A program made the translations under genes and the position numbers. Below the pieces are notes generated by a model. It had not been told where the DNA came from. It saw only the letters and a program-made list of their open reading frames with translations, and ran no database searches. This document shows positions 1 through 64,000 of a stretch of DNA of 64,000 bases, one piece after another (position 1 is the first letter of the stretch; each line of letters begins with the position of its first letter). This DNA comes from an uncultured bacterium (GTDB lineage: Bacteria; Poribacteria; WGA-4E; WGA-3G). The DNA lies in the NCBI GenBank assembly GCA_964523645.1, contig CAZGAW010000001.1:3305-67304 (forward strand), read 5' to 3'.

Positions 1-135
1 AAAATCGTCGGTGTTTTGGGCGATCAATACGGATTGCCCATCGTGCTTGACGGGTTGGTGATGATTCCGGTGGTGCTGGCACCGCTCCTGATTCTGCTAC
101 GCGATCAACCGAATTTGTCGAGACCGAATGTTTAG
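1..135 (+). CDS. 3' end of an integral-membrane protein gene (partial, enters from window start)
   Basis: Frame 1 is open from nt 1 to a TAG near 133-135. The translated tail ...GLPIVLDGLVMIPVVLAPLLILLRDQPN is a hydrophobic TM segment. Family not identifiable. Confidence 0.4.
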   Translation, partial: KIVGVLGDQYGLPIVLDGLVMIPVVLAPLLILLRDQPNLSRPNV

Positions 136-287
136 GAGTTGTCGGTTGTGAGTTGTGGGTTGTGGGTTGTCAGTAAGAACGTGCGATGAATCGCACTACT
201 ACCAACGCGTTTATTGTAGTTGTCAACGGTCGGAACCCCCTAAATCCCCCTTATCAGGGGAACTTTGAAAAGGCAAGCAGTAAAAAA

Positions 288-314
288 TCGCGAGCACAGC
301 TCGCTCCTACAAGA
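288..314 (-). repeat. REP-like element (GC hairpin GCGAGC-aca-GCTCGC followed by CCTACAAG, i.e. a CTTGTAGG head on the minus strand)
   Basis: Palindrome read directly from the sequence. Other intergenic sites in the window share the same architecture, a GTAG head followed by a short GC palindrome. Confidence 0.5.
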
Positions 315-407
315 GTTGTCAGTTATCAGTTTTCGGTTTTCAGTATAAGAAATTTGACGACATCAGCGTTCTCTTTAACTGACAACTGCCGACTGACTGC
401 TGACAAC
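315..407. repeat. Long imperfect hairpin with CAGT/GTTGT-rich 30-nt arms and a conserved 34-nt loop (family copy 1)
   Basis: The arm gttgtcagttatcagttttcggttttcagt matches the reverse complement of ctgacaactgccgactgactgctgacaac at about 21/30 positions. The loop ataagaaatttgacgacatcagcgttctctttaa is about 90% identical to the loop at 48189-48223. Confidence 0.55.
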
Positions 408-412
408 TATTA

Positions 413-1504
413 TCAGAAATGGTACAACAGGCTTAGGAAGTGTGTGCTGATGAGGTCGCCGAGGAGGAGTGCGTAATCGAGGCGGAATTGGCGGACCTGA
501 ATGCCGATTCCACTGGTAATGCGACCGTCACGGTAACCGACACGGATTGCCAGCGGTTGGCTGATATGATATTCTACACCGAGATGCATTTGCCCGCCGT
601 AACGCTGCTGCCACTGAAAGGAAAGAATCAGTTCTCGATTGAAAACGCGATTGTTCGTATACGCCAGCCCGATATTCCAATTCGCTGGAATAGATTCTTT
701 CGGGGCAGACAAGGTGTTCCAGTGTAAAGTCGTCTTTGAGATGTCCTGCAGATTGATACCAAAAGCGAGGCTTCCGAAGTCCTCCAAACTGAAGAGCGCA
801 TTCAAATCAGGCAATCGGACGAGTAATCCCGCATCAAAGCCGTAGCCCCAACTCCCATAATCATAGATATCAAGATCTCCGCCGCTCAGGTTCTGCGTAA
901 TCAATTTCGTATTCACACCGACCATAAACTCCGGTGGAAGCGATTCCCTTCCGAAGTTATCCCACCACGATTGACTCACGCCCCAGCGCGTCGCAAGCGT
1001 CAAAATATAGGCGTTTTCGCTGTCGTTGAGGTAACCCGCTGGAACGAAGTCGGATTCTCGGGGTCGGTTTCTTGCGAGGTTCCGGCGTGCGTCTGCACTA
1101 ATGTGCGGATCAAACGCTGGAACGAGTGGATAGATCGGAATATCGTCTACACCTGCCCGAAGCCATGACAGCCCAAGGTTGAGCCTTGATAAAACCCGTG
1201 TTGTACCACTGATATAGTTGAACGCCCCTAATCCGGAACGCCGTGCAGCATGCATCAGACAGAATTGGTAATTATCGGGGACACCTGCGATACCGGCAGG
1301 ATTCCAATAGGTAGCGGTCGCATCATCAGCGATACTCACGTAGGCACCACCTAATCCGAGCGCTCTGCCGCCCACACCGTTCGTCAGAAAATCGCCCGTG
1401 TAGTTTTCGGCGGCGACGGGTAAAATAGCAATACACCCCCATCCGATGAGTATCGCTATAACACAGTGGAGCGGATTAAATTTCCGTTGTCGCAATTTAG
1501 TCAA
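413..1504 (-). CDS. Outer-membrane beta-barrel protein, PorV/PorQ (UPF0164-like) family
   Basis: 363-aa ORF with an N-terminal signal peptide. The motif GGRALGLGGAYVSIADDATATYWNPAGIAG is typical of PorQ/PorV-like barrels, and the C-terminus ends in F. Confidence 0.6.
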   Translation of the reverse strand: MTKLRQRKFNPLHCVIAILIGWGCIAILPVAAENYTGDFLTNGVGGRALGLGGAYVSIADDATATYWNPAGIAGVPDNYQFCLMHAARRSGLGAFNYISGTTRVLSRLNLGLSWLRAGVDDIPIYPLVPAFDPHISADARRNLARNRPRESDFVPAGYLNDSENAYILTLATRWGVSQSWWDNFGRESLPPEFMVGVNTKLITQNLSGGDLDIYDYGSWGYGFDAGLLVRLPDLNALFSLEDFGSLAFGINLQDISKTTLHWNTLSAPKESIPANWNIGLAYTNNRVFNRELILSFQWQQRYGGQMHLGVEYHISQPLAIRVGYRDGRITSGIGIQVRQFRLDYALLLGDLISTHFLSLLYHF

Positions 1505-1559
1505 TTGATTTCTGGTTCCTTTGAAAAGATAGACGACACACAGCGTGTGCCTCCTACTT

Positions 1560-2423
1560 TTAAACTCTGTTCAGATCGAACGCATTCCAATAGTACTGAT
1601 ATTGTGAGGAGGTCCAATCCTTGTAAATCTCGTCCCACGCCATCCGATTGAAATGCGGCAAAAGCGAACCTTCCGTGACGGGTTTGGAGTGTCCCTGATA
1701 GCGATAATCTACCGAGAGGCGTATCCGATCCGAGGTTTGGTTCGGCAATCCTTTATGAATGACATGGCTGTGAAAGAAGAGCGCATCACCAATCTCGTAA
1801 TCAGTACCGACCCAACGGAATCCGTCCGCTTCCAATGGTTCCGTATCAACACCGACCCCTCCTGCCCCAAACGCCGGTTTGACTGGATATATGCCATTTT
1901 GATGCGATCCTGAAAGCACTGCCAATCCGCCCAACGTTTCTGGACAGTCCCCAAGCGGTATCCATCCGGTATAGGTTTCCTCTGTCCCGCGAATGTGGAT
2001 GAAATCTTGATGTGCAGGCGTTGTGTATTTTGTGTTCTCTGGGAACATAATTCTTCCAATATTCCGCGGATGCACGAGTGTCTGCTCCTCGAAGAGTTTG
2101 TCGCACGCGTCCAAAATCGCGGGATGGTGCGCAAACGCGTGGAAGGATTCCATGCACTGGAACTCGTCCAAAACGGGCCAATAGCCGTCATCGCCTTCCA
2201 TGAAGGGACCGCCTGTGCGGATACCGTCCATCAGTTTTTCTCCGCCTTCTGCCCATCCGTGCCGATGGCAGATTTCTAAGAAATCGCGGCGCAGGTTGTT
2301 GATAGAATCGGTATCAATCAAGCCACGAAAAAAGAGATAACCGTCCTGTCGTGCCTGTTCCCGGAGTTTTTCAGGTTCATCTAAGAGTGCATTTGAAACG
2401 TTAAAGGGTTCGATTCTTGCCAT
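1560..2423 (-). CDS. Phytanoyl-CoA dioxygenase (PhyH) family Fe(II)/2-oxoglutarate oxygenase
   Basis: The ORF contains HQDFIH...GW and a distal FFHSHVIHKG motif plus RLSVDYRY. I chose the internal start MARIEPF (aa 30 of the track ORF) because an AAGGAG RBS lies about 6 nt upstream. Confidence 0.8.
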   Translation of the reverse strand: MARIEPFNVSNALLDEPEKLREQARQDGYLFFRGLIDTDSINNLRRDFLEICHRHGWAEGGEKLMDGIRTGGPFMEGDDGYWPVLDEFQCMESFHAFAHHPAILDACDKLFEEQTLVHPRNIGRIMFPENTKYTTPAHQDFIHIRGTEETYTGWIPLGDCPETLGGLAVLSGSHQNGIYPVKPAFGAGGVGVDTEPLEADGFRWVGTDYEIGDALFFHSHVIHKGLPNQTSDRIRLSVDYRYQGHSKPVTEGSLLPHFNRMAWDEIYKDWTSSQYQYYWNAFDLNRV

Positions 2424-2725
2424 AATTCGCTCCTTGCTTGTGAAAACAGAGACGTGCCAACCTTGTGTCCGTATTAAAGATATTATACCAACAAAAAGCG
2501 GACGTGTCAACTGCGATAGGAAATTCAGTTGTCAGTTTTCAATACAATTCGCGATTCCCTATTTTCACATCTTTGGTTGTAAACCGCTCGGTTTTCTTCA
2601 AAAAAATGGTTTGTATCATTATTTTTATCTGCAATTTCAGAAATGTGATACAATTTCGACAATACAAGTGAAACACGAGGTTGAATTCAAGATTCGCGAC
2701 AACTTACCAATTTCGGAGGAGCCTT

Positions 2726-3907
2726 ATGCTTAGCATCAAACATCTCGAAGCGATTCCGTTGAACGTGCCGTTCTATCACGAACGGGTCAGCCGACACATG
2801 CACCGTGCATTGACGCACGGCGAACGGGTTCACGTTTATCGGGTCGAACTCAGCAACGGTGTTATCGGATACGGCGAAAATTTATCAGATGAATCGGCGA
2901 ACATTGAACAATTGATCGGACAGAACGCGTTTGCATGTATGCGCGATGATAGCGTCGGGTTCGGTATCCAGATGTCGCTATACGATGCCGTCGGAAAATC
3001 CGTTGATGTGCCGGTCTATCAACTCATCGGACCGAAGGTGCGTGAAAGGTGTCCGATTTCGTGGTGGGACATCGATATGCCGCCGGAGGATTGGGTGGCA
3101 GAGGTCCAAGAATCGGTGAAGCGGGGGTATACGTCTGCGAAACTCAAAGCGCGTCCGTGGCGAGACATCTTCGCGCAGGTTGACGCTGTCGGTGATGCTG
3201 TGCCAGCGGATTATCGACTTGATATCGACTTCAACGGGTTTCTGCGGACTGCGGATAACGCGATCCCTGTGTTGCAGCAATTAGATGAACACCCGAACGT
3301 CGCTATCTACGAGAGTCCTTACTATCTCGGCACGGATGTAGAAGGTGCAGCGCGGTTGCAGGCGGCTGTTCAGAAACGGATCGTCGAGCATTTCAACGAA
3401 TCGTGTTTGCATGCGCGCTGTTGTGGTGGGTTCGTTGTCGGCGGCGGTGTGAACTCGTTATTGCGGACGAACGCGCTCTGTGCTTCGTTTGCGCAACCCT
3501 ACTGGCTTCAGATGGTTGGCACGGGTATCACAACGGCATATTCGGTGCATCTCGGTGCAGTGTTATCCCAAGCGGAATTGCCGGCGATTACGTGTCATGA
3601 GTTATGGGAATCGGACTTGCTCGAAACGCGGCTCGCTGTCGTTGATGGAACGATTGCGGTTACGGATGCTCCGGGACTCGGCGTTACGATAGACGAGGCA
3701 GCATTGGCGGAATATCGCGTTGAGCCTTCTACACCGACACCGCAGCAGTTGTTCAATCAGACCGATTATACGTGCAGGGTGCATATCCCAGACGGTAGCG
3801 GTGGCGAGACGGTTCACGATTTCGATAACGAGGGGGTCTATTATCCAGCGTTCAGCGATGGCGAGTATCCGGGGTTTGTGCCGGGGGTTTGGATGGAAGT
3901 GGTTTGA
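2726..3907 (+). CDS. Enolase-superfamily enzyme (mandelate racemase/muconate lactonizing enzyme family)
   Basis: Capping-domain N-terminus (IPLNVPF...VYRVELSNGVIGYGE) and barrel motifs (KLKARP, DIDFNG, IYESPY). The start at MLSIKHLE follows a GGAGG RBS. Confidence 0.8.
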   Translation: MLSIKHLEAIPLNVPFYHERVSRHMHRALTHGERVHVYRVELSNGVIGYGENLSDESANIEQLIGQNAFACMRDDSVGFGIQMSLYDAVGKSVDVPVYQLIGPKVRERCPISWWDIDMPPEDWVAEVQESVKRGYTSAKLKARPWRDIFAQVDAVGDAVPADYRLDIDFNGFLRTADNAIPVLQQLDEHPNVAIYESPYYLGTDVEGAARLQAAVQKRIVEHFNESCLHARCCGGFVVGGGVNSLLRTNALCASFAQPYWLQMVGTGITTAYSVHLGAVLSQAELPAITCHELWESDLLETRLAVVDGTIAVTDAPGLGVTIDEAALAEYRVEPSTPTPQQLFNQTDYTCRVHIPDGSGGETVHDFDNEGVYYPAFSDGEYPGFVPGVWMEVV

Positions 3908-4250
3908 TGTTTTGCTGGATATGATGCTGATAAATCGGGTTGGCGATTTCACACATTCTATTAGCACCTTTTACAATAACGCCATAAGTTACGAGTTCAT
4001 ACATGATTTCATTGTCTATATTGAAGGGCAAGCCTCTCTTATAAGACATGATTCGGATAAGCAGGCTCTCAAATCGGCGATCCCTGCGAATATTGGTCAG
4101 CAGATGTCTAATGTTGGTATTCTCTTCCTTAAGAAGCTGCGCGTGTGCTTTTGCAAAATGCGCCAGCGCAATCGTTTCGGTTTTAGGTATATCCATTTCC
4201 TCAGTGAGAATCTGTGCACACCGATTAACGAGGAAGGGCTGCCCAGCCAT
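3852..4250 (-). pseudogene. Orphan C-terminal fragment resembling AAA-like (AAA_35/PF14516-type) ATPase tails
   Basis: The 132-aa ORF opens with the AGQPFLVNRCAQIL motif, which resembles the GGQPFLTQKLC box found late in AAA_35 proteins. No ATPase part lies upstream, because a terminator hairpin abuts at 4274-4305. The fragment overlaps the convergent enolase-family gene by 56 nt. Confidence 0.4.
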
Positions 4251-4273
4251 CTGTTTGTGAATAGCAGTTATAA

Positions 4274-4305
4274 TAAAAAAAGAGCCATAGTTTAAACTAT
4301 GGCTC
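4274..4305 (-). terminator. Rho-independent terminator of the 4368-5155 gene
   Basis: Perfect 10-bp stem gagccatagt/actatggctc with a ttaa loop, followed on the minus strand by a T7-8 run. Confidence 0.6.
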
Positions 4306-4367
4306 AGATGAATGTGTTATGATGTATGAATTGGTTTTATATTTGGAAGATATATCTGTCTATCTTA

Positions 4368-5155
4368 TTAGGGGTTCATCTTAAGGTGTGCCCATGTCGC
4401 AGCAAGTTTGCCGTATGGTTCAACAGCGAGGAACTCATCGTGAAGTGTAGCGGCATAGAACAACAAGTTTTCTATAAACGGGAGGTTCATATCGACTTGT
4501 GCCTGATCTTCATTCTGCATCGCCGTGATAATATAGGCACCATCTCCGTAGTAAAGGAGTGCCACAATGAGATGATTACCGACCCTCGCGAGTGGAATAT
4601 ACGCAGGATCGGCATTGTGCCATTTATCGTTCGTCCGAATAACCTTTATCTTGTTTGGCTCGGTAAAAAGCGTTCCAATCTCCGGTGCTTTTGTTATTTC
4701 AAAATTCTCTGTGCCACCGGTTTCATCACCGTTTAGCGGTTTAGGTAGCCACGGTGTAGGGCATCCAATAGCATCATCATGATCCTGCTCAACGTTAATA
4801 CAGACACCCCCGTTCTCAACAAAGGACAAAACAGCGTCCGCGCCTTGATCTGTGAAACGCCATCCACCTTCGCAAATTTCACCTTGTCCCAACCAGAGAA
4901 TATCATAGTCCGCAGGATCTGCTTTGGCAAGCTTCGGATCTTGGGTAATCTCATAATCGAAGGTGAAATCCCCAATTTTTTTCACATTCTTACTAATCGT
5001 TGGTGCTTCAACGTTGGTTGTATTATTTCCCAACATCAAAACTTTTTTTCTGTCGCTGCTGTTGACACACCAGACAACATCATCATAGTAAAAAGAACGC
5101 ACAACCCGTAAACCGAAACGGTTTTAAGTTGACCTGCCTTTGTAAATCTTTTCAT
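4368..5155 (-). CDS. Secreted hypothetical protein, split into a signal-peptide ORF and a mature-domain ORF by a -1 frame change at an A7 tract
   Basis: Track ORF 5036..5275 contains MKRFTKAGQLKTVSVYGLCVLFTMMMLSGVSTAATEKKF*, a classic signal peptide. Track ORF 4368..5102, in the -1 frame, carries the 230-aa body but has only a GTG start inside the signal-peptide region. The two frames meet at A_AAA_AAG. Confidence 0.55.
5042..5048 (-). other. A_AAA_AAG heptamer (dnaX-type -1 slippery site, or a homopolymer indel)
   Basis: In the zero frame the sequence reads GA A AAA AAG TTT TGA. A -1 slip gives AAA AAA GTT TTG ATG, which continues as the VLMLGNN... body ORF. Confidence 0.35.
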
Positions 5156-5451
5156 TTTCTTGAGTCGCTCCTTTTGATGCGATACTAACCTATGTACGTC
5201 CCAAAACATTAAGGTTTCACTGATCTTTTGTTCTGGCAGACATCTAATTAATCGACATTTTAAGTATGCCCTCATAATGTTGTGAAAAGTTGGAAATGCT
5301 ATAGAAATTTGATATTAAATTCATGGAGAAAATGTTATGGAAAGTTGGAAATGGTGTAGAGATATGATTGTAAAATCGTGACGAATTTGTAAAGGCGGAT
5401 TGTTAGGGTTACACGCCTCCCGTTGAAAACCTACTTATCAGTCAATTTCGT

Positions 5452-5948
5452 CTTGTAGGTTGGGTAGAGCGGAACCGTGAAAGACCACGCTGGCAACACA
5501 AATATATCTCAATGCCATACAGAATTGGACAACCCCGAGAACATAGCGAAACCCAACATTACACTGAAGACTGATCATTTATATAGATGTCACCCCTACG
5601 GGGTTTAGGATAATTGAGGAACCTTTTTCTACATAGATGTCGCCCCTACGGGGCTAAAACGGGATTGATACATCTCTTCTAACACTTCAAGGATATCGGG
5701 GGCATCGGTGAGGTAGACGCTTTCACCACATTCTTTGAGTTCATCGGGGGTGCCCTGGAGTGCTTCGGCGATGTCGCCTATAATCGCACCGAGCATGTTT
5801 TCTCCTAAAATAAGGTGAGTTGATATAAATGTGTAGTTGGATTGTTGGGTTTCGTTATGTCTGTTTTCATGGATGGATCATTGAAAAGTACGGTTCTCCT
5901 CATAGATTGAGGATTCTTGGTCCTTCACCACTCTACCCAACCTACGGG
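5452..5948. mobile_element. Foldback/MITE-like element with ~115-bp imperfect inverted arms
   Basis: The left arm (5452-5570) begins cttGTAGGTTGGGTAGAGcgg and ends ACATAgCGAAACCCAACA. The reverse complement of the right arm (5830-5948) begins cccGTAGGTTGGGTAGAGtgg and ends ACATAaCGAAACCCAACA. The core holds two copies of atagatgtc(a/g)CCCCtacGGGG and a 55-codon ORF. Confidence 0.45.
5629..5796 (-). CDS. Hypothetical 55-aa protein inside the foldback element
   Basis: An ATG preceded by the RBS TTAGGAGAAAAC. Translation: MLGAIIGDIAEALQGTPDELKECGESVYLTDAPDILEVLEEMYQSRFSPVGATSM. The last ~10 codons are encoded by the CCCCtacGGGG repeat, so the gene may be truncated. It is below the 60-aa cutoff of the ORF track. 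Confidence 0.3.
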   Translation of the reverse strand: MLGAIIGDIAEALQGTPDELKECGESVYLTDAPDILEVLEEMYQSRFSPVGATSM

Positions 5949-6175
5949 ATACTCATATTTTTTTTATCGAATTCACGTTTAATAAATAACAGTCTTGTCA
6001 CGATTATACTATATTTGAAGGAATTTGCCCCATTTATCATCAGAAGGGGCAAGGAAAAGGTGCATCTGGTGCGATTGGAAATTGCACTTACCCAGCGTCT
6101 CAGGTAACCCAGAAAAATAGGAGATTTTCTTGGCGATGTGTTATACTACCTTGAAGAAACAATAAGGATCATAAG

Positions 6176-6934
6176 ATGAAAGCAATTCTGACTTCTCTGA
6201 TGCTGTGCGCTATTTTTACGCTATTCGGGTGCGGTTCCGATGAAACGCCTACGCCGATCGAACCCAAACCAAACTACTTCCCCGATGCGGTTGGAAGTCG
6301 ATGGATCTATCGAAACAGTGACGGTCTCCAATGGACCCGTGAAGTTAGCGGCGAGACAGAGATTGAGGGAAAGGCGTATCGGATATTCACGGACACACCA
6401 CCAACTCAGGAAATCGAATTCGATTTTTTAAAGTCTATATACCATCGAGTTACCCCGAATCAAATTCTTTCCGTTGTCGGTGAAAAGGTAGAGCACTTCA
6501 TTGAAACCGAACTCCCGAAAGCTGTACAGGACGAATTTGCTGGCTTGGAATTGACCGCTGTCGTAGCACCAATTGCGTACCCGGAACTTGTTCTCCTCCA
6601 GACCGCATTGATTCCCAATCTACAATGGGAGGCATTCAATATAAAGGTTGAAGGGAGCATCATTCTGCAAAACCTTGTGCTGCTGCAAATACCTTTTGAA
6701 GTGCTTATAAGTGTCAAAGCGGAGGTTGTTGCCGAAAGTTCTCTCGAAATGTCTGCTGGAAACTTTGCGCAAGCATATCAGATAGAATACAAAACTGAAA
6801 TTACACGCACCCTTTTTTCGGGCGATGAAACGATAACCCATCATTTGACGGTATGGTTCGCTCCTCATGTGGGGATTGTCAAAACAGAAAATGAACACGG
6901 CACAACAGAACTGATTGAATATACGCTGCAATGA
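6176..6934 (+). CDS. Hypothetical lipoprotein
   Basis: The signal peptide carries the lipobox LFGC (MKAILTSLMLCAIFTLFGCGSDE). An extended -10 (TGTTATACT) lies about 35 nt upstream. No family recognised. Confidence 0.7.
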   Translation: MKAILTSLMLCAIFTLFGCGSDETPTPIEPKPNYFPDAVGSRWIYRNSDGLQWTREVSGETEIEGKAYRIFTDTPPTQEIEFDFLKSIYHRVTPNQILSVVGEKVEHFIETELPKAVQDEFAGLELTAVVAPIAYPELVLLQTALIPNLQWEAFNIKVEGSIILQNLVLLQIPFEVLISVKAEVVAESSLEMSAGNFAQAYQIEYKTEITRTLFSGDETITHHLTVWFAPHVGIVKTENEHGTTELIEYTLQ

Positions 6935-7995
6935 AAGTCGTTATTTTAAGTGACAATAAACCCGGGCATTACAAACAGTCGTTAGGTATTGTCGAAAAAA
7001 TGCCGGAATCCCAAACGGAATGGCTTGAGATACAATTTCGGCATAAGTGGCGCGACAACCTTCTGCGCGTTTTTATGTCTATCTTTGGAGGCGTATCCCT
7101 CTCTACGTCACTCATCCATACGCTCTTACGATGGAGTCTTACCGCCGAGACGTACCACGCGCTGTCACAACTGAAAACCGCTGATATTACGCTCTCAACG
7201 GGTTCATCTGTGGCAGCGACCAATCTGCTTCTCGGTAGAATTCTCGGTGCCAAGACGGTTACATGTCGAAGACCTTCACCAGTAGGCATCCAACATTTCG
7301 ATCTCGCGATTCTCCCGATGCTCTATTGGCGCAATACCTCACGCAACGGCAATGTCTGTCGAACCATCGGCGTGCCGAACCCTATTTCACCAGACACGCT
7401 GAATGCCCTGCGGCATCAGTTGAAAAGTGAACTGAACCTACCGGACTGTCGGCGCATCGGCATCCTCCTCGGTGGAACCGATCGGCACGAGACCATCACT
7501 ATAGCAGCTGCTTCACAACTTAGCGAGATTTGCCGAGCCGCTGCAGAGAAGATAGACACACAGATATTGGTAACGACCTCCCGTCGAACGCCACCAGATG
7601 TGACAGCACACTTGACATCAACACTGAAACACACCGACCGGTGCCCTCTTTTCACCACCGCTGACACACCTTCAGAATTTGAAGACCCCTACCAAGCAAT
7701 TCTTGCCTTAAGCGACCTACTCATCGTCACTGCGGACAGCTTTTCAATGGTATGTGAAGCGGCAAGCAGTGGACGTAAGGTTATCGTTCTAACCCTGTCA
7801 CAAGAAAGCATCAGACTGCCGAAGCGATACACAGTTTATGCGTATATGGAAGAACATTCTATTGTAAGTCGGTGCAGACTTGACGACTTAGCAGCCTACA
7901 TCGCGAATGCCCTCACTTCAGATACATCTAACACACCGCTTCAAGACACAAAAACAGCGGTGCATGCAATCCGTCAGTTAGTGGCAAATCGCTAA
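6931..7995 (+). CDS. ELM1/DUF1022-family putative glycosyltransferase-like protein
   Basis: The N-terminus KVVILSDNKPGHYKQSLGI matches the hallmark ELM1-family opening. The start overlaps the upstream stop (ATGA), suggesting translational coupling. Confidence 0.65.
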   Translation: MKVVILSDNKPGHYKQSLGIVEKMPESQTEWLEIQFRHKWRDNLLRVFMSIFGGVSLSTSLIHTLLRWSLTAETYHALSQLKTADITLSTGSSVAATNLLLGRILGAKTVTCRRPSPVGIQHFDLAILPMLYWRNTSRNGNVCRTIGVPNPISPDTLNALRHQLKSELNLPDCRRIGILLGGTDRHETITIAAASQLSEICRAAAEKIDTQILVTTSRRTPPDVTAHLTSTLKHTDRCPLFTTADTPSEFEDPYQAILALSDLLIVTADSFSMVCEAASSGRKVIVLTLSQESIRLPKRYTVYAYMEEHSIVSRCRLDDLAAYIANALTSDTSNTPLQDTKTAVHAIRQLVANR

Positions 7996-8095
7996 CCTGA
8001 GAAATTGTGGAACTTTCTCCTACATTCGGTGTGGTACCTTGTACAACACGCCCGTTGATACAAACCCCCAACAACCTTATTGAAGGAGACTCACA

Positions 8096-9361
8096 ATGAA
8101 AGCCAAACATCTTATCTACACAATTACCCTCCTGTTCGCTTTGGGAACAGTCGCCTTTTTGGTCGTGCAAGCAGAAACACAAACCGCCGAAGACCCTTGG
8201 GCAGCTTGGGTAGATGAACAGACCGACACGGTGATGAAATCCGCCGGGGAAATGGATGCGGCTCGCAGCGATGAAATGCGCGCCAGCATTCGAGCAAAGT
8301 TTTCCGCACTTGCTACAGAACTGAAAAATGAAATTACGTCGCCGCCACAGACGCAGGATTATGCGATTTTACAAACGGTTAAGGAACTCCGGAAGGCTTA
8401 TGATGATGGCTACGACCGCAAGCATGCGGATACGACGGTACGTGTGTCCTACACGGTAGGAAACGCTGAAATCTTTGCCTATGATGAAAATATTCCGCTC
8501 GCTGAAGTTGACGCGAAATATCCACGCGACGCATGGCTTCAAATGCTCCTTGATAAGAACGTTACAATTGAGAACGCAAATGCGTATTGGGAATATCTAT
8601 TCCTTCGCGATACTTTAGTGCATCTTGAGAGGCGACCACACGTGTGGACATCTGGATTGTTCGATATTCCCGCGACAGAGGATTGGGAAACCTATAAAGC
8701 GGCGTATATTGCGCGAGAACTCGGTCAAATTCAAAAACGTTTGCAAGAGAAACAGGCTCATCAAGCGTGGCTGGAAGTCCCAAAAGATCTTCCTGAAGCT
8801 TTCGAGAAAAACAAAACCTACATATTTCGATCCCATGAATTTCCAACTTGGATTGAACAACGTGCAGTACCTCAGACCGTCAAAGCCCTGAGAGACGCTT
8901 ATGATGAGAAGTACAACGAAAGATATGCCATCACTTCTGGAAGTTATAGCATGACCCGCGACGATGGCACTGTTTTTGCGTATAAGTTTCCGCTTCCGAT
9001 GAGCAAAGTAGACACCAAGTATCCACGAGATGAATGGCTTCAGATGCTCCTTGACAAAGGGATTACGATTGACAATTTTGAAGAGTACTGGACATATCTA
9101 TCACAGCGGGACACATTGGTGGAGCTTGAAAAGCAGCCAGAGGTGTGGTCGTCCGAGTTGTTCGGTATTCCTCCGACTGAGGATTGGGAAACTTATAAAG
9201 AGGCCTACTTGAAACAGATGCTTGATAAACTTCACCGTAACGGGAAGCAGGCAGTGTACTTTGGTAAAGCTGACTCGGCGGAGGTACTTAAGAAAGTAGA
9301 GGAGCAGCTTAAAAATATGGGAGTGCTTCAGCGTCCACCCCGTCCACTCTTTGATCGCTAA
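8096..9361 (+). CDS. Secreted/anchored hypothetical protein with two tandem copies of an unassigned ~135-aa domain
   Basis: An N-terminal hydrophobic anchor. Internal repeat: ...VDAKYPRDAWLQMLLDKNVTIENANAYWEYLFLRDTLVHLERRPHVWTSGLFDIPATEDWETYKAAY versus ...VDTKYPRDEWLQMLLDKGITIDNFEEYWTYLSQRDTLVELEKQPEVWSSELFGIPPTEDWETYKEAY. Confidence 0.75.
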   Translation: MKAKHLIYTITLLFALGTVAFLVVQAETQTAEDPWAAWVDEQTDTVMKSAGEMDAARSDEMRASIRAKFSALATELKNEITSPPQTQDYAILQTVKELRKAYDDGYDRKHADTTVRVSYTVGNAEIFAYDENIPLAEVDAKYPRDAWLQMLLDKNVTIENANAYWEYLFLRDTLVHLERRPHVWTSGLFDIPATEDWETYKAAYIARELGQIQKRLQEKQAHQAWLEVPKDLPEAFEKNKTYIFRSHEFPTWIEQRAVPQTVKALRDAYDEKYNERYAITSGSYSMTRDDGTVFAYKFPLPMSKVDTKYPRDEWLQMLLDKGITIDNFEEYWTYLSQRDTLVELEKQPEVWSSELFGIPPTEDWETYKEAYLKQMLDKLHRNGKQAVYFGKADSAEVLKKVEEQLKNMGVLQRPPRPLFDR

Positions 9362-9382
9362 ACCGTGCTGAATTTGGTAAAT

Positions 9383-9418
9383 AAAAAAGGCGAGGCACGC
9401 AGACCTCGCCTTTTTTTG
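9383..9418. terminator. Bidirectional rho-independent terminator
   Basis: aaaaaaGGCGAGGcacgcagaCCTCGCCttttttt lies between convergent genes, with an A-run and a T-run flanking a 7-bp GC stem. Confidence 0.7.
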
Positions 9419-9475
9419 GTGTTAATCACGTTTCGGTCAGATGCGGTTAGAAGGTAGCATCTACCCTGGTTTCCT

Positions 9476-10411
9476 TTAATTCGCTTCGGGTGTGGTCTCT
9501 TCTGCTATCGGTTCATAATAGCCGGAACCGAAGAGGTATCCATCGTGGCGAATCGCCCACGTGCGTTTCAACTCTATCTCACCGCTTTCAGGATTGGGCC
9601 ATGAGTACTCAATCCAGAGTCCTAAGCTTGTCGCCATTGCGATTTCTGTCCCTAAAGGTGAACCATCAAGCCCGGGAATATCCTTTATATCCGTTCCTAT
9701 GAAATCCGGTCTTAACGGGTGAGCGACATAGATATCGTTCTCGTCAGTAATGAGCACGTACCACTGACCATCAATATTGGCTGGATCGTTATAGTATGCT
9801 GCCGTAGCCTCAACGCCTTCAAATTCATAACGGGCAATCGCCTTCTGAACGAAGGCACGCGTGAATGCTTCTGGATCGTCTTTTGAAACTGGTGGGAGCG
9901 TTGCAGGATCAGGTCCCCACGGTTCGTAATACCCAGCCCCGAAGATATATCCATCGTACCGAATTATCCACGTCCGTTTTTGTTCCAATTTGTTGGCAGT
10001 CGGATTGGGGGATAAATAGTCAATCCAGTGTCCTTCCTCCGTTGCCTTGACTATTTCTACTCCCAACGGGTAATCAAAACTGACAAGATCTTTTACATCC
10101 ACACCGATCAGTTCAGGCAACGCAGCGTGTGAAACCATAAGGTCGCTATCATCAATGATGAATACATACCATTGTCTGTCAACGCTGGTAGCATCATTAT
10201 AGTAGGCTATAGCGGCTTCGCGACCTTCCGTTTTGTAGAAATCAATCGCCGCTTGTACAAAGGCGACTGCAAACGCCTCTGGATCGTCCATTGTCGGCAT
10301 TGCAGGCTGTGTCACGGCTTCCATCATCGGTTTTGCCATAGGTCTTTCACAGCCGGTGATACAGACGACCGCGATTCCTACCATAAGTAAAATCAACAAA
10401 AAATTTCTCAA
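9476..10411 (-). CDS. Lipoprotein with two tandem single-Cache-2-like (sCache_2) domains
   Basis: Lipobox ITGC. Two ~135-aa repeats (DDPEAF..FVQ.AI..Y..EG.EA..AYYND....D.QWYV.I.D........H....IG.D.KD......G.EI..AT..G.WI.Y..PNP......KRTW.IR.DGY.FG.GYYEP) fit the sCache_2 pattern. Confidence 0.7.
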   Translation of the reverse strand: MRNFLLILLMVGIAVVCITGCERPMAKPMMEAVTQPAMPTMDDPEAFAVAFVQAAIDFYKTEGREAAIAYYNDATSVDRQWYVFIIDDSDLMVSHAALPELIGVDVKDLVSFDYPLGVEIVKATEEGHWIDYLSPNPTANKLEQKRTWIIRYDGYIFGAGYYEPWGPDPATLPPVSKDDPEAFTRAFVQKAIARYEFEGVEATAAYYNDPANIDGQWYVLITDENDIYVAHPLRPDFIGTDIKDIPGLDGSPLGTEIAMATSLGLWIEYSWPNPESGEIELKRTWAIRHDGYLFGSGYYEPIAEETTPEAN

Positions 10412-10570
10412 TTTTTGACTCCTTTTCAGTCACTAAAAAAATTTACACCCTTTAATTGTATACATTCATCCGCCAATTGTCAAATACACCAATTTTTTTC
10501 TTGCTATTTTTCGGCGAATCGTGTATAGTCTGTATAAATCAAAAAACACTATAGGAACAGGAGAGACACC

Positions 10571-11275
10571 ATGAAATATGCAGCACCAATTTTTCTAATT
10601 TCGATTGTCCTCGGAGCTATCTTTGTTGGGTGTTACTTGAAATCGGATTTCGGAGTGAAAACAGAGCGATATACCGGACCCCAAACCGTTGATGCTCTCA
10701 TGGAGACGTTTGATGCCAGATACAGTTCTATAGAACAGCGTACCATTTCAGAAGTATTGCACGGCGAAAAACGCCACATTGAATTTACATTAGCAGACGT
10801 AGATGCCAAATATCCACGTGAAGAATGGCTTCAGATGCTCCTCAACAAAGGTGTCACGATACGGAACTTCAAGGACTATGATGGATACCTCAATATACGC
10901 GCCGATCTAATTTTGAAAGAATTTCACGCTGAAGATAATTGGGAAACTGTTAAAGCAGTGTATATTGACACCGAGATCCAGAATCATCAACGCATCGTTG
11001 CAGCAAAGCGAACCAACCCAGAAGGGACAAACTGGATTATGGTAAATGAAAACGCGCTCCCCAATATTCCGGGTGTAATTTACGTACAAAAAACTGAATC
11101 AACAGCCAGTATCTGGCATTCGACCTCCACAACAAGATCGGAGAACGGAGAAATTCTCTCGGTTGAGGGATCAGAACTTTCCGAAAAACAAAAATTAAAC
11201 CTCTTGAATACTGGGGCGGTACCAAAGGGCTGGGAAGTTGTGTATGTAGATGAAGACGGAAACCCCATCCGCTAA
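10571..11275 (+). CDS. Hypothetical lipoprotein/secreted protein, single-copy paralog of the 8096-9361 domain
   Basis: Shares LADVDAKYPREEWLQMLLNKGVTIRNFKDYDGYL...EDNWETVKAVYI with both repeats of the 421-aa protein. The N-terminal signal has a possible lipobox (FVGC). Confidence 0.7.
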   Translation: MKYAAPIFLISIVLGAIFVGCYLKSDFGVKTERYTGPQTVDALMETFDARYSSIEQRTISEVLHGEKRHIEFTLADVDAKYPREEWLQMLLNKGVTIRNFKDYDGYLNIRADLILKEFHAEDNWETVKAVYIDTEIQNHQRIVAAKRTNPEGTNWIMVNENALPNIPGVIYVQKTESTASIWHSTSTTRSENGEILSVEGSELSEKQKLNLLNTGAVPKGWEVVYVDEDGNPIR

Positions 11276-11357
11276 GACGGATAACGTTGAAACCAACAGT
11301 CGTAAGTCGTTTGGTTTCATGAAGCATGTAGATTCACAGAGAAATTCGGAGACTCAC

Positions 11358-12587
11358 ATGTCCAACCAATTGGCGATTTTAGGCGGCACGCCTGTCCGTA
11401 ATACAGAAAGCTCCCCCTGGTCGGCGTGGCCCCTCACGACGACTGAAGAATGGGAATCAAAAGTCGAACCGCTGCTTCGCGAAGTGTACCTGAGTGCGAA
11501 TGAAGGCTCAGGTGGCACAATGATTAAGCGTCTCGGAGAACAATACGCCCAATATTCTGGAACGAACTACGCCCTCTTCATGCCGCACGGCACTGATTCT
11601 ATTAGTGCTGCCTTAGCGGGTGCGCTCGATCTTGATGGATTCAGCGACGGAGGTGAGGTGATTGTGCCGAACTACACATTCGTCGCGACTGCCAGTGCCG
11701 TATTGGAACGTCGGTGCACCGTAGTCTTCGTAGACATTTCACCGGAGACGTTCACAATCGACCCGGAAGCCGTAAAAGCGGCGATCAGTCCAGAGACGCG
11801 TGCGATCCTGCCCGTTCATCTCGGCGGACATCCAGCAGATATGGGGGCACTACGAGAAATCGCCCAACGTCATCAACTTGCAGTCATCGAAGATTGTGCA
11901 CAAGCACACGGCGCGGAATACCAGACGAAAAAGGTTGGATCCCTCAGCGATATCGGTGCGTTTAGCTTCCAAGCATCAAAAAATTTGACCTCCGGCGAAG
12001 GCGGTATGATTACCACAAACGATAAGGACATTCATGATCGGGTCTGTGCTTTCATGAACGTCGGACGCGCACCGGGTGGTGCGAGATGGGAGTACCCACG
12101 TCTCGGATGGAACTATCGCCCTTCAGAGTATCTCGCTGCAATATTGTTAGTCCGATTGGAACTCTTGGAAGCACAAACCGATCTCCGCAACCGAAACGCT
12201 GCCTATCTCTCTGACGCGTTGGACGAAATTGAAGGTATTACACCCCCAAAACTTGCCCCGTGGGCTACCAAACACGGGTATCACCTCTACTGCTTGAAGT
12301 ACGAGCCTAATGGATTTGGCGGTAAATCGCGACAGGAATTTGTGGACGCGCTCTCTGCTGAAGGGATTCCGTGTTCTATCGGTTACCGTTCCCCACTTTC
12401 AGAAGAACCCGGAATGGCATACGTCGCGAAGAAATATCCACATCTCATCCGGGCGTTGCCGTGTCCAAACGCAGCGTCGGTCTGTGAGCAGAGCGTATGG
12501 CTTTTCCAGAATCTCTTCCTCAGTTCAAAAACGGATATGGATCAGATTGCGGAAGCTGTCGCGAAAATTCATCGGGCATGGCACTAA
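11358..12587 (+). CDS. DegT/DnrJ/EryC1/StrS-family PLP-dependent sugar aminotransferase
   Basis: LAILGG..V, FSFQASKNLTSGEGG (the PLP-lysine region) and the overall family pattern. I chose the start MSNQLAILGG (aa 37 of the track ORF) because it clears the upstream gene end at 11275. Confidence 0.85.
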   Translation: MSNQLAILGGTPVRNTESSPWSAWPLTTTEEWESKVEPLLREVYLSANEGSGGTMIKRLGEQYAQYSGTNYALFMPHGTDSISAALAGALDLDGFSDGGEVIVPNYTFVATASAVLERRCTVVFVDISPETFTIDPEAVKAAISPETRAILPVHLGGHPADMGALREIAQRHQLAVIEDCAQAHGAEYQTKKVGSLSDIGAFSFQASKNLTSGEGGMITTNDKDIHDRVCAFMNVGRAPGGARWEYPRLGWNYRPSEYLAAILLVRLELLEAQTDLRNRNAAYLSDALDEIEGITPPKLAPWATKHGYHLYCLKYEPNGFGGKSRQEFVDALSAEGIPCSIGYRSPLSEEPGMAYVAKKYPHLIRALPCPNAASVCEQSVWLFQNLFLSSKTDMDQIAEAVAKIHRAWH

Positions 12588-12668
12588 CCTTTTCCCTATG
12601 TTAACGCAAGTTGCTACAGACAAGATTTTGGATGTACGAACCCCATTTCTCAGTGAAAAGCGTTGGTG

Positions 12669-12700
12669 AGGCACAAACTGGGAAGTTTGTGCTACAAGGG
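12669..12700 (-). repeat. REP-like element (GCACAAACT-ggga-AGTTTGTGC followed by TACAAG)
   Basis: A 9-bp perfect palindrome immediately followed by CTACAAG, which is a CTTGTAG head on the minus strand. Confidence 0.4.
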
Positions 12701-12753
12701 GCAACTTAGGTTATGTTAATGCGTGAAGAATTGGGCAAACTTCGTCGGGAACT

Positions 12754-14568
12754 TTGATGCAACCACAAAGCAGCAAACCGCTCCTTGTCTACGATAACGC
12801 CTGCGACTTTTGCCGATATTGGGTTGCCCAGTGGCAGCACGTCACCGGTGATCGTGTTGACTACGCCGCATATCAAGAGGTTGCAACACAATTTCCAGAG
12901 ATACCCCTTTCAGCGTTTGAAAACTCAATCCAGTTGATTTCCCCGAATGGAACAGTGCTGAGCGGTGCCGAGGCTGTCCTACGCGCCTTGGACAACGCTC
13001 CGTTTCTCTGGTGCTACTACCATTTGCCGGGTTTCGCAAGCGTGTCTGAGCGGATCTATCGTTTCATTGCGCAGCATCGTCCGTTTTTCTCCGCGCTGAC
13101 GCGATGGTTGTGTGGCACACATACCGAGAGGACAACGCTCTGTTTTTCGAGATGGCTGTTTCTACGCGGACTCGGTTGTATCTATCTCATCGCCTTTCTG
13201 TCCCTGTGGATACAGATTCATGGGCTGGTTGGAAGCAACGGGATTTTACCAGCGGAACAGTATCTGTCGGCTGTCCGTCAGCAAATCGGGGCGGAAGGCT
13301 ACTACCTCGTCCCGACGCTGTTCTGGTTGAACGCATCAGATGCCTGTCTCAACTTCCTATGCGCAGGCGGCGTGGTGCTGTCTTTAGTTTTAATCGCAGG
13401 TTTTGTTCCACCCTTTACCTTAGTCGGTTTATGGACATTTTACCTGTCGCTCGTGTCAATCGGACAAGTTTTTCTGAGTTTTCAATGGGATGTTCTGCTC
13501 TTAGAGGCAGGTTTTCTGGCAATCTTCTTCGCGCCCCTACAAATACGAGAGAAATTTAGCCGTGCGTCTAACCCCTCTACGGCGTTCCTGTGGCTTTTAC
13601 GTTGGCTTTTGTTCCGTCTCATGTTCGCCTCTGGGTTTGTCAAACTCGCCAGTGATGCGGTATGGCGAAACCTCACCGCCCTTAACTTCCATTACGAAAC
13701 ACAACCGTTGCCGACATGGATCGGATGGTATGCACACCAGTTGCCGGAATGGTTCCAGAAAGCCTCAACTGTCGGTATGTTCGCCGCTGAGTTGGTCGTT
13801 CCGTTCCTGATTTTTGCGCCGCGACGGTTACGAACCGCGGGGTGTATCGGATTAATCGGGCTGCAAGTGCTGATTATTTCAACAGGAAACTATTGCTTTT
13901 TCAATCTACTGACAATCGCGCTATGCCTTCTTCTCATCGATGATGTGACGTGGAAAGGTCTGCTGCCGAAGCGGTTCATGCCTTCTATCCGTTTCGTCGA
14001 ACAGTCGATCCCCCGATACAGACGCATCGGCATAGGGGTATTGGCAGTACTCCTGTTTCTGCTAAGCAGTATCCGCTTCGGTGGACAACTCTTTAGAGAG
14101 ACACGGTTGCCGGATGTCGCATGGATCGCGCCGTTTCGGAGTATAAACACCTATGGACTCTTTGCAGATATGACGGAATCGCGCCCAGAAATTATTGTTG
14201 AAGGCAGCAATGATGGGATAACGTGGGAAACTTACCAATTCCGATGGAAACCGGGAGACCTGACAACTGCCCCCAAGTGGGTTGCGCCGCACCAACCGCG
14301 ACTCGATTGGCAGATGTGGTTCGCCGCGCTCCAAGGCAGTTACCAAAACACACCGTGGTTTCTTAATTTCATGGGCGCGTTGCTACAAGGCAAATCTGAG
14401 GTGTTGCAGCTGCTGGCAGAAAACCCGTTTCCTGAGAAACCACCGCGCTATATCCGTGCAGCCCTTTACGATTATACTTTTACCGACCACACCACAAAGC
14501 GAGCAGAAGGCACGTGGTGGCACCGCGAGTGGACAGGAATTTATTGCCCTGCGATTTCACTTCGATAG
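12754..14568 (+). CDS. Fusion of a thiol-disulfide oxidoreductase DCC (DUF393) domain and a lipase-maturation-factor (LMF)-family membrane domain
   Basis: The N-terminus LLVYDNACDFCRYWV carries the DCC CxxC motif. It is followed by ~10 predicted TM segments and a C-terminal region (WF..F, HQPRLDWQMWFAAL) typical of LMF1-like proteins. Confidence 0.7.
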   Translation: MMQPQSSKPLLVYDNACDFCRYWVAQWQHVTGDRVDYAAYQEVATQFPEIPLSAFENSIQLISPNGTVLSGAEAVLRALDNAPFLWCYYHLPGFASVSERIYRFIAQHRPFFSALTRWLCGTHTERTTLCFSRWLFLRGLGCIYLIAFLSLWIQIHGLVGSNGILPAEQYLSAVRQQIGAEGYYLVPTLFWLNASDACLNFLCAGGVVLSLVLIAGFVPPFTLVGLWTFYLSLVSIGQVFLSFQWDVLLLEAGFLAIFFAPLQIREKFSRASNPSTAFLWLLRWLLFRLMFASGFVKLASDAVWRNLTALNFHYETQPLPTWIGWYAHQLPEWFQKASTVGMFAAELVVPFLIFAPRRLRTAGCIGLIGLQVLIISTGNYCFFNLLTIALCLLLIDDVTWKGLLPKRFMPSIRFVEQSIPRYRRIGIGVLAVLLFLLSSIRFGGQLFRETRLPDVAWIAPFRSINTYGLFADMTESRPEIIVEGSNDGITWETYQFRWKPGDLTTAPKWVAPHQPRLDWQMWFAALQGSYQNTPWFLNFMGALLQGKSEVLQLLAENPFPEKPPRYIRAALYDYTFTDHTTKRAEGTWWHREWTGIYCPAISLR

Positions 14569-14598
14569 AACGGAAAGAAAAATAAAAAAGGAGAATCT

Positions 14599-15357
14599 AT
14601 GCCCAGTCAATTTTTAAACGTCGCGTTAGAAGCGGCGAAAAACGCTGAAGAAATTATCACCGCTTACTACACCGGCGATATAGAAGTTGAATTAAAAGCC
14701 GATGAAACACCCGTTACGCTCGCTGATAGAGGCGCAGAGAAAATTATCCGTGAAACCATCAAGCAGGCATTTCCTGATCACGGATTCTTAGGTGAGGAAT
14801 ACGGTATAGAAGCGGGTTCATCGTCTTACGTCTGGATTATCGACCCGATTGATGCTACAAAAAATTATATCCGTAAAATCCCGATCTTCGGCACACAGAT
14901 TGCCTTGATGAAAGGTGAAGAATTGATCCTCGGCGTTTCCAACGCACCACTTTTGAATGAACTCCTCTATGCCGAAGTCGGTAAGGGTGCGTTTCTAAAT
15001 GGGAATCCAATTGAGGTATCAGATGTAACAGATCCCGCAGATGCAATGGTATGTCACGGCGGGCTGAAGTGGTTTGTAGAGAAGGGGGCTTTCCCCGGTG
15101 CTTACAACCTCATCAACGACACCGCACGCACCAGAGGGTTCGGCGATTTCTATATGTACCACCTCGTGGCTTCAGCAAGAGCAGACGCTGTCATTGAAGC
15201 AGCGATTAGTATCTGGGACATCGCTGCGATAACTGTTATCGTTCGGGAAGCGGGTGGAAAGGTGACAGACATACACGGGCAAGATATTACGAAAGATACC
15301 GATTCATTAGTCGCAACGAATGGCATCCTGCACGATACCGTATTGAACTATTTTTAA
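14599..15357 (+). CDS. Inositol monophosphatase-family phosphatase (IMPase/HisN-like)
   Basis: Motifs GEE...WIIDPIDATKNY and a WD..A box. The RBS AAAGGAG lies upstream. Confidence 0.85.
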   Translation: MPSQFLNVALEAAKNAEEIITAYYTGDIEVELKADETPVTLADRGAEKIIRETIKQAFPDHGFLGEEYGIEAGSSSYVWIIDPIDATKNYIRKIPIFGTQIALMKGEELILGVSNAPLLNELLYAEVGKGAFLNGNPIEVSDVTDPADAMVCHGGLKWFVEKGAFPGAYNLINDTARTRGFGDFYMYHLVASARADAVIEAAISIWDIAAITVIVREAGGKVTDIHGQDITKDTDSLVATNGILHDTVLNYF

Positions 15358-15456
15358 CTAACGTGCGTTAGATTTATTCGGTCATTCCAATCGCCACTCC
15401 TGACGGAGCTCGGTTATCAGTCTGTAATTCGCACCTTTGTTGTAAAAATTACCGAG

Positions 15457-16211
15457 CTAACTGCCGTCTTCACGGAAAAAGAAACGGTCGTCCTTTTCTT
15501 CGCAAGCGAGTTGGTAGCGCGTATCAATGCTGATACGATACCGGTCAGAGCGATTCGGCGCACTGCTGTGCATCATGTAAAGCCCAAAAATAATAACGTC
15601 ACCGGGTTGGAAATGCGCCGTTGCGAGTGTGAATCCGAACTTCTCAACCATCTCGCGCGGATCGGTGCTGAACACGGCTTCCGTCAAATCACGGTCCATA
15701 TCCGTCGCACCATAGGTCGCCTTTAATCGCGCATGCCGATGCGAACCCAGAGAGATGACGAGGGGTCCATTTTCCAAGCCGATGTCCGTCAATGCGCTCC
15801 ACATCGTGTACCGGTTCTGTGTGCCGCGTCCGACGTAAACGCTATCCTAGTGAAAATGGTTGTGTCCGCCCGTTGCCATGCACGGTCGGAAGTGATGAAC
15901 CCGACGTTCTGTATGTATGACGATCTATATTTTCAAAAACGATTGCGGATTGAGAGTATTAGCGTTGAGAAAGCGCGGCGTTCTTTTGAAGAAAAGAAGC
16001 GATGGGCGTTGGACGCGTTATGGGGCGAGCGTCAATCAGAAAAGTTATTGATGTCAGTTACCTTCCGCTGTTCAAATACCGTATCGCTTTTTGCTATACC
16101 AAATTGGCAGAAACGGATGTTTCCATTTATACCAAAGCCGAGGTAGCCGTCACGGAAAGCTACCAACCGCGATTCTTCAGTCGGATCAGATAGATATCCT
16201 TTATCTCTGGG
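15457..16211 (-). pseudogene. Decayed phytanoyl-CoA dioxygenase-family gene (two in-frame TAGs, one frame break, no start codon)
   Basis: The intact C-terminal ORF (15457-15804) reads WSALTDIGLENGPLVISLGSH...MHSSAPN. Upstream in the same frame: ...GGHNHFH-TAG(15847-49)-DSVYVG and ...SFLKI-TAG(15925-27)-IVIH. A TAA lies at 16018-20. The N-terminal piece LSDPTEESRLVAFRDGYLGF is in another frame and ends at a TGA at 16032-34. Confidence 0.6.
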
Positions 16212-16591
16212 GCTATATCCTTTTCAAGCAAGGTCGGTATGCAGAAGCCCGTGCCAAATATGAAGCGTTACTTGAGATTGATCTGCAGCGTGGATTCAGG
16301 TATCGCTACTTTGAGGATACCTTGTCCAACCTTGAGAAAACGTATTCGGAACTTGGTGAAGAAGCCGCCGTTCCACAAGCATTTAGGCAGCTTGAGGAAC
16401 TCCTTGAGAAAGCCCTGCAGGATAGGGTCAGTGCTCGCTCACTTGAGGATGCCTTGTCTAACCTTGGACATGCATATTTGAAACTCGGTGATAAAGCTGC
16501 TGCACGACGGGTATTTGCGAAACTTCTGGAGCACTATCCCGACTCGCCACATAACGCTGAGATCGAACGCTTACTTAAAAAAAAGCAGTAA
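16091..16591 (+). CDS. TPR-repeat protein, probably 5'-truncated
   Basis: Clear TPR helices start at about aa 34 (ILYLWGYILFKQGRYAEARAKYEALLEID; ALSNLGHAYLKLGDKAAARRVFAKLLEHYPDS). The first ~33 codons overlap the PhyH pseudogene and look non-coding, so the true start is unclear. Confidence 0.45.
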   Translation: MLYQIGRNGCFHLYQSRGSRHGKLPTAILQSDQIDILYLWGYILFKQGRYAEARAKYEALLEIDLQRGFRYRYFEDTLSNLEKTYSELGEEAAVPQAFRQLEELLEKALQDRVSARSLEDALSNLGHAYLKLGDKAAARRVFAKLLEHYPDSPHNAEIERLLKKKQ

Positions 16592-16645
16592 ATCAAATCA
16601 ACAAAAAGCTAACTTCCGTGCTTGACCAAGCACACATCGCTAACA

Positions 16646-16852
16646 TCAGTCACCACGATTCAGCTCAGGAATCACTGACGGCGATGTGCCCTGCAACGGA
16701 TACGGCGATGACGGATGCAAGCGTTGATTCCGGGCTTCGTTCTCGCATATCTGACAATAACGTAGAAACCGTGCACCCTCCTCACCCTTCGGCGTGAACG
16801 GAACTTCCCCATGCTTTGGACAAATAATTGTAAGATCGTATTGCTTTTTCAT
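16646..16852 (-). CDS. Small hypothetical zinc-ribbon-like protein
   Basis: MKKQYDLTIICPKHGEVPF...RYCQICENEA has a C-x2-H ... C-x2-C arrangement. There is no homology I can name, and support for coding is weak. Confidence 0.3.
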   Translation of the reverse strand: MKKQYDLTIICPKHGEVPFTPKGEEGARFLRYCQICENEARNQRLHPSSPYPLQGTSPSVIPELNRGD

Positions 16853-16983
16853 GCGGTACGCTCCCACTATATATTCTAAACCCAACGGAATATAATATCA
16901 AGTTAATTAATTTCACAGAGGCATTCAGTTCCCCTGTAAGCAATATTAAATAATAACTTCCGATTTTCAGATAGGTCGCGAAC

Positions 16984-17010
16984 CCGTAGGGGCTGGGTCC
17001 CCCAGCCCGT
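16984..17010 (+). repeat. REP-like element (GTAG head + GGGCTGGG-tcc-CCCAGCCC)
   Basis: cccGTAGGGGCTGGGtcccCCCAGCCCgt. The stem is nearly identical to the copy at 52869-52897. Confidence 0.5.
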
Positions 17011-17046
17011 TGCCAATGGAAAATGTGTGAATTTAATATTCAAAGT

Positions 17047-17244
17047 TGCTTAGGAGGGAACTCCGATTCCCGACAATATGGGTTATCGGAAACCCTCGAA
17101 AACCCCCAGTAAAGACGCAAGCCTTACAAAGAACTTTCTTCTCTTACCGACTACCGAGAGTGGAGCGTTAGCGGAACGCCCTGACTGCCGATTGCCAGTC
17201 CCTGTAGCAGGGAACTCCGATGCCCGACTCCCTCCTACAGAAAG
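17047..17244. repeat. Cluster of REP-like units sharing GGGAACTCCGAT(T/G)CCCGAC and TCCCTCCTACAGAA
   Basis: ttaGGAGGGAACTCCGATTCCCGAC sits at about 17049-17073, and ctGTAGCAGGGAACTCCGATGCCCGACTCCCTCCTACAGAAag at about 17200-17244. Related copies lie at 48026-48052 and 48283-48315. Confidence 0.45.
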
Positions 17245-17357
17245 ACTGAACCCCCCTAATTTATAATCTGATTTCCTTGAATTGTTTCGTAGAATTGTGT
17301 TATACTACCTATGAAGCCTTATAAGGGCAACAGGTTTGTAGGAAGGAGAAATACAGA

Positions 17358-18038
17358 ATGACCCTTGATTTTCAGAATGTGCTGGATCTGTCTTACGTGG
17401 TCGATGAAGATAGCCCCCGCGAGCTGCCGATTGATCCCGCCAAAATTTATGACCAAGCGACGTTGGAAAAAGATGGCTACTTTGAAAGCCGCGTTGACAT
17501 GTCCGGACACTACTCTACGCACATGGATGCCCCGTGTCTAATGTACCCCGGGGGCGCAACTATCGCAGAGATTCCAAAGGAAAAACTGACCGGCAACGCC
17601 GTGCTGATGGATTTTTCCGCGATTAAGAAACCGAAAGATGCCGTGACTGCTGAAGACGTTAAGACATGGATCACCGAAAACGGTGAGATTCCAGAAGGCA
17701 GTATTGTCTTTATGCGGACAGGGATGGACAGATTCGTCTATCAAGACAACTTTAACCGTGAATGGATCGGCTTTAGTGAGGATGCCGCTGAACTCCTCGT
17801 CGAAAAAGGCATAAAGGTCATTGGGACGGATGCATGTAGCATTGACTCGGTGGCAGGACATCCACCTTTACATGACGGGTTACCCCCTGCACATCTCGTT
17901 TTCCTTGGAGCCGGGATCCCACATGTTGAAGATTTGTGCAATTTAAGCCAATTGCCAACCCATTTCTATGTGGTAATTGCACCACTAAAACTGGCACACA
18001 GTTCTGGTGCACCGACACGCGTCTTCGCTTTTGTATAG
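17358..18038 (+). CDS. Cyclase-family protein (kynurenine formamidase-like, PF04199-type)
   Basis: STHMDAP (HxDxP metal motif), GTDACSID and the overall size. An extended -10 TGTGTTATACT lies about 55 nt upstream. Confidence 0.75.
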   Translation: MTLDFQNVLDLSYVVDEDSPRELPIDPAKIYDQATLEKDGYFESRVDMSGHYSTHMDAPCLMYPGGATIAEIPKEKLTGNAVLMDFSAIKKPKDAVTAEDVKTWITENGEIPEGSIVFMRTGMDRFVYQDNFNREWIGFSEDAAELLVEKGIKVIGTDACSIDSVAGHPPLHDGLPPAHLVFLGAGIPHVEDLCNLSQLPTHFYVVIAPLKLAHSSGAPTRVFAFV

Positions 18039-18097
18039 TCATCCATATCCCCTTCCAACGTGATTGTAGCGCGGTATCCCCGTCCGACAACAGAAAA

Positions 18098-19537
18098 ATG
18101 ATAACCAACATTCCTGAACCGATCTTAGATATGTTACATGAAATTGGTGAGGTAGGTGGAAACGGGACCTATCTTGTCGGTGGATTTGTCCGAGACCTCC
18201 TGCTCAAACGACCCAGTCTCGACATTGACGTTGTTGTAGAAGGAGACGCAATTCGAGTTGCAAACGCGATGTGTGAACGGTGGAACGCAACCTTGGAGGT
18301 CCATCCGCAGTTTGGCACAGCAACTGTCACGCCCACCGACATTAACCGCCCCAAAGTGGACTTCGTTACGGCGCGGCGTGAAACTTACCAAAGTGCTGGC
18401 ACGTTACCTACAGTAGCACGGGGTACAATTACAGACGACCTACAAAGACGGGATTTTTCAATTAACGCCTTGGCAATACGCTTAGATATAAGGGGTTTCG
18501 GCAGCATCGTTGATAAAACCGGTGGGTTGGCAGACCTTAAAAAAGGGATCGTTCGAGTCCTTCACAAACAGAGTTACAATGATGATCCGACGCGTATTTT
18601 TCGCGCTTTTCGGTATGCGGAACGCTACGGTTTTTGTATGCCTGAAACCGATACAGTCCTGATGCAGGAAGCACTCCCGGTATTAGCACAACTTAGCGGA
18701 GAACGGATACGCAATGAAATTGACAGAGTACTCCTTGAGAAAAGCGCGCCAGAGATCATAGCGCATCTTACACAACTCGACGTATGGAACACTATCTCTG
18801 AAGGGTGGAATACATCGGATACGTTCGCGTCTGATTTTAACAAAGCAGAACAGGCAATAACTTGGGCATCAGTACATCTTACGGATGAAGAATTCCAGCC
18901 AGAATTGGTGCGATGGATGGCATTTTTTGGAGCCGACACACCGATATACCAAATTGAAGCACTCAGCTTCAGATTGGTATTAGAACATCAACTGCAACGG
19001 CTGATCAGTCGTGCCCAAGCACGAAAGCAGAAGGTTTCACTTGAAAAGGTGACACAGGATGCCTTTTCAAAACTCGGTGTTCCCCTGTCGGATAGCGTAT
19101 CAGTGAACCAACAGAGTGGAAAATGGTGTGTCATTGATGCAAAGCATAGGGTAACCTACGTATGTGGAGATGGGAATCTTTACCGAATACAAACACCGCT
19201 CACTGGTTACAAAGCGTTGGAACAAACACTTGCTATGGTAAAAGAGACAACGAAACCGAGCGAGATTTATCAATTACTAAAACCTTATCCGCCTGAGGCA
19301 TTAGCACTCGGCTCTGTAGATACAACACTGCCGAAATGGAAGCAAAAAAAGATAACAGATTACCTTTTGGTCTTGCGAAAGATAAAACCTTTTATCACAG
19401 GAAACGACCTAATAGCGTTCGGCGAAAAACCGAGCAAGGTTTTTGAAACGAAACTTTGGAAATTGTTTGCCGCACAATTGGACGGAGAAATTACGAAAAA
19501 AGAGGAGGCGTATTCCCGGTTGCGGACCTTTGCATAG
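18098..19537 (+). CDS. CCA-adding enzyme/poly(A) polymerase-family nucleotidyltransferase with a long C-terminal extension
   Basis: YLVGGFVRDLLLKRPSLDIDVVVEGDA and RRDFSINALA are class-II nucleotidyltransferase head motifs. I chose the start MITNIPEP (aa 55 of the track ORF) because the upstream part overlaps the cyclase gene. Confidence 0.8.
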   Translation: MITNIPEPILDMLHEIGEVGGNGTYLVGGFVRDLLLKRPSLDIDVVVEGDAIRVANAMCERWNATLEVHPQFGTATVTPTDINRPKVDFVTARRETYQSAGTLPTVARGTITDDLQRRDFSINALAIRLDIRGFGSIVDKTGGLADLKKGIVRVLHKQSYNDDPTRIFRAFRYAERYGFCMPETDTVLMQEALPVLAQLSGERIRNEIDRVLLEKSAPEIIAHLTQLDVWNTISEGWNTSDTFASDFNKAEQAITWASVHLTDEEFQPELVRWMAFFGADTPIYQIEALSFRLVLEHQLQRLISRAQARKQKVSLEKVTQDAFSKLGVPLSDSVSVNQQSGKWCVIDAKHRVTYVCGDGNLYRIQTPLTGYKALEQTLAMVKETTKPSEIYQLLKPYPPEALALGSVDTTLPKWKQKKITDYLLVLRKIKPFITGNDLIAFGEKPSKVFETKLWKLFAAQLDGEITKKEEAYSRLRTFA

Positions 19538-19571
19538 CAAGATTCGGCTTGCAAGCGGTGCCAAATAAATA

Positions 19572-20255
19572 ATGCCTAATTTCGATCCTTACGAAGCAAT
19601 TCTTGTCGTTACACAGTTCATCATTCTGTTAACTTTTCATGAATGGGGACACGCTAAATCAGCGGATATGTTAGGGGACCCAACGTCGCGCGATTTGGGA
19701 CGTATGACGTTGAATCCGGGTGTACATATTGACATCATTGGCACCCTGATACTTCCACTGTTGGGGACGCTTTTCGGGGGTGGTTTCTTTGGTTGGGCAA
19801 AACCCGTGCCAGTTAACCCTTACAACCTGAAAAATCCGAGAAGGGACCTAATGCTTATCGCTGCTGCGGGTCCATTTATGAATATCCTTCTCACTTTCGT
19901 GATCTTGGGAGCCGTCAAGCTCTTATTAGAATTTTTTAACTTCAATCCGGCTGCATCTCCGCTTCATGCCGAGATTAACAAGCAATTGATCCGTATGGCA
20001 TTGATTAGCGTCTTTCTCGCGGCGTTTAACATGCTCCCGCTTTTTCCATTAGACGGTTTCAGTGTTGTGAGAGGACTGCTCCCCGCACGTGCAGCGTATC
20101 AATTCGAGAAACTGAGCCCGTACGGAATGCCGATTCTGATGTGCCTTATCTTTCTACCGGGTATCTTCGGTATACCCAACTATGTGTTCGGATTCTTGAG
20201 CAATATTAGCTTTGAAACCCTAAATCTAATCGCGAAAATCGTGGGTATACGATAG
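19572..20255 (+). CDS. Site-2 protease-family (peptidase M50) membrane metalloprotease
   Basis: The HEWGH (HExxH) motif sits in a TM helix, with a downstream NMLPLFPLDG (LDG) motif and multiple TM segments. Confidence 0.8.
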   Translation: MPNFDPYEAILVVTQFIILLTFHEWGHAKSADMLGDPTSRDLGRMTLNPGVHIDIIGTLILPLLGTLFGGGFFGWAKPVPVNPYNLKNPRRDLMLIAAAGPFMNILLTFVILGAVKLLLEFFNFNPAASPLHAEINKQLIRMALISVFLAAFNMLPLFPLDGFSVVRGLLPARAAYQFEKLSPYGMPILMCLIFLPGIFGIPNYVFGFLSNISFETLNLIAKIVGIR

Positions 20256-20272
20256 ATAAAGAAAACTAAGAA

Positions 20273-21103
20273 ATGCTAACTGAAACAATGCCAACGCATA
20301 CCTCTACAGACGCAATATATTCCGTGAAATTAGAAGGTTTCGAGGGACCGCTCGACCTGCTCCTTCATCTGATTCAGAAAGAGGAGATGGATATTTACGA
20401 TATCCAGATTGCACAAATCACGGATCGGTACCTGGAATATGTCAATCTAATGGAGCAATTAGATTTAGATGTAGCCTCCGAATTTCTGGTAATGGCAGCA
20501 ACGCTTCTTCATATTAAATCGCAAAGTATCCTCCCTCAACTCACGCCAGATGCTGAATACACCATCGGCGATCAAGAGCAACTCGTTAAACAACTTCTGG
20601 AGTACAAACAGTTCAAAGAAGCTGCTCAGGTTTTGGATGTTTATGCAGAACAACAAACATTAATCTATAGCAGAAATCCTAAAATACACGAAGATTTAGA
20701 GGGTGCGCGTGCCTTTGAAATCAGAGCGACACTGTTCGACCTCCTCACCGCTTTTAAGCATTTGAATGATCGCGTCGAGGAAATAGAGCCCGAAGACGCA
20801 TACGAAACGGTTGAGGAGGAGACAATAACGGTTGAAGACAAAATCGCTTTTATTGACAGCCGGTTGGAAAGTGAAAATCAATTGCTATTCGATGACCTGT
20901 TTCCCTTATCTTCGACCAAAACAGATCGGATTGTAACATTCCTTGCCATTTTAGAACTCATTCGGATAGGAACAATCGTCACTGTACAAACCGACCATTT
21001 TGAGAGTATCTATATCGTTAAACAGGAGGACGAGCAGTCTGATCGAGAGATGCCGCCACCTCCGATCGTTGAAAATACTCGTTCGGAAGAACGAAACCCG
21101 TAG
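20273..21103 (+). CDS. scpA: Segregation and condensation protein A
   Basis: [32 protein letters not shown]-type kleisin N-terminus and winged-helix C-terminus, directly followed by scpB. Confidence 0.85.
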   Translation: [276 protein letters not shown]

Positions 21104-21114
21104 GAACTTTGTTT

Positions 21115-21750
21115 ATGGATTCTGAATATGTTACCGCTGTCGATCCGACAGAGGAACCCGACCCGATATCAACGCAAAAACCTAAATTAATTTTGGAATC
21201 GATTCTGTTTGCCGCGAGCGAACCGATTTCGGTGGAACAGTTTCAAGCCGTGCTGCCGGGATTAGACAAGCGGGCGATCCGAACGGAACTCGACGAACTC
21301 CGTCAAGATTATCAAGAAATGAGACGTAGTTTCCACCTTGTCGAAATAGCAAACGGTTATCAAATTTGCACACATCCACAATATTCAGCGTGGATTCAGC
21401 AGTTTTATACGCGGCAGGTTCGCGTCAAATTGTCGCCGTCAGCGTTAGAGACACTCGCAATCGTGGCTTACAAGCAACCTGTTACGCGTACCGATGTCGC
21501 TGCGCTCCGCGGTGTGAACAGCGACAGCGTACTCAATTCGCTCTTAGAAAAAGGGCTTGTCTGCATCGCCGGTAGAAAAGATGGACGCTCCCTGCTCTTC
21601 TCAACCACAGATGAGTTTCTTCAACAATTCGGATTGAAAAACGCTGCCGAGTTGCCTTCACTTGAAGAAATTAATGAACTCCTTAACACATCAAACGGAA
21701 ACGAGTCCGACCCGAGTGCCCTTCCAATCGCTATGGAGGAAAACGCATAG
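21115..21750 (+). CDS. scpB: Segregation and condensation protein B
   Basis: [16 protein letters not shown]...[34 protein letters not shown] is the canonical ScpB double winged-helix pattern. The ATG is taken at the MDSEYV position. Confidence 0.85.
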
Positions 21751-21752
21751 CA

Positions 21753-23081
21753 ATGAATTACGACGCATGGTTCCAGTGTAGCGAAGGATGTGACGAAACC
21801 TATCCGCTTACAGAAGTTATCTATCGCTGCAAAAATTGCGGTGGATTGTTAGAGGTCCAGCACAATATGGATGTCCTGAAACAGCGCAGTGCATCTGAGT
21901 GGAAATCCCTCTTTGAACATCGATACATGAGCACGCAATACCCGTATGGTAGCGGTGTCTGGGGGAAAAAGGAAGTCGTTTGCCCGAATATTGACGATGG
22001 TAACATTATCTCTATGTATGAGGGTGGCACCAATCTGTTCTGGGCAGAACGTTTTGGCAACCAACTCGGCTTAAGTGACCTATGGATTAAGCAGTGTGGC
22101 AACAGCCATACTGGCTCTTTTAAAGATCTGGGGATGACGGTTCTCGTCTCCATGGTCAAACAGATTATGGCTGAGTCGGGAGACCTTCGCGCCGTTATGT
22201 GTGCTTCAACAGGTGACACTTCCGCCGCTTTAGCGGCGTATGCTTCTGCAGCAGGTATCCCGGCGGTTATCCTCTTACCAAAAGCAAAAGTTACGCGTGA
22301 GCAGCTCATCCAACCTATCGCCAACGGCGCATTGACGCTTTCGCTTGAGACAGATTTCGATGGGTGCATGGAAATCGTTCAAAAACTCTCTGATCGGAAA
22401 GATTTCTATCTTGCCAACTCCATTAATTCTCTCCGCATTGAAGGACAGAAAACGATCAGTATTGAGATCGTCCAGCAGTTCGATTGGGAAGTCCCAGATT
22501 GGATAATTATTCCGGGGGGTAACCTCGGTAATGTTTCAGCCCTCGGACTCGGCTTCCTAATGATGCTGGAACTCGGTATGATTGATAAACTACCGCGCAT
22601 CGCCTGCGCCCAAGCCGAACGTGCGAATCCGCTCTACCGAAGCTACCAAACAGGATTCACAGAGTTCAGCGCCATTACAGCACAACCCACACAAGCCACA
22701 GCGATTCAGATCGGCAACCCTGTTTCAATCCACCGGGCTATCAGAACCTTACGACGATTTGACGGCATTGTCGATCAAGCTACGGAAGTAGAACTGGCGA
22801 ATGCTGCGGCAAGAGCCGATAGGACAGGATTGTTCAATTGTCCACATACCGGGGTGGCGTTAGCTGTGTTGATAAAAATGGTGGAGCGAAAACAGATCCT
22901 TCCCACGGACCGAGTCATTGTTATTTCTACAGCAAACGGTCTTAAATTCCCAGATTTCAAAGTGGCATATCACGATGTCACCCCGGGTGAACCACCACCT
23001 CGCTATCTAAATGTCCCACTCGAATTGGAAGCCGACTATGAAACGGTTTTGAAACAGATTTCCACGCGTCTCGATACCTAA
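21753..23081 (+). CDS. thrC: Threonine synthase (with N-terminal zinc ribbon)
   Basis: CxxC...CxxC N-terminus, the PLP-lysine motif HTGSFKDLG, and a GNLGN loop. Length 442 aa. Confidence 0.9.
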
Positions 23082-23157
23082 TCCGCTCTTACATCGGCTC
23101 CCCAACATAAGTTGTAAACTATAAGCATGCTCCATTAAGAGTGATGATTCCATGTAT

Positions 23158-23252
23158 TATAGTAAAGCCCACAATTAAGTTCACACCTCTAATGTGGCGA
23201 GGTAGAATTGTGTGTTTCCTAAAGTGTTCACATGTTTTCGGGCTTTACTATA
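23158..23252. repeat. 95-nt hairpin with perfect 13-bp terminal inverted repeats
   Basis: TATAGTAAAGCCC ... GGGCTTTACTATA, with inner pairing CACAATT/AATTGTG. It lies in the thrC-xylA spacer. Confidence 0.4.
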
Positions 23253-23330
23253 ACACATGCTGGGTCTAACAGTATACCTCCTCTACGGATGTAAGAACAA
23301 GGGCAGGAATGTTAAGAATTTGCAGTAAAT

Positions 23331-23349
23331 ATACCAAATATGGTATAAT
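23331..23349 (+). promoter_or_regulatory. Putative xylA promoter (extended -10 TGgTATAAT) overlapped by a 16-bp palindromic operator, ATACCAAATATGGTAT
   Basis: The palindrome and the -10 box were read directly, 55-70 nt upstream of the xylA ATG. The RBS TAGGAG is at about 23391. Confidence 0.4.
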
Positions 23350-23403
23350 TTAGATATTGGCTCATAAACATCGCCAAAATTAACAAATAATAGGAGTAAG
23401 TGA

Positions 23404-24573
23404 ATGTCAGAACTGTATCAGCCTAAACCTGAACATAAGTTTACCTTTGGATTGTGGACTGTCGGTAATCCCGGACGTGATCCATTTGGTGATGTTGTCA
23501 GGCCCCCCTTGAAACCCACATACACTGTCGAAAAATTAAGCGAACTCGGCGCATACGGTGTCAATTTACACGATAATGACCTCGTTCCCTTTGATGCATC
23601 AGCCGTTGAACGCGATAACATCGTTAGCGAATTCAAGAAGGCACTCGCCGATCACGGTATGAAAGTGCCGATGGCAACAACGAATCTCTTCTACCACCCA
23701 ATCTTTAAAGATGGCGCGTTTACCGCGAACGATCCGAAGGTCCGAGCGTTTGCAATCCAGAAAACTTTGAACGCAATTGACCTTGGTGTCGAATTAGGTG
23801 CGACTATTTATGTCTTTTGGGGTGGGCGTGAAGGCTCAGAAGTGGATGCCTCTAAAAACGGACCGGATACCGTCAAGTGGAACCGCGAGGCGATGAACTA
23901 CTTCACGCACTATGTCAAAGACCAAGGGTACGACCTCCGCTTCGCGCTAGAGGCGAAACCGAATGAACCTCGCGGCGACCTCTACTTACCTACGACAGGA
24001 CACATGCTCCACTTTATTGAAACACTTGACCACCCCGAGATGGTCGGTGTTAACCCCGAATTTGCGCATGAAACGATGGCAGGTTTGAGCTTCATCCACG
24101 GGGTCGCACAAGCACATGAAGCCGGCAAACTCTTCCACATTGACCTCAATGACCAGAAGATGAGTCGTTTCGACCAAGACTTGCGTTTCGGGTCTGAAAG
24201 CATCAAAAGCGCGTTCTTCCTTGTCAAGTTCCTTGAAGATGTAAATTGGGACGGCAACCGTCATTTTGACGCGCACGCCTATCGTACTGAAGACGAACAA
24301 GGGGTCTGGGACTTTGCTGCAGGATGCATGCGGAGTTATCTGATCCTCAAAGAGAAAGCACGCCGTTTCAACGAAGACGCGGAAATCCAGGGAATCCTCG
24401 CTGAAATCCAAGCACGCGACCCTGAACTCGAAGCACTCATGGCAAATTACAACGCCGAAAGCGTTGGAAGACTGAGAAAGATAGATTTTGAACCCGATAC
24501 CCTCGCACAAAAAGGACTCGGATACGAGAAATTGGATCAACTTACATTTGAGGTTTTAATGGGCATCAGGTAA
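23404..24573 (+). CDS. xylA: Xylose isomerase (class I, short type)
   Basis: The N-terminus [17 protein letters not shown] and the motifs FHDND-like (LHDNDL), [10 protein letters not shown] and NPEFAHE are signatures of the short, actinobacterial-type XylA. Confidence 0.9.
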
Positions 24574-24618
24574 GTCAATTTTTTCCTCCATATTATTTTA
24601 CAAGTTGGAGCTTCGTTT

Positions 24619-26523
24619 ATGAATACGCTGATTATCGCGGTTTTAAGCTTTGTCGGTTTCATCGTTGCCTATCACACATACGGTAAATGGTTAGCGAGAA
24701 AGATTTTCGGATTAGATGCCGAAGCCACGGTACCGAGTCAAGAGCTGCGGGATGATGTCGATTACGTTCCAACGAAAAAAGAGGTTATTTTTGGACACCA
24801 TTTCACGAGCATCGCTGGTACAGGTCCCATCGTTGGTCCCGCAATTGCAGTCTTTTGGGGATGGCTGCCGGCGTTGCTATGGGTTGTCCTCGGCTCGGTT
24901 TTCATCGGGGCTGTCCATGACTTTGGGGCACTTGTTGTATCCCTCCGCAATCGCGGGCAAAGCGTCGGTGAAGTTGCGGGCAGAATGATCGGTCCGCGCG
25001 CCAAATTTCTTTTTCTTTTCGTCCTCTTTATGGGATTGACCATCGTTCTTGCCATCTTCGGCTTGGTCATCGCTCTGATTTTCTCCTATTATCCTGAATC
25101 CGTCCTATCTGTTTGGGTGGAAATACCACTCGCTGTCGCCATTGGTATCTGGATTTATCGCAGGGGTGGCAATATTCTTATCCCTTCCATTGTCGCGCTT
25201 GGTATCATGTACATTGGAATGGCAGTGGGTGCGTACCTGCTACCGATTGATCTCGGACAATGGTTCGGTATCCCACTGCTCGGCCAAACTTATCTGAATG
25301 TCGTAGTGATCTGGACACTGGTGCTTTTCGTCTACTGCTTTATCGCCTCAGTACTTCCTGTCTGGACGCTCCTACAACCCCGAGATTTCATCAACAGCCA
25401 CGAATTGGTATTGGCACTGCTCCTACTGGTGCTTGGACTTGCCGTTGCAGGCTTGACAGGCAGAGCGGATCTGACAGCCTCCGCGCCTGCTGTCGCCTCC
25501 GACATTCCGCCCGATGCGCCACCGATTTGGCCCTTCCTGTTTATCACGATTGCGTGTGGTGCCGTTAGCGGTTTCCACTGCATGGTGAGTTCTGGGACTT
25601 CCAGCAAACAGGTTGAATCCGAGAGCGACGCGCAATACGTAGGATACGGTGCAATGCTCCTTGAGGGTGGACTTGCGGTGATTGTCATTCTTGCTTGCTG
25701 TGCTGGTATCGGTATGGGGATTTTTAACAGAACGGGTACCGGTGCAACCTATAGATTTGAACCCATCGTCAAGGCGGAGAGTGCTACGCCTGTTACCAAT
25801 CAAGACGCCTGGAAAACCCGCTATGCAACAAGCACGACGGTAACAAATCCTGATGGCACGACACGTGTGGTTGGCGGTTGGGCAAGCCACAATCTCAAAG
25901 CGAAGGTGAGTGCGTTTGTCGATGGCGGTGGAAATTTCCTTGCGTCCCTCGGTATTCCACTTAAGATGGGCATTGCGATTATGGCGGTACTCGTTGCGAG
26001 TTTCGCTGCAACAACGTTAGATACAGCGACGCGACTTCAACGCTATGTTATCTTTGAACTGGCGCAAACGGTTAACATCAAGCCTTTGACGAACCGTTAC
26101 ATCGCGACAGCGTTTGCGTTAGTGCTCGCTGCTGCGGTTGCGCTGCTACAGGGACCCAGTGGTCCCGGCAGTGGCGGTTTGACGCTCTGGCCCCTATTCG
26201 GAGCAACGAATCAGCTTTTAGCCGGATTAGCCTTTATGGTCATCGTCTTCTATCTCCTCCGTCGTAACAAACCGATCTGGTTCGCTGTCCTTCCGATGAT
26301 CGTCATGCTCATCATGCCTGCGTGGGCAATGCTACACCAGATGTTCAACCTTGAGACGGGGTGGCTGTTCACAGGTAAATATTTGCTCTTCGGGTTCGGT
26401 GTCGTTGTCGAGGCACTACAGATTTGGATGATCGCCGAAGGTGTTATCGCATGGCGAAACGCCCGTGGAAATTACCCAGAACTTCCCCCGTTAGCAACCG
26501 CTGCCACCGAAGGTAAAGCGTAA
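24619..26523 (+). CDS. cstA: Carbon starvation protein A (peptide/pyruvate transporter family)
   Basis: VFGHHFTSIAGTGPIVGP, ACGAVSGFH and FGATNQLLA motifs. About 16 TM segments; 634 aa. Confidence 0.9.
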   Translation: MNTLIIAVLSFVGFIVAYHTYGKWLARKIFGLDAEATVPSQELRDDVDYVPTKKEVIFGHHFTSIAGTGPIVGPAIAVFWGWLPALLWVVLGSVFIGAVHDFGALVVSLRNRGQSVGEVAGRMIGPRAKFLFLFVLFMGLTIVLAIFGLVIALIFSYYPESVLSVWVEIPLAVAIGIWIYRRGGNILIPSIVALGIMYIGMAVGAYLLPIDLGQWFGIPLLGQTYLNVVVIWTLVLFVYCFIASVLPVWTLLQPRDFINSHELVLALLLLVLGLAVAGLTGRADLTASAPAVASDIPPDAPPIWPFLFITIACGAVSGFHCMVSSGTSSKQVESESDAQYVGYGAMLLEGGLAVIVILACCAGIGMGIFNRTGTGATYRFEPIVKAESATPVTNQDAWKTRYATSTTVTNPDGTTRVVGGWASHNLKAKVSAFVDGGGNFLASLGIPLKMGIAIMAVLVASFAATTLDTATRLQRYVIFELAQTVNIKPLTNRYIATAFALVLAAAVALLQGPSGPGSGGLTLWPLFGATNQLLAGLAFMVIVFYLLRRNKPIWFAVLPMIVMLIMPAWAMLHQMFNLETGWLFTGKYLLFGFGVVVEALQIWMIAEGVIAWRNARGNYPELPPLATAATEGKA

Positions 26524-26577
26524 AATACTGAAAACTCAACGCAGGATTAAACCGTTAAATCGTAGGAAAATGTAACG

Positions 26578-26931
26578 ATGAAAAATACAAACAGACAACA
26601 TAGATTAGAACAACTTCGACACCGTGAATCAGAAGGAACATTGACAGAAAAAGAACAACTAGAACTTTTAGCCATCTTCGCTGAATTAGACGCTGAAGAA
26701 GCGGAAGCATTGAAACCAGCGAAAGAAAAAAGTCAAAAATTGCAGGAAGAGAAAGCAGAACTTGAGAAAACTGCTTCGCAATTGCAAGATATTGTTACCG
26801 AGCACAAGCAGCTGCTAACTGATGCTCGTGTATATCTGACGCAACTTCAATCAAAACGCGCACGACTCGCTAATAAGTATTACCGCCTCACTGGTCAAAA
26901 TCTCTCAAAAGGATACATTGAAACAAAGTGA
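26578..26931 (+). CDS. Hypothetical coiled-coil protein
   Basis: 117 aa, highly charged with heptad-like composition (EKEQLELLAIFAELDAEEAEALKPAKEKSQKLQEEKAELEK). It overlaps the next ORF by 14 nt. Confidence 0.5.
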   Translation: MKNTNRQHRLEQLRHRESEGTLTEKEQLELLAIFAELDAEEAEALKPAKEKSQKLQEEKAELEKTASQLQDIVTEHKQLLTDARVYLTQLQSKRARLANKYYRLTGQNLSKGYIETK

Positions 26932-27346
26932 CAGAATGAATGCATCACAGCGAGAGAGAATCCGTCAGTTAGTTCCACCCCTGAGCTTACCGGTTAAACT
27001 CAAAAACTATGAGGAAACCTTCACTTTTTGCTTGGACACAGGGGTTATAGCCGTTGACGCGGAGAAGCATTCCTACGGTACAATCCGTTCTGAGTCGGCA
27101 CTCGGTCAGTTGCTACAACAAGAGGAAGCCGTTGAACCCGATCCAAGCGATGTTGGGATATTGGGGAAATATAGCACAAATCAGTTACGAACACCTTGCG
27201 ATTATCCTCTGGTACCGATGGATTTCATGCTTGTGAACTATAAATATCCCAAGCGCGACGGTTTTTTAGGGCATAATTTCTTTTCCAAGTATTCAGTCTT
27301 TATTGATTTCACTCAAGGCGAGATCCATCTTCACCGACATAGCTGA
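26918..27346 (+). CDS. Retropepsin-like (clan AA) aspartic peptidase-domain protein
   Basis: FCLDTGV (DTG active-site triad context) and a C-terminal FLGHNFFSKYSVFIDFTQGEIHLH (the ilG.dfL...iDf pattern of PF13650/PF13975-type proteins). Confidence 0.5.
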   Translation: MKQSDRMNASQRERIRQLVPPLSLPVKLKNYEETFTFCLDTGVIAVDAEKHSYGTIRSESALGQLLQQEEAVEPDPSDVGILGKYSTNQLRTPCDYPLVPMDFMLVNYKYPKRDGFLGHNFFSKYSVFIDFTQGEIHLHRHS

Positions 27347-27362
27347 TAGTAGAAAGAACAAG

Positions 27363-28676
27363 ATGGCTAATAGGATTAAACACGCTTCTTTGATAATAAT
27401 AGCATGCGTTTTGTTGGCGGTACCCATGTCCTTTGCAGAGACTCCAGAACCCTATAAACTGGACAATGGACTGACTGTTATCCTACGCCCCATACCTACA
27501 GTAAATAAGGTTGCTTTCGTGGTCTTGTTCAGCTTGGGCAGCGACCATGACCCAGTCGGTAAATCTGGGACGGCGCATCTACTCGAACACCTCTACGTCA
27601 CCGCTGCTGCAGGAGACACACCCGCAAGGGACGCCAAGCAGTTCATGGAACGCTACCCCGCAGGTTGGAATGCACAAACAGGTTTGGATTTCACTGTTAT
27701 CGGTGGCGTTGTTGAAGCTGAGCAATTTGGAGAGGAATTGAAGGATGTTGCTGCACGCATGAACGACCTGCGTATTACCGAAGCAGACATCGCGCGTGAA
27801 GTGCCGCGCGTTGTGTTAGAATTGGAAAGCATGTATGGTGGGTCTCCATGGTTAGCGGGGTTAAATCATACCCGCGCTCAGGTGTACCCTATGCCGCAAG
27901 GTGGACAACACGGTGGTGTTCCTGCACACGTCGAGACAATCACACTTGATGAATCACAGCAATTTTGGAGGGACTACTATAAACCGAACAACGCCATTCT
28001 TATTATCGCAGGCAAGTTCGACGTTACCGAAGCACGGAAGTCCATCGCTGAAAACTTCAATCAAATTCCGCCCGGCAAACGCCCACCAACAAAACCTCCT
28101 ACCCCCGAAGCAAAAACCGGCGGCGTTCACCGAGTCAATGTAAAACCTATGCTGAAAAATGCGACAGGTGTTGCTGCTATCGGATATGCCGCGCCCGCCA
28201 TAGAGAGCAAGGAATATGCCCCATTTCTCATAGTCGTCTCACGTCTGTTGTCAAGTGTAAAGTTCACATTTCAAGTAGGTAAAGTCCAACCTATCTACTA
28301 CGCGCCGTTGATGGATTCGACAACCATTGCCCTTCAGGCTGAACTCTCGGATCCAAACGACACTGAATCTGTATTGAACCAACTCGATCAACACTGGCAC
28401 ACTGCATTAACATCAAAACTTACACCGCAGGACAAACAGCAAACACGCAACACTATTACGGGATTGCTTGGCACAGTTGATAATCCAATCTTCTGGTCGG
28501 GTCAAGATTTGTACGGCTTCGCTTTTATCGTCGGTCAGCAGTATCAATTGCAGATAGATAGCAAAGCACTCAGCGATGCAGTTCAGCGCGTAACGGATGC
28601 GGACCTCCAACGCTTGGCGACAAGCATATTCGCTCCAGAAAAACGGGCAACGGTAATCATTGCATTAGAAAAGTAA
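27363..28676 (+). CDS. Peptidase M16 (pitrilysin/insulinase family), predicted active
   Basis: The signal peptide begins at MANRIKHASLIIIACVLLAVPMSFA. The inverted zinc motif HLLEH is present. Confidence 0.8.
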   Translation: MANRIKHASLIIIACVLLAVPMSFAETPEPYKLDNGLTVILRPIPTVNKVAFVVLFSLGSDHDPVGKSGTAHLLEHLYVTAAAGDTPARDAKQFMERYPAGWNAQTGLDFTVIGGVVEAEQFGEELKDVAARMNDLRITEADIAREVPRVVLELESMYGGSPWLAGLNHTRAQVYPMPQGGQHGGVPAHVETITLDESQQFWRDYYKPNNAILIIAGKFDVTEARKSIAENFNQIPPGKRPPTKPPTPEAKTGGVHRVNVKPMLKNATGVAAIGYAAPAIESKEYAPFLIVVSRLLSSVKFTFQVGKVQPIYYAPLMDSTTIALQAELSDPNDTESVLNQLDQHWHTALTSKLTPQDKQQTRNTITGLLGTVDNPIFWSGQDLYGFAFIVGQQYQLQIDSKALSDAVQRVTDADLQRLATSIFAPEKRATVIIALEK

Positions 28677-28725
28677 AGCCTCCATATTTTCCCTTCTACG
28701 CACCAAGTTTTAAGCCAAACTCAAC

Positions 28726-29025
28726 TTAGTCCTGATTGTGTTTTTCCAGTTCATCCAATTGCATCACAGCATTCTCTGCAAGAAAGATGTTCCCTGTAGA
28801 TTTAGCAATATCCAGTGCTTTGTAGAAATCTTTTCGGGCGCTCTCAAGATCACCCTTTAAACTTTTTGCAATTCCGCGATCGTGATAGGCTGCGGCAAAG
28901 TCGGATTGGCAACGGATAACCTCACTGAAATCAGCGATAGCGGCATCATAACGCCCCATTTCACCGTTTGCAATACCTCGATTGTAGTAAGCAATGATAA
29001 GATTCGGGTCAAGGCGGATAGCCAT
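28726..29025 (-). CDS. Small TPR-repeat protein
   Basis: AIRLDPNLIIAYYNRGIANGEMGRYDAAIADFSEVIRCQSDFAAAYHDRGIAK forms TPR units. The track ORF extends to 29292, but that part overlaps the isochorismatase-family gene, so the start is taken at Met90. Confidence 0.5.
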   Translation of the reverse strand: MAIRLDPNLIIAYYNRGIANGEMGRYDAAIADFSEVIRCQSDFAAAYHDRGIAKSLKGDLESARKDFYKALDIAKSTGNIFLAENAVMQLDELEKHNQD

Positions 29026-29065
29026 ATCATAGTCGGATATCTCTCCTTTTCCTTCCGTAGTAACG

Positions 29066-29839
29066 CTATGCTGGAAGTTTCTCAACCGCCTCAAAGAAAT
29101 CGGCGTTGGATGCGCTGAATCCGTACTGTTGTTCCACTTCCCGAATGGCGATCTCTGTCGTGAACAGGTTATCGTAGGTATCGGGAAACTCGACGCCAGT
29201 CGTTGCATCACGAAACAGGATAATATTATAGCCGTACCGTGCCATCGAACGGATACCGTAGTCCCTACCCAACACACACCAATTCGTCGCAAAACCCGCG
29301 AAGAGCAGATGTAAGATACCCCGTTCCTCCAAGAGTTCGTGTAACTGCTGTCCGGTTGCGATGACGAAATCTTCAGGTTTCACATCAATCGCAGGGGAGA
29401 CAGCAAGCTGCGAGGCGAGTTTGTTCCAATGGATGTCGATACTGGGGGGCTGACTTCGGGGACCACGATAAACAGCGTAGTCCCCCTGCCGACTTCGGAA
29501 ATCGGCAGGGGGCCACGCCGAAGGCGTAGAGGGTTCAGGTGGTTTGTGCCGCTTGAGTTGCGGATACGCCTCCGCTACCGACGGAGAAGGCGCATGAACA
29601 ATCGTCAAGCCCGCGCGCCGCGCGGCATCTATCACAGGGACAACACACTCCTTCGTTACCTGTGCGGCGCGTTCTATCCAACTTTCAATGAAATGCACGT
29701 TCCATAAATCGACGAGTACCAAAGCGGTCGCCTCAACGGGTAAGGGCATCTCAATTTCACGACGGATGAAAGCGGTTTCACGGCACGGCACATCTGCCGG
29801 TGTGCTATCCTGAAAGTAGCGGACACGTAAATTTAACAT
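29066..29839 (-). CDS. Isochorismatase-family cysteine hydrolase
   Basis: ALVLVDLWN..., GFATNWCV (catalytic Cys context) and the overall fold pattern. It lies 1 nt downstream of the M16 gene stop, which fits an operon. Confidence 0.75.
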   Translation of the reverse strand: MLNLRVRYFQDSTPADVPCRETAFIRREIEMPLPVEATALVLVDLWNVHFIESWIERAAQVTKECVVPVIDAARRAGLTIVHAPSPSVAEAYPQLKRHKPPEPSTPSAWPPADFRSRQGDYAVYRGPRSQPPSIDIHWNKLASQLAVSPAIDVKPEDFVIATGQQLHELLEERGILHLLFAGFATNWCVLGRDYGIRSMARYGYNIILFRDATTGVEFPDTYDNLFTTEIAIREVEQQYGFSASNADFFEAVEKLPA

Positions 29840-29840
29840 T

Positions 29841-31991
29841 TTACTGTGGCTCCTGAAACAGCGATGCGTCGAGTTCTGCGTTCAACATAACGCTGCTGAT
29901 CCGAGTTTCAGTGAAGAGTTCACCCTCTACATACTGCTGAATATGGTGCGGCATTTTGACACCATCTACATCGCGATAATCGTCCAAAAGTGTCTCTTTG
30001 TTGACGACAACGCCCTGCTCTGTCTCACGGAATCCCATTTTCACGATAAGGTGTGTCTCTGCACTGATGAACACTTTGAGGACTTCACCTGAAGGCTGTG
30101 GAACAAGCACAACTGCAGCAGGTTTTCCCATGACCTCTTCCGTGCCAGCGTATTGGAGTGAACTACCGTCCTGCATAATACCCGCCAGCAGCCAAATCGG
30201 TTCCCTGAACATACCATCTTTCAGAGAAGCCGTCATTTCAGGAGGTAAAGGTTGCGGTCCCATTGGTGTCAACGCGAACCCAGAAGTCCCATCAAAGGCG
30301 TAACTCATTTCGCCCTGAGGCATCTTGATATCCTGTCGGAGTTTGTCTGGATAAACCTGATATCCCTTTACATCAATGTTCATCTGCCCCATTGGTGAAT
30401 TGGCTGTAGCACGTCCTTCGACAACAATGTTTTGGACGGCTTTCAATTTCTCAAGTCCGCCATAAGCCTCGACTGCAGCAGCGATGACTTCTTTGGCTTT
30501 CGCCATATCGCCTTCACTCGCCTCAGGCATCGGTTCCGGTGGGGGCGGCGGTGCCGGTTGCTCTATCTCAATCTCGTTAACCTCGCCGAATTCGTCAAGC
30601 GGTCGGTCGAAATTGGCTTTGTTCCCGACGGTCACAATCGTGAGTCCGTCTGGATCGAGATACTTCTGTGCGACCATCTGCACATCCGCTGCCGTGACCT
30701 TGGCGATGTTATCCGTAAAGGTTTCAAGAAAATCTGGGGCATACCCGCGATAATCGAGCATCATCTGTTGGAAAGCAATCTGCGAACTGCTCTCAAACCC
30801 AAAGACAAACGAATTGATGAGCGAATCTTTGGTGCGCTGCAGCTCCGCTTCCGGGACAGGTGCGTCGCGCAGCCCTTTGACGACATCAATAATGATCGAA
30901 ATCGCCTCTGCCGTTTTCTCGGTACGGGTCTGTGAATATGCAAACCACTCCCCTGGATTCGTGTAGTAATTCGTCGGCATGATGCTCCCTACCATGTAGG
31001 CGAGACCGTGCTTCTCGCGTACCTCCCTCATAAGGCGAGACGTGAATCCCCCTTCACCGAGAATATCGTTCATGACGCGGAGCGCGAAATAGTCCGGGAA
31101 ATCGGGTGCGCGTTTGATGCCGAAATGTCCGATTAACATCACTGACTGCGGGAGATCTTTGAAGATATAATTAACGGACGGTTCCGCGCTTCCATCCACA
31201 GTTGGAACATCAGGAAACGCAATCTCTGTGGCTTCCCAACCTTCAAAAACTTTCTCCAATTGCGCGATTAAGGTTTCCGTTTCAAAATCGCCGGTAATCG
31301 CGAGCATCATGTTATTGGGATGGTAATATTTCGCATGGAACGCTTTGAGATCATCAACGGTAATGCTTTCTATGCCCTCCATGTCAGTATACCACCCGAA
31401 CGGATGATCGGTACCATAGAGCAGCGCAGAGAAATTGCGCCATGCGAGCTGGATAGGATTATCATTGCGGCGACGAATGCGCTCGATCGACTGTTGTTTA
31501 CGGAGTTCCAATTTGTCTTCGCGAAACGCAGGATTCCGTAGCACATCGGCAAAAATTTCTAAACCTTTTTCGATGTCTTCTGCGAGTGTTGAGAGGTTAA
31601 TTGTACCGTACTCGCGGGACATACCGACTTCAACGGAAGCCGCCATAGATTCCAATTCCTCGTTCAACGCGTCGGGTTCACGAGACATCGTACCGCCGGT
31701 CCGCATAACAGAGGAGAATATGGATGCCAAACCCACTTTATCCGCTGGATCGTAGATGTCACCGGTTTTGATTAAACCGTTGATGTTGAAAAGGGGTAAC
31801 TCGCGGTCCTCAATGAGGTAGAGCGTCATCCCGTTTGAGAGTTTTCGTTTCTCTGGAACAGGGGGTTTAAACTCAATCGGTTCATAGGTCAGTTCTTCGT
31901 GAGGTTTCGCGAATGTAGACGGGACGCTCCACATAGCGAGACAAGCGACCAGTGTCGCGATGATAAGTCCAGTAAAGGTTCGTTTCATCAT
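29841..31991 (-). CDS. Peptidase M16-family protein lacking HxxEH (non-catalytic partner) fused to a ~230-aa C-terminal LolA-like/lipoprotein-sorting-like domain
   Basis: A signal peptide, M16 N- and C-lobes without the zinc motif, a PPPPPEP linker, and then a beta-rich domain (VVEGRATANSPMGQMNIDVKGYQVYPDKLRQDIKMPQGEMSYAFDG). The start overlaps the upstream stop. Confidence 0.75.
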   Translation of the reverse strand: MMKRTFTGLIIATLVACLAMWSVPSTFAKPHEELTYEPIEFKPPVPEKRKLSNGMTLYLIEDRELPLFNINGLIKTGDIYDPADKVGLASIFSSVMRTGGTMSREPDALNEELESMAASVEVGMSREYGTINLSTLAEDIEKGLEIFADVLRNPAFREDKLELRKQQSIERIRRRNDNPIQLAWRNFSALLYGTDHPFGWYTDMEGIESITVDDLKAFHAKYYHPNNMMLAITGDFETETLIAQLEKVFEGWEATEIAFPDVPTVDGSAEPSVNYIFKDLPQSVMLIGHFGIKRAPDFPDYFALRVMNDILGEGGFTSRLMREVREKHGLAYMVGSIMPTNYYTNPGEWFAYSQTRTEKTAEAISIIIDVVKGLRDAPVPEAELQRTKDSLINSFVFGFESSSQIAFQQMMLDYRGYAPDFLETFTDNIAKVTAADVQMVAQKYLDPDGLTIVTVGNKANFDRPLDEFGEVNEIEIEQPAPPPPPEPMPEASEGDMAKAKEVIAAAVEAYGGLEKLKAVQNIVVEGRATANSPMGQMNIDVKGYQVYPDKLRQDIKMPQGEMSYAFDGTSGFALTPMGPQPLPPEMTASLKDGMFREPIWLLAGIMQDGSSLQYAGTEEVMGKPAAVVLVPQPSGEVLKVFISAETHLIVKMGFRETEQGVVVNKETLLDDYRDVDGVKMPHHIQQYVEGELFTETRISSVMLNAELDASLFQEPQ

Positions 31992-33508
31992 TATTCGCTG
32001 CCCTCCGTATCTTCATAGGCGGGTGCAGCTGCCTCTTTCTTAACAAGTGTACCGACGGTGCGGTTGCTTTTTGTGAAATAGGTTTTTGCGACTCTCATGA
32101 TGTCCTCTGGCGTAACCTTATAGATGTTCTCTCGCCAATCCAGGATATAACGCCAAGTACCAGCGATCCCTTCATAGAAAGCGAGCTGCTGTGCCATGCC
32201 TGCGTTTGAACTGAGGTTCCGGATGAAACTGGCATCCACCTGTTTGAGAATCCGTTTAAATTCTTTCTCCGCAACAGGTTCAGTCTTAAGCCTTTCGAGT
32301 TCGGCGTAAATCGCTTCTTCAACGTCGGCGGTTGTGTTCGGAGACCGCGGCGTGGCATTTATAACAAAAAGATTATCGTAGCGCGCCCCCGGATATCCGT
32401 TTATTGAGTTGACAGAGACAGCTATCGCTTTCTCTCTGATATTTTTGTAAAATCGAGAGGTACGCCCATCGGAAAGGATCGCACTGATAAAATCAAGTAC
32501 ATAATCGTCAAAATGTGGGATTGTCGGTTTATGGTAGCCAATCATGAGTTGCGGCTCGGCATCAAATTCGACTTCAACACGCCGCTCGCCTTCCTGTGGA
32601 AGTTCCTCAGTCGTGACTTCCGGTGGGAGCGGTTGCGATGGTATATCACCGAAGTGCTTCTCAATCAGCGCGATTGTGTTATCTATGTCAATATTCCCGA
32701 CAATGACCATGACGGAGTTATTTGGCGCATAATGGATGCGGAAAAATTCTTCTGCTTTGCGCCGATTTAGCATGGCAATATCCGAGGGCCAGCCGATAAT
32801 CGGTATCCCGTAAGGGTGTGCAGTAAAAGCAGCCGCCATAAACTGTTCATAGAGTTTACCACCTGGGCGGGTGTCCACACGCATTCGGCGTTCCTCTTTG
32901 ACAGCCTCGCGTTCGACATAAAATTCGCGTAGGACCGCGTTTTTCAGTCGATCCGACTCCAGTGTTGCCCACAACTCTAACTTGTTAGAAGGCAATTCAA
33001 CTATGTAAATTGTATAATCAACAGAGGTGCCAGCATTAAATCCCGTGCTACCGTGCTGTGTGTAAATTTCGGTATATTCGCCGGTGACGATCCACTCCTT
33101 GGCGAGTTCCTGTTGTGCTTTGAGAGCCTCTTCCAATTCGGCAATTTTAGCGGCATCTGCTCTTGGACCCTTTGCACGCTCCATGTCGAGCGCATCGCCG
33201 ATCCGATCAATTTCAGCAAGCACTACTTTTTCTTTTTCATAGTCTTTGGTGCCGATTGTTTTCGTGCCTTTGAACAACATGTGCTCAAGCATGTGTGCAA
33301 TACCGCGTGAATCATCTGATTCGTCTACGGAACCGGCTCTAAAGAGGATATACGGGGCGACTGTCGGAGAGGTGTCGCGTTTAATCATTAACAACTTCAG
33401 ACCGTTAGGGAAAATATGCTCCACCACCCGGTCCGAGAGATCCTGTGCTGATGCCATCCCGTGCAAAGCAACGAGAAAAAAAATCAGCAAATAACGTATC
33501 TGTTTCAT
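31991..33508 (-). CDS. Peptidase M16, predicted active subunit
   Basis: HMLEHMLFKGT zinc motif. The signal peptide begins at MKQIRYLLIFFLVALHGMASA (aa 17 of the track ORF). Confidence 0.85.
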   Translation of the reverse strand: MKQIRYLLIFFLVALHGMASAQDLSDRVVEHIFPNGLKLLMIKRDTSPTVAPYILFRAGSVDESDDSRGIAHMLEHMLFKGTKTIGTKDYEKEKVVLAEIDRIGDALDMERAKGPRADAAKIAELEEALKAQQELAKEWIVTGEYTEIYTQHGSTGFNAGTSVDYTIYIVELPSNKLELWATLESDRLKNAVLREFYVEREAVKEERRMRVDTRPGGKLYEQFMAAAFTAHPYGIPIIGWPSDIAMLNRRKAEEFFRIHYAPNNSVMVIVGNIDIDNTIALIEKHFGDIPSQPLPPEVTTEELPQEGERRVEVEFDAEPQLMIGYHKPTIPHFDDYVLDFISAILSDGRTSRFYKNIREKAIAVSVNSINGYPGARYDNLFVINATPRSPNTTADVEEAIYAELERLKTEPVAEKEFKRILKQVDASFIRNLSSNAGMAQQLAFYEGIAGTWRYILDWRENIYKVTPEDIMRVAKTYFTKSNRTVGTLVKKEAAAPAYEDTEGSE

Positions 33509-33576
33509 TCTGTTATTGCGGCACTTGTTCTCAACGGAGGATCCCGGGTTGAGCAATGCCGTTTCCTTTCTATTGA

Positions 33577-33720
33577 AGTTATCAGTCGTCAGTCGTCAGT
33601 CGTCAGCCATCAGTCAATAGGACTCCCTTACAATAGAGGTTTACTGAGAGTTCTTCAAGGTAGACTGCTTGTTACAAGCCACCCCTTTAACAGATAACTG
33701 ATGACTGACGGTTGACAGCC
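33577..33720. repeat. Heptamer tandem repeat (TCAGTCG-like x5) paired with an inverted partner ~75 nt downstream
   Basis: gttatcagt cgtcagt cgtcagt cgtcagc catcagt caat (33577-33618). The reverse complement of 33691-33720 reads ccgtcagtcatcagttatctg. It sits between the zinc-ribbon gene stop and the M16 operon start. Confidence 0.5.
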
Positions 33721-33722
33721 AT

Positions 33723-33980
33723 TTATTCTTTCTCAACATCACCGAGTAATCCAACAAGGGCAAATCTGATATGAGACGAAAGAGCGGAATTCTCTGCTCG
33801 GAGGTCTGCACCTTCTTCGTCTGGGTACATGACATGTGCCGCGACAGCGCGCTTGACCCAACGTTCTGCCCTGTCATCGTAAGGAATATATTTTTCCTTC
33901 GGTGCCGTGCATGCCGGGCACTCTTCGGGTGGACTATCCGCTTCCTTCCACAAATAGCCACAAGCTACACAAACAAACAT
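33723..33980 (-). CDS. Hypothetical protein with an N-terminal rubredoxin-like zinc ribbon
   Basis: MFVCVACGYLW...ECPACTAPKEKY has a CxxC...CxxC arrangement, as in rubrerythrin C-terminal ribbons. The remaining 50 aa are unassigned. Confidence 0.5.
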   Translation of the reverse strand: MFVCVACGYLWKEADSPPEECPACTAPKEKYIPYDDRAERWVKRAVAAHVMYPDEEGADLRAENSALSSHIRFALVGLLGDVEKE

Positions 33981-34205
33981 TGCAAAGTCCTTTCTCTGTT
34001 CCGCAAGAAGATTAACATTTAATCCTTGGGAAATCGAAGTTACAGATTTTGAAATTTACGATTAACTACTATATTTTAGCAGATTATATTTTGAGATACA
34101 AGAATTAAATGCGAGATTTTATGCGAAGATGCGTTGGATAAATTGAAGTCTAAGATCCATTATACTTCATTTATCGAACTCAGCTTATTCTAAGGACTCG
34201 ATATG

Positions 34206-36266
34206 CTATCCAGCGGACTGTTCCGTTGACTGTGTTTTCAATTCAGTAATTTGGTCACGTAAAGCAGCGGCTTCCTCATAATCAAGGTCCAATGCAGCTT
34301 TTCGCATCCGTCGCGTTAAGTCTGTAATTACGGCTTCAATATCTTGCGGTTCAATAGCCTCCGGAACGATAGTCGGTTTGTCAGGTTTATCGGTCTTATA
34401 GTCTTCACTCGATTCCGCAATAAGTTCCTGAATTGCCTTTTCAATCGTCGCAGGCGTGATATTGTTATCGGTGTTATACTGAAGTTGAATCTCGCGTCGG
34501 CGGTGCGTTTCCTTGATCGCTTCTCCCATCGCTTCTGTAACGTCATCTCCGTACAAAAGCACCTCACCATCAACATTTCGTGCAGCACGTCCAGCAGTTT
34601 GAACGAGTGACCTAACAGAACGGAGAAAACCAGGTCGGTCCGCATCTAAAATTGCAACGAGAGAGACTTCAGGGAGGTCAAGCCCTTCACGAAGTAGGTT
34701 GATACCGACAAGCACATCAAAAACACCTTCGCGGAGCTCGCGTAAAATACGGGCGCGGTCAAACACATCAATCTCAGAATGCATATAATCGGCACGGATA
34801 CCCGCTTCAGTCAAATACTCGGTTAAGTCTTCAGCCATCCGTTTGGTAAGCGTCGTGACAAGGACACGCTGTTTGTGCCTGACGCGTTCTTGGATTTTAC
34901 CGATGAGATGGTCTATCTGCCCTCTCACAGGATGTATCGTAATTTCAGGGTCGATGAGTCCAGTAGGACGGATAATCTGTTCGACAATTTGTGCGCTGTT
35001 TTCCATTTCATAGGGACCCGGTGTTGCGGAGACAAAGACAACTTGATTGACACGCCCTTCAACCTCGTCGAAACGGAGCGGACGATTGTCTAATGCGGAG
35101 GGCAGACGGAAGCCGTACTTGACAAGCGTCTCCTTTCGCGAACGGTCCCCTCGGTACATACCTCGCAGCTGCGGAATCGTTACGTGGGACTCATCAATGA
35201 ACAGGAGAAAATCATCGGGAAAGTAGTGCATCAAACAGTATGGCGGATCTCCGGGTTGCAATCCTGAGAGATGCCGTGAGTAGTTCTCAATACCGGAGCA
35301 GTAGCCTACCTCTCGCAGCATCTCCAAATCGAAACGGGTTCGCTGCTCAATCCGTTGCGCTTCCAATAATTTATTCTCTTTTTCAAAAGCCAGAATTTGG
35401 TCTTGAAGCTCAAGTTCAATATTAATCAATGCCTGATCAAAGATTTCACCGTCGGTCATGAAATGCTTAGCAGGATAAATCTCGAGAAAATCTCGTTGTG
35501 CCAATACTTCCCCGGTTGTGGTATCAATTTCGCTAATCCGATCAATCTCATCGCCGAAAAGCTCAATACGATAAGCATTCTCACTATAAGCAGGAAACAC
35601 TTCAACGACATCACCGCGAGCGCGGAACACGCCTTGCCAGAACTCAACATCGTTGCGGACATACTGAATATCGACCAACGCGCGTAGGAGTGCATCGCGC
35701 CGAACGACATCCCCGACGGCTATCTGAACTCTCTGATTTTCAAATTCATCGGGCGATCCGAGACCGTACAGGCAGGAAACACTCGCAACAACGATAACGT
35801 CACGACGCGATATTAAGGATGCTGTTGAGGCGAGCCGCATCCGTGTAATCTCTTCGTTAATACGGACATCCTTTTCAATAAAGGTATCCGTCGATGGAAT
35901 GTATGCCTCCGGCTGATAGTACTCATAATCGCTGACGAAATAGTGGACGGCGTTATTGGGGAAAAAAGTTCGGAATTCGTTGTAAAGTTGGGCAGCGAGT
36001 GTTTTATTTGGTGAGATGACGAGTGTCGGTAACTGGACGTTTTGAATCAGGTTCGCCATTGTGTAGGTTTTTCCGGAACCCGTCACACCGAGGAGCGTCT
36101 GTGCTTTGTCTCCACGTTGGAGACCCTCTGTGAGTTCATCAATGGCTTGCGGTTGGTCTCCTTGCGGTGTAAAGTCTGAGATTAGTTCAAATTGTAAGTC
36201 TTCCAGTTCGGAGTCGTCATCTTCTGGCTCATCAATCTTTGTCAGCAATTCCCAATTCTCTCTCAT
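34206..36266 (-). CDS. uvrB: Excinuclease ABC subunit B
   Basis: GVTGSGKT Walker A, helicase motifs, the beta-hairpin region, and the C-terminal UVR domain (AALDLDYEEAAALRDQI). 686 aa. Confidence 0.95.
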   Translation of the reverse strand: MRENWELLTKIDEPEDDDSELEDLQFELISDFTPQGDQPQAIDELTEGLQRGDKAQTLLGVTGSGKTYTMANLIQNVQLPTLVISPNKTLAAQLYNEFRTFFPNNAVHYFVSDYEYYQPEAYIPSTDTFIEKDVRINEEITRMRLASTASLISRRDVIVVASVSCLYGLGSPDEFENQRVQIAVGDVVRRDALLRALVDIQYVRNDVEFWQGVFRARGDVVEVFPAYSENAYRIELFGDEIDRISEIDTTTGEVLAQRDFLEIYPAKHFMTDGEIFDQALINIELELQDQILAFEKENKLLEAQRIEQRTRFDLEMLREVGYCSGIENYSRHLSGLQPGDPPYCLMHYFPDDFLLFIDESHVTIPQLRGMYRGDRSRKETLVKYGFRLPSALDNRPLRFDEVEGRVNQVVFVSATPGPYEMENSAQIVEQIIRPTGLIDPEITIHPVRGQIDHLIGKIQERVRHKQRVLVTTLTKRMAEDLTEYLTEAGIRADYMHSEIDVFDRARILRELREGVFDVLVGINLLREGLDLPEVSLVAILDADRPGFLRSVRSLVQTAGRAARNVDGEVLLYGDDVTEAMGEAIKETHRRREIQLQYNTDNNITPATIEKAIQELIAESSEDYKTDKPDKPTIVPEAIEPQDIEAVITDLTRRMRKAALDLDYEEAAALRDQITELKTQSTEQSAG

Positions 36267-36884
36267 CTTGGCGGCTGGCTCCTTGTCAAGTTTTCAATTG
36301 CCCCTGCAATATGGGGTTGCAGGCAGTGCTTTACATCAAGGCTACAAGAAATTTGTATGGTATGTGGTAGGTTTTATATAGTACTGGTATTTCTCAAAAG
36401 TACTCGGAAGCCACTATTTATCAATGGTTTCTCAGTACGAGGTTTTGAAAATGCTAAAAAATGCTAATTGATAGACCCCCATTTTGTGAAAAAAACACCT
36501 TGTTTTCAATACAAAATAGAATGAAATCGTCCATTAAATGGGTTTTTCGTAGGTATTTCGTGTTGATGTTATTAGGTTTAGCGGAATTAGAAAACTTTTA
36601 CTCATGCAAAATATGTGTGCGTTTGTTTTCACGAAGTCAATGGTCATAGGGGTAAAAAGTTTCATTTGCACTTATTTTTTACATGAACCGAACAATTGTG
36701 AGAAATCCCAGCATCGTATTTATGCATTTTAGGTACCTCTTGGCTCTTTGCAGGCTGCATTGTCTGCGCAATCCGCAGTTCAAAAATTGATTCCGCCACT
36801 TTTCCCACAATAAGGACATCTACTGATATTGAATCATATCATAGATGCGTCCATTTGTCAATTTCGATTTTGTGGAGCAGTCAG

Positions 36885-37079
36885 CATCGCAGATTGTCGC
36901 GGATTATCGCAGATGACGCGGATTATACCTTCGCATATCCTAAATTTTCTTTTTAAAAATCGGCTTTAACTGTTGTTTATCTTGCTGTGTATTTCACTGA
37001 GCTAACGTTCTGCGTCACAGATACCGATGCGTAATGGAAGTTAGAATCCGCGTTAATCTGCGCAATCCGCGATTCAGAC
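36885..37079. repeat. MITE-like GCGGATTA repeat, copy A (degenerate left end)
   Basis: 36918-37079 is roughly 85% identical (aligned by eye) to 38688-38859. The right end reads caATCCGCGATTCAGAC. Confidence 0.55.
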
Positions 37080-37180
37080 ATTTTCCGTTTCACTGCGGCG
37101 ATGTCTTCTGGTAGTTTAACATTATATTTCTACTCAAAGTCGGCAGTGCTTTATATGCCCAGTTGAACGGATTCGTACTT

Positions 37181-37774
37181 TTAGGGTAAATGGCTCCCGC
37201 TGCCGGTCTGGGACCAGAAATCTTCGGCGATCTGTTGGTGTTTCTGATGCAGCCAAAAATGAATTCGTCTTAGAATTCGAGGCAATCCTTTTTGCGGCAA
37301 GTTTTCCGCTTCCCAACTTGCCATTTGCCTCCGTAGGGAAACATCAATTGGGTTTTCAACCGCAATATCTACTTGATGGCAGGCTTGTATTAGTTTACGG
37401 TCATCTGTTGCAAGGATGTTAGCATTATGAGTGCGCGTTGCTTGCACCAAAACTGCATCGGTGATGTCAATTTCTAAGGTGTCGGCAATCTGCATCGCAG
37501 CGAGGGTTATCGGCAAATCTACCTCAATAATTTCTATAGGTCCTGCGGAAAATTGGGAAAGTTGTTGTGAGATAAGGTTGGCATCTACAGCATAAACCTT
37601 TGTGAGAACCGCCTTTGCTTCAAGCAGTGTAAGCGTTGTCGTGAACCAATTGGCGTGGTCTCGGATAAACGACTCACACGCGGCGGATGCGGGATGGTCG
37701 TCAAGCAGGGAGTAGACAATAAGCATCGCGTCTAACCCACGCGACGCGAATTGATCAGAAGATAAGATCATCAC
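37181..37774 (-). CDS. PIN-domain ribonuclease (VapC-like toxin) with a ~60-aa C-terminal extension
   Basis: LDAMLIVYSLLDD (first acidic residue) and ITDAVLVQATRTHNANILATDDRKL (C-terminal PIN motif). It overlaps the upstream AbrB-type gene by 20 nt. At 197 aa it is longer than the usual ~130 aa. Confidence 0.75.
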   Translation of the reverse strand: MMILSSDQFASRGLDAMLIVYSLLDDHPASAACESFIRDHANWFTTTLTLLEAKAVLTKVYAVDANLISQQLSQFSAGPIEIIEVDLPITLAAMQIADTLEIDITDAVLVQATRTHNANILATDDRKLIQACHQVDIAVENPIDVSLRRQMASWEAENLPQKGLPRILRRIHFWLHQKHQQIAEDFWSQTGSGSHLP

Positions 37775-37991
37775 CGCTCACCTCGGACAAGTCCAATGCT
37801 GAAGGTTTCCCTATTTTGAGCTTCTCGGCATAAATCTCGTCCCACGTCTGGGCAATGTAGGGACGGATTAGAATGCCATCGTCTACCCTCTCGATCACGA
37901 CCCCCGATTCCAATCCTAATTCTTTTACCCAGTCGAGGGGCAATTTGATTTTATGATCAGTTTCCAATGTGAGCGTTTTCATGGTATCCAC
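37755..37991 (-). CDS. AbrB/MazE/SpoVT-family antitoxin (VapB-like)
   Basis: KIKLPLDWVKELGLESGVVIERVDDGILIRP is the swapped-hairpin SpoVT/AbrB motif. It lies immediately upstream of, and overlaps, the PIN gene. Confidence 0.75.
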   Translation of the reverse strand: MDTMKTLTLETDHKIKLPLDWVKELGLESGVVIERVDDGILIRPYIAQTWDEIYAEKLKIGKPSALDLSEVSGDDLIF

Positions 37992-38098
37992 CTCTTCCTA
38001 CAAGTAGTTGAGAAAAGTATACCATAACTTGCATTGATTATCAATTGTTTCATTGGGAAATTTCTAATGGGTAGGGTTAGGGGTTGGCGTTTTCTTAT

Positions 38099-38146
38099 TA
38101 TCTGAATCGCGGATTATCACGGATTACGCGGATGACACGGATTTTT
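38099..38146. repeat. Solo left end of the GCGGATTA repeat
   Basis: tctgaatcgcggattatcacggattacgc is identical (29/29) to 38654-38682. Confidence 0.5.
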
Positions 38147-38186
38147 GTCCTTGTGCATGTGAAGTTTACTTTCCATAAAAGAGGTT

Positions 38187-38594
38187 TCAATTGCGTATCG
38201 GGCGGTTGGGTTGTGATAGAATCAATCTTTTGTAGTTTAAACTTTTCTCACCGAAATTGATTAATAAACCGACTTCCAGTCGATATGCCTTCAAATAATT
38301 TAGGAGTTGTGCTTTGTGTACATCTTCTAATTCTGTGATAGCCTTTAATTCCACTAACACTTTGCCTGCTACTATGAAATCTGCTCTACGTGTCCCAATA
38401 CGTTTCGGAAAATCTTTATAAAAAATATCCTGCTCAATTTCACGTGCGAACTCCAAACCGACTTTTCTCATCTCAATTGCCAATGCGCGTTGATAAATTA
38501 CCTCTTGGAAACCGTTCCCGAAATACTTGTGGACTTCAAATGCTGCGCCGATGATCTTCTGGGTTATATCTTTATGTTTCAGGTTGTTGTTCAT
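38187..38594 (-). CDS. GxxExxY protein (PD-(D/E)xK-like fold family, TIGR04256-type)
   Basis: IIGAAFEVHKYFGNGFQEVIYQRALAIEM...RADFIVAGKVLVELKA...AQLLNYLKA...GLLINFG is the full hallmark pattern, including GxxExxY. Confidence 0.85.
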   Translation of the reverse strand: MNNNLKHKDITQKIIGAAFEVHKYFGNGFQEVIYQRALAIEMRKVGLEFAREIEQDIFYKDFPKRIGTRRADFIVAGKVLVELKAITELEDVHKAQLLNYLKAYRLEVGLLINFGEKSLNYKRLILSQPNRPIRN

Positions 38595-38618
38595 TTATTT
38601 CCGGTATCCTTTTATATT

Positions 38619-38859
38619 TCTGAATCGCGGATTGTCGCGGATTACCTTTTTCGTCTGAATCGCGGATTATCACGGATTACGCAGATTTCGCGGATTATAC
38701 TTTCGTACATCCCAAATTTTCTTTGAAAAATCGGCTGGAACTGTTGTTTATCTTGTTGTGTATTTCACTGGGCTAACGTTCTGCATCACAGATAACGGTG
38801 TGTAACAGAAGTTAAAATCCGTGTTAATCCGTGTCATCAGCGTAATCCGCGATTCAGAC
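38619..38859. repeat. MITE-like GCGGATTA repeat, copy B (plus an extra half-site at 38619-38646)
   Basis: Terminal inverted repeats GTCTGAATCGCGGATTAT (38653-38670) and GTAATCCGCGATTCAGAC (38842-38859) match 17/18 as reverse complements. Confidence 0.6.
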
Positions 38860-38990
38860 GTTCCCCTCCACAATCGCAATTTTCTTCTCTGTTAAGTTAT
38901 ACAATTCGGACATCAGAGTATCAATCTCATTTTCAAGTATAAGTCTCGTATTGGTTTGTGTTTTGGTGAGGGTTATATTGTATTTTCAGG
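38860..38990 (-). pseudogene. Ghost 3' end of a second Eco57I/Type IIG-like methyltransferase gene
   Basis: Translation: KYNITLTKTQTNTRLILENEIDTLMSELYNLTEKKIAIVEGNV*. The live gene tail reads AKHTDPDSDTSDLEDEIDKLVYALYNLTEDEIAIVEGRV*. Both stop inside the same GTCTGA repeat end. Confidence 0.6.
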
Positions 38991-39001
38991 GTTCTTTGTT
39001 G

Positions 39002-39178
39002 CCTGAATCACGGATTATCGCGGATTACGCAGATTTCGCGGATTATTGACTTTGGTATCATCAAGTTGTATTTTCATGTCTGCTAATATAGGGTGTTGAC
39101 GCGCCCGTAGGTTATGCCGATACGATGCTCTTAAAATCCGCGTTAATCCGTGTCATCAGCGTAATCCGCGATTCAGAC
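39002..39178. repeat. MITE-like GCGGATTA repeat, copy C (same ends, different core)
   Basis: The left end is cCTGAATCaCGGATTAT and the right end is GTAATCCGCGATTCAGAC. The stop codon of the 1196-aa gene (39173-39175) lies inside the right end. Confidence 0.55.
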
Positions 39179-42100
39179 ACGCCCCTCCACAATCGCAATC
39201 TCATCTTCCGTTAAATTATACAATGCATACACCAGTTTATCAATCTCATCTTCAAGGTCGGAGGTGTCCGAATCGGGGTCGGTGTGTTTGGCATCAAAAA
39301 TCTGCTCAACTAAGGTGATAAAAGACTGTTTTTGCGAAGCAGGAATCCTGACGACAGGCAGTTTCTCTAAAGCGTGTTTGTTATACTGATACCCTTTTGC
39401 GCCGAGAACAGTACCACCACAGTACCGTTTATAAGCAAATGTCATCAATGTGGAACTTAGCAATCCCACCAGGATTTTTAAATCGCTCCCTGTAATCATA
39501 AAACAAGTTTTATCTAAAAAAAACTCCCCGCTGTCATAGAAAAAGTTTGCAGAATGGGTTGTTTCAGGATAAACGATCTTTTTATTATCAAATTCTGAAT
39601 AGTAAGCACAAGCCCTGAGATTCCACCAATTTACACCTTGGTCGTCTCTATCAAATAGTCCTTTACCTCTTGTTCTTATTTTCCCTGATTCCATCTGTTT
39701 TCCTACGGCCTCAAGGTGATTGTAGATGGCAGGATACTTTTCTGAAATATCAAGATCATAACCAGTGGCGAGTATATAAAATCCCGATTGCTGGACATGG
39801 TAGCGTTTGACATCTCGTCCGCGCAGAAGCGGTTTGATGATTTCAGCAGATTTTGAGTCTTGCGCTATGAGTTGTTCGCGCTTTGCCTCGTCTATGATGA
39901 ATGCTTCATTACAACCTGTTACAATTCCACGATAGATTTTTATATCCCAGTCTTTAAGGGGAACACCGATGTTCTCTATTTGCCGTTTCAAGTTAAGTTC
40001 ACGGGATGAGAGTATTGCCCACGGTTCACCTATATCGGGTGTTTCCATAGTTGCGCCATGGTCAATCAGATATTGAGCAATATTGCCTGTTTGTCTGTCA
40101 AAGTCCGCACTGATAGATACACCGCTGAAGGTATCAGAAACATCAGTGACAGTATTTTGGAATAGCAGAATATTCGTGTCTACTGCCGCATCAAACACAT
40201 CCGGTCCCATATCCAGCAATTGAATCGGTTGGGTGTGTTGAATAAAATAATCTCTCAACTTTTTTCCATACCCAGCGCGCATCCATTTGTTAGAAGTAAT
40301 AAAGCAGACATGTCCATTATTTTTTGAAAGTTTATGCGCTTTTTCATAGAACAAACAGTAAATATCGCCTGTGCGAACGAAGGTATCAAAACCTTTATCT
40401 TGATAGAGTTTTCCGAGCCTCCCACCGTCCTTTTGTAGTTGAATATAAGGCGGATTGCCAATCACTACATCAAATCCTTCTGTGACTCCGAACATCCATT
40501 CCGAGTCAAACCAATCGGCAGTGGCGTTTTGGTCGTAGGGATCCCAACAGGCAATCCTTTCAGCATCAGTGTCGGACATGCCGAAGTGCTGTAGTTCGGT
40601 TGCTAATTCTGCTCGCAACTCTTCGTCCTTAAGCTTGCATGCGCGTTTGCGTTGGCGAGTGGTGGCGTGGAAATGTTGTTCGCGATTGTCGCGCAGTGCC
40701 TGTTCCAAATCTCGCGCTGTGTTGCTCGTCAACGTTCCTTGTGCCTTGAGACCTATGAGTGTGTTTGCTGCAATAAACCGCGTCTCCAAATTCGGTAACG
40801 GTTTGATACCGAAATTCGCTGTGTGCTGCGCCGGTGCCTGCTCAATTGCGAGGGATATGAAAAAGCGGAGTTTAGCGATTTGGCACGCCACGGGTTGGAT
40901 GTCTACACCGAAGATGCTGTTTTGAATCAGGTATAACTTGCGTCCGAAGTCCGAATCTCGGTAACGCTTGAAGGTCTCATCAATTTCAACGAGTTCTTCA
41001 CGGCGTGCCTCGTCATCCTGCGTATCAAAAGCGATTTCAGCGCGTTGGACCGCGCGTTCCTTCTGTAATTGTTCCCATCGGGTGTTATCTGGGTCAAGCC
41101 GCCGCAGCGCAAGCGTGAGTTTGTGGAGCATCCCCACAGGGAACGCCCCAGAACCGACAGCGGGATCCAGTATCTTCAGTTCAGAAATTGCTCGGACGAT
41201 TCCATCCGTCTCGGCATCGTCAAACCATTCATTGGCATCGTCAAAGGCTTGTGCATAGTCGAGGAGGTAGTGTAACCGCTCATCCCAGAGTTTCGCGTCG
41301 CCATCGGTTGGGTCGCATTTTTGGGACAACGTAGCGACTAACGCCTCTTCCACCATATAGTCGACAATCGCGCGTGGGGTATAGTAGGAACCCGTCTGTT
41401 TGCGTACGGTTGCACCGGTTTCTGGGTTGTAGGCGGCGAGTAGATTTTCAAACACCCTACCGAGCAGTTCAGGATCCAACGCGACTTCCTGCTCTATCGG
41501 TGTGTTCTCTTCAACGGTGAATTTGTAATGCTCAAGTAGCGGGATCAATCCTTGCTGTGCATCAAAAAAGAGGCGGTTCGGGATGGATAACTTATGGTAC
41601 TGATTATCAGAAAAGCAGTCGATTCGGTAACTCTCATTACCTGTCGCTTCCCAACTATCCAGACAATCGAACAACCCACCGTTGATGAAGGGGGTTTTGC
41701 CGAACAGTTCCAATAGTTTATCAGGATCGCCCATCTGATCTTTGTAGCGGTAGCGTGAGAAATCCCGATTTGTAGCGTAGCCGACAGTGCTAAACTTTCG
41801 CTTGTCTATCTCGGTGTTTAGTGTAGCGAAAAAGAGGTTTTGTAGGACGGCACGGTAATAGGCATCGCCGTTATCAAAGTCAGTCTCTTTGAGTAGGTTT
41901 TGGATTTGGGCTTTGTTGAACAACGCATCTGCTACCAACCCTTTTTCCTTGATAAACCAGATAAAGAGTAGGCGCGTGATGAGTCGTATCACATGCTCTT
42001 CCGGTTTTATGACACGGTTTTCGTCTGTAGGGAACGTTGCTGTCTCTACTGCCCATTCATACCACGCGAAGAGTTTCCGATAGAATTGCTTGTTGAGTGC

Positions 42101-42763
42101 TTCGGTATCGAGTTTAGCGAGCCATGCTGCGAGTAATCCGTCGAAGTTTTTCGGTTTTTTGTTGGCATCCATCCAGTTCGCGCATGCTTCCAATGAGAGT
42201 TCGGAGAGGATGTCGAGATGTGCGCGGTGCGGATTGTTGAGGCGGATGTCTTTGATGAGCGTGACCTGTCCTAACACATCACGAGTCTCGTCTGTTTTGT
42301 GTGGACGGCGATCGGTAAACCCTATCGTCAGTCGATTTCCAGCGCGGAATAAGACGACGGTGGGTGCTAAGAATCGCTTGTTGATCTCTCGTGTAAATTC
42401 AGCGTATCTGGTACGGGAGTAGGTGTTATCTTTTAGTACAACTGCACAGAACAGGAAGCTGTCGGTATTTGCCTTGTCGAAAGCGTCTGCCTCGAAAAGT
42501 TGCTGCTGGATATCGTCAGCGACTTCATCGCTTGTGAATTGGAAAATGAGTTGCACGGATTCAGCGTTGTTGCGGAATTCCTGTTCAGTTTTGGTGTTTG
42601 GAGTCACGGGTGGGAATTCTTGAAAAAAGTCGTGGACGGTGCCGGAGAGTTCAAGTATGCGTTCACTACGATAGCCTATCGTTGCTAAGAGGTCTTTCGA
42701 TTTTTCTAAGAAGTCGCCGATGGGGATTGCTGCTAAGGCGGATTTGATTGCTGCTTTGTTCAT
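39173..42763 (-). CDS. Gamma-class N6-adenine DNA methyltransferase with a TaqI/Eco57I-type C-terminal specificity domain (Type IIG/PglX-like architecture), 1196 aa
   Basis: NGGLFD (aa 361-366); TGSYYTP (motif X, aa 457-463, near nt 41375-41395); ILDPAVGSGAF (motif I, near nt 41141-41173); VIGNPPYI (motif IV, near nt 40445-40459); a TRD-like region WWNLRACAYYSEFDNKKIVY; and a tail LVYALYNLTEDEIAIVEG. The N-terminal ~250 aa are unassigned. Confidence 0.9.
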   Translation of the reverse strand: MNKAAIKSALAAIPIGDFLEKSKDLLATIGYRSERILELSGTVHDFFQEFPPVTPNTKTEQEFRNNAESVQLIFQFTSDEVADDIQQQLFEADAFDKANTDSFLFCAVVLKDNTYSRTRYAEFTREINKRFLAPTVVLFRAGNRLTIGFTDRRPHKTDETRDVLGQVTLIKDIRLNNPHRAHLDILSELSLEACANWMDANKKPKNFDGLLAAWLAKLDTEALNKQFYRKLFAWYEWAVETATFPTDENRVIKPEEHVIRLITRLLFIWFIKEKGLVADALFNKAQIQNLLKETDFDNGDAYYRAVLQNLFFATLNTEIDKRKFSTVGYATNRDFSRYRYKDQMGDPDKLLELFGKTPFINGGLFDCLDSWEATGNESYRIDCFSDNQYHKLSIPNRLFFDAQQGLIPLLEHYKFTVEENTPIEQEVALDPELLGRVFENLLAAYNPETGATVRKQTGSYYTPRAIVDYMVEEALVATLSQKCDPTDGDAKLWDERLHYLLDYAQAFDDANEWFDDAETDGIVRAISELKILDPAVGSGAFPVGMLHKLTLALRRLDPDNTRWEQLQKERAVQRAEIAFDTQDDEARREELVEIDETFKRYRDSDFGRKLYLIQNSIFGVDIQPVACQIAKLRFFISLAIEQAPAQHTANFGIKPLPNLETRFIAANTLIGLKAQGTLTSNTARDLEQALRDNREQHFHATTRQRKRACKLKDEELRAELATELQHFGMSDTDAERIACWDPYDQNATADWFDSEWMFGVTEGFDVVIGNPPYIQLQKDGGRLGKLYQDKGFDTFVRTGDIYCLFYEKAHKLSKNNGHVCFITSNKWMRAGYGKKLRDYFIQHTQPIQLLDMGPDVFDAAVDTNILLFQNTVTDVSDTFSGVSISADFDRQTGNIAQYLIDHGATMETPDIGEPWAILSSRELNLKRQIENIGVPLKDWDIKIYRGIVTGCNEAFIIDEAKREQLIAQDSKSAEIIKPLLRGRDVKRYHVQQSGFYILATGYDLDISEKYPAIYNHLEAVGKQMESGKIRTRGKGLFDRDDQGVNWWNLRACAYYSEFDNKKIVYPETTHSANFFYDSGEFFLDKTCFMITGSDLKILVGLLSSTLMTFAYKRYCGGTVLGAKGYQYNKHALEKLPVVRIPASQKQSFITLVEQIFDAKHTDPDSDTSDLEDEIDKLVYALYNLTEDEIAIVEGRV

Positions 42764-42802
42764 GTGCTATCTGATTTCTTTTCTGAAACCTACACAATCC
42801 AA

Positions 42803-43018
42803 CTATGAAAATAGATGACTCATAAGATGTCGGAGTTGATGCAAAAACCTATTAATAGGTTTGTGTGAATTATCGGAAACCTCATCAGTATCTTTTACTT
42901 CATCCGGTAATTCTGAACGTAAGGCTTCCCACCGCTCTTGTGCGAGCGTCGAGACTTCTTCCGATATTCCGCGTTCCTTAAGATAATCTTCAAAGTTACT
43001 ACTGCGATGCTTATTCAT
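42803..43018 (-). CDS. Small hypothetical protein (71 aa) between the HigA gene and the methyltransferase gene
   Basis: MNKHRSSNFEDYLKERGISEEVSTLAQERWEALRSEL resembles the short N-terminal helices of some antitoxin or controller-like proteins. I cannot name a family. Confidence 0.4.
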   Translation of the reverse strand: MNKHRSSNFEDYLKERGISEEVSTLAQERWEALRSELPDEVKDTDEVSDNSHKPINRFLHQLRHLMSHLFS

Positions 43019-43029
43019 GCTGTTCGTAA

Positions 43030-43443
43030 TTATCGTTCCTCTGTTGAAACGTGGTGTTCATCAAGTTTCGGATTGGAGGTTGCTAACTCTGGTGAGGCTA
43101 CTGGAGAATCTTCAGTAGTATCTTCAAGATGTAGATTTGTAGTTGACAATGGGGCAGATAGTTGGCATCCAAGCGCGTTAAGAACCGTCCTAAGCGTGTC
43201 AACCTTTGGTGTTTTCGTACTATCTAACACTTCCGATAGGAGGTGTGGTTCAGTGTCTATTTTCTTGGCGAGTTCAGAAATTCCGTCCTGTGCTTCAACG
43301 ACATACTGAAGGGCCAACTGAACTGTCGCGATATTCCCATGGATATGATATTCTTCTATAACGGCATCAAGAAAACCACTTACATCACCCTGTTCTTTAA
43401 GTTGTTCTACAAGGAATGCGTCCCATGTTCCATAAATTTTCAT
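43030..43443 (-). CDS. higA: HigA-family addiction-module antidote protein (HTH)
   Basis: The pattern FLDAVIEEYHIHGNIATVQLALQYVVEAQ.GISELAKK....PHLLSEVL....TPKVDTLRTVLNALG matches TIGR02684-type antidotes. It overlaps the toxin gene by 4 nt. Confidence 0.8.
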   Translation of the reverse strand: MKIYGTWDAFLVEQLKEQGDVSGFLDAVIEEYHIHGNIATVQLALQYVVEAQDGISELAKKIDTEPHLLSEVLDSTKTPKVDTLRTVLNALGCQLSAPLSTTNLHLEDTTEDSPVASPELATSNPKLDEHHVSTEER

Positions 43444-43781
43444 TGTTTATGCCTCTCTTTGTATTCTTTCCAATAATTTTTTGCGCGCTCAATATCCCGT
43501 CTCTGCGAGGACTTATCGCCCCCACAGAGGAGCAGAACAATTGCGTTATCTACTTCACCATAATAGATACGATAGCCTGGTCCGAAGTCAAGTCGTAGTT
43601 CCCGAACCCCACCACCTACAGATCTATGGTCGCCAAGATTGCCAGTTCTAACAGATGTTAAACGTGCTTGAATCCGTCGTCGTATGCTTGGGTCCCGAAT
43701 TGAAAGGAACCATCTTGTAAAAGGTTCGTGACCGTTTGGAATCTGGTAAAAATTTATTGTCCGCGGATGTGCATTACGCAT
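43440..43781 (-). CDS. higB: RelE/ParE-superfamily toxin (HigB-like addiction-module killer protein)
   Basis: EPFTRWFLSIRDPSIRRRIQARL.....GNLGDHRSVGGGVRELRLDFGPGYRIYYGEVDNAIVLLLCGGDKSSQ..DI..A matches the TIGR02683 pattern. Confidence 0.8.
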   Translation of the reverse strand: MRNAHPRTINFYQIPNGHEPFTRWFLSIRDPSIRRRIQARLTSVRTGNLGDHRSVGGGVRELRLDFGPGYRIYYGEVDNAIVLLLCGGDKSSQRRDIERAKNYWKEYKERHKQ

Positions 43782-43968
43782 TGATGATCTTTCGTCTACC
43801 TATAATCGATAAGCGGCTACTCAAAATTGAAATATGGTAGATTTTACAATTACTTAGACTCCGTAAAGAGACGAGGTTACCAGAGGAAACACCCAAGCAA
43901 AAACACTTCGCCAGCGGCAGTGGAGCGCGCTAATGTTTAAATATAATATCATGCCCCAATATAAAAAG

Positions 43969-46900
43969 TCAAGATTGTGGTGTTGTGATGATTAGCCACG
44001 TTACCAGTTCAAAATCGCTGGAATCCTTAGGGGCTTCGGAAGCAACTGGCAGTTTGAAACCGCGGGTGCCGCTTCTCCCGATACTTTTGGATTGCGTCTT
44101 TTGATGGGATCGTGTGATGTGGGCGATAACGGCATTCAGCAATTTGTTGTAGGTTTCCATGTACTTGCCGTGTTGGGTCTCTTGGTCGAATTGGAGACAC
44201 AATTCTGACAATTCATCACTTTTACCGATAGCACAGGTTTCAAACAGGTCCAGCACTTGCTTAGCGTTCGCACACCCATAACGGATGTCGCCGTTTTTAC
44301 GGATGTAGACGGTATAATAGGGGTAGATAGGACTCGGTGTCTTTTTCTCAATATCCGTCGTGGCGTTGCGTTGCTGGAGGAAGAAGATGACACCGGTTTC
44401 TGTCGGACTGTTTTCGTTGGTCGTGACGGCATAAGCCCCTTTCGGTGTGGCTTCTAATTCGGCTCTATTTCTTTCGAGATACTTTAGCAACTGTGCAAAG
44501 AAATAATCAAACGTAAAATCGCTCATGACAACGCCATCAGAGAGATCGTCGAGGTCTAAAACATCTTCACGGAGTTGTTTCAACTGTTCGTCCCGAAAAT
44601 TGAGTTCCATCTGTGCTTGTTCATAGGTAAACTCGTTCAATGGGTCGTCATCACCACTGGCGGCTGTATCGGCGAGTGCCATACGGGATTCTACACGGCT
44701 TTGTAAACGGAGGTAAACCTCCATGTCTTCGGTGGGCCAGTAGTTAATCATTTTCACCGTTGCGTTACGGCTCCCGATTCGGTCGATACGTCCAAAACGT
44801 TGGATGATACGGACGGGATTCCAGTGGATGTCGTAGTTCAGCACGGTATCGCAGTCCTGAAGGTTCTGCCCTTCTGAGATGCAATCTGTAGCGATGAGTA
44901 CGTCTATTTCGTCAGCGGCGCTGTTTTTCTGAGTCCGTGCCTTTGGCGCGAAATTGTTTAAGGTGACATTGAATTTGTTTTGTGTGTCGTTTCCTGACAC
45001 CATTTCCACCTTCAGTTTTAATTCTGCTGCGAGGTCTGATAGGTTTTCATAGAGGTAGTCGGCTGTATCTTTAAAGGTTGTGAAAACGAGTACCTTGCGA
45101 TTGATTTTCCCGTCTTTGTCGGTCGTTGGGTTTTGTGCCTTATTCCTGATATGCGCTTTGATTGCCTTGAGTTTGCCGTCCCTTTCGGGCGTAATGGCTT
45201 TGACGTTATCCCACGCCGCGGTCAATGTCTGTTTGTCCTTGATGAGATCTTTTTTCCAACGGATGCAATCCAATTCGCGAAGATGATACGGGTTGCGTGC
45301 TCGGTTTACCAAAAACTCCTCATCGTCTTCGTCATCATCGGGGAGAACGTCCGCTTCCGCGTCCTGTGTACGCGGGTTTTGCTCATATCGGTCAATCTTC
45401 TCGAGCATATCATCAATTTTGCCGATGGTGCGTTCAAGTGTTTTCGAGAGCGAGTGTGCGGAACTTTCCAAACGTTTGAGGAAGTTGGTCTGCATCATGC
45501 CGATAAGGAATCGCTCGCGGTCTGCTTGGTTGAAACGGAATTTCTGTTTCTCATCTGCTAACCGTTGTTTTGCTGCGCTGCTAATGACATAACTGGACGG
45601 CTGATAGATGGAGAGTGTGAATTCGGCTATCTGGTCTGCCAGTGCCTTATAAGAGAGTTCACCTGTCAAGTCGGTGGGTGGATGGCAATTTTCCGGTTTC
45701 TGTGGTGTCGGAAACTCGCCGATTCTCACCATTTCTTCGGCGTAGAAGGTCTTAATATGTCTTCGGGAACGGGCAATAGAGATGCCACCGAGCAATTGGA
45801 AGAACTCGGCACCGAGTGTTTCCAGCAACTTCGCTTTGTCTTTTTTCCCGTTCTCACCGCCTGTCTCTTCCCATGTCTTGAATTCCTTTTGCGCCTGTCG
45901 CAGCAGTGAACCGATATTACCGATGCCTAAACTTTCTCTGAAGACATCCTCACGCTTTTCGGTCATGAGATAAATCTGATTACGGAGGTCAATGAGCGAT
46001 GTGTTCACGGGTGTCGCCGACAGCATCAGGACCTTTGTTTTTGTGCCTTCTTTGATAACTTCCTCCAGGAGCCGCGTATAGCGACTGTGGCGGACGAAGG
46101 TGCCGTCAGCATCACGCGTCGGTTTCGTGTCGTTGCGAAAATTGTGCGATTCGTCAATCACGACCATATCGAAGTTGCGCCAATTGAAGTTTTCCAAATC
46201 GCCACTATAGCGGGAGAGGTCGGTATGCCATCGCACGGTGTAGCCGAACTTGTCATCGAGGAACGGATTGGTGTCTTGCGAGTTATATGCGGGATAGCGT
46301 GCCCAATTGTCGTGCAGTTTTTTGGGACACAAGACCAACACGCGTTCATTACGCAGTTCAAAGAACTTGATGACCGCGAGTGCAGTGTAGGTTTTTCCTA
46401 ACCCCACGCTATCCGCTAAGATACAGCCGTTGTGCCGTAATAGACGGGCAATCACACTTTTTACGCCCTCTTTCTGAAATTCATACAACGTTTCCCATAT
46501 TTGGGTGTCATACAGATGCGTATCTTCAAGGGTTTGGTCGTTGGTTTTTCGGGTTTCGATCTCGTCTCGGAAGAGTTCGTATAGCGTTTTATAATAGATG
46601 CGTTCTGGGGCGTGATCTTTTCCGATCTGTCCTAATGTAGCGAGGACTTTCTCCTTGACATCTTCAACGAGTTTATCGTCGCTCCAGATTTCGTCAAACC
46701 ACGCTTTTAGATCCTGACGGTCGCGGTTGCTATCCACTTCCAAATTGAGTTCGATGTTGTTGCTATCCTGCGTTAACCCTAAGCCGCGCATGGTAAAGTT
46801 TGAACTACCCATAATCGCCTTTTCAATACCGTTATTGGCGATATGATACATTTTCCCGTGTATCAGATTTGATTCGCGGGTTGTGCGGATTTCCACCTTC

Positions 46901-47232
46901 TCTTGTATCCATTTGGCACACGCTTTGGCAATCGGTTTCTGGCGGAGTTGCTGGTTGAGTGCTAAGCCTGTATCCGTTATGTCAAACGCTTTTTTATCTG
47001 AGTTATTCGGATCCATACGTTTGACAAAATCGGGGTCACCAAAAAGAAAACGGAGCTCCTCTATTTCGTTGAGGGCGTGTTGCATCTTTTCGTAGGCATA
47101 GATGGTGAAGTAGGCGGATACAATGGAGAGTGCGGAACCGTTCTGAATTTCCTGCTGTAAAAAATCGTGAACTGTTTCACGAAGCAGGTTGTCTCGGATG
47201 CCGGATTTTAGAGATGCGTTTTTATTTGACAT
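43969..47232 (-). CDS. Fusion of an N-terminal PLD-like (HKD) nuclease domain and an SNF2-family SF2 helicase/translocase, 1087 aa
   Basis: LIHGKMYHI...GSSNFT (HxK..GSxN, aa 123-147, near nt 46790-46866); ILADSVGLGKT (motif I, near nt 46390-46425); VVIDESHNFRN (motif II, near nt 46129-46161); MLSATPVNTSLIDL (III); LIATDCISEGQNLQ (V); QRFGRIDRIGS (VI, near nt 44770-44802). The C-terminal ~260 aa are unassigned. Confidence 0.9.
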   Translation of the reverse strand: MSNKNASLKSGIRDNLLRETVHDFLQQEIQNGSALSIVSAYFTIYAYEKMQHALNEIEELRFLFGDPDFVKRMDPNNSDKKAFDITDTGLALNQQLRQKPIAKACAKWIQEKVEIRTTRESNLIHGKMYHIANNGIEKAIMGSSNFTMRGLGLTQDSNNIELNLEVDSNRDRQDLKAWFDEIWSDDKLVEDVKEKVLATLGQIGKDHAPERIYYKTLYELFRDEIETRKTNDQTLEDTHLYDTQIWETLYEFQKEGVKSVIARLLRHNGCILADSVGLGKTYTALAVIKFFELRNERVLVLCPKKLHDNWARYPAYNSQDTNPFLDDKFGYTVRWHTDLSRYSGDLENFNWRNFDMVVIDESHNFRNDTKPTRDADGTFVRHSRYTRLLEEVIKEGTKTKVLMLSATPVNTSLIDLRNQIYLMTEKREDVFRESLGIGNIGSLLRQAQKEFKTWEETGGENGKKDKAKLLETLGAEFFQLLGGISIARSRRHIKTFYAEEMVRIGEFPTPQKPENCHPPTDLTGELSYKALADQIAEFTLSIYQPSSYVISSAAKQRLADEKQKFRFNQADRERFLIGMMQTNFLKRLESSAHSLSKTLERTIGKIDDMLEKIDRYEQNPRTQDAEADVLPDDDEDDEEFLVNRARNPYHLRELDCIRWKKDLIKDKQTLTAAWDNVKAITPERDGKLKAIKAHIRNKAQNPTTDKDGKINRKVLVFTTFKDTADYLYENLSDLAAELKLKVEMVSGNDTQNKFNVTLNNFAPKARTQKNSAADEIDVLIATDCISEGQNLQDCDTVLNYDIHWNPVRIIQRFGRIDRIGSRNATVKMINYWPTEDMEVYLRLQSRVESRMALADTAASGDDDPLNEFTYEQAQMELNFRDEQLKQLREDVLDLDDLSDGVVMSDFTFDYFFAQLLKYLERNRAELEATPKGAYAVTTNENSPTETGVIFFLQQRNATTDIEKKTPSPIYPYYTVYIRKNGDIRYGCANAKQVLDLFETCAIGKSDELSELCLQFDQETQHGKYMETYNKLLNAVIAHITRSHQKTQSKSIGRSGTRGFKLPVASEAPKDSSDFELVTWLIITTPQS

Positions 47233-47284
47233 AGATGCCTTTGGTTATAAACAGTAGGCGAGGTTAGAATGATTCTTCAAAAGT

Positions 47285-47902
47285 CTAATCAGGAAATGTG
47301 ACGCGTTCGTAGATTTCCTGCAAAGGGAGTTCGCATTGGATGGCGGTGAGTGGCAAAACATCCTCAAGTTCTTGGAAATCGGTGAAAATCCAGTCCTTCC
47401 CGGGAACGGATGCAGCCCCGTGTTTTTCTTGGCAGCGATAGTGTTCAACAAGCACCTTGTTTTGGGCAACGAGGACGTATTCTTGTAATGATGCGAGTTG
47501 TCGGTAGTGGGCGAATTTTTCGCGTCGATCATACACTTCAGTCGAAGGTGAGAGCACTTCTACCAGGATAATGGGGTTGAGAAGTGTGTCGAAGACATCA
47601 TCTTCAAAGCGCGGCTCTTCGCAAACGACAACGACATCTGGGTAGAAGTAGGAGGTTGTCGTAGGTGTGCTCACGCGCATCTCGTTGGCATAGGTTTCAC
47701 ATCTGCTGCCTCTTAATAAAGTGCGGAACTCACCAAATATATTCCCTGTAATGAGATTATGGGCGCGGCTTGCCCCGGACATCGCGATTAACTCGCCGTT
47801 TATGTACTCATGCCTGATTATTTCAGCGTCTGGAAGAAATTTGCGTTCAAAAGCGATGTATTCCGCGGCGGTAAGGCGTGTATGTACTGCAGGGGTTGCC
47901 AT
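47285..47902 (-). CDS. Uma2-family (DUF820) PD-(D/E)xK endonuclease
   Basis: LTAAEYIAFER...HEYINGELIAMSGASRAHN...PDVVVV...ILVEVLSPST..YDRREKF..Y is the hallmark pattern. I chose the start MATPAVHT because GGAGG lies 6 nt upstream. Confidence 0.85.
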   Translation of the reverse strand: MATPAVHTRLTAAEYIAFERKFLPDAEIIRHEYINGELIAMSGASRAHNLITGNIFGEFRTLLRGSRCETYANEMRVSTPTTTSYFYPDVVVVCEEPRFEDDVFDTLLNPIILVEVLSPSTEVYDRREKFAHYRQLASLQEYVLVAQNKVLVEHYRCQEKHGAASVPGKDWIFTDFQELEDVLPLTAIQCELPLQEIYERVTFPD

Positions 47903-48025
47903 GATGTCCTCCAGTAGTTTGTTGATAATTTCCATTATAGCGTAACGCCGAGAGACTGTCAAGGGTAATAGAGGTATTCACATAGCCATTTAGTCTTCGG
48001 TTTTCAATCCGTTTTGTGCTGGGTG

Positions 48026-48052
48026 TTGGGAATCGGAGATCCCTCCTATTAT
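48026..48052 (-). repeat. REP-like unit (GGGAATCGGAGATCCC + TCCTA)
   Basis: gttGGGAATCGGAGATCCCTCCTAtt. This is the reverse-complement relative of the 17049 and 17208 units. Confidence 0.4.
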
Positions 48053-48169
48053 TATACCATTTCTAAAAGTTTATATGGCATTAACCGACTTTAGCGCGCA
48101 GACTCACAGTCTATACCACAAGAAAGCACAAACTAACAGTTTATGCTACAATTTCAATCAGAAATGGTA

Positions 48170-48250
48170 TTAGTAATCAGTTATCAGGTATAAGAGATTT
48201 TGACGACATCAGCGTTTCTTTAACTGATTGCTGATCGCTGATTGCTGACG
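48170..48250. repeat. Hairpin with CAGT/CTGA-rich arms and a conserved loop (family copy 2)
   Basis: The loop tataagagattttgacgacatcagcgtttctttaa is about 90% identical to 344-378. The arms differ from copy 1 but keep their pairing potential, with several T-to-C differences that would be G-U pairs on the plus strand. Confidence 0.55.
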
Positions 48251-48282
48251 GCTAATATTCGTGTTTTTGCTGGAGTGTTTCC

Positions 48283-48315
48283 CCTAGGAATCGGAGTTCC
48301 GTCCTACAGAAGAAC
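48283..48315 (-). repeat. REP-like unit (GGAATCGGAGTTCC + gtCCTACAGAA)
   Basis: ctaGGAATCGGAGTTCCgtCCTACAGAAgaac. On the minus strand this is a TTCTGTAGG head plus a palindrome. Confidence 0.45.
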
Positions 48316-48419
48316 TAAGTGCTCCTATATTTTCTGTATACATCTTCTCAATTTGTGGTATACTATTACGAAAACTGAAAGCGTTCTGCTGTTTGTAGTG
48401 CTATTTGAAGGAGATTTGC

Positions 48420-49388
48420 ATGAGTACAGAAAGAAAATGGGACGGTTCAATTGTTCGTTATCCGGATCCGGCGATTGAGGTGCTGGACCCACGTTTCGGG
48501 GAATATAAGATTGGCAACTCGGTTGTCGAACGACTGTGGACGGGATCGCGCTGGGCGGAAGGCCCCGTCTGGTTCGGCGATGGCGGCTATCTGCTCTGGA
48601 GCGATATTCCGAACAATCGGATTCTGAAATGGGAAGAATCTACCGGCGAAGTAAGCGTCTACCGTAAACCGTCCAACTATAGCAATGGACACACCCGCGA
48701 TCGGCAAGGGAGACTCATCAGTTGCGAGCACGGGGCACGACGTGTCACACGTACGGAGTATGATGGGACAATTACCGTGCTGATGGACAGTTTTGACGGG
48801 AAACCGCTTAATGCACCAAACGATGTAGCCGTCCATCCTGATGGCGGCATCTGGTTTACCGATCCCGGATACGGTATCATGCTCAACTATGAAGGACATA
48901 TCGCCGAGTTTGAATTGCCAACCCGCGTTTATCGACTCAATCCAGATACAGAGGAAGCAACCGTCGTGATAGAGGAACTCGAAAAACCGAACGGCATCTG
49001 CTTTTCACCGGATTATGAGAAACTCTATGTCGTTGATACTGGGGTTACGCATAAAGAGGGAACGCCACGACATCTCTTCGTCTATGATGTGATAAACGGC
49101 GAGACCTTAGGAGAACAAGAAGTGTTCTGCGATATGGCACCCGGTATTGCTGATGGTATTCGGTGTGATGTTGATGGAAACCTGTGGGCGAGTGCCGGTT
49201 GGGTTGGCGACGGATACGATGGCGTGCATGTGTTCGCACCCGACGGAACACGTATCGGGCAAATTCATCTCCCAGAAATTTGTGCAAACCTCTGCTTCGG
49301 TGGTGTGAAAAGAAACAGACTGTTTATGATGGGTAGCCAGTCTCTCTACGCAGTTTATGTAGAAGCGCAAGGCGTGCCGTTATTTTAG
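48420..49388 (+). CDS. SMP-30/gluconolactonase/LRE-family hydrolase
   Basis: EGPVWF..GGYLLWSDIPNNRILKW, NGHT.D.QGRL..CEH, PNDV.V..DG.IWFTDP and PNG..FSPD.. are six-bladed propeller signatures. The start is taken at MSTERKW. Confidence 0.85.
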   Translation: MSTERKWDGSIVRYPDPAIEVLDPRFGEYKIGNSVVERLWTGSRWAEGPVWFGDGGYLLWSDIPNNRILKWEESTGEVSVYRKPSNYSNGHTRDRQGRLISCEHGARRVTRTEYDGTITVLMDSFDGKPLNAPNDVAVHPDGGIWFTDPGYGIMLNYEGHIAEFELPTRVYRLNPDTEEATVVIEELEKPNGICFSPDYEKLYVVDTGVTHKEGTPRHLFVYDVINGETLGEQEVFCDMAPGIADGIRCDVDGNLWASAGWVGDGYDGVHVFAPDGTRIGQIHLPEICANLCFGGVKRNRLFMMGSQSLYAVYVEAQGVPLF

Positions 49389-49417
49389 TCGGGATTACAA
49401 ATCCCTCCTACAGAATC
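49388..49417 (-). repeat. REP-like unit abutting a start codon (GGGATT-aca-AATCCC + tCCTACAGAAtc-ATG)
   Basis: It fills the whole 29-nt gap between the gluconolactonase stop and the methyltransferase ATG. Confidence 0.45.
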
Positions 49418-50236
49418 ATGAACACAGGCAATCTCGAACATATCAATTGTCCAATTTGCGAGCGGAACGAAACGAAGGAACTTTTCAATAAGGATACCTT
49501 ATCGGTCGTCGTCTGTAAGCGATGCCGATTGCGCTATGTGAATCCGCGGATAAATCGTCAGACGCTTGAGCAGGGGTATATTGAGACCTACTATCCAGAG
49601 GATAAAGTCGAACGCATCCATACGGACAGCATGGAATGGTTGCAAATGACGGAGCGTCTAACTGAATTGGAGAGACAACGTCAGGATAAGGGACGACTTT
49701 TAGATGTCGGTTGTGGGATCGGGACCTTCCTCCACCTGGCGCGCGAACACGGCTGGGAATCGCACGGCGTTGATCCGTCTAAGAGTGGAAGTGCCTTCGC
49801 GCAAGAGATACATAAATTGGATGTGAAGTGCGGAGAGGTATTTGATGCGGATTTTCCAGCTGCCCACTTCGATGCGATTACACTCTACCATGTGTTAGAG
49901 CATATACCCGAATTAAATCCCTTTCTCAGTGAATTGCGACGAGTTTTGAAGCCGCAGACAGGGACGCTTGTCATTGAAGTACCGAACGGTGAGGGTTTGC
50001 AGAGCCGTCTCCAGAAAGCAGATTGGCCCTACGTCCATCCGCACGATCACCTTTACTATTTCTCTGCGCATTCCTTACCAAGATTACTGCGAAAGCACGG
50101 TTTTCGCAACATTACGTTAGGGAAACCGAAACGCGTTAGCCAGACAACCGGCGTCGGTTTCGCGTTTCGTCAAGCAGCGACTGCTGCTTTAGTTCAGTTA
50201 CATTTAGGCACGGTAATCCGCGTGTATGCCAGTTAG
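49418..50236 (+). CDS. Class I SAM-dependent methyltransferase with an N-terminal zinc ribbon
   Basis: CPICE...CKRCRL (CxxC x2), then LLDVGCGIGTF (motif I) and LKPQTGTLVIEVPN. Confidence 0.8.
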   Translation: MNTGNLEHINCPICERNETKELFNKDTLSVVVCKRCRLRYVNPRINRQTLEQGYIETYYPEDKVERIHTDSMEWLQMTERLTELERQRQDKGRLLDVGCGIGTFLHLAREHGWESHGVDPSKSGSAFAQEIHKLDVKCGEVFDADFPAAHFDAITLYHVLEHIPELNPFLSELRRVLKPQTGTLVIEVPNGEGLQSRLQKADWPYVHPHDHLYYFSAHSLPRLLRKHGFRNITLGKPKRVSQTTGVGFAFRQAATAALVQLHLGTVIRVYAS

Positions 50237-50246
50237 TAGATATGGA

Positions 50247-50714
50247 TTATGAGTGAGGCTCCTGATAAGAGAACGTTTGAATAACCTCGTTCATGAGCAA
50301 CCGCTGGGCAATCGTCTCAAGCACTTCTGCATTCAGGATGCCTGCGAACCAATATTTATGTCCTGTGTAAACGGCAGTGACCCCAGTGATGCCTAAGTCT
50401 TCGATGCCTTTAACGGTACTGGCACCAACTGCGTCGGTAACACCCAGCTTGAATTGCACCTCAAGCGTCCAATCCGTCTCGGTATCCTTTTCGGACCCAC
50501 AGGCGTAAGTTTGTGTAATAGGATCGGCGAGGAGTTCAGTGCCAATTCGGTCAATAGTTTGTGCGTCAAGGGAGCCTTCGATCCAGTAAACCGCGGCTGT
50601 ACGCACAGCATCGATGCCGTTAATACCGAGATCGGCTATATCTTCAAGAATACCTTGTCCGACGGTATCAGTGACTTCAGGTTTGTAGTAAACTTCAACT
50701 TTCCAAGTGTTCAT
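50247..50714 (-). CDS. Tandem PurS-like domain protein (FGAM-synthase PurS subunit-like x2)
   Basis: Two ~75-aa repeats fit the pattern V.V..KP.VTD..G..I...I.DLGI.G...V.....YW..G.L.....I......LL.....Q.Y. I chose the start MNTWKVEVYY (aa 47 of the track ORF). Confidence 0.6.
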   Translation of the reverse strand: MNTWKVEVYYKPEVTDTVGQGILEDIADLGINGIDAVRTAAVYWIEGSLDAQTIDRIGTELLADPITQTYACGSEKDTETDWTLEVQFKLGVTDAVGASTVKGIEDLGITGVTAVYTGHKYWFAGILNAEVLETIAQRLLMNEVIQTFSYQEPHS

Positions 50715-50812
50715 AGTGTTGATTTTGTTGTTGTTCCTGTGAAGAAGGAGCGGTGCACTTCCAAAGTACTTATTAGGAGTGCAGCCCGTATAATTTTGTT
50801 GGAAAACGAAAA

Positions 50813-51637
50813 ATGTCAAAAAAACAGATAAATGTCTTGGTTTTCGGTGCACATCCCGATGATTGTGATATTAAAGCGGGAGGTGTCGCTGCCTTATATG
50901 TACAGCAGGGACATCGTGTTAAATTTGTCTCTGTTACGAACGGTGATGCTGGACACCACGAAATGGGTGGTGCTCCTTTGGCACAACGCCGATATGCCGA
51001 AGCGCAAGCCGCTGCTGAAGTTATCGGCATTGAATACGAATTGCTGGACAATCACGATGGCGAACTTATGCCGACGTTGGAAAATCGGTATAAGGTTATC
51101 CGCACAATTCGTGAATTCCGTCCAGATTTAATTATGACCCACCGTCCCAATGATTATCATCCAGACCATCGATATACGTCAACTTTGGTACAGGACGCAG
51201 CTTATATGGTTACCGTACCGAATATCTGCGCCCTCACACCACATTTGAGGGAAAACCCCGTTATTGCCTATTTGAGCGATGGTTTCATGAAGCCCTATCC
51301 GTTCACGCCGGATGTCGTTGTTGGCATTGATGCTGTCATTGAACAGAAGATTAATATGCTTCACTGTCACGTATCCCAATTTTACGAGTGGCTTCCTTAC
51401 AACGGCGGTACATTAGATAGTGTTCCTGCCGATGCTTCGGCACGACATGCCTGGCTTGCCGAACGCTTGAAAAACCGTTTCCAAGATGTCGCCGAGAGGC
51501 ATCGCGATTTGCTAATAATACGCTATGGTGAAGAAGTAGGCGCACAGATCAAATATGCTGAGGCATTTGAAGGCTGCGAGTACGGTTCGTCACTAACAGC
51601 AGAAAATATCCCAATCCTCTTTCCGTTTTTTGAATAA
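50813..51637 (+). CDS. PIG-L/LmbE-family N-acetylglucosaminyl deacetylase
   Basis: VLVFGAHPDDCDIKAGG and HPDH motifs. 274 aa. Confidence 0.8.
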   Translation: MSKKQINVLVFGAHPDDCDIKAGGVAALYVQQGHRVKFVSVTNGDAGHHEMGGAPLAQRRYAEAQAAAEVIGIEYELLDNHDGELMPTLENRYKVIRTIREFRPDLIMTHRPNDYHPDHRYTSTLVQDAAYMVTVPNICALTPHLRENPVIAYLSDGFMKPYPFTPDVVVGIDAVIEQKINMLHCHVSQFYEWLPYNGGTLDSVPADASARHAWLAERLKNRFQDVAERHRDLLIIRYGEEVGAQIKYAEAFEGCEYGSSLTAENIPILFPFFE

Positions 51638-51656
51638 GGAGTCTCGTTTTAACGAT

Positions 51657-52040
51657 ATGCCAACAGAACAAGCCAGTGCCAGGACGCTTTTTGTTATTGT
51701 CAGCGTTATTGGTTTAATCTATGCGATTGTTATGATCATTCTTTTTTTTAACGCTGCGCCTGCGCGTTCCAACATTGAGGAGCATCGCGCTTCAGATGAA
51801 GCCGTTGAATGCCTGAAGTGCCACTTAAGAGGCGACGAGAAATCGCCAACGATGCCGCATCTCAATCTGGGTCGGTGCAATCTCTGCCACGGGTTATCGA
51901 AGGAAGAACCACGAGATAGTCAAGTAGGGGCGAGGCAACCTAACCTTTACGGCATATCAACGGAGCGGAGTCGAGCTTTAATTCCTATCCAAGTGATATT
52001 GTCTTCTGCTTCAGGCACAACTTCAAGGCATTCAAATTGA
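51657..52040 (+). CDS. Small membrane-anchored putative dihaem c-type cytochrome
   Basis: One TM helix (LFVIVSVIGLIYAIVMIILFF) followed by two CxxCH motifs (CLKCH, CNLCH). The last ~94 nt overlap the 3' end of the convergent prmA. The start is taken at MPTEQ, after an AAGGAG. Confidence 0.45.
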   Translation: MPTEQASARTLFVIVSVIGLIYAIVMIILFFNAAPARSNIEEHRASDEAVECLKCHLRGDEKSPTMPHLNLGRCNLCHGLSKEEPRDSQVGARQPNLYGISTERSRALIPIQVILSSASGTTSRHSN

Positions 52041-52852
52041 TTTGCCGCTAAAGTCGATTGAACTTGTGCAAGTTCAGTCTCCAAAATCCCAGAAAAAATG
52101 ACAATTCCTTCGGGATGCAATCGCGGCGCACAGTTCGGAATGATCGGGAGAATCGCTTTCGTTAGAATATTCCCAATGATAAGATGGTATTTGCTGTCTA
52201 CACCCTTGAGTCCATCGCCTTCGGACAAGTCTACCTGTGGTGACACATCGTTTGCCTGAAAGTTCGCTGCCGCAACAGGAATAGCAGTCGGATCAAGTTC
52301 AATCGCATCAACGTGTTTCGCGCCTAACTTGATAGCGGCAATTGTTAAGATGCCGGAACCTGTTCCGATGTCAGCAATATGATAATGCTGTTCGACGGTG
52401 CATTCCAGTAATTCAAGGGAGAGTCGTGTCGTTGGATGGTAACCTGTACCGAACGCCATACCCGGATCCAGCTGAATTAATATTTCCGTTTCGCTGTAGG
52501 AAACATCGCCCCACGTAGGTGCGATAACAATCCTTTTGCCGACACGCTGCGGTGGAAAGGCGGATTTCCATGCATCCTCCCACTTCTCGGATTTGATATG
52601 TTTTAAATCAATCGTTGCAGGATGTGGTTGGATACCCCATGTTGGGAGTTCCGCAAGGAAGTCTCGGAGTTTCTGCATCCGTGCGCCAACCCTGTCATCT
52701 AAAGGATAGTGGGCGATAAGGTTTACTGTCGATGCATCGTTATCCTTGAGTTCAACGCCGGTTGCATTTAATTCAAAGAGAAAGTGCGCGACGGCTTCAG
52801 ACGCCTCTTGAGAGGTGGTTACTGTGATTCTTGCCCAGTCCATGTTTGCCAC
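51947..52852 (-). CDS. prmA: Ribosomal protein L11 methyltransferase
   Basis: PrmA N-terminal domain followed by DIGTGSGILTIAA (motif I), and its position downstream of dnaJ. Confidence 0.85.
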   Translation of the reverse strand: MANMDWARITVTTSQEASEAVAHFLFELNATGVELKDNDASTVNLIAHYPLDDRVGARMQKLRDFLAELPTWGIQPHPATIDLKHIKSEKWEDAWKSAFPPQRVGKRIVIAPTWGDVSYSETEILIQLDPGMAFGTGYHPTTRLSLELLECTVEQHYHIADIGTGSGILTIAAIKLGAKHVDAIELDPTAIPVAAANFQANDVSPQVDLSEGDGLKGVDSKYHLIIGNILTKAILPIIPNCAPRLHPEGIVIFSGILETELAQVQSTLAANQFECLEVVPEAEDNITWIGIKARLRSVDMP

Positions 52853-52868
52853 GTTTATGTGTTGGCTT

Positions 52869-52897
52869 TCTGTAGGGGCTGGGTAACCCAGGCCCTA
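52869..52897 (+). repeat. REP-like element (tcTGTAGG head + GGGCTGGG-taa-CCCAGGCCC) filling the dnaJ-prmA spacer
   Basis: Read directly from the sequence. It ends exactly at the dnaJ stop codon (52898-52900), and its stem is related to 16989-17008. Confidence 0.55.
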
Positions 52898-54022
52898 CTA
52901 TTCCGTTTCTTCGTCTTCATGTCTACCGAGCAACTTATCCCAGAATCCGCCGTGTTCGCTCTGATAGGATTCTCCACGCAGTTTCGCAAATTCTTCTAAC
53001 ACGTTTCGCTGTTCTGTATTGAGATTTTTCGGGGTTTCAATCTCCATCCTCACAACCAAATCTCCTGAATAGGAGCGTCTATAATGCGGGACCCCTTTGT
53101 TAGGGATACGCAGTTGGGCACCGTACTGTGTTCCCGGTGGAATAGGCAATTCTTCCTTTCCATCAATACTATCAACTATGATTTTGCCACCGAGTGCCGC
53201 CTGGACGAAAGAGATTTTCGCGGATGTAATCAAGTCGTTTTGGTCGCGTTGGAAACGTGTATGTGGTGCGACATTGATAACGACAAATAGGTCACCTGGA
53301 GGCGCGCCGTTTACGCCCGCTTCGCCTTCACCTCGTAATTGATACTTGAAACCTGTATCAACGCCTTTATCGATATTTAATTTAATATCGCGTGTGTTCC
53401 GAACGACACCTTTTCCACCACAGGCTCGACAGGGTTCTTGGATAATTTCGCCCTCGCCCCGACATCTCGGACAGGTCCGGGACATTGTGAAAAAACCTTG
53501 TGATTGACTGATTTGCCCTCTCCCGTAACATTGAGGACACGTTACGGAGCTCGTACCCTTTTTGGCACCACTGCCTTCACATGTAGGACATGACTCAACG
53601 CGTGGCACTTGGATTGTGACCTCTTTGCCGTGAATAACATCCTCCAATGTTACGTCAAGGTTATATTGTAGACTTCGTCCACGTTGCGGCGCGCGGCGCG
53701 CGCCACTGCCAAATCCTCCAAAGATGTCGCCAAAGACATCACTGAAAATGTCATCAAGATTCACACCAAAATCGCTGAAGTCGCCCCCCATGCCCTCCAA
53801 CCCTGCGTGCCCGAACCGATCATAGCGGTCCCGCTTCTCAGAGTCTCGCAGCACTTCATACGCCTCTGTGGCTTCCTTGAATTTATCTTCGGCGACTTCA
53901 TCGCCTGGGTTTTTATCCGGATGGAATTGTATGGCGAGTTTGCGATACGCCTTCTTTATTTCGTCTTCATCGGCATCACGATTGACATTGAGCGTCTCAT
54001 AATAATCGCGTTTTTCCGTCAT
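52898..54022 (-). CDS. dnaJ: Molecular chaperone DnaJ
   Basis: J-domain with HPDKN, a G/F region, four CxxCxGxG zinc-finger repeats, and the C-terminal domains. Confidence 0.95.
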
Positions 54023-54040
54023 GTATTGCCCTTCCTGTGT

Positions 54041-54898
54041 CTATTCGGTAGTGTCAGTAGCGTTCGTATCCTCTGACTCGTCGTCTGACGCTTCTTCTTC
54101 AGCCTGTCCCTGTGAAACAACTACTTGAGAGGCACGTAGGACGCGGGTGTGCAACATATAGCCGCGCCGGAATTCCTCAATAACTTCCCCTTCCGCCACC
54201 TCATCTGACGCTGTGACAAGGAGGGCTTCGTGCCGATTTGGATCGAATGTTTCACCAGCTGCTTCAATCGGTGTAAGTCCATGGATTTTGAGTGCGTCTA
54301 ATAGCTGTTTATGGACAAGTTGCACGCCTTCGCTGAAGGTCGTAAAAGTTGGTGAAGGATCGTTCGCCTCGTCTTGTTCTGCGACGCTTTTGATAGCGGC
54401 TTCCAGGCTGTCCAAGACCGGGATCATTCCTTCTAAGATTCCTTCGTTGGCGAACTTGAGTTGGCGTTGATAATCAGCTTGCAAGCGTTTTTTGGTGTTT
54501 TCAGCTTCCGCTGCTGTACGTAGGAGGCGATCACGTTCCGCTTTGTATGCCTCATGTACCTGCTGCACGGCAGTTTCTACCTCTTTTTCGATTTCCGTGT
54601 GCAATAGGTCTTCACGTTCTGCTTCGTACTGCTCGCGCACCCTTTGTACGATCGCTTCTACCTCTTTTTTAACTTCTGATGTGAGATTAGCAGCCGTTTC
54701 TTCGACAGGCGCGATGCGTTCTTCTATCTCTTTTTTCACTTCCGACTTGACTGTATCCAGTGCTGTCTCTGCGATTTCTCGCATTCGTTCGACAAGTGTT
54801 TTTTCTTTATTGTCGTTGGAGTCGTTATCGTCAGATGTTTCTGTATCAGTCGTCTCTTCTATTTCCGCGTTTATGTGTATTTCTTTAACTTCAGACAT
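54041..54898 (-). CDS. grpE: Nucleotide exchange factor GrpE with an extended acidic N-terminus carrying an internal repeat
   Basis: The core AERDRLLRTAAEAENTKKRLQ...PNRHEAL..... is canonical. Upstream, EVEAIVQRVREQYEAEREDLL duplicates EVETAVQQVHEAYKAERDRLL. The start is taken at MSEVKEI. Confidence 0.9.
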   Translation of the reverse strand: MSEVKEIHINAEIEETTDTETSDDNDSNDNKEKTLVERMREIAETALDTVKSEVKKEIEERIAPVEETAANLTSEVKKEVEAIVQRVREQYEAEREDLLHTEIEKEVETAVQQVHEAYKAERDRLLRTAAEAENTKKRLQADYQRQLKFANEGILEGMIPVLDSLEAAIKSVAEQDEANDPSPTFTTFSEGVQLVHKQLLDALKIHGLTPIEAAGETFDPNRHEALLVTASDEVAEGEVIEEFRRGYMLHTRVLRASQVVVSQGQAEEEASDDESEDTNATDTTE

Positions 54899-54965
54899 GA
54901 TAGGGTAAGTCCTTTTATTTTTCTGTAGATGTGTGCTTGAAAGCACACGGTTTTCATGTTCTGTT

Positions 54966-55712
54966 TTAGCCGTGAATAGCGTTAGCGAATGCTTTCATTA
55001 ACTCAGGGGATCCATTTTCTTCAAGGATGTTGCCTGTGACGATGAAATCTGCACCGGCTTCCACCTTTTTAGCGGCAATATCTGGCGTGCGGATGCCACC
55101 ACCGACGATTAGCGGGATGTTGATTTGGTTTTTCACTGTTGCGATCATCTCATCTGGAACGGCGTGTACAGCACCACTTCCCGCCTCCAGATATACCATC
55201 TGCATACCCAGATACTGTGCCGCTAACGCGTGTGGTCCCGCAATGTCTGGTTTATCGCGCGGGATGGGCATTGTGCCACTCATAAATTCAACAGCGGTTG
55301 TGTTACCGCTCTCAATAAGCATGTAGCCAGTCGGAATAGGGGTAAGTCCATAACGTTGAATCCGCGGTGCTGCTTTGACCTGTTCGCCAATGAGATAGTT
55401 CGGGTTGCGTCCACTTATAAGACTAATATACAGAATCGCGTCAGCGTGGGGAGTGAGGTGCGTCGAATCGCCCGGAAATAGCACCAGCGGCAGCTGCGTT
55501 TCTTGCTTGAGTGCTTTCGCGATGAGGTGAAAATCGTTCGTTAAAAAACTGCCACCGAGCAATATCGCGTCTGCACCCGCCTGCTCAATTTCACGCGCAA
55601 GCTTGACGCATTTTTCAGGTTCACACTGCTCCGGATCAATTAGAACGAAATAACCAGCATGGTGTTTTTTCAATACCTCATAGAAGTAGTTAAGAACCCA
55701 ATTTGATCTCAA
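54966..55712 (-). CDS. Geranylgeranylglyceryl-phosphate synthase family (GGGPS/PcrB)
   Basis: FVLIDPE..., GADAILLGGS, LFPG, SLISGRNPNYLIG, YLEAGSGA and PLIVGGGIRT are the TIM-barrel GGGPS/PcrB signature blocks. Confidence 0.8.
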   Translation of the reverse strand: MRSNWVLNYFYEVLKKHHAGYFVLIDPEQCEPEKCVKLAREIEQAGADAILLGGSFLTNDFHLIAKALKQETQLPLVLFPGDSTHLTPHADAILYISLISGRNPNYLIGEQVKAAPRIQRYGLTPIPTGYMLIESGNTTAVEFMSGTMPIPRDKPDIAGPHALAAQYLGMQMVYLEAGSGAVHAVPDEMIATVKNQINIPLIVGGGIRTPDIAAKKVEAGADFIVTGNILEENGSPELMKAFANAIHG

Positions 55713-55830
55713 ATGCGATTTTCCTTCTGTGCCTCTGTTAAATCTCGGTTTGAATGCTATTCCATTTCTGATGCCGGCGGCTTATGAATCATCTCGATTT
55801 TAAGAATTTTATCACATTTATGACGGTTTG

Positions 55831-57051
55831 TCAAATTCTGTGTTGTCGTGTTAGTTCGTAAAGTAGAACGCCCGCCGCAACGCCTACATTCAGCGATGAT
55901 TGTCCAGACGCCATCGGAATGCGAACTAATTCTGTACACCGTTCGCGTGTTTCGATAGAGAGACCGGTATTCTCGTTGCCTACGACAATAGCGGTAGGGC
56001 ACGGTAATTCTATCGCATACAACTCGTTGTTGGCACCTGCTGTGGCACCCAATACACACCAACCTGAGGCTTGGAGTGCTTCAATTGCGATGCCGATATT
56101 TGGTGTGTGGAATAACGGTAAACGCCCGACTGCCCCTCGGGAGGCACGAATGCAGTTTTTATGAAAAGGGCTCGCGCCTGAACCACTCAATAAGACGGCG
56201 GATACGCCTGCCGCGTCTGCTGTTCGTAATGTCATGCCAAGGTTATCAGGATTTCCGATATTCTCTGCGATGAGCAATATACAATTTGGACTAAAATGGA
56301 AATTGAGACTTTTAGATGCCGAAAGGAAGTTGGGGTAACTGAGATGAACCGAAGCGATTATGGGTGGCACAGGTCGCGTCGTCGTGATTGCCCCCATCAC
56401 GCCATCGTTTACCTGATAGGAAGATAGATTTTCTGCCACTGCCCGCTTGAGAAGTGCTCTTCCTTCGGGTATCGTCGTAAATCCAGCCGTATAGAGAAGT
56501 GCCTCGATCGGAAGTCCGTCTTCCACTGCTCGTTCTACCATCAGTTGACCTTCGACGATAAATTGGGAGTGTTCTAATTTTCCTTTCAAAGAGGCTAATT
56601 TGCGAACATCTGAAACGATTGTATCCTTCCGTTTCGAGACAATTCGCTGTTCCGCTCTTGTGCTACTGCCGCGTTTGGTACCTCGATACAAAGCCCCCGC
56701 ATCGGTCTGAATTACGTTTCCTTCAAAAACATCGTGAATTCTATTTTCCATCCATTTTTCGGTAAGTTGAAACAGACCTGTGTATCTACGTGGAAATGCG
56801 TTCAGGAGTTCTCTCAAGCTCCGTTCCGTTGTTGTTGTGAGATGAATCCGGTAGTCAGCATCAAATGTGTCCGTTCCCTCCAACAACATAACGCCATCAA
56901 GCTGCTGCCAACCTGCCGTAAAAACCTCGTAAGTGGGGTGCCATTTACCTGTTTTACAGAAGGCATCATACGCCTGCTTAAAACGAGAGACGGCATCTGC
57001 ATCCGGGATATCTTTCTCCAAGAAAGTAATGATCTTATCGTAGTTTGTCAT
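55831..57051 (-). CDS. SpoU/TrmH-family RNA 2'-O-methyltransferase with an unassigned ~190-aa N-terminal domain
   Basis: C-terminal motifs NPDNLGMTLRTADAAGV, IVVGNENTGLS and IPMASGQSSLNVGVAAGVLLYE. The start MTNYDKI overlaps the UbiA-family stop by 4 nt (ATGA). Confidence 0.75.
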   Translation of the reverse strand: MTNYDKIITFLEKDIPDADAVSRFKQAYDAFCKTGKWHPTYEVFTAGWQQLDGVMLLEGTDTFDADYRIHLTTTTERSLRELLNAFPRRYTGLFQLTEKWMENRIHDVFEGNVIQTDAGALYRGTKRGSSTRAEQRIVSKRKDTIVSDVRKLASLKGKLEHSQFIVEGQLMVERAVEDGLPIEALLYTAGFTTIPEGRALLKRAVAENLSSYQVNDGVMGAITTTRPVPPIIASVHLSYPNFLSASKSLNFHFSPNCILLIAENIGNPDNLGMTLRTADAAGVSAVLLSGSGASPFHKNCIRASRGAVGRLPLFHTPNIGIAIEALQASGWCVLGATAGANNELYAIELPCPTAIVVGNENTGLSIETRERCTELVRIPMASGQSSLNVGVAAGVLLYELTRQHRI

Positions 57052-57896
57052 AGAAGTGTTCCGAGATAGATTGCGCCCAGACCAACGAATATATCCCACT
57101 TCATCCACTGTTGAATAGTTGCGCAACTTGCTCTGGAGGCATCTTGACCCAGGCGGATTGCCAAACCGATCAACACGAAATCAACACCGATTAGCACAAG
57201 AATTAAGTAGTGCCATGAATACCAACCGAATAAATAGGGGATGGGGCTAAACAGAATAACAAATGCCATGAAGCTGATGGCTGTCCACACAGCAATCCGT
57301 GGGTTGAGCGTCGCAAGCGTTTTTACGCCGTTTTTTAGATCGCCTTCTGTATCCTCAAGGTCTTTGACGATCTCCCGCGCTGTTGTGAATAGAAATGCAA
57401 AGATTGCTGGAACGAGTGTGCCTTGTACCGAATCTATCGCTACACCACCAGCAATGAAGGTCAAACCCGTTAATCCACTGACGACGACATTCCCGACAAA
57501 AGGGGTGCGCTTCAACCAGAAAGCATAACTCACAAGCGCAACGGACACGAGAATAGCGATGCCTGTCGCATTGCTATTGATAAGTGCCCCTAACCAGATA
57601 CCGATGACAATAAGGACTATCGCAAAAATTAGCGCATTGACACGCCGAATGCGTCCAGAAGGTATCGGTCGCTTCGGACGATTGATTCTGTCAATGTTGT
57701 AATCACAATAATCGTTTATGGCGTTTCCCGCGGAAAGTAAAACAAATGCGGAGGCAGAAACCAGAAGGAGTCGGAGGTCAATGATGTTTTCCATTTTCCC
57801 TTGACTGGCAAACATTCCGCCAAGCCATGCGGAAATGAAGGCGATAATTCCATTCAGTGGACGCGCCAACTCAAGACAAGCGATCAATGTCTTCAT
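57048..57896 (-). CDS. UbiA-family prenyltransferase, digeranylgeranylglyceryl-phosphate synthase (DGGGPS)-like
   Basis: NAINDYCDYNIDRINRPKRPIPSG (first Asp-rich motif) and AREIVKDLEDTEGD (second motif). About 8 TM helices; 282 aa. Confidence 0.7.
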   Translation of the reverse strand: MKTLIACLELARPLNGIIAFISAWLGGMFASQGKMENIIDLRLLLVSASAFVLLSAGNAINDYCDYNIDRINRPKRPIPSGRIRRVNALIFAIVLIVIGIWLGALINSNATGIAILVSVALVSYAFWLKRTPFVGNVVVSGLTGLTFIAGGVAIDSVQGTLVPAIFAFLFTTAREIVKDLEDTEGDLKNGVKTLATLNPRIAVWTAISFMAFVILFSPIPYLFGWYSWHYLILVLIGVDFVLIGLAIRLGQDASRASCATIQQWMKWDIFVGLGAIYLGTLL

Positions 57897-58480
57897 TTTT
57901 TTATCTTGGTCCGTTGAATGCTAATCTGTTAGCGTCGCGGATACTCAAGCGCGCTATAGTAGCAGTGCCCAGACAGTAATATGCCCTAAATCACGGAAGG
58001 GCAGCGCGAAAAGCGTGCCTGCGGAGGCGTTTAGAACTAAAAGTCCGATGCGAGCTCCCCAAACGATGATGTTCTGTTTCGGACGAAAGTTCATGAAGAT
58101 AGAAAATGGTAGGCAAATGATAGATGAGATACGTGACATTTCCATGAAAAACGAGAGACCCAGCACAATCGAGCGTGTAATCAGTATGCCAATTTGCCAT
58201 TTAAGTACTTCCAAATTGACATAACCTCGGGTAACGAGATAGAGTTTGCCATTGACTGCATCTGTTTTCTGATTGACGATATAGATGGTTCCTCAAAGGA
58301 GTATATAGAGGCAGAACGTCGTCCAAGGTTGTAAGGAATGGACAGATGTAGGTGCCTCTGACATCGTGATCCCGTAATAATAGCCCAGGTGACAAGTGTC
58401 CAGACCGAAAAAAAAGGAGCGTAGGTCGTAGCGCTGCTACATAGTCAAAGGATGGAGGTATCTCGTTTCCGGTAGTGGGC

Positions 58481-59533
58481 CTACGATTCATCCTCCATCT
58501 CTTGAATTTTCGCTTCCAGTTCCTCAACCCGTTTTTGAAGTTTTGTGAATTCAGGGAGCAACTCTGGCAATTTCCGAGTCGCGGCGTGAATTCGCAGTTC
58601 CTGTTTGTGAGGACGGGCAGGGAATCCAGACAGATGACTACCGGCAGGCATATCTTTTGTAACTGCGGACTTCGCGTAAACGACACTATCTTCACCGAGC
58701 GTTAAATGTCCTGCTGCGCCGCCATGTCCTGCGATATTGACTCGGTCCCCAAGCGTCGTACTCCCAGCAATACCGACTTGTGCGGCAAGACAACAATCTT
58801 CTCCGATGACGACATTGTGTGCGATTTGGACGAGATTATCTAATTTAGTGCCGCGTTTGATAAGCGTTTCAGAGAGCGTTGCCCTATCAATCGTTGTATT
58901 CGCGCCAATTTCAACATCATCTTCAATGACGACAGTGCCGATCTGTGGGATTTTATGGTGTCGGTTGCTAACGGGTGCAAATCCGAAACCATCGCTCCCA
59001 ATGACTGCACCACAGTGAATAATCACCCGATCCCCGATGGTTACCTCTTCTCGAATGCTGACGTGTGAATAAATAAGACCATCAGCACCGATCTTCGTCC
59101 CTTCACCGATGTAGACAAAGGGTTGAATAACGGTGTCATCTCCAATTTCGACGTTGTCGCCGATGTAGGCGAACGCTTGAATTGAGACCCTCTCACCGAG
59201 TTTGACGTTCTTGCCTAAAATTGCGGTTTCATGAACCCCCGGGAGGGCTTGACCGTTTTTATCCCATGCGAACATTTCCAAAACTTTGACGAAAGCCCAA
59301 TACGGATTTTCAACACGGATAGTAGGCTTTCCGTTACCGTTGACACCGTGGCCAATAATAATTGCGCCGGCTTGTGTTGTCGCTATCGCAGCGAGGTACT
59401 TGGGGTTCGCAACAAAGGTAATATGGGTTGGGAGTGCCTCTTTGATGCCGGACACTCCTGTAATTTCAATATCACCGTCCCCAGAAAGATCGCCATCCAA
59501 GCGTTCACAAATTTCCTTAAGTTTCATACGCAT
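58481..59533 (-). CDS. lpxD: UDP-3-O-acylglucosamine N-acyltransferase
   Basis: LpxD N-terminal domain, hexapeptide (LbH) repeats, and a C-terminal helix. It lies downstream of skp and bamA. Confidence 0.9.
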   Translation of the reverse strand: MRMKLKEICERLDGDLSGDGDIEITGVSGIKEALPTHITFVANPKYLAAIATTQAGAIIIGHGVNGNGKPTIRVENPYWAFVKVLEMFAWDKNGQALPGVHETAILGKNVKLGERVSIQAFAYIGDNVEIGDDTVIQPFVYIGEGTKIGADGLIYSHVSIREEVTIGDRVIIHCGAVIGSDGFGFAPVSNRHHKIPQIGTVVIEDDVEIGANTTIDRATLSETLIKRGTKLDNLVQIAHNVVIGEDCCLAAQVGIAGSTTLGDRVNIAGHGGAAGHLTLGEDSVVYAKSAVTKDMPAGSHLSGFPARPHKQELRIHAATRKLPELLPEFTKLQKRVEELEAKIQEMEDES

Positions 59534-59598
59534 TTAACCCTAATCCTTTCTCCGTAGATTTGAACCGATTCATGTTACGGAGTTTGGGCAGTATAGCG

Positions 59599-60156
59599 TT
59601 ATTCAGGGTTTTCGTTCTCACCCGCGTTCATCAGACCGATTAACTGCTGAGTCAAGTCATAGTCTTTTTTTACATAAAGTGTGATGAGTCGTTTTTCGAG
59701 GATGATGTCAAAATTTTCGGACTCCCCGACTTTGACAATCAAGTCTTGAAGGCTATTGTAGATCGGTTCCATCAACTCTTGCTCTTTTTCAAGGAGTGCT
59801 TGCTGTCCGATTTCGACTTCGCGCTGGTATTCCTGTTGTTTGAGACGGATTTCGTTATCCAAATCCGCAGTCTGTGCTTCTTCCACAAAGAGTTGCGTTT
59901 TTGCCTTCTTTTCTTGTAGGGTTCCGATTTCCTCTCCGAGCTGCTGTAGTTTCGTTTTCAAGCGTTCGCTTGCGGCTTGGAGGAGTTGCGTTGCATCTGT
60001 CGCTTTTTGGGAACCTTCTAAAACTTTTTGTGTGTTCACCACACCGATTTTGAAAGCCTCCTGCCCGATGCTTCCAGTGCTGAGACAAAAAACTGTGAGA
60101 CCGATAATGAATAACGTTAGACGTGCTTGATAAGCACCTAACTGAGGTAATTTCAT
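59599..60156 (-). CDS. skp: OmpH/Skp-family periplasmic chaperone
   Basis: A signal peptide, long coiled-coil arms (KIGVVNTQKVL...), and its position between bamA and lpxD. Confidence 0.75.
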   Translation of the reverse strand: MKLPQLGAYQARLTLFIIGLTVFCLSTGSIGQEAFKIGVVNTQKVLEGSQKATDATQLLQAASERLKTKLQQLGEEIGTLQEKKAKTQLFVEEAQTADLDNEIRLKQQEYQREVEIGQQALLEKEQELMEPIYNSLQDLIVKVGESENFDIILEKRLITLYVKKDYDLTQQLIGLMNAGENENPE

Positions 60157-60264
60157 GATTTGAATCCTTAATAGAAGTTATCAGTGGTCAGTTAAAAAGG
60201 GGAACGGTTAAACCGAAACACACTTTAAACTAATAACCGACACTTGAAAACTGAGGGCTATAAT

Positions 60265-62721
60265 TTAGAAGCCGGGGCCAACCGTGAAATGGAACTTGCC
60301 AGCGGGTTCACCGCTAACGCGATCCAAGCCATACCCCCAACCTAACCGAACTAACATACCGAGCATGGTAAACCGAGCCTCAAGACCGAGCCCTCGTTTC
60401 ATGTTGATTTGGCTGAAGACGTTTGTAACGCTTTCATCCCATACCTGCCCTATATCAAAAAACAGGGCTGTTGTGAGTTGCTGAGAAATAGGAACACGAT
60501 ACTCAAAGTTTGCAAAGAATACCTTATCACCCCCGTACGGGTTAATAAAACCTGTTTCATCTGGATCAGGATAGATTTCCCAATCTTCGTAACCGCGAAC
60601 GCTATCTACACCACCAAGGAAGAACCTTTCATAGAATAAGAAATAAGCATCACTGCTATCACTTCGCATGAGACCTGCGCGACCATGAACAGCGATAACA
60701 TGGTTCCACCAGCCGCTGTAGAACCAACTTGTGTCCGCATAATATTTCTGGAATTTGTTGTCCGCTCCCAAAATACCACCCGAGTATTCATAGGAGAGAG
60801 TATGGAATGAACCTGCTGTTGGATCAAACAGGGAGGTGCGATAATCTCGGGTGTCCCTTCCGATAGAGAAAAGAACACTGCGCGTAGAGCGATTGTATAG
60901 TTCCCGATCTGGGCTGTGGGATTCCACATGTTCGTTCCGAAAACGCACAGATAGGTCAATATCGTATGCGATAGGTCTTCCGAGCGTTAGAGATGCACCG
61001 CGTCGTGCCCAAACGTACCGGTCATATAGGTAGTTATTGCCTATCTGACGATTAAGGAGCGCGCCGACTGTCCCGTAGTAGCGTCGGAAACGACGGTTGT
61101 CGTAGAGTCGAGCATTCAGTCGAGTGGGTGTTCCCAAAATCCAAGGGGTTCCAAAACTGAGTTCAGCGGTATGGTGATCTCTTGTGCCTAATTCGCCTTT
61201 TAAATGCACCCGATACGCTTGTCCACGGAAATTGTTTTGCCCGACCTCTGCAACCCCAAAGATACCGCCTTCGCTGCCATATCCGCCTCCGAGACTCAGC
61301 ATTCCGGTTCGGGGGGTTTCTGCGATATTAACTCTTAACTCTTTTCGGTTTTCTTCGGCTGTGTCGCTGGGAACGAAATCGACGGCACGAATGAAAGAAC
61401 CCATCTGGAATAAACGTTGCCGAGCTTTGCGTAGAGATTTCACATCTAACAGTTCATCAGATTTGATGTCCAAAAAATCTAATTCACGTGTGACAACATG
61501 TTCCTTCGTTTTTTCCAACCCAGTGATGACGACCTTATCAATAATGATGACATCTCCTTCGTTGATTTTCAAGGTAATGTCAACGACGCCATCAACTTCA
61601 TTGAAGACTGGTGTCGGTACGACTTCAGAAAGTAGGTACCCCTTATCAAGATAAGCCTGCTGTAATTTCGCGATGGATTCATCGAAAGTAGCGCGGTTAA
61701 AAATCTCACCTTCCGCAGGATCAAGCATCCCGCGTATCTTTTTTTCAGAAAAGAGGATTTTCGCCCCGGCTTCCACTTCAAGCGTGTAGGTACCGACAAT
61801 AAATTCGGGACCTTCGTCAACAGTAATGTCAAGCATTAAACCTGTCTTGTCTTCTGTAAACCGTTTTTCATAGCCGACGATCTTCACCTGTGCAAAGCCG
61901 CGATCTTGGTAGTAATTTCGGAGGTTAAGCGATAAGTCTTCCTCCTCAAAAAGCATCTGATCGAAGGGTTTACCGGTACGGGTTTTAAGCTTTTTCCGTA
62001 GCGTATTGGGGGCGATTTCTGTATTTCCGATAAAGTTGATCTCTTCGATCCGTACTCTCGGTCCCTCGTTTATCTCAAACGTGACTTGGACGGTGTTCGC
62101 TTCTTCGTCTTTATCTCCAAGATGCGTTTGGATGCCGACAAGATAGTACCCTTTTTCGTGGTAAAGTTTCTCAAGGGCTTGCTCGCTTTCCCACCTTCGT
62201 CGATCGCTGTAAATTTCTGAAGGTCGGAGTGTAATCTCATCCTTCAGTTTGCCGGTACTCAAATTTTCGTTTCCAATAATGTTAATTCCCGATATTTTTG
62301 GACTCTCGGTTACCTTGTAAATGATTTCAAGTCCGCCGTCTTCAACGGGTTCTACATCTACTGTGAGTTCAGAGAAGAAACCTGTGTCTTTGTAGAGACT
62401 TTTCAAATCTTGCGTGAGGAGCTCTTCAGAGACTTCATGCCCGATTTGCGTCTGAATGAGAGTGCGCAGCATATCTTCAGAGGTCGTTTTCACGCCTTCA
62501 AAAGAGATTTTCTTAACGAGGAACATCGCGTCAGTAGAGAGTTTGGTAGTGTTTGCTGTGGTGTCAGTGTCAGTGTCAGTTTCCGTTTCGACCTGTTGTT
62601 CGGTGATGGTCGCTGCCTGAGGACCAAATACGGGTTCTTCAACTTCTTCTGCCAAAGTTGTGATCGTTGTAAGTCCGATGATGAAACTTATCAAAATCAG
62701 AACATTTTTTGGCGCGCTCAT
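60265..62721 (-). CDS. bamA: Outer-membrane protein assembly factor BamA
   Basis: 818 aa with a signal peptide, five POTRA-like repeats (I..I.F.GN...) and a C-terminal Omp85 barrel ending ...FHFTVGPGF. Confidence 0.9.
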   Translation of the reverse strand: MSAPKNVLILISFIIGLTTITTLAEEVEEPVFGPQAATITEQQVETETDTDTDTTANTTKLSTDAMFLVKKISFEGVKTTSEDMLRTLIQTQIGHEVSEELLTQDLKSLYKDTGFFSELTVDVEPVEDGGLEIIYKVTESPKISGINIIGNENLSTGKLKDEITLRPSEIYSDRRRWESEQALEKLYHEKGYYLVGIQTHLGDKDEEANTVQVTFEINEGPRVRIEEINFIGNTEIAPNTLRKKLKTRTGKPFDQMLFEEEDLSLNLRNYYQDRGFAQVKIVGYEKRFTEDKTGLMLDITVDEGPEFIVGTYTLEVEAGAKILFSEKKIRGMLDPAEGEIFNRATFDESIAKLQQAYLDKGYLLSEVVPTPVFNEVDGVVDITLKINEGDVIIIDKVVITGLEKTKEHVVTRELDFLDIKSDELLDVKSLRKARQRLFQMGSFIRAVDFVPSDTAEENRKELRVNIAETPRTGMLSLGGGYGSEGGIFGVAEVGQNNFRGQAYRVHLKGELGTRDHHTAELSFGTPWILGTPTRLNARLYDNRRFRRYYGTVGALLNRQIGNNYLYDRYVWARRGASLTLGRPIAYDIDLSVRFRNEHVESHSPDRELYNRSTRSVLFSIGRDTRDYRTSLFDPTAGSFHTLSYEYSGGILGADNKFQKYYADTSWFYSGWWNHVIAVHGRAGLMRSDSSDAYFLFYERFFLGGVDSVRGYEDWEIYPDPDETGFINPYGGDKVFFANFEYRVPISQQLTTALFFDIGQVWDESVTNVFSQINMKRGLGLEARFTMLGMLVRLGWGYGLDRVSGEPAGKFHFTVGPGF

Positions 62722-62787
62722 AATTAGATGTCCTCCTGTATATCGTAGGCTTTGCCACGCGTTTGTGTGTAAGGTATGTTATACTTG

Positions 62788-63669
62788 TCAGACTTCAGCG
62801 GTATAGATTGGAGTGCCGGTGCTATGTGCAAGCTGCCGAAATGCAGCAATTAGTTTTTCGGTCACTTTTCCGGGTTGCCCATCCCCAATAGCGCGTCGGT
62901 CTATTTTCACGACAGGGATAACCTCGGCAGCCGTGCCGGTTAAAAAACATTCATCAGCGATGTAAAGATCATGCCGTGTAAAAACGCGTTCTTCAACTTG
63001 CATGCCAGCGTCGCGTGCGAGATCGATAACGCTGTTTCGTGTCACACCTTCCAAAATACCCATGTGAACTGGCGGCGTGACGAGAATATCATTCTTTACC
63101 CAGAAAATATTGTCGCCGCTACATTCGACGACGTAACCTTCTGCGTTGAGCATCAGAACCTCTTCAGCACCCGACTGTTTACCTTCAATTTTTGCTAAGA
63201 TATTGTTTAGATAGTTCAGAGACTTAATTCGTGGGTTAATGGCTTCTGCATAATTCCTTCGAACAGAGACAGTTACGATTTCCAATCCTTCTTCATAGAA
63301 CTTTTGTGGGTATAAGGTGATTTTATCTGCAATAATTATGATACTCGGCTTTGGACATTTATCTGGATCCAGTCCGAGATCCCCTACGCCGCGAGTGACA
63401 ACCAATCGAATATAGGCTTCTGTGAGGTTATTTCGACGGAGTGTTTCCAGAACCGTTTCCTTCATTGTTTCAACGGGGATCGGAATCTGTAACATAATTG
63501 ATTTCGCAGAATCGTAGATTCGCTCAAGGTGTTCATCGAGTTTAAAGACTCTACCGTTATAAGATCGGATGCCCTCAAAAACACCGTCCCCGTAGAGCAA
63601 ACCGTGGTCAAACACTGAGACTTTTGCTTCTGCTTTCGGTAAAAACTCCCCGTCGATATAAATCAACAT
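62788..63669 (-). CDS. ilvE: Branched-chain amino acid aminotransferase (fold type IV)
   Basis: DHGLLYGDGVFEGIR, the catalytic-Lys region, and EC.G.N.F..K..I..TPP / GITR motifs. Confidence 0.9.
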   Translation of the reverse strand: MLIYIDGEFLPKAEAKVSVFDHGLLYGDGVFEGIRSYNGRVFKLDEHLERIYDSAKSIMLQIPIPVETMKETVLETLRRNNLTEAYIRLVVTRGVGDLGLDPDKCPKPSIIIIADKITLYPQKFYEEGLEIVTVSVRRNYAEAINPRIKSLNYLNNILAKIEGKQSGAEEVLMLNAEGYVVECSGDNIFWVKNDILVTPPVHMGILEGVTRNSVIDLARDAGMQVEERVFTRHDLYIADECFLTGTAAEVIPVVKIDRRAIGDGQPGKVTEKLIAAFRQLAHSTGTPIYTAEV

Positions 63670-63753
63670 ATATGTTTCCTTCCACGTAAATAGGACTTTA
63701 TTATTTTTCGTACATTTGAACGACTCATAAATTTGTTAAAAAATCCGTCCGCC

Positions 63754-64000
63754 TTAATTTACCCGTAGCCCCGATTTTTCGGGTGCGGTTTTGGCATCAA
63801 CAACCTTTCCGTCAATGAGTTGGACGATCCGGTCCACCCGTTGCGCAAGTTCTTGGTTGTGCGTTACAATGACAAAAGTCTGTCCAGATTCAGCGTTCAA
63901 ATTCCATAGAAGCTCTAACACCGATTCGCTACTTCGTCGGTCGAGATTGCCAGTCGGTTCATCAGCCAGTACAACCTTTGGTTGATTGATGAGTGAGCGC
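63754..64000 (-). CDS. ABC transporter ATP-binding protein, C-terminal part (LolD/MacB-type); partial at window end
   Basis: The reverse-strand translation reads RSLINQPKVVLADEPTGNLD...FVIVTHNQELA...DGKV (Walker B, D-loop, H-loop). It is absent from the ORF track because its start lies outside the window. Confidence 0.75.
   Translation of the reverse strand, partial: RSLINQPKVVLADEPTGNLDRRSSESVLELLWNLNAESGQTFVIVTHNQELAQRVDRIVQLIDGKVVDAKTAPEKSGLRVN

Follow-up and report, generated by a model that had tools for sequence, protein, structure and literature searches.

The GCGGATTA repeats downstream of a type IIG methyltransferase gene in an uncultured poribacterium belong to a small element whose only gene is the GxxExxY nuclease gene of the same island; some form its inverted-repeat ends, and others are hairpin copies that lack the gene. 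Their assignment to a widespread family of GxxExxY (PF13366/TIGR04256) nuclease elements, as its terminal inverted arrays and as hairpins derived from it without a gene, is well supported. The explanation preferred as a whole, in which GxxExxY nuclease elements with terminal arrays are stacked at the methyltransferase 3′ end and exchange cassettes, is given a probability of roughly 0.6. The window is the whole 64-kb stretch of DNA analyzed here. No description of such a GxxExxY/array element was found in the literature searched.

Repeats and genes of the window

The window contains seven matches to CTGAATCRCGGATTA (≤2 mismatches), at 37063(−), 38102(+), 38620(+), 38655(+), 38843(−), 39003(+), and 39162(−), where an earlier note on this DNA had placed them. 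All lie at 36.8 to 39.2 kb, with no further copy in the window at that threshold, and none of 100 shuffles reached seven matches (chance mean, 0.25). The motif marks three hairpin units of about 200 bp (A, B, and C) and several solo ends (Table 1). The units are short and noncoding (177 to 207 bp) with terminal inverted repeats of 17 to 18 nt, and no gene remnants were found in their cores. The description of the units in the earlier note also held. The terminal inverted repeat of B is perfect over 18 nt, and the ends of C, likewise called near perfect, differ by one mismatch over the motif (86% match over 29 nt). Identity between A and B is 84% across two stretches of 129 and 51 nt, close to the 85% estimated by eye, and C, described there as having a different core, resembles them at its ends alone (63 to 72%). 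Folding, which had been proposed as a check, predicts long hairpins for B, A, and C (z scores of −5.7, −4.2, and −2.8, respectively). Absent from that note were the composition of each array end, about four (C/A)CGGATTA subrepeats at a 9-nt phase, and the additional solo ends at 38101 to 38144, 38619 to 38646, and about 36757 to 36788. A promoter-like TTGACT-17-TATTTT (39046 to 39074) lies inside unit C.

Table 1. Coordinates of repeats, genes, and associated features in the window
Feature	Position	Strand	Details
Degenerate solo right-type end, ..GCGCAATCCGCAGTTCAAAA	36757..36788	+	85% identical to right end of unit A; also in strain L201
Hairpin unit A	36880..37079		Degenerate left array GTCAGCATC...; right array ends in GATTCAGAC (37071-37079)
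PIN-domain toxin gene	37181..37774	-	Cassette cargo; PF01850, E 1.4e-9
Small antitoxin-like gene	37755..37991	-	Weak MazE_antitoxin/AbrB-type match (PF04014, E 0.0045, below family cutoff); overlaps PIN gene start
Promoter-like site TTGATA-17-TATACT	38016..38044	-	Within the ~90-nt leader common to different toxin-antitoxin cassettes
Array of four subrepeats	38101..38144	+	On the gene strand (..AATCCGCGATTCAGA), the end canonically found downstream of the GxxExxY gene
GxxExxY gene	38187..38594	-	Intact small PD-(D/E)XK nuclease; cognate gene of the family
Truncated array	38619..38646	+	Directly upstream of GxxExxY gene; noncanonical orientation
Hairpin unit B	38653..38859		Gene-less
Remnant copy of last 26 methyltransferase codons	38860..38937	-	Beside unit B; ends in GTC-TGA of a unit
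Hairpin unit C	39002..39178		Terminus GTCTGAATC (39170-39178, minus strand) holds methyltransferase stop codon
Type IIG (Eco57I-like) restriction-modification methyltransferase	39173..42763	-	Host gene; 3′ end capped by element

The gene-bearing copy of the element (38101 to 38646) lies among the three gene-less units and several solo ends. Its open reading frame (ORF) matches PF13366 with 128.3 bits (cutoff, 22; E 2.5e-37) and TIGR04256 with 135 bits (cutoff, 35; E 1.4e-39). The GxxExxY motif residues G28, E31, and Y34 and catalytic residues D72, E82, and K84 are invariant in alignments. The AF2 model has a pLDDT of 91, and its nearest folds are Cas4 SSO0001, tRNA-splicing endonuclease, lambda exonuclease, and Hjc, all of them weak matches (best E 2.8e-4; TM, ~0.5). 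Given the invariant catalytic residues, the confident model, and these Cas4/RecB-type neighbors, the nuclease looks functional. The protein shares 79% identity with one from Hydrotalea flava (Bacteroidota) and 75% with a spirochaete protein, a similarity that points to horizontal spread; the family comprises about 15,600 clusters at 50% identity. The array at 38101 to 38144 and the gene have the same relative position as their counterparts at the metagenomic loci described below. The canonical upstream array is missing from this gene, and a longer version of the truncated array at 38619 to 38646 is present in strain L201 and at locus L202.

All genes between the repeats lie on the minus strand. 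The earlier note had described co-oriented AbrB/PIN and GxxExxY cassettes; the PIN and GxxExxY genes and the shared strand were confirmed, and the AbrB assignment proved weak (Table 1). The PIN gene shows 89% nucleotide identity to a PIN/antitoxin pair next to an array in another Poribacteria genome, L002, and is missing in L201. The ~90-nt cassette leader has an 85% identical copy ahead of DUF433 in L201 and two copies in L109. Cassette content varies, and the bracketing of cassettes by repeats proposed in the earlier note was borne out. As the earlier note had also stated, no transposase, integrase, or recombinase was found among the ORFs of the island, all of which were annotated, nor was attI.

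Strain L201 encodes an identical UvrB protein and has flanks 97 to 99% identical to those of the window, with different content between the arrays. Its alignment to the window stops in unit A, matching only from 36917 leftwards; unit B is missing, and unit C is common to both. In L111, the site at the methyltransferase orthologue is unoccupied (..EGSV*, with GTATGA overlapping the start of the next gene), and a 90-bp hairpin occupies the same site in L094 and L022. Methyltransferase/TIR-gene junctions exist in both occupied and empty versions. The comparison of strains suggested in the earlier note revealed a site that is polymorphic between relatives, and no clean empty-versus-filled strain-level pair was found for a single hairpin unit.

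Host-gene ends and the wider family

The methyltransferase stop codon (39173 to 39175), missed by the earlier note, falls inside the unit C terminus, and the gene uses the GTC-TGA of the element as its stop. At 21 of 41 assessable loci, the left terminus is entered by a host ORF of ≥100 codons, and 12 of these 21 ORFs have the T(G/A)A of GTCTGA as their stop codon. Elements are placed precisely between a host stop and the next start inside operons, e.g., trpG/trpD and hsdM/hsdS. The window also holds a duplicated methyltransferase tail at 38860 to 38937, overlooked previously, with 86% nucleotide identity and 72% amino acid identity over 25 residues (E 1.4e-8) to the tail of the gene. A block of spacer, methyltransferase tail, and hairpin recurs at the unrelated locus L202 of another genome, where a GxxExxY gene of 93% identity lies beside it. 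Duplicated histidine-kinase tails are found in L127 to L133, and L128 contains tail, element, tail, hairpin, and tail in series. The histidine-kinase junction ..LS|YDIVKAHGG carries the element in seven contigs, many unrelated sites also being used, and long imperfect duplications of host-gene ends are found at about one-quarter of the 49 gene-bearing loci aligned.

The repeat family is present at no fewer than 54 Candidatus Poribacteria loci and also in Bacteroidota, Cyanobacteria, Spirochaetes, and other phyla. Array ends were found in at least 120 public genome stretches, at least 54 of them from Poribacteria, with several loci per genome; dispersed copies within one genome number at least five loci in CBDBFT010000001.1 and at least four in OZ244616.1. 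Among 80 metagenomic loci found via the GxxExxY protein alone (PF13366), about two-thirds have flanking arrays, with GTCTGAA and 9-nt-phased GATT subrepeats upstream and the mirror arrangement, with TTCAGAC at its end, downstream. In the 200 nt before the gene, TCTGAA is present at 51 of 77 loci, and in the 200 nt after it, TTCAGA is present at 50 of 78, against a background of 0.06 to 0.10 per equivalent stretch (6 to 10%). PF13366 is the sole Pfam family recurring beside about 85 true array loci (seven loci), and among the larger genes adjoining them, histidine kinases and restriction-modification genes recur. Viewed in the earlier note as a passenger cassette, the GxxExxY gene instead represents the sole gene family that is consistently part of the repeat architecture across phyla.

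Most hairpins are orphans: a GxxExxY gene lies within 8 kb of only about 8% of the array loci. Ends are often present as solo copies or as tandem copies in one orientation, single hairpins of the same kind lie at hundreds of unrelated intergenic sites, and many other gene types are flanked by arrays in Poribacteria. One genome contains a hairpin unit inside a different MITE of about 330 bp, so some copies spread by hitch-hiking. From 130 unique ends, the consensus is aaTTGTCTGAATCaCGGATTAaacgGATT.., in which GAT[TG] recurs at +12, +21, +30, and +39; the modal spacing is 9 nt. The termini on the two sides co-vary, with 91.4% of cells paired versus 80% in shuffles and 86 cells versus 32 changed on both sides; the observed values were reached in 0 of 500 shuffles, and slid controls gave 22 to 47%. 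The array ends are, judging from their sequences, under constraint. Among terminus mismatches, G:T (12) and A:C (14) are equally frequent, giving no sign of RNA-strand selection.

Proposed mechanism and alternatives

The canonical element consists of 5′-(A/T)TTGTCTGAAY, about four GATT-core subrepeats 9 nt apart, a nuclease gene of about 125 codons, a mirror array, and RTTCAGACAA(T/A)-3′. In the window, the gene-bearing copy, the hairpin units, and the solo ends are all stacked at the 3′ end of the type IIG methyltransferase gene and provide its stop codon. Each arriving element appears to bring a substitute copy of the host gene tail, which would account for the duplicated 26-codon fragment. 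The arrays and the common ~90-nt leader appear to serve as portable homology, and the toxin-antitoxin and defense cassettes between the arrays are gained, lost, and exchanged. The Cas4/RecB-like nuclease is proposed to recognize the phased subrepeats, as duplex or extruded hairpin, and to cut at the GTCTGAA termini or close by, with other element copies serving as templates for repair of the breaks. Spread and cassette swapping would proceed via break-induced, homing-like recombination or by way of an excised circle that integrates through the gene tail it carries, rather than by cut-and-paste transposition with a DDE transposase. Taken on its own, this nuclease-driven mechanism of recognition, cutting, and copy repair is tentative, and we rate it a little below an even chance. 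Gene and arrays would co-vary through simple linkage too, and nuclease action on the arrays is putative; the cassette differences between strains could reflect ordinary RecA recombination between repeats, without element-encoded activity.

The units could be classical MITEs that are moved in trans by a transposase, of DDE or other type, whose gene lies in another part of the genome, with GxxExxY as one of several passengers captured by chance between the ends. They resemble MITEs and their autonomous insertion sequences in being short and noncoding, with terminal inverted repeats, many copies dispersed genome-wide, and a longer relative that shares these ends and bears a gene; gene-less copies are the majority, other cargo lies between arrays in Poribacteria, and one hairpin is itself carried in another MITE. 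However, the target-site duplications that the earlier note had proposed to look for were not found, no short direct repeat flanking either the window units or the gene-bearing elements, and no transposase family recurs beside the ~85 array loci or occurs in the island, and the suggestion of mobilization in trans made in that note found no support. The gene-bearing relative encodes a PD-(D/E)XK nuclease of about 125 amino acids instead of a transposase, the ends are 9-nt-phased subrepeat arrays, and the pieces of host-gene ends that are carried are no transposase signature. In different phyla and with different subrepeat variants, one architecture accompanies the GxxExxY gene, which is not expected of a random passenger, and the MITE reading is accordingly judged unlikely. 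Copies at many loci in several Poribacteria genomes show that the repeats are not local duplications, in favor of the dispersed family that the earlier note had preferred to this possibility. Purely local duplication with no wider family would fit the A and B cores, which are 84% identical and had no counterpart at the other loci retrieved, but it was rejected on the ends present in the public genome stretches and around metagenomic GxxExxY genes and retains next to no probability.

An RNA-level role, with the inverted arrays pairing into a long stem that brackets the GxxExxY mRNA or insulates its neighbors, much like the 23S rRNA intervening sequences discussed below, and with spread secondary, would agree with the strong folding of the units, the co-varying termini, and the precise stop/start placement inside operons. 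It is nevertheless rather improbable, since the equal frequency of G:T and A:C reveals no transcribed-strand bias, solo and tandem same-orientation ends abound, T-tracts are absent after the stems, and a covariance-model search of Rfam yielded no family match (two chance-level matches, E 1.2 and 3.3). Although such a role could coexist with mobility, it leaves the dispersal and the carried gene tails unexplained. The integron-like layout raised in the earlier note, with hairpins as attC-type sites for a tyrosine recombinase, is very unlikely: hairpin-forming imperfect palindromes do separate small co-oriented cassettes, many of them toxin-antitoxin pairs, whose content differs among relatives, but the island lacks IntI and attI, and the termini, GTCTGAAY/RTTCAGAC, depart from the attC core consensus RYYYAAC/GTTRRRY (position 4 of the 3′ core is C, not R). 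The cassettes, moreover, have their own promoter-like leader, and the same hairpins stand alone at the many intergenic sites noted above.

The proposed nuclease elements share features with three further systems. REP/RAYT systems are species specific and vertically inherited, whereas the family described here is nearly identical across phyla. Extragenic palindromic doublets, hairpin folding, a single associated flanked gene, and a usual location at gene ends are common to both, but the flanked gene here is PF13366 rather than a Y1/HUH transposase, and the termini are GTCTGAAY, with no GTAG head. REP/REPIN sequences with RAYT were reportedly treated by Bertels and Rainey in 2011 and by Nunvar et al. 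in 2010. Homing endonuclease genes are likewise selfish single-gene nuclease elements that carry flanking host sequence, and recurrent insertion at one conserved host position, as at the histidine-kinase junction, may be a further likeness; the elements here differ in their conserved inverted arrays, multiplying gene-less copies, and many unrelated target sites, and their cleavage specificity is putative. Free-standing homing endonuclease genes include the PD-(D/E)XK enzyme I-Ssp6803I, and to our knowledge, conserved inverted arrays are no feature of these genes. ORF-bearing 23S rRNA intervening sequences, which are removed by RNase III and contain genes for four-helix-bundle proteins (TIGR02436), also place a small ORF between long inverted repeats, in the same phyla and often in type I restriction-modification operons, but their protein family is unlike GxxExxY, and none of these genes turned up among the loci examined.

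GxxExxY genes might be the engines of an unrecognized class of mobile elements rather than ordinary host nucleases, a possibility that, with all that follows from it, we regard as doubtful. If true, each element would pair a minimal Cas4-like nuclease with flanking arrays of recognition repeats at a 9-nt phase. Insertion would take place at the extreme ends of host genes, which would receive a stop codon and a replacement tail from the element, and gene-less hairpins would be shed in large numbers. Through these hairpins, arrays of defense and toxin-antitoxin cassettes would be assembled and reshuffled without a transposase or integrase.

Repeat units and gene content of the island

With up to 2 mismatches allowed, the motif CTGAATCRCGGATTA has seven matches in the 64-kb window, all within 37063-39176, against a mean of 0.25 in shuffled sequence; the copies that an earlier note had placed at 36.8-39.2 kb are thus real. 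The arrays form three gene-less units and several solo ends, or single arrays, and their positions are listed with those of the surrounding genes in the table. At each array end, about four (C/A)CGGATTA subrepeats follow a terminal GTCTGAATC towards the inside. Because every unit has its ends in inverted orientation, it folds into a long hairpin, with z scores of -5.7 (B), -2.8 (C), and -4.2 (A), which answers the earlier note's call for folding. As that note had judged by eye, A and B are alike (84% identity between cores), and C has only the ends in common with them. The tblastn comparison of hairpin cores and spacers with the island proteins found no remnants of the GxxExxY, PIN, or antitoxin genes, its sole match being a methyltransferase tail; the idea that A, B, and C arose from gene-bearing copies by recent internal deletion thus has no support here. 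Rfam, applied to 36200-39400 at permissive thresholds, gave chance-level matches only.

Repeat features and genes of the island and its surroundings
Feature	Position	Strand	Basis
uvrB	34206-36266	minus	
Solo end	~36757-36788		Sequence reading and repeat finder
Unit A	36880-37079		Sequence reading and repeat finder
PIN toxin	37181-37774	minus	
Weak MazE/AbrB-like antitoxin	37755-37991	minus	
Solo end	38101-38144		Sequence reading and repeat finder
GxxExxY nuclease	38187-38594	minus	
Solo end	38619-38646		Sequence reading and repeat finder
Unit B	38653-38859		Sequence reading and repeat finder
Unit C	39002-39178		Sequence reading and repeat finder
Eco57I-like type IIG methyltransferase	39173-42763	minus	
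HigB/HigA-like pair	43030-43781	minus	
PLD-SNF2 helicase	43969-47232	minus	

All genes of the region lie on the minus strand, the cassette genes being co-oriented with the methyltransferase as described earlier, and the island contains no transposase or integrase, also as described. PADLOC reports a candidate defence system at 39173-47232, in which C3a139 "HKD+Snf2" (E 4.7e-99) and REase_MTase_IIG (E 1.6e-125) represent the type IIG methyltransferase and the PLD(HKD)-SNF2 helicase together; the repeats therefore border a defence locus, next to uvrB. The toxin-antitoxin-like pair between helicase and methyltransferase has weak matches to Gp49/DUF891 (HigB-like; E 0.0016) and an HI1420-type antidote (E 1.9e-4) and no flanking arrays. 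Elsewhere in the window, outside the island, a Uma2/DUF820 gene (PF05685; E 1.6e-32), from another PD-(D/E)XK family of unknown function, stands among otherwise housekeeping genes.

The GxxExxY gene and its arrays

A scan of one genome per species (596 Gb) found at least 120 stretches with the 15-mer, at least 54 of them in Candidatus Poribacteria, with several loci per genome. By our own arithmetic, which assumes even base composition, chance alone should give some 2,000 occurrences of a 15-mer with one degenerate position in 596 Gb, so single matches mean little; only matches followed by GGATT subrepeats were retained, giving ~85 loci among the matches listed. Among these, arrays occur in Poribacteria, Bacteroidota (Saprospiraceae, Chitinophagaceae, Hydrotalea, and Pseudopedobacter), Cyanobacteria (Pseudanabaena and Dolichospermum), a spirochaete, Desulfobacterota, Ignavibacteria, Latescibacterota, and Patescibacteria. 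A pattern beginning GTCTGAAYNNNGATT, spaced incorrectly for GGATT-type arrays, missed true copies and was left out of the results. Many array loci are compact palindromes of 70 to 200 bp between ordinary genes, and most hairpins are orphans. The window itself is Poribacteria-like, its best matches being Poribacteria loci.

Other repeats accompany some arrays. Three distant loci of genome OZ244616.1 (L043, ~6960-7290; L049, ~1000-1340; L111, ~2320-2650) carry a ~330-bp MITE with termini ATGAAGATTAA..TTAATTCGGTAATT, distinct from the array family, which has a GTCTGAATC hairpin inside and is inserted into the centre of REP-like palindromes (ggtgcggtt..aaccgcacc, ggacacaaacta|acagtttgtgc). This shows that hairpins can hitch-hike on another element. 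At a Poribacteria locus (L041, 3880-4560), GTCTGAATC arrays are interspersed with repeats of another short palindromic family (..agccccagcggggcgacatgt..), and in Pseudopedobacter (L021, 1880-2240), tandem copies of a different repeat, GTCATTGCGATGAGC..GGGCGAAG(C/T)GGCAATCTC, adjoin the arrays. Small GIY-YIG genes of many phyla have similar sequences beside them, a hint that conserved flanks may also belong to other small nuclease genes.

Among ORFs adjoining arrays, PF13366 (GxxExxY) is the sole recurrent Pfam family: an iterative search has it at 7 loci, and it accounts for 5 of 110 small ORFs. The larger neighbours include recurrent histidine kinases and restriction-modification genes, and no recurrent transposase. 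Loci were also collected from the gene side: 80 metagenomic loci were fetched by protein alone, and nearly all have GTCTGAAY followed by GATT-core subrepeats just 5' of the start codon and the mirror image, ending RTTCAGAC, just 3' of the stop. The exact hexamer TCTGAA is present upstream at 51 of 77 loci and TTCAGA downstream at 50 of 78, compared with a background of 0.06 to 0.10 in the same contigs. The window's own GxxExxY gene lacks a canonical upstream array. Subrepeat type (GGATT, TGATT, and others) shifts with protein distance, with the terminal GTCTGAA kept; as a consensus, 130 unique ends yield aaTTGTCTGAATCaCGGATTAaacgGATT.., with GAT[TG] at +12, +21, +30, and +39. Left and right termini co-vary, with 91.4% paired cells versus 80% in shuffles and 86 cells changed on both sides versus 32; none of 500 shuffles reached the observed values, and slid controls gave 22 to 47%. 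G:T (12) and A:C (14) mismatches are equally common in the paired termini, which argues for a DNA-level constraint on the ends rather than an RNA stem on one strand.

We consider it probable (roughly 0.85) that the solo ends and the three units represent ends and gene-less derivatives of GxxExxY-associated inverted-repeat elements and that the island's GxxExxY gene is their cognate gene. The earlier note had treated this gene as a passenger cassette, a view that the conserved ends around its relatives speak against. Of its proposal of an element mobilised in trans, the dispersed family stands; the gene-bearing partner, however, is in the island and is a nuclease, with no recurrent transposase. 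At three metagenomic loci (L180, L196, and L174), a GxxExxY element occupies the same operon junction, between the stop of a putative anthranilate-synthase component II-like gene (..NWLDV*) and the next start (MKKILQYL..), which suggests either long persistence there or repeated targeting.

A single-sequence search places the protein in a family of 15,620 representatives at 50% identity (E <= 1e-3), or 3,884 at E <= 1e-10. A 2012 survey of PD-(D/E)XK nucleases listed it as PDDEXK_3, of unknown function and with multiple transfers (PMC3424549). The window protein is 79% identical to a Hydrotalea flava copy and 75% identical to a spirochaete copy, values far above those that vertical descent between phyla would give. 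Of 80 metagenomic copies, 76 are intact; the predicted catalytic residues D72, E82, and K84 do not vary, nor does the GxxExxY motif. A structure model from a diverse alignment reached a pLDDT of 91.3 (42 for a first model from 33 close homologues). Among solved structures its fold comes closest to Cas4 SSO0001 (E 2.8e-4), tRNA-splicing endonuclease, lambda-type exonucleases, AddB/AdnAB nuclease domains, and the Holliday-junction resolvase Hjc; the weak similarity shows no more than a minimal RecB/Cas4-like core. PADLOC gave a weak Cas4b match, and a profile search against solved-structure sequences found nothing. Only two relatives were found in 2.9 million viral contigs, both in restriction-modification contexts with arrays, so phages are not the main carriers. 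Some relatives of ~260 to 290 amino acids have two matched stretches, that is, two tandem GxxExxY domains, so fused dimers of the nuclease exist. The only contigs with exactly the window's protein (L207 and L208) are 0.9 to 1.1 kb long, probably because the arrays interrupt short-read assembly.

Host gene ends and cassette differences

At 21 of 41 assessable loci, the left terminus is entered by a co-directional host ORF with a length of 100 codons or more; of these ORFs, 12 end at the T(G/A)A within GTCTGA and 9 within the first array. The window methyltransferase takes its stop (39173-39175) from the TGA of GTCTGAATC in unit C. About a quarter of 49 aligned gene-bearing loci have the host gene's end repeated on their flanks as long, imperfect direct copies. 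Seven contigs (L127 to L133) have duplicated histidine-kinase tails, with the right junction ..GATTCAGA(C/T)(A/G)A(G/T)(T/C)TA(T/C)GATAT..; one of them, L128, has in series a kinase tail, a gene-bearing element, a second tail, an empty hairpin, and a third tail, and its three tails differ from one another. At a further locus (L148), the duplicated part is the 5' end of hsdM. In the window, the last 26 methyltransferase codons recur as a further copy (38860-38937; 86% nucleotide and 72% amino acid identity, E 1.4e-8), followed by the GTCTGA of unit B. The same block, made up of spacer, methyltransferase tail, C-type-core hairpin, truncated array, and 93%-identical GxxExxY gene, is found at an unrelated locus of another Poribacteria genome (L202), with no methyltransferase nearby; the tail therefore travels with the element and is not a local duplication.

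A close strain (L201) has an identical UvrB protein and flanks 96.8 to 99.1% identical to the window's, with two differences between the arrays. At the first, the window has the spacer, methyltransferase tail, and unit B, and L201 has a 5' fragment of a TIR-domain gene, another hairpin unit, and solo ends. At the second, the window has the antitoxin, PIN toxin, and unit A core, and L201 has a DUF433 gene, the kind of cassette presence and absence that the earlier note had anticipated. Both toxin-antitoxin cassettes share a ~90-nt leader (85% identical) containing a promoter-like site, TTGATA-17-TATACT. The more distant L109 has both cassettes in tandem, each behind the leader and with arrays between, plus a TIR-TPR gene and a fused AAA_21-DUF4435 gene. 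The simplest reading is that a longer cassette array lost different members in different lineages, through recombination within leaders and arrays. Across species, an empty site, which had also been proposed as a check, was found in L111, where the methyltransferase ends ..EGSV*, its GTATGA overlapping the TIR gene start; L094 and L022 are occupied at that junction by a 90-bp hairpin, which again gives GTC-TGA. Array-separated genes at the orthologous position downstream of the methyltransferase in other Poribacteria (L109, 2741-6050; L022, 494-5786; L094, 1404-3574) include TIR-TPR, fused AAA_21-DUF4435 (OLD/PARIS-like), and Fic/DOC genes and a DUF433-DUF5615 pair.

Mechanism and significance

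The element appears to be a small selfish element with inverted-repeat ends, working similarly to a MITE/REPIN system with a cognate gene and to a free-standing homing nuclease gene. Local duplication alone, the earlier fallback, is ruled out by the copies in other genomes and around metagenomic GxxExxY genes. The element differs from MITEs in having neither target-site duplication nor transposase, and from REP/RAYT systems in having neither a Y1 transposase nor a GTAG head, defining features whose absence rules out the latter reading. The attC-like array falls likewise, since there is no IntI and the core sites differ from those of integrons. An approximate consensus query found no four-helix-bundle genes among the fetched loci.

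Tentatively, and at somewhat less than even odds, the GxxExxY nuclease may act on the phased subrepeats and termini, and the element may spread through break-induced copying or recombination. This model fits better than DDE-type transposition on four counts: target-site duplications are absent, the elements take host gene tails with them, solo ends of like orientation stand in tandem, and cassette exchange falls within shared sequences. The cassette differences could also result from ordinary RecA recombination between repeats, with no element-encoded activity. Searches of the literature outside subscription journals found no prior description of the architecture, and there is no Rfam family; a mechanism new in kind is the less likely case but a real possibility.

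The element explains spurious C-terminal extensions in annotation and probably also why sponge-symbiont assemblies break. Should the nuclease recognise the 9-nt subrepeats, it would offer a compact module for sequence-directed DNA recognition, worth study as a possible tool. The architecture accounts for the long-noticed GxxExxY genes inside restriction-modification operons and at histidine-kinase gene ends, and it offers a concrete route by which defence islands gain or lose cassettes between strains with identical housekeeping genes. For PF13366/GxxExxY, a large family of small proteins without known function, the conserved, co-varying inverted-repeat setting points to a testable role.

Follow-up and report, generated by a model that had tools for sequence, protein, structure and literature searches.

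Type ISP restriction enzymes, such as LlaGI and LlaBIII, are single polypeptides that combine an Mrr-type PD-(D/E)xK nuclease, a RecA-type motor and a coupler domain with a gamma-class methylase and a target-recognition domain (TRD). Type IIG enzymes contain the nuclease and the methylase-TRD part in one polypeptide and work without ATP. PLD nucleases are combined with SF2 ATPases in SauUSI (Type IV), an enzyme with an SRA reader of its own that is directed against modified DNA, and in NgoAVII/CglI (ATP-dependent Type II), in which the nuclease and the helicase are two proteins and the methylase is a separate C5 enzyme. The single-HKD PLD nucleases BfiI, SauUSI and MtsD, the last from the MANTIS system (MtsA-D), dimerise to form one active site.

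Here we describe a pair of minus-strand genes from an uncultured bacterium, located in a stretch of DNA of 64,000 nucleotides (the 64-kb window). An earlier note had interpreted the pair as a relative of Type ISP, DISARM and BREX systems. Its description as a minimal split pair with a PLD nuclease stands, but the nearest functional relatives are the MANTIS/BR type 2 effector MtsD and the Type IIG methylases. Both open reading frames are as the note gave them, a 1087-residue PLD-SNF2 protein and a 1196-residue methylase, with all of the quoted motifs present. The methylase gene lies downstream of the helicase gene on the same strand, and the distance given as about 1.2 kb is 1206 bp. The Pfam families PLDc_2, SNF2-rel_dom, Helicase_C, Eco57I, N6_Mtase and TaqI_C are all matched. 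The features of the locus are:

43969-47232, minus strand: Gene 1, PLD(HKD) nuclease fused to an SNF2-type ATPase, 1087 aa (translation and Pfam)
46663..47145, minus strand: PLD/HKD nuclease domain of Gene 1, aa ~30-190, single HxK...GSxN motif (PLDc_2 and RE_NgoFVII matches)
44653..46497, minus strand: SNF2 motor core of Gene 1, aa ~246-860, with RecA1, a long helical insert and RecA2 (SNF2-rel_dom, ResIII and Helicase_C matches)
43972..44652, minus strand: family-specific C-terminal region of the helicase, aa 861-1087 (C-terminal part of PADLOC C3a139)
43440-43781, minus strand: HI1419-type RelE/ParE toxin (NCBIfam TIGR02683, 1.8e-34)
43030-43443, minus strand: HI1420-type antitoxin (NCBIfam TIGR02684, 1.8e-06)
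42803..43018, minus strand: 71-aa open reading frame in the gap (ORF call)
39173-42763, minus strand: Gene 2, DUF4391-like domain, helical spacer, gamma-class N6-adenine methylase and TRD, 1196 aa (translation, Pfam and PADLOC)
42119..42763, minus strand: DUF4391-like N-terminal domain of Gene 2, aa 1-215 (PF14335 in homologues and hhalign)
41429..42118, minus strand: helical spacer of Gene 2, MmeI_hel-like, aa 216-445 (PF20465 in homologues and Type IIG model)
40154..41428, minus strand: gamma-class adenine methylase core, aa 446-870, motifs X (GSYYTP), I (DPAVGSGAF) and IV (NPPY) (Pfam, translation and conservation)
39176..40153, minus strand: TRD of TaqI_C type, aa 871-1196, the variable part of the protein (TaqI_C match)
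47934..47962, minus strand: perfect sigma-70 consensus TTGACA-17-TATAAT (pattern match only)

The pair shares with Type ISP enzymes a nuclease, an SF2 double-strand DNA translocase, a gamma-class methylase and a TRD. The logic of an asymmetric site, one-strand methylation and translocation-coupled cleavage, predicted for the window pair, is likely shared as well. However, in the window these functions are divided over two polypeptides, the nuclease is PLD, the motor belongs to the SNF2 family, and a DUF4391-like domain stands in place of the coupler. Type ISP membership was rejected on the two separate reading frames and the PLD nuclease. The spacer, the gamma-class methylase and the TRD of Gene 2 are collinear with models of Type IIG enzymes (MmeI/Eco57I-like), and the methylase domain and the TRD are each present once, as in that type. 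In contrast to Type IIG, the DUF4391-like domain occupies the position of the N-terminal nuclease, and the predicted nuclease is the separate ATP-dependent PLD-SNF2 protein. Gene 2 was not classified as a Type IIG enzyme, since its N-terminal 215 residues are DUF4391-like, without a Type IIG match or a conserved triad. The combination of a PLD nuclease with an SF2 ATPase, and the ATP-dependent cleavage that this predicts, resemble SauUSI and NgoAVII/CglI; the single HKD motif implies a dimeric active site.

MANTIS resembles the window pair in the N-terminal single-HKD PLD domain fused to an SF2/SNF2-type ATPase, in the N6-adenine methylase that sets specificity, and in a restriction-like logic against unmethylated DNA, which for the window pair is a prediction. 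However, MANTIS needs the DUF499 AAA+ ATPase MtsA and the DUF3780 protein MtsB. The window methylase differs too, being a fusion of 1196 aa in which a DUF4391-like N-terminus precedes Type IIG-like parts. Membership in MANTIS/BR type 2 (Gao_RL) was rejected, as the window, judged by the sizes and family matches of its open reading frames, has no candidate for MtsA or MtsB and none is recurrent in related loci. Gene 1 scores 162 bits against the MANTIS-type model 'phospholipD_antiphage' (NF042964; cut-off 1100); it appears to share its architecture and a related fold with MtsD without being its ortholog.

DISARM class 1 (DrmA, DrmB, DrmC, DrmD and DrmMI) resembles the pair in having a PLD nuclease, an SNF2 helicase and a large adenine methylase. 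In the window, however, the PLD and SNF2 parts are fused, and the DrmD and DrmMI models match partially and below their cut-offs. Gene 1 was rejected as a DrmD equivalog (NF038317, 159 bits against 610; NF038318, 98 against 950), with the RecA2 region alone aligning, and Gene 2 as a PglX equivalog (NF033452, 82 bits against a cut-off of 500; NF033451, 69 against 400). Membership in DISARM class 1 was dismissed because DrmA (a YprA-type helicase) and DrmB (DUF1998) are absent from the window and no third gene is recurrent in 106 loci, and membership in BREX types 1-6 because the window has no candidate for the PglZ phosphatase or the BrxC/PglY ATPase. The 64-kb window contains no candidate for drmA/drmB, pglZ, brxC or hsdR/hsdS, in agreement with the earlier note, and its view that the pair is not a complete named system is borne out by the low DrmD, PglX and 'phospholipD_antiphage' scores. 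The only other window proteins of at least 686 residues are an M16 peptidase, UvrB and a BamA-like protein, and ten further large open reading frames have no PADLOC match.

Gene 1 contains IHGKMYHI...GSSNFT with H125, K127 and N145, and agrees with the PLD/HKD superfamily pattern HxK(x)4D...GSxN. PLDc_2 matches residues 87-183 (E 2.5e-10; 40.8 bits, cut-off 27), and RE_NgoFVII, the NgoFVII restriction-nuclease PLD family, matches the same domain with 28.0 bits (cut-off 23.8; both Pfam). Across the family, residues H125, G126, K127 and G142-T147 either do not vary or are kept in at least 95% of sequences, as expected of an active phosphodiesterase. Because the motif is single, one active site would need a dimer. 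The motor has the RecA1 and RecA2 domains and motifs I-VI of SNF2 family ATPases (GLGKT, 278-281; DESH, 360-363; SAT, 405-407; QRFGRIDRIGS, 811-821). It matches the Pfam families SNF2-rel_dom (43.6 bits, cut-off 24.9), ResIII and, at residues 709-820, Helicase_C (E 7e-18; 65.3 bits, cut-off 23.5). In an alignment of 70 homologues with 43-95% identity, conservation reaches at least 95% for HGK, for GSSNFT and for motifs I, II, III and VI of the helicase, which is more than chance would give. The top PADLOC match is PDLC01075 'C3a139 HKD+Snf2' (4.7e-99, against 1.3e-28 for 'PLD_Helicase'). The best PDB sequence matches are the Snf2-family motors CHD1L, Snf2 and RapA, and all matches are to Snf2-family motors or other SF2 helicases; SauUSI and NgoAVII/CglI are absent among them. 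Residues 861-1087 have no match in Pfam or the PDB, and their sole match is the C-terminal part of C3a139 (5.4e-08). We propose that Gene 1 is an ATP-driven nuclease effector.

Gene 2 has the X-I-IV motif order, NPPY and AdoMet-binding motif of gamma-class N6-adenine DNA methylases, and GSYYTP, DPAVGSGAF and NPPY are kept among its homologues. Pfam places N6_Mtase at residues 431-490, Eco57I at 615-857 (2.3e-37) and TaqI_C at 977-1137 (7e-10), the first two exceeding their cut-offs. The closest PDB sequence matches of the methylase are CamA, BseCI and BrxX/PglX. PADLOC REase_MTase_IIG models match at 1e-125 and span the spacer, methylase and TRD only. The spacer aligns to positions ~207-371 of the Type IIG model PDLC03601 (1.2e-13), and PF20465 is matched there by 46 of 60 homologues. 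Beyond about residue 870 conservation collapses: the TRD is alignable in only 33/68 homologues, with a mean identity of 36%, and relatives carry inverted TRD cassettes between inverted repeats of 102-191 nt. We count this variability as probable turnover of specificity.

The N-terminal domain of the methylase is related to DUF4391. PF14335 (DUF4391) is matched by 25 of 60 homologues, with a best E of 6.6e-5 and individual matches below the gathering score, and the window protein itself reaches 13.6 bits (cut-off 29.9). Alignment of the domain to standalone DUF4391 with hhalign gives a probability of 91.2% (E 1e-6, 100 columns), and just E 0.027 and 5.5e-4 with small alignments. We therefore treat residues 1-215 as a remote DUF4391 homologue, below Pfam-level membership. 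They have no PADLOC match, Type IIG models included. The AlphaFold2 model of the domain (pLDDT about 90) matches no PDB fold at E<0.01, and no PD-(D/E)xK fold. We propose that this domain docks or controls the PLD-SNF2 protein.

The linkage of the two genes is near-obligate. Of 74 informative genome loci (those with enough flank) from many phyla, 72 have the methylase immediately after the helicase on the same strand, and two have it upstream at a distance of no more than 10 kb. In the reciprocal search from the methylase N-terminus, the helicase is upstream in 19/20 informative metagenome loci; locus L097 has the methylase without a helicase. The gap between the genes has a median of 118 bp; in 35 of 68 cases it is at most 130 bp or the genes overlap. 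The pair is not a chance neighbourhood. The core consists of two genes: the most recurrent further neighbour family occurs in only 14 of 106 loci, and no DrmA/B, PglZ, BrxC, DUF499 or DUF3780 gene is recurrent across these loci, with 10-kb flanks. However, about 10% of loci carry an additional SMC/AAA_15-type ATPase, and thus two genes may not always suffice. Helicase identity tracks that of the methylase N-terminal domain (rho 0.79; partial rho 0.51 given the spacer). In the natural chimera L061 the helicase and N-terminal domain are 46% and 36% identical, against 85% for the spacer and 80% for the TRD; in L003 they are 81% and 70% identical, against 50% for the spacer and 42% for the methylase core. 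These patterns are evidence for co-inheritance of the helicase and the N-terminal domain. The claims of the earlier note that the genes are neighbours in other genomes, that the functions are divided over two proteins and that the PLD catalytic residues (H125, K127 and GSSNFT) are conserved thus all held. Its claim of novelty fared less evenly: no name was found for the pair, but the helicase family is very common, with at least 8000 search matches and more than 590 genome loci, and the pair is mentioned in passing in PMC9881135, the sole mention found in the searchable literature.

In the window, the gap of 1206 bp is occupied by an inserted HI1419/HI1420-type (HigBA-like) toxin-antitoxin pair (43030..43781). 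The toxin recurs in the gap only in the closest relative (L001), and the antitoxin in L001, L021 and L085-L087. The 71-aa open reading frame has no match to Pfam or NCBIfam models, and homologues with 59% identity are found at the same position in L085-L087. At other loci, the gap holds toxin-antitoxin pairs, AlbA_2/HATPase_c_4, DUF1016, Fic or Bro-N genes. Such gap genes are typical restriction-operon hitchhikers, and the HigBA-like pair is variable cargo. The sigma-70 consensus at 47934..47962 is upstream of a Uma2 gene and the helicase, and is a candidate operon promoter.

Plasmids of Acinetobacter, Methylotuvimicrobium, Bacillus and Enterococcus carry a related cassette, in which a PLD-SNF2 helicase is followed by a free DUF4391 gene and by Type III Mod and Res. 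The plasmid helicase matches the same PADLOC model, C3a139, and is about 37% identical to the window helicase over its full length. As in the window, the DUF4391 module comes right after the helicase and before the methylase. However, DUF4391 is there a free protein of 225-250 residues, the methylase belongs to the beta class (Type III Mod), and the cassette has a Res helicase-nuclease in addition. Because the Type III Res nuclease-helicase is complete, the PLD-SNF2/DUF4391 pair may be auxiliary in this cassette, of which the searchable literature holds no description. DUF4391 is the constant partner of this helicase family, and the suggestion of the earlier note that methylase residues 1-250 could couple the two proteins gains real support.

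Could the two proteins instead be independent defence genes that share an island, a self-sufficient Type IIG enzyme with a cryptic N-terminal nuclease beside a stand-alone SauUSI-like (Type IV) PLD-SNF2 nuclease? PADLOC labels the methylase 'REase_MTase_IIG', but its N-terminal domain has no Type IIG model match, conserved catalytic triad or PD-(D/E)xK fold match; position 109 is acidic in an ExK-like context in 36 of 50 homologues, yet the triplet is not conserved, with K111 in 18/50 sequences and V109 in the window protein. SauUSI is a PLD-helicase able to act alone (PMC3141236), and the C-terminal domain of the window helicase could read DNA. However, the same-strand adjacency, found almost everywhere and from both search directions, often with overlapping ends, argues against independence, as do the homology of the N-terminal domain to DUF4391, a constant neighbour of this helicase family, and its co-variation with the helicase in chimeric loci. 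We judge independent genes to be distinctly improbable.

It is also unlikely, on the conservation of at least 95% of the HxK...GSxN residues and the match to the NgoFVII restriction-nuclease family, that the pair is a methylation-based exclusion or epigenetic system without cleavage. In that case the SNF2 motor would serve to load or help the methylase, or would stop replication in the manner of BREX, and a non-nuclease or regulatory role would fall to the PLD domain. Such a role finds parallels in the MANTIS ATPases, which load the methylase, and in the purified MANTIS PLD-SF2 effector, for which nuclease activity has not yet been seen in vitro (bioRxiv 10.64898/2026.09.23.753747); BREX restricts without evident cleavage (PMC12707154), and SNF2/RapA relatives are remodellers. 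The MANTIS PLD-SF2 protein is nevertheless needed for restriction and dispensable for methylation. It is very improbable that the pair is what remains of a larger named system (DISARM class 1, BREX type 3, BR/MANTIS or ARMADA), with the other genes lost or elsewhere. Pairs of SNF2 and PglX-like methylase do occur inside DISARM-1, BREX-3, BR systems and ARMADA II (PMC12839542; bioRxiv 10.1101/2025.09.15.676423), and both proteins weakly match DrmD, BrxHII, HmaA, DrmMI and PglX models. However, the curated NCBIfam cut-offs are all missed widely, the window has no open reading frame for DrmA/B, PglZ, BrxC or a DUF499 ATPase, no such gene is recurrent in the 106 related loci with their 10-kb flanks, and the pair is kept as a pair in many phyla, unlike a decay product.

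The pair, widespread and apparently unnamed, is probably a self-contained two-gene ATP-dependent defence system similar to restriction-modification. Gene 2 would be derived from a Type IIG enzyme, with the spacer, the gamma-class methylase and the single variable TRD kept and the N-terminal nuclease replaced by the DUF4391-like domain. Because these Type IIG parts are retained, its target is probably a short asymmetric site, at which methylation of one adenine would mark host DNA as self. Gene 1 would act as an obligate dimer, each subunit joining a single-HKD PLD nuclease to an SNF2 translocase of double-stranded DNA. The methylase subunit would bind an unmethylated site, and the DUF4391-like domain would recruit or license the PLD-SNF2 dimer, which would spend ATP in moving along the DNA or in communication between sites, and cut foreign DNA. 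The domain content, the conserved catalytic motifs, the gene linkage, the core of two genes, the variable TRD and the relationship to DUF4391 are seen in the sequences, whereas we infer physical interaction, the identity of the protein that senses methylation, translocation, cleavage and antiphage function; no experimental record of methylation, cleavage, interaction or phage protection was found for the locus or any homologue. A precedent is the MANTIS protein MtsD, a dimeric PLD-SF2 effector downstream of a methylase (bioRxiv 10.64898/2026.09.23.753747). More tentatively, with nearly even chances, DUF4391 may be a dedicated adaptor that docks the dimeric PLD-SNF2 motor nuclease onto methylases of different classes, fused to a Type IIG-like gamma-class methylase in the window and free-standing beside a Type III Mod on plasmids. 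Such a role of DUF4391 would set apart a widespread and as yet nameless class of ATP-dependent restriction systems, in effect a 'Type ISP in trans' assembled from other components, of which the two-gene form would be the minimal one.

The window carries a helicase gene and a methylase gene, separated by 1206 bp that hold a HI1419/HI1420-type toxin-antitoxin pair and a 71-aa ORF.

43969-47232, reverse strand: helicase gene, 1087 aa, PLD (HKD) nuclease fused to an SNF2 ATPase
39173-42763, reverse strand: methylase gene, 1196 aa, gamma-class N6-adenine methylase

The translated helicase contains one HKD motif (IHGKMYHI...GSSNFT) and the SNF2 motifs GLGKT, DESH, SAT, and QRFGRIDRIGS; its Pfam domains are PLDc_2 (aa 87-183), SNF2-rel_dom, ResIII, and Helicase_C (aa 709-820). 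The methylase contains the motifs GSYYTP, DPAVGSGAF, and NPPY and matches the Pfam domains N6_Mtase, Eco57I (2.3e-37), and TaqI_C, the last of which represents its target-recognition domain (TRD). Purifying selection acts on each of the three catalytic modules (HGK/GSSNFT; helicase motifs I, II, III, and VI; NPPY). AlphaFold2 prediction of the full helicase, based on an alignment of 16 sequences that are 77-96% identical, reached a mean pLDDT of 42 and provided no usable model.

The two genes are linked across bacterial phyla. Scanning one genome per species with the helicase alignment identified more than 590 loci; the 80 retained come from Poribacteria, Binatia, Latescibacterota, Chloroflexota, Cyanobacteriota, Verrucomicrobiota, Planctomycetota, Bacteroidota, Proteobacteria, and further groups. 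Among the 74 loci that extend far enough downstream, 72 have a methylase homologue, including its N-terminus, directly downstream of the helicase and on the same strand; the remaining two have it upstream, inside the 10-kb flank. The median distance between the genes is 118 bp, and many pairs abut or overlap. In the reverse search, in which metagenome contigs were queried with the first 215 residues of the methylase, the helicase was found upstream of the methylase in 19 of 20 informative loci. The reading frames and motifs described in the earlier note were thus confirmed by ORF calling, translation, and Pfam searches, and the genes of its proposed pair proved to be conserved neighbours in both search directions. 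The sole exception, metagenome locus L097, has the methylase without the helicase; the 1391-aa protein encoded downstream (13748-17920) joins over 20 TPR repeats to a specificity domain of the TaqI_C type and is followed by an SMC-like ATPase. In three loci, the N-terminal domain of the methylase (NTD, aa 1-215) is present a second time, as a truncated copy between the helicase and the full-length methylase (L006:13228-14628, L019:13516-14451, and L089:4362-6089), and the copy in L006 continues in frame into unrelated sequence. These copies may be relics of methylase replacement.

Clustering of all flanking ORFs identified no recurrent third family in more than 14 of 106 loci, and the analysis demonstrates a conserved core of two genes. 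The larger gaps between helicase and methylase hold AlbA_2/HATPase_c_4, DUF1016/YhcG, Fic, Bro-N, or Uma2 genes or toxin-antitoxin pairs, which are familiar passengers of restriction operons. Since different loci have different genes in these gaps, the HigBA-like pair in the window is cargo and not a component of the system. An SMC_N/AAA_15/AAA_23-type ATPase of about 550 aa, the gene of which overlaps the methylase stop codon, is present in about 10 of the 106 loci (L023, L034, L037, L040, L048, L051, L054, L097, L104, and L108) and absent from the window. This ATPase may act as a third component that is optional, or as a back-up effector.

The NTD distinguishes the methylase from Type IIG enzymes. 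PADLOC Type IIG models match the methylase with an E-value of 1e-125, and the alignment starts only at the helical spacer (aa 216-445, corresponding to model positions ~207-371), where the Pfam family MmeI_hel is matched in 46 of 60 homologues. The first 215 residues have no match to any PADLOC Type IIG model. The possibility that the NTD is a PD-(D/E)xK nuclease was considered. Of 50 homologues, 36 have glutamate or aspartate at position 109 of the domain and only 18 retain the lysine two positions later; the window protein has valine at position 109, and there is no conserved upstream aspartate. AlphaFold2 modelled residues 1-445 with high confidence in the NTD (pLDDT ~90), and a Foldseek search of the PDB with this model returned zero matches at E<0.01. 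The nuclease assignment was rejected because the D/E...ExK-like residues are not conserved, the Type IIG models stop short of the domain, and the Foldseek search was blank.

The NTD instead resembles DUF4391. The Pfam model of this family has sub-threshold matches in 25 of 60 homologous N-termini, with a best E-value of 6.6e-5. When a profile of 75 diverse N-termini was compared with one of standalone DUF4391 proteins, the probability was 91.2% and the E-value 1e-6 over 100 columns; the comparison is convincing only because of the 75 diverse N-termini, as smaller alignments gave weak matches (E-values of 0.027 and 5.5e-4). A profile search of 1.84 billion representative proteins showed that the NTD is carried by 1223 clusters at 50% identity, and the best 150 matches listed are all fused or fragmentary members of the family, none of them a standalone DUF4391. 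Nearly all of the database matches P0121-P0240 among the best NTD matches listed are fragments of 285-780 aa and not ~1200-aa proteins, which could be due to frameshifts in long-read MAG assemblies or to an effect of search ranking. PADLOC 2.0 has no model for the NTD and none for free DUF4391.

A link between DUF4391 and the PLD-SNF2 protein is also found in plasmids. Members of the helicase family with ~37% identity over their full length are encoded on 130 plasmids and, like the window helicase, have the PADLOC model C3a139 'HKD+Snf2' as their best match; this distant form is the only one present in phages and plasmids. The methylase with the fused NTD was found on one plasmid, from Planktothrix, as a real 711-aa truncation. 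In plasmids of Acinetobacter, Methylotuvimicrobium, Bacillus cereus, and Enterococcus hirae, a free DUF4391 gene comes directly after that of the helicase and precedes Type III Mod and Type III Res, in this order. No name for this cassette was found in the searchable literature.

L081-L084 (NZ_CP051210.1, NC_016108.1, AP023006.1, NZ_MK798156.1): four-gene plasmid cassette, Proteobacteria and Firmicutes

No free DUF4391 gene was detected inside the two-gene clade. DUF4391 is free beside Type III Mod on plasmids, is part of the methylase in the two-gene form, and is thus a constant companion of the PLD-SNF2 family.

The divergence of the helicase correlates with that of the NTD (rho 0.79), spacer (0.77), and methylase core (0.75), and much more weakly with that of the TRD (0.47), which could be aligned in only 33 of 68 loci. 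The partial correlation between helicase and NTD given the spacer is 0.51. In the chimeric locus L061, the helicase (46% identity) and NTD (36%) are distant, whereas the spacer (85%) and TRD (80%) are close; the chimera L003 has the opposite pattern. The NTD therefore travels with the helicase, which fits a role of the NTD as an interface.

The TRD is hypervariable. In some relatives, a partial TRD-like ORF lies in inverted orientation roughly 1.2 kb beyond the methylase TRD, between inverted repeats of 102-191 nt that are 74-83% complementary.

L089:10523-12150: inverted TRD cassette
L091:12902-14310: inverted TRD cassette
L093:7363-8908: inverted TRD cassette
L006 and L014: inverted TRD cassettes

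These ORFs are candidate invertible specificity cassettes, and they echo the programmed inversions reported for such methylases (PMC9881135). The window has no invertible TRD cassette. Downstream of its methylase, a 126-nt direct repeat (38812-38937 and 39131-39256; 86% identity, 319 nt apart) is a copy of the final ~84 nt of the methylase gene and the following 42 nt, with a remnant 27-aa C-terminal tail. It may be the scar of a former exchange of the 3'-end or TRD cassette. A 53-nt 'AATCCGCG'-rich repeat occurs three times in the intergenic DNA of this region (38611-39046) and is probably a dispersed extragenic repeat of the genome.

The pair is located in a small accessory patch between housekeeping genes, which are UvrB and M16 peptidases at one end and gluconolactonase, PrmA, and DnaJ at the opposite end.

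47285-47962: Uma2-family endonuclease ORF (Pfam; also PADLOC candidate PDC-S03 at 2e-25)
38187-38594: GxxExxY/PDDEXK_3 gene
37181-37991: PIN-domain gene and overlapping 78-aa ORF (VapBC-like)

The nearest relatives are Poribacteria genomes with the same gluconolactonase and methyltransferase neighbours, so the window probably belongs to a sponge-associated member of this phylum. A perfect TTGACA-17-TATAAT match on the reverse strand (47934-47962) coincides with the TTG that mechanical ORF calling assigned as the Uma2 'start'; the Pfam match does not begin until aa 43, so that the true start probably lies further inside the ORF. This candidate promoter may drive Uma2 and the helicase together.

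No ORF anywhere in the 64-kb window is a candidate for DrmA/B, PglZ, BrxC, HsdR/S, or the DUF499 ATPase, and ten further large ORFs have zero PADLOC matches. The absence of drmA/drmB, pglZ, brxC, and hsdS/hsdR around the pair, asserted in the earlier note, therefore holds for all ORFs of the window. The closest functional analogue is MANTIS (BR type 2), the effector of which, MtsD, is likewise a PLD::SF2 protein and acts after methylase-directed recognition (PMC12839542; bioRxiv 10.64898/2026.09.23.753747). MANTIS depends on a DUF499 AAA+ ATPase and on DUF3780, neither of which is present in the window, and the helicase scores 162 bits against the MANTIS-type NCBIfam model, which has a cut-off of 1100. 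DISARM class 1 includes DrmA/B, which the window lacks, and the match of the helicase to DrmD is 159 bits (cut-off 610). BREX includes PglZ and BrxC, likewise missing here, and the methylase matches PglX with 82 bits (cut-off 500). Type ISP enzymes are single polypeptides with an Mrr-type nuclease, whereas the window has two ORFs and a PLD nuclease; Type IIG enzymes bear their own nuclease, in place of which the methylase has the DUF4391-like NTD. The proposal of a split restriction candidate similar to Type ISP or DISARM thus stands for the restriction-type pair, but its closest functional counterpart is MANTIS. Gene pairs of SNF2 and PglX-like methylase occur inside DISARM-1, BREX-3, BR systems, and ARMADA II (bioRxiv 10.1101/2025.09.15.676423). 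The pair resembles a module of this kind that has become autonomous through the addition of a PLD nuclease to the motor and of a DUF4391-like domain to the methylase.

Judged from sequence, the pair probably functions as an ATP-dependent restriction-modification-like system. The methylase subunit would recognize a short asymmetric site and methylate one strand, as is the habit of single-TRD Type IIG, Type ISP, and PglX enzymes. At an unmethylated site, the DUF4391-like domain would recruit or license a dimer of the PLD-SNF2 protein. With only one HKD motif per subunit, the active site should require a dimer, as it does in BfiI, SauUSI, and MtsD. ATP hydrolysis by the dimer would power translocation or signalling between sites, and the dimer would cleave the DNA.

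In a searchable literature of 8 million papers, with subscription papers, REBASE, and newer defence-finder releases outside the search, DUF4391 is mentioned twice, both times without a functional statement, and the pair appears only in a passing table note on a PLD(cd09178) and SNF gene adjoining a Type II methylase gene (PMC9881135), besides the related but distinct work on BR/MANTIS. We rate the pair as widespread yet uncharacterized, and as an ATP-dependent restriction-modification-like system rather than a new principle. Added here are the link to DUF4391, the two-gene conserved core, and the placement beside MANTIS. Existing tools miss the pair or miscall the methylase as a solitary Type IIG enzyme, as PADLOC does. 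If the model holds, hundreds to thousands of neighbouring genes annotated as 'helicase-related protein' and 'Eco57I methylase domain protein' form a distinct restriction system. As a minimal system, the pair is tractable, and it comes with a specific hypothesis that can be tested for the orphan domain DUF4391, which would gain a concrete role in linking target recognition to a motor nuclease. It would also provide a two-protein model for how a methylase hands over unmethylated sites to a PLD-helicase effector, a question that the four-protein MANTIS leaves open. The methylases would then represent a large untapped pool of new specificities, and they would also be likely barriers when sponge symbionts, cyanobacteria, Chloroflexota, or Verrucomicrobiota are to be manipulated genetically.
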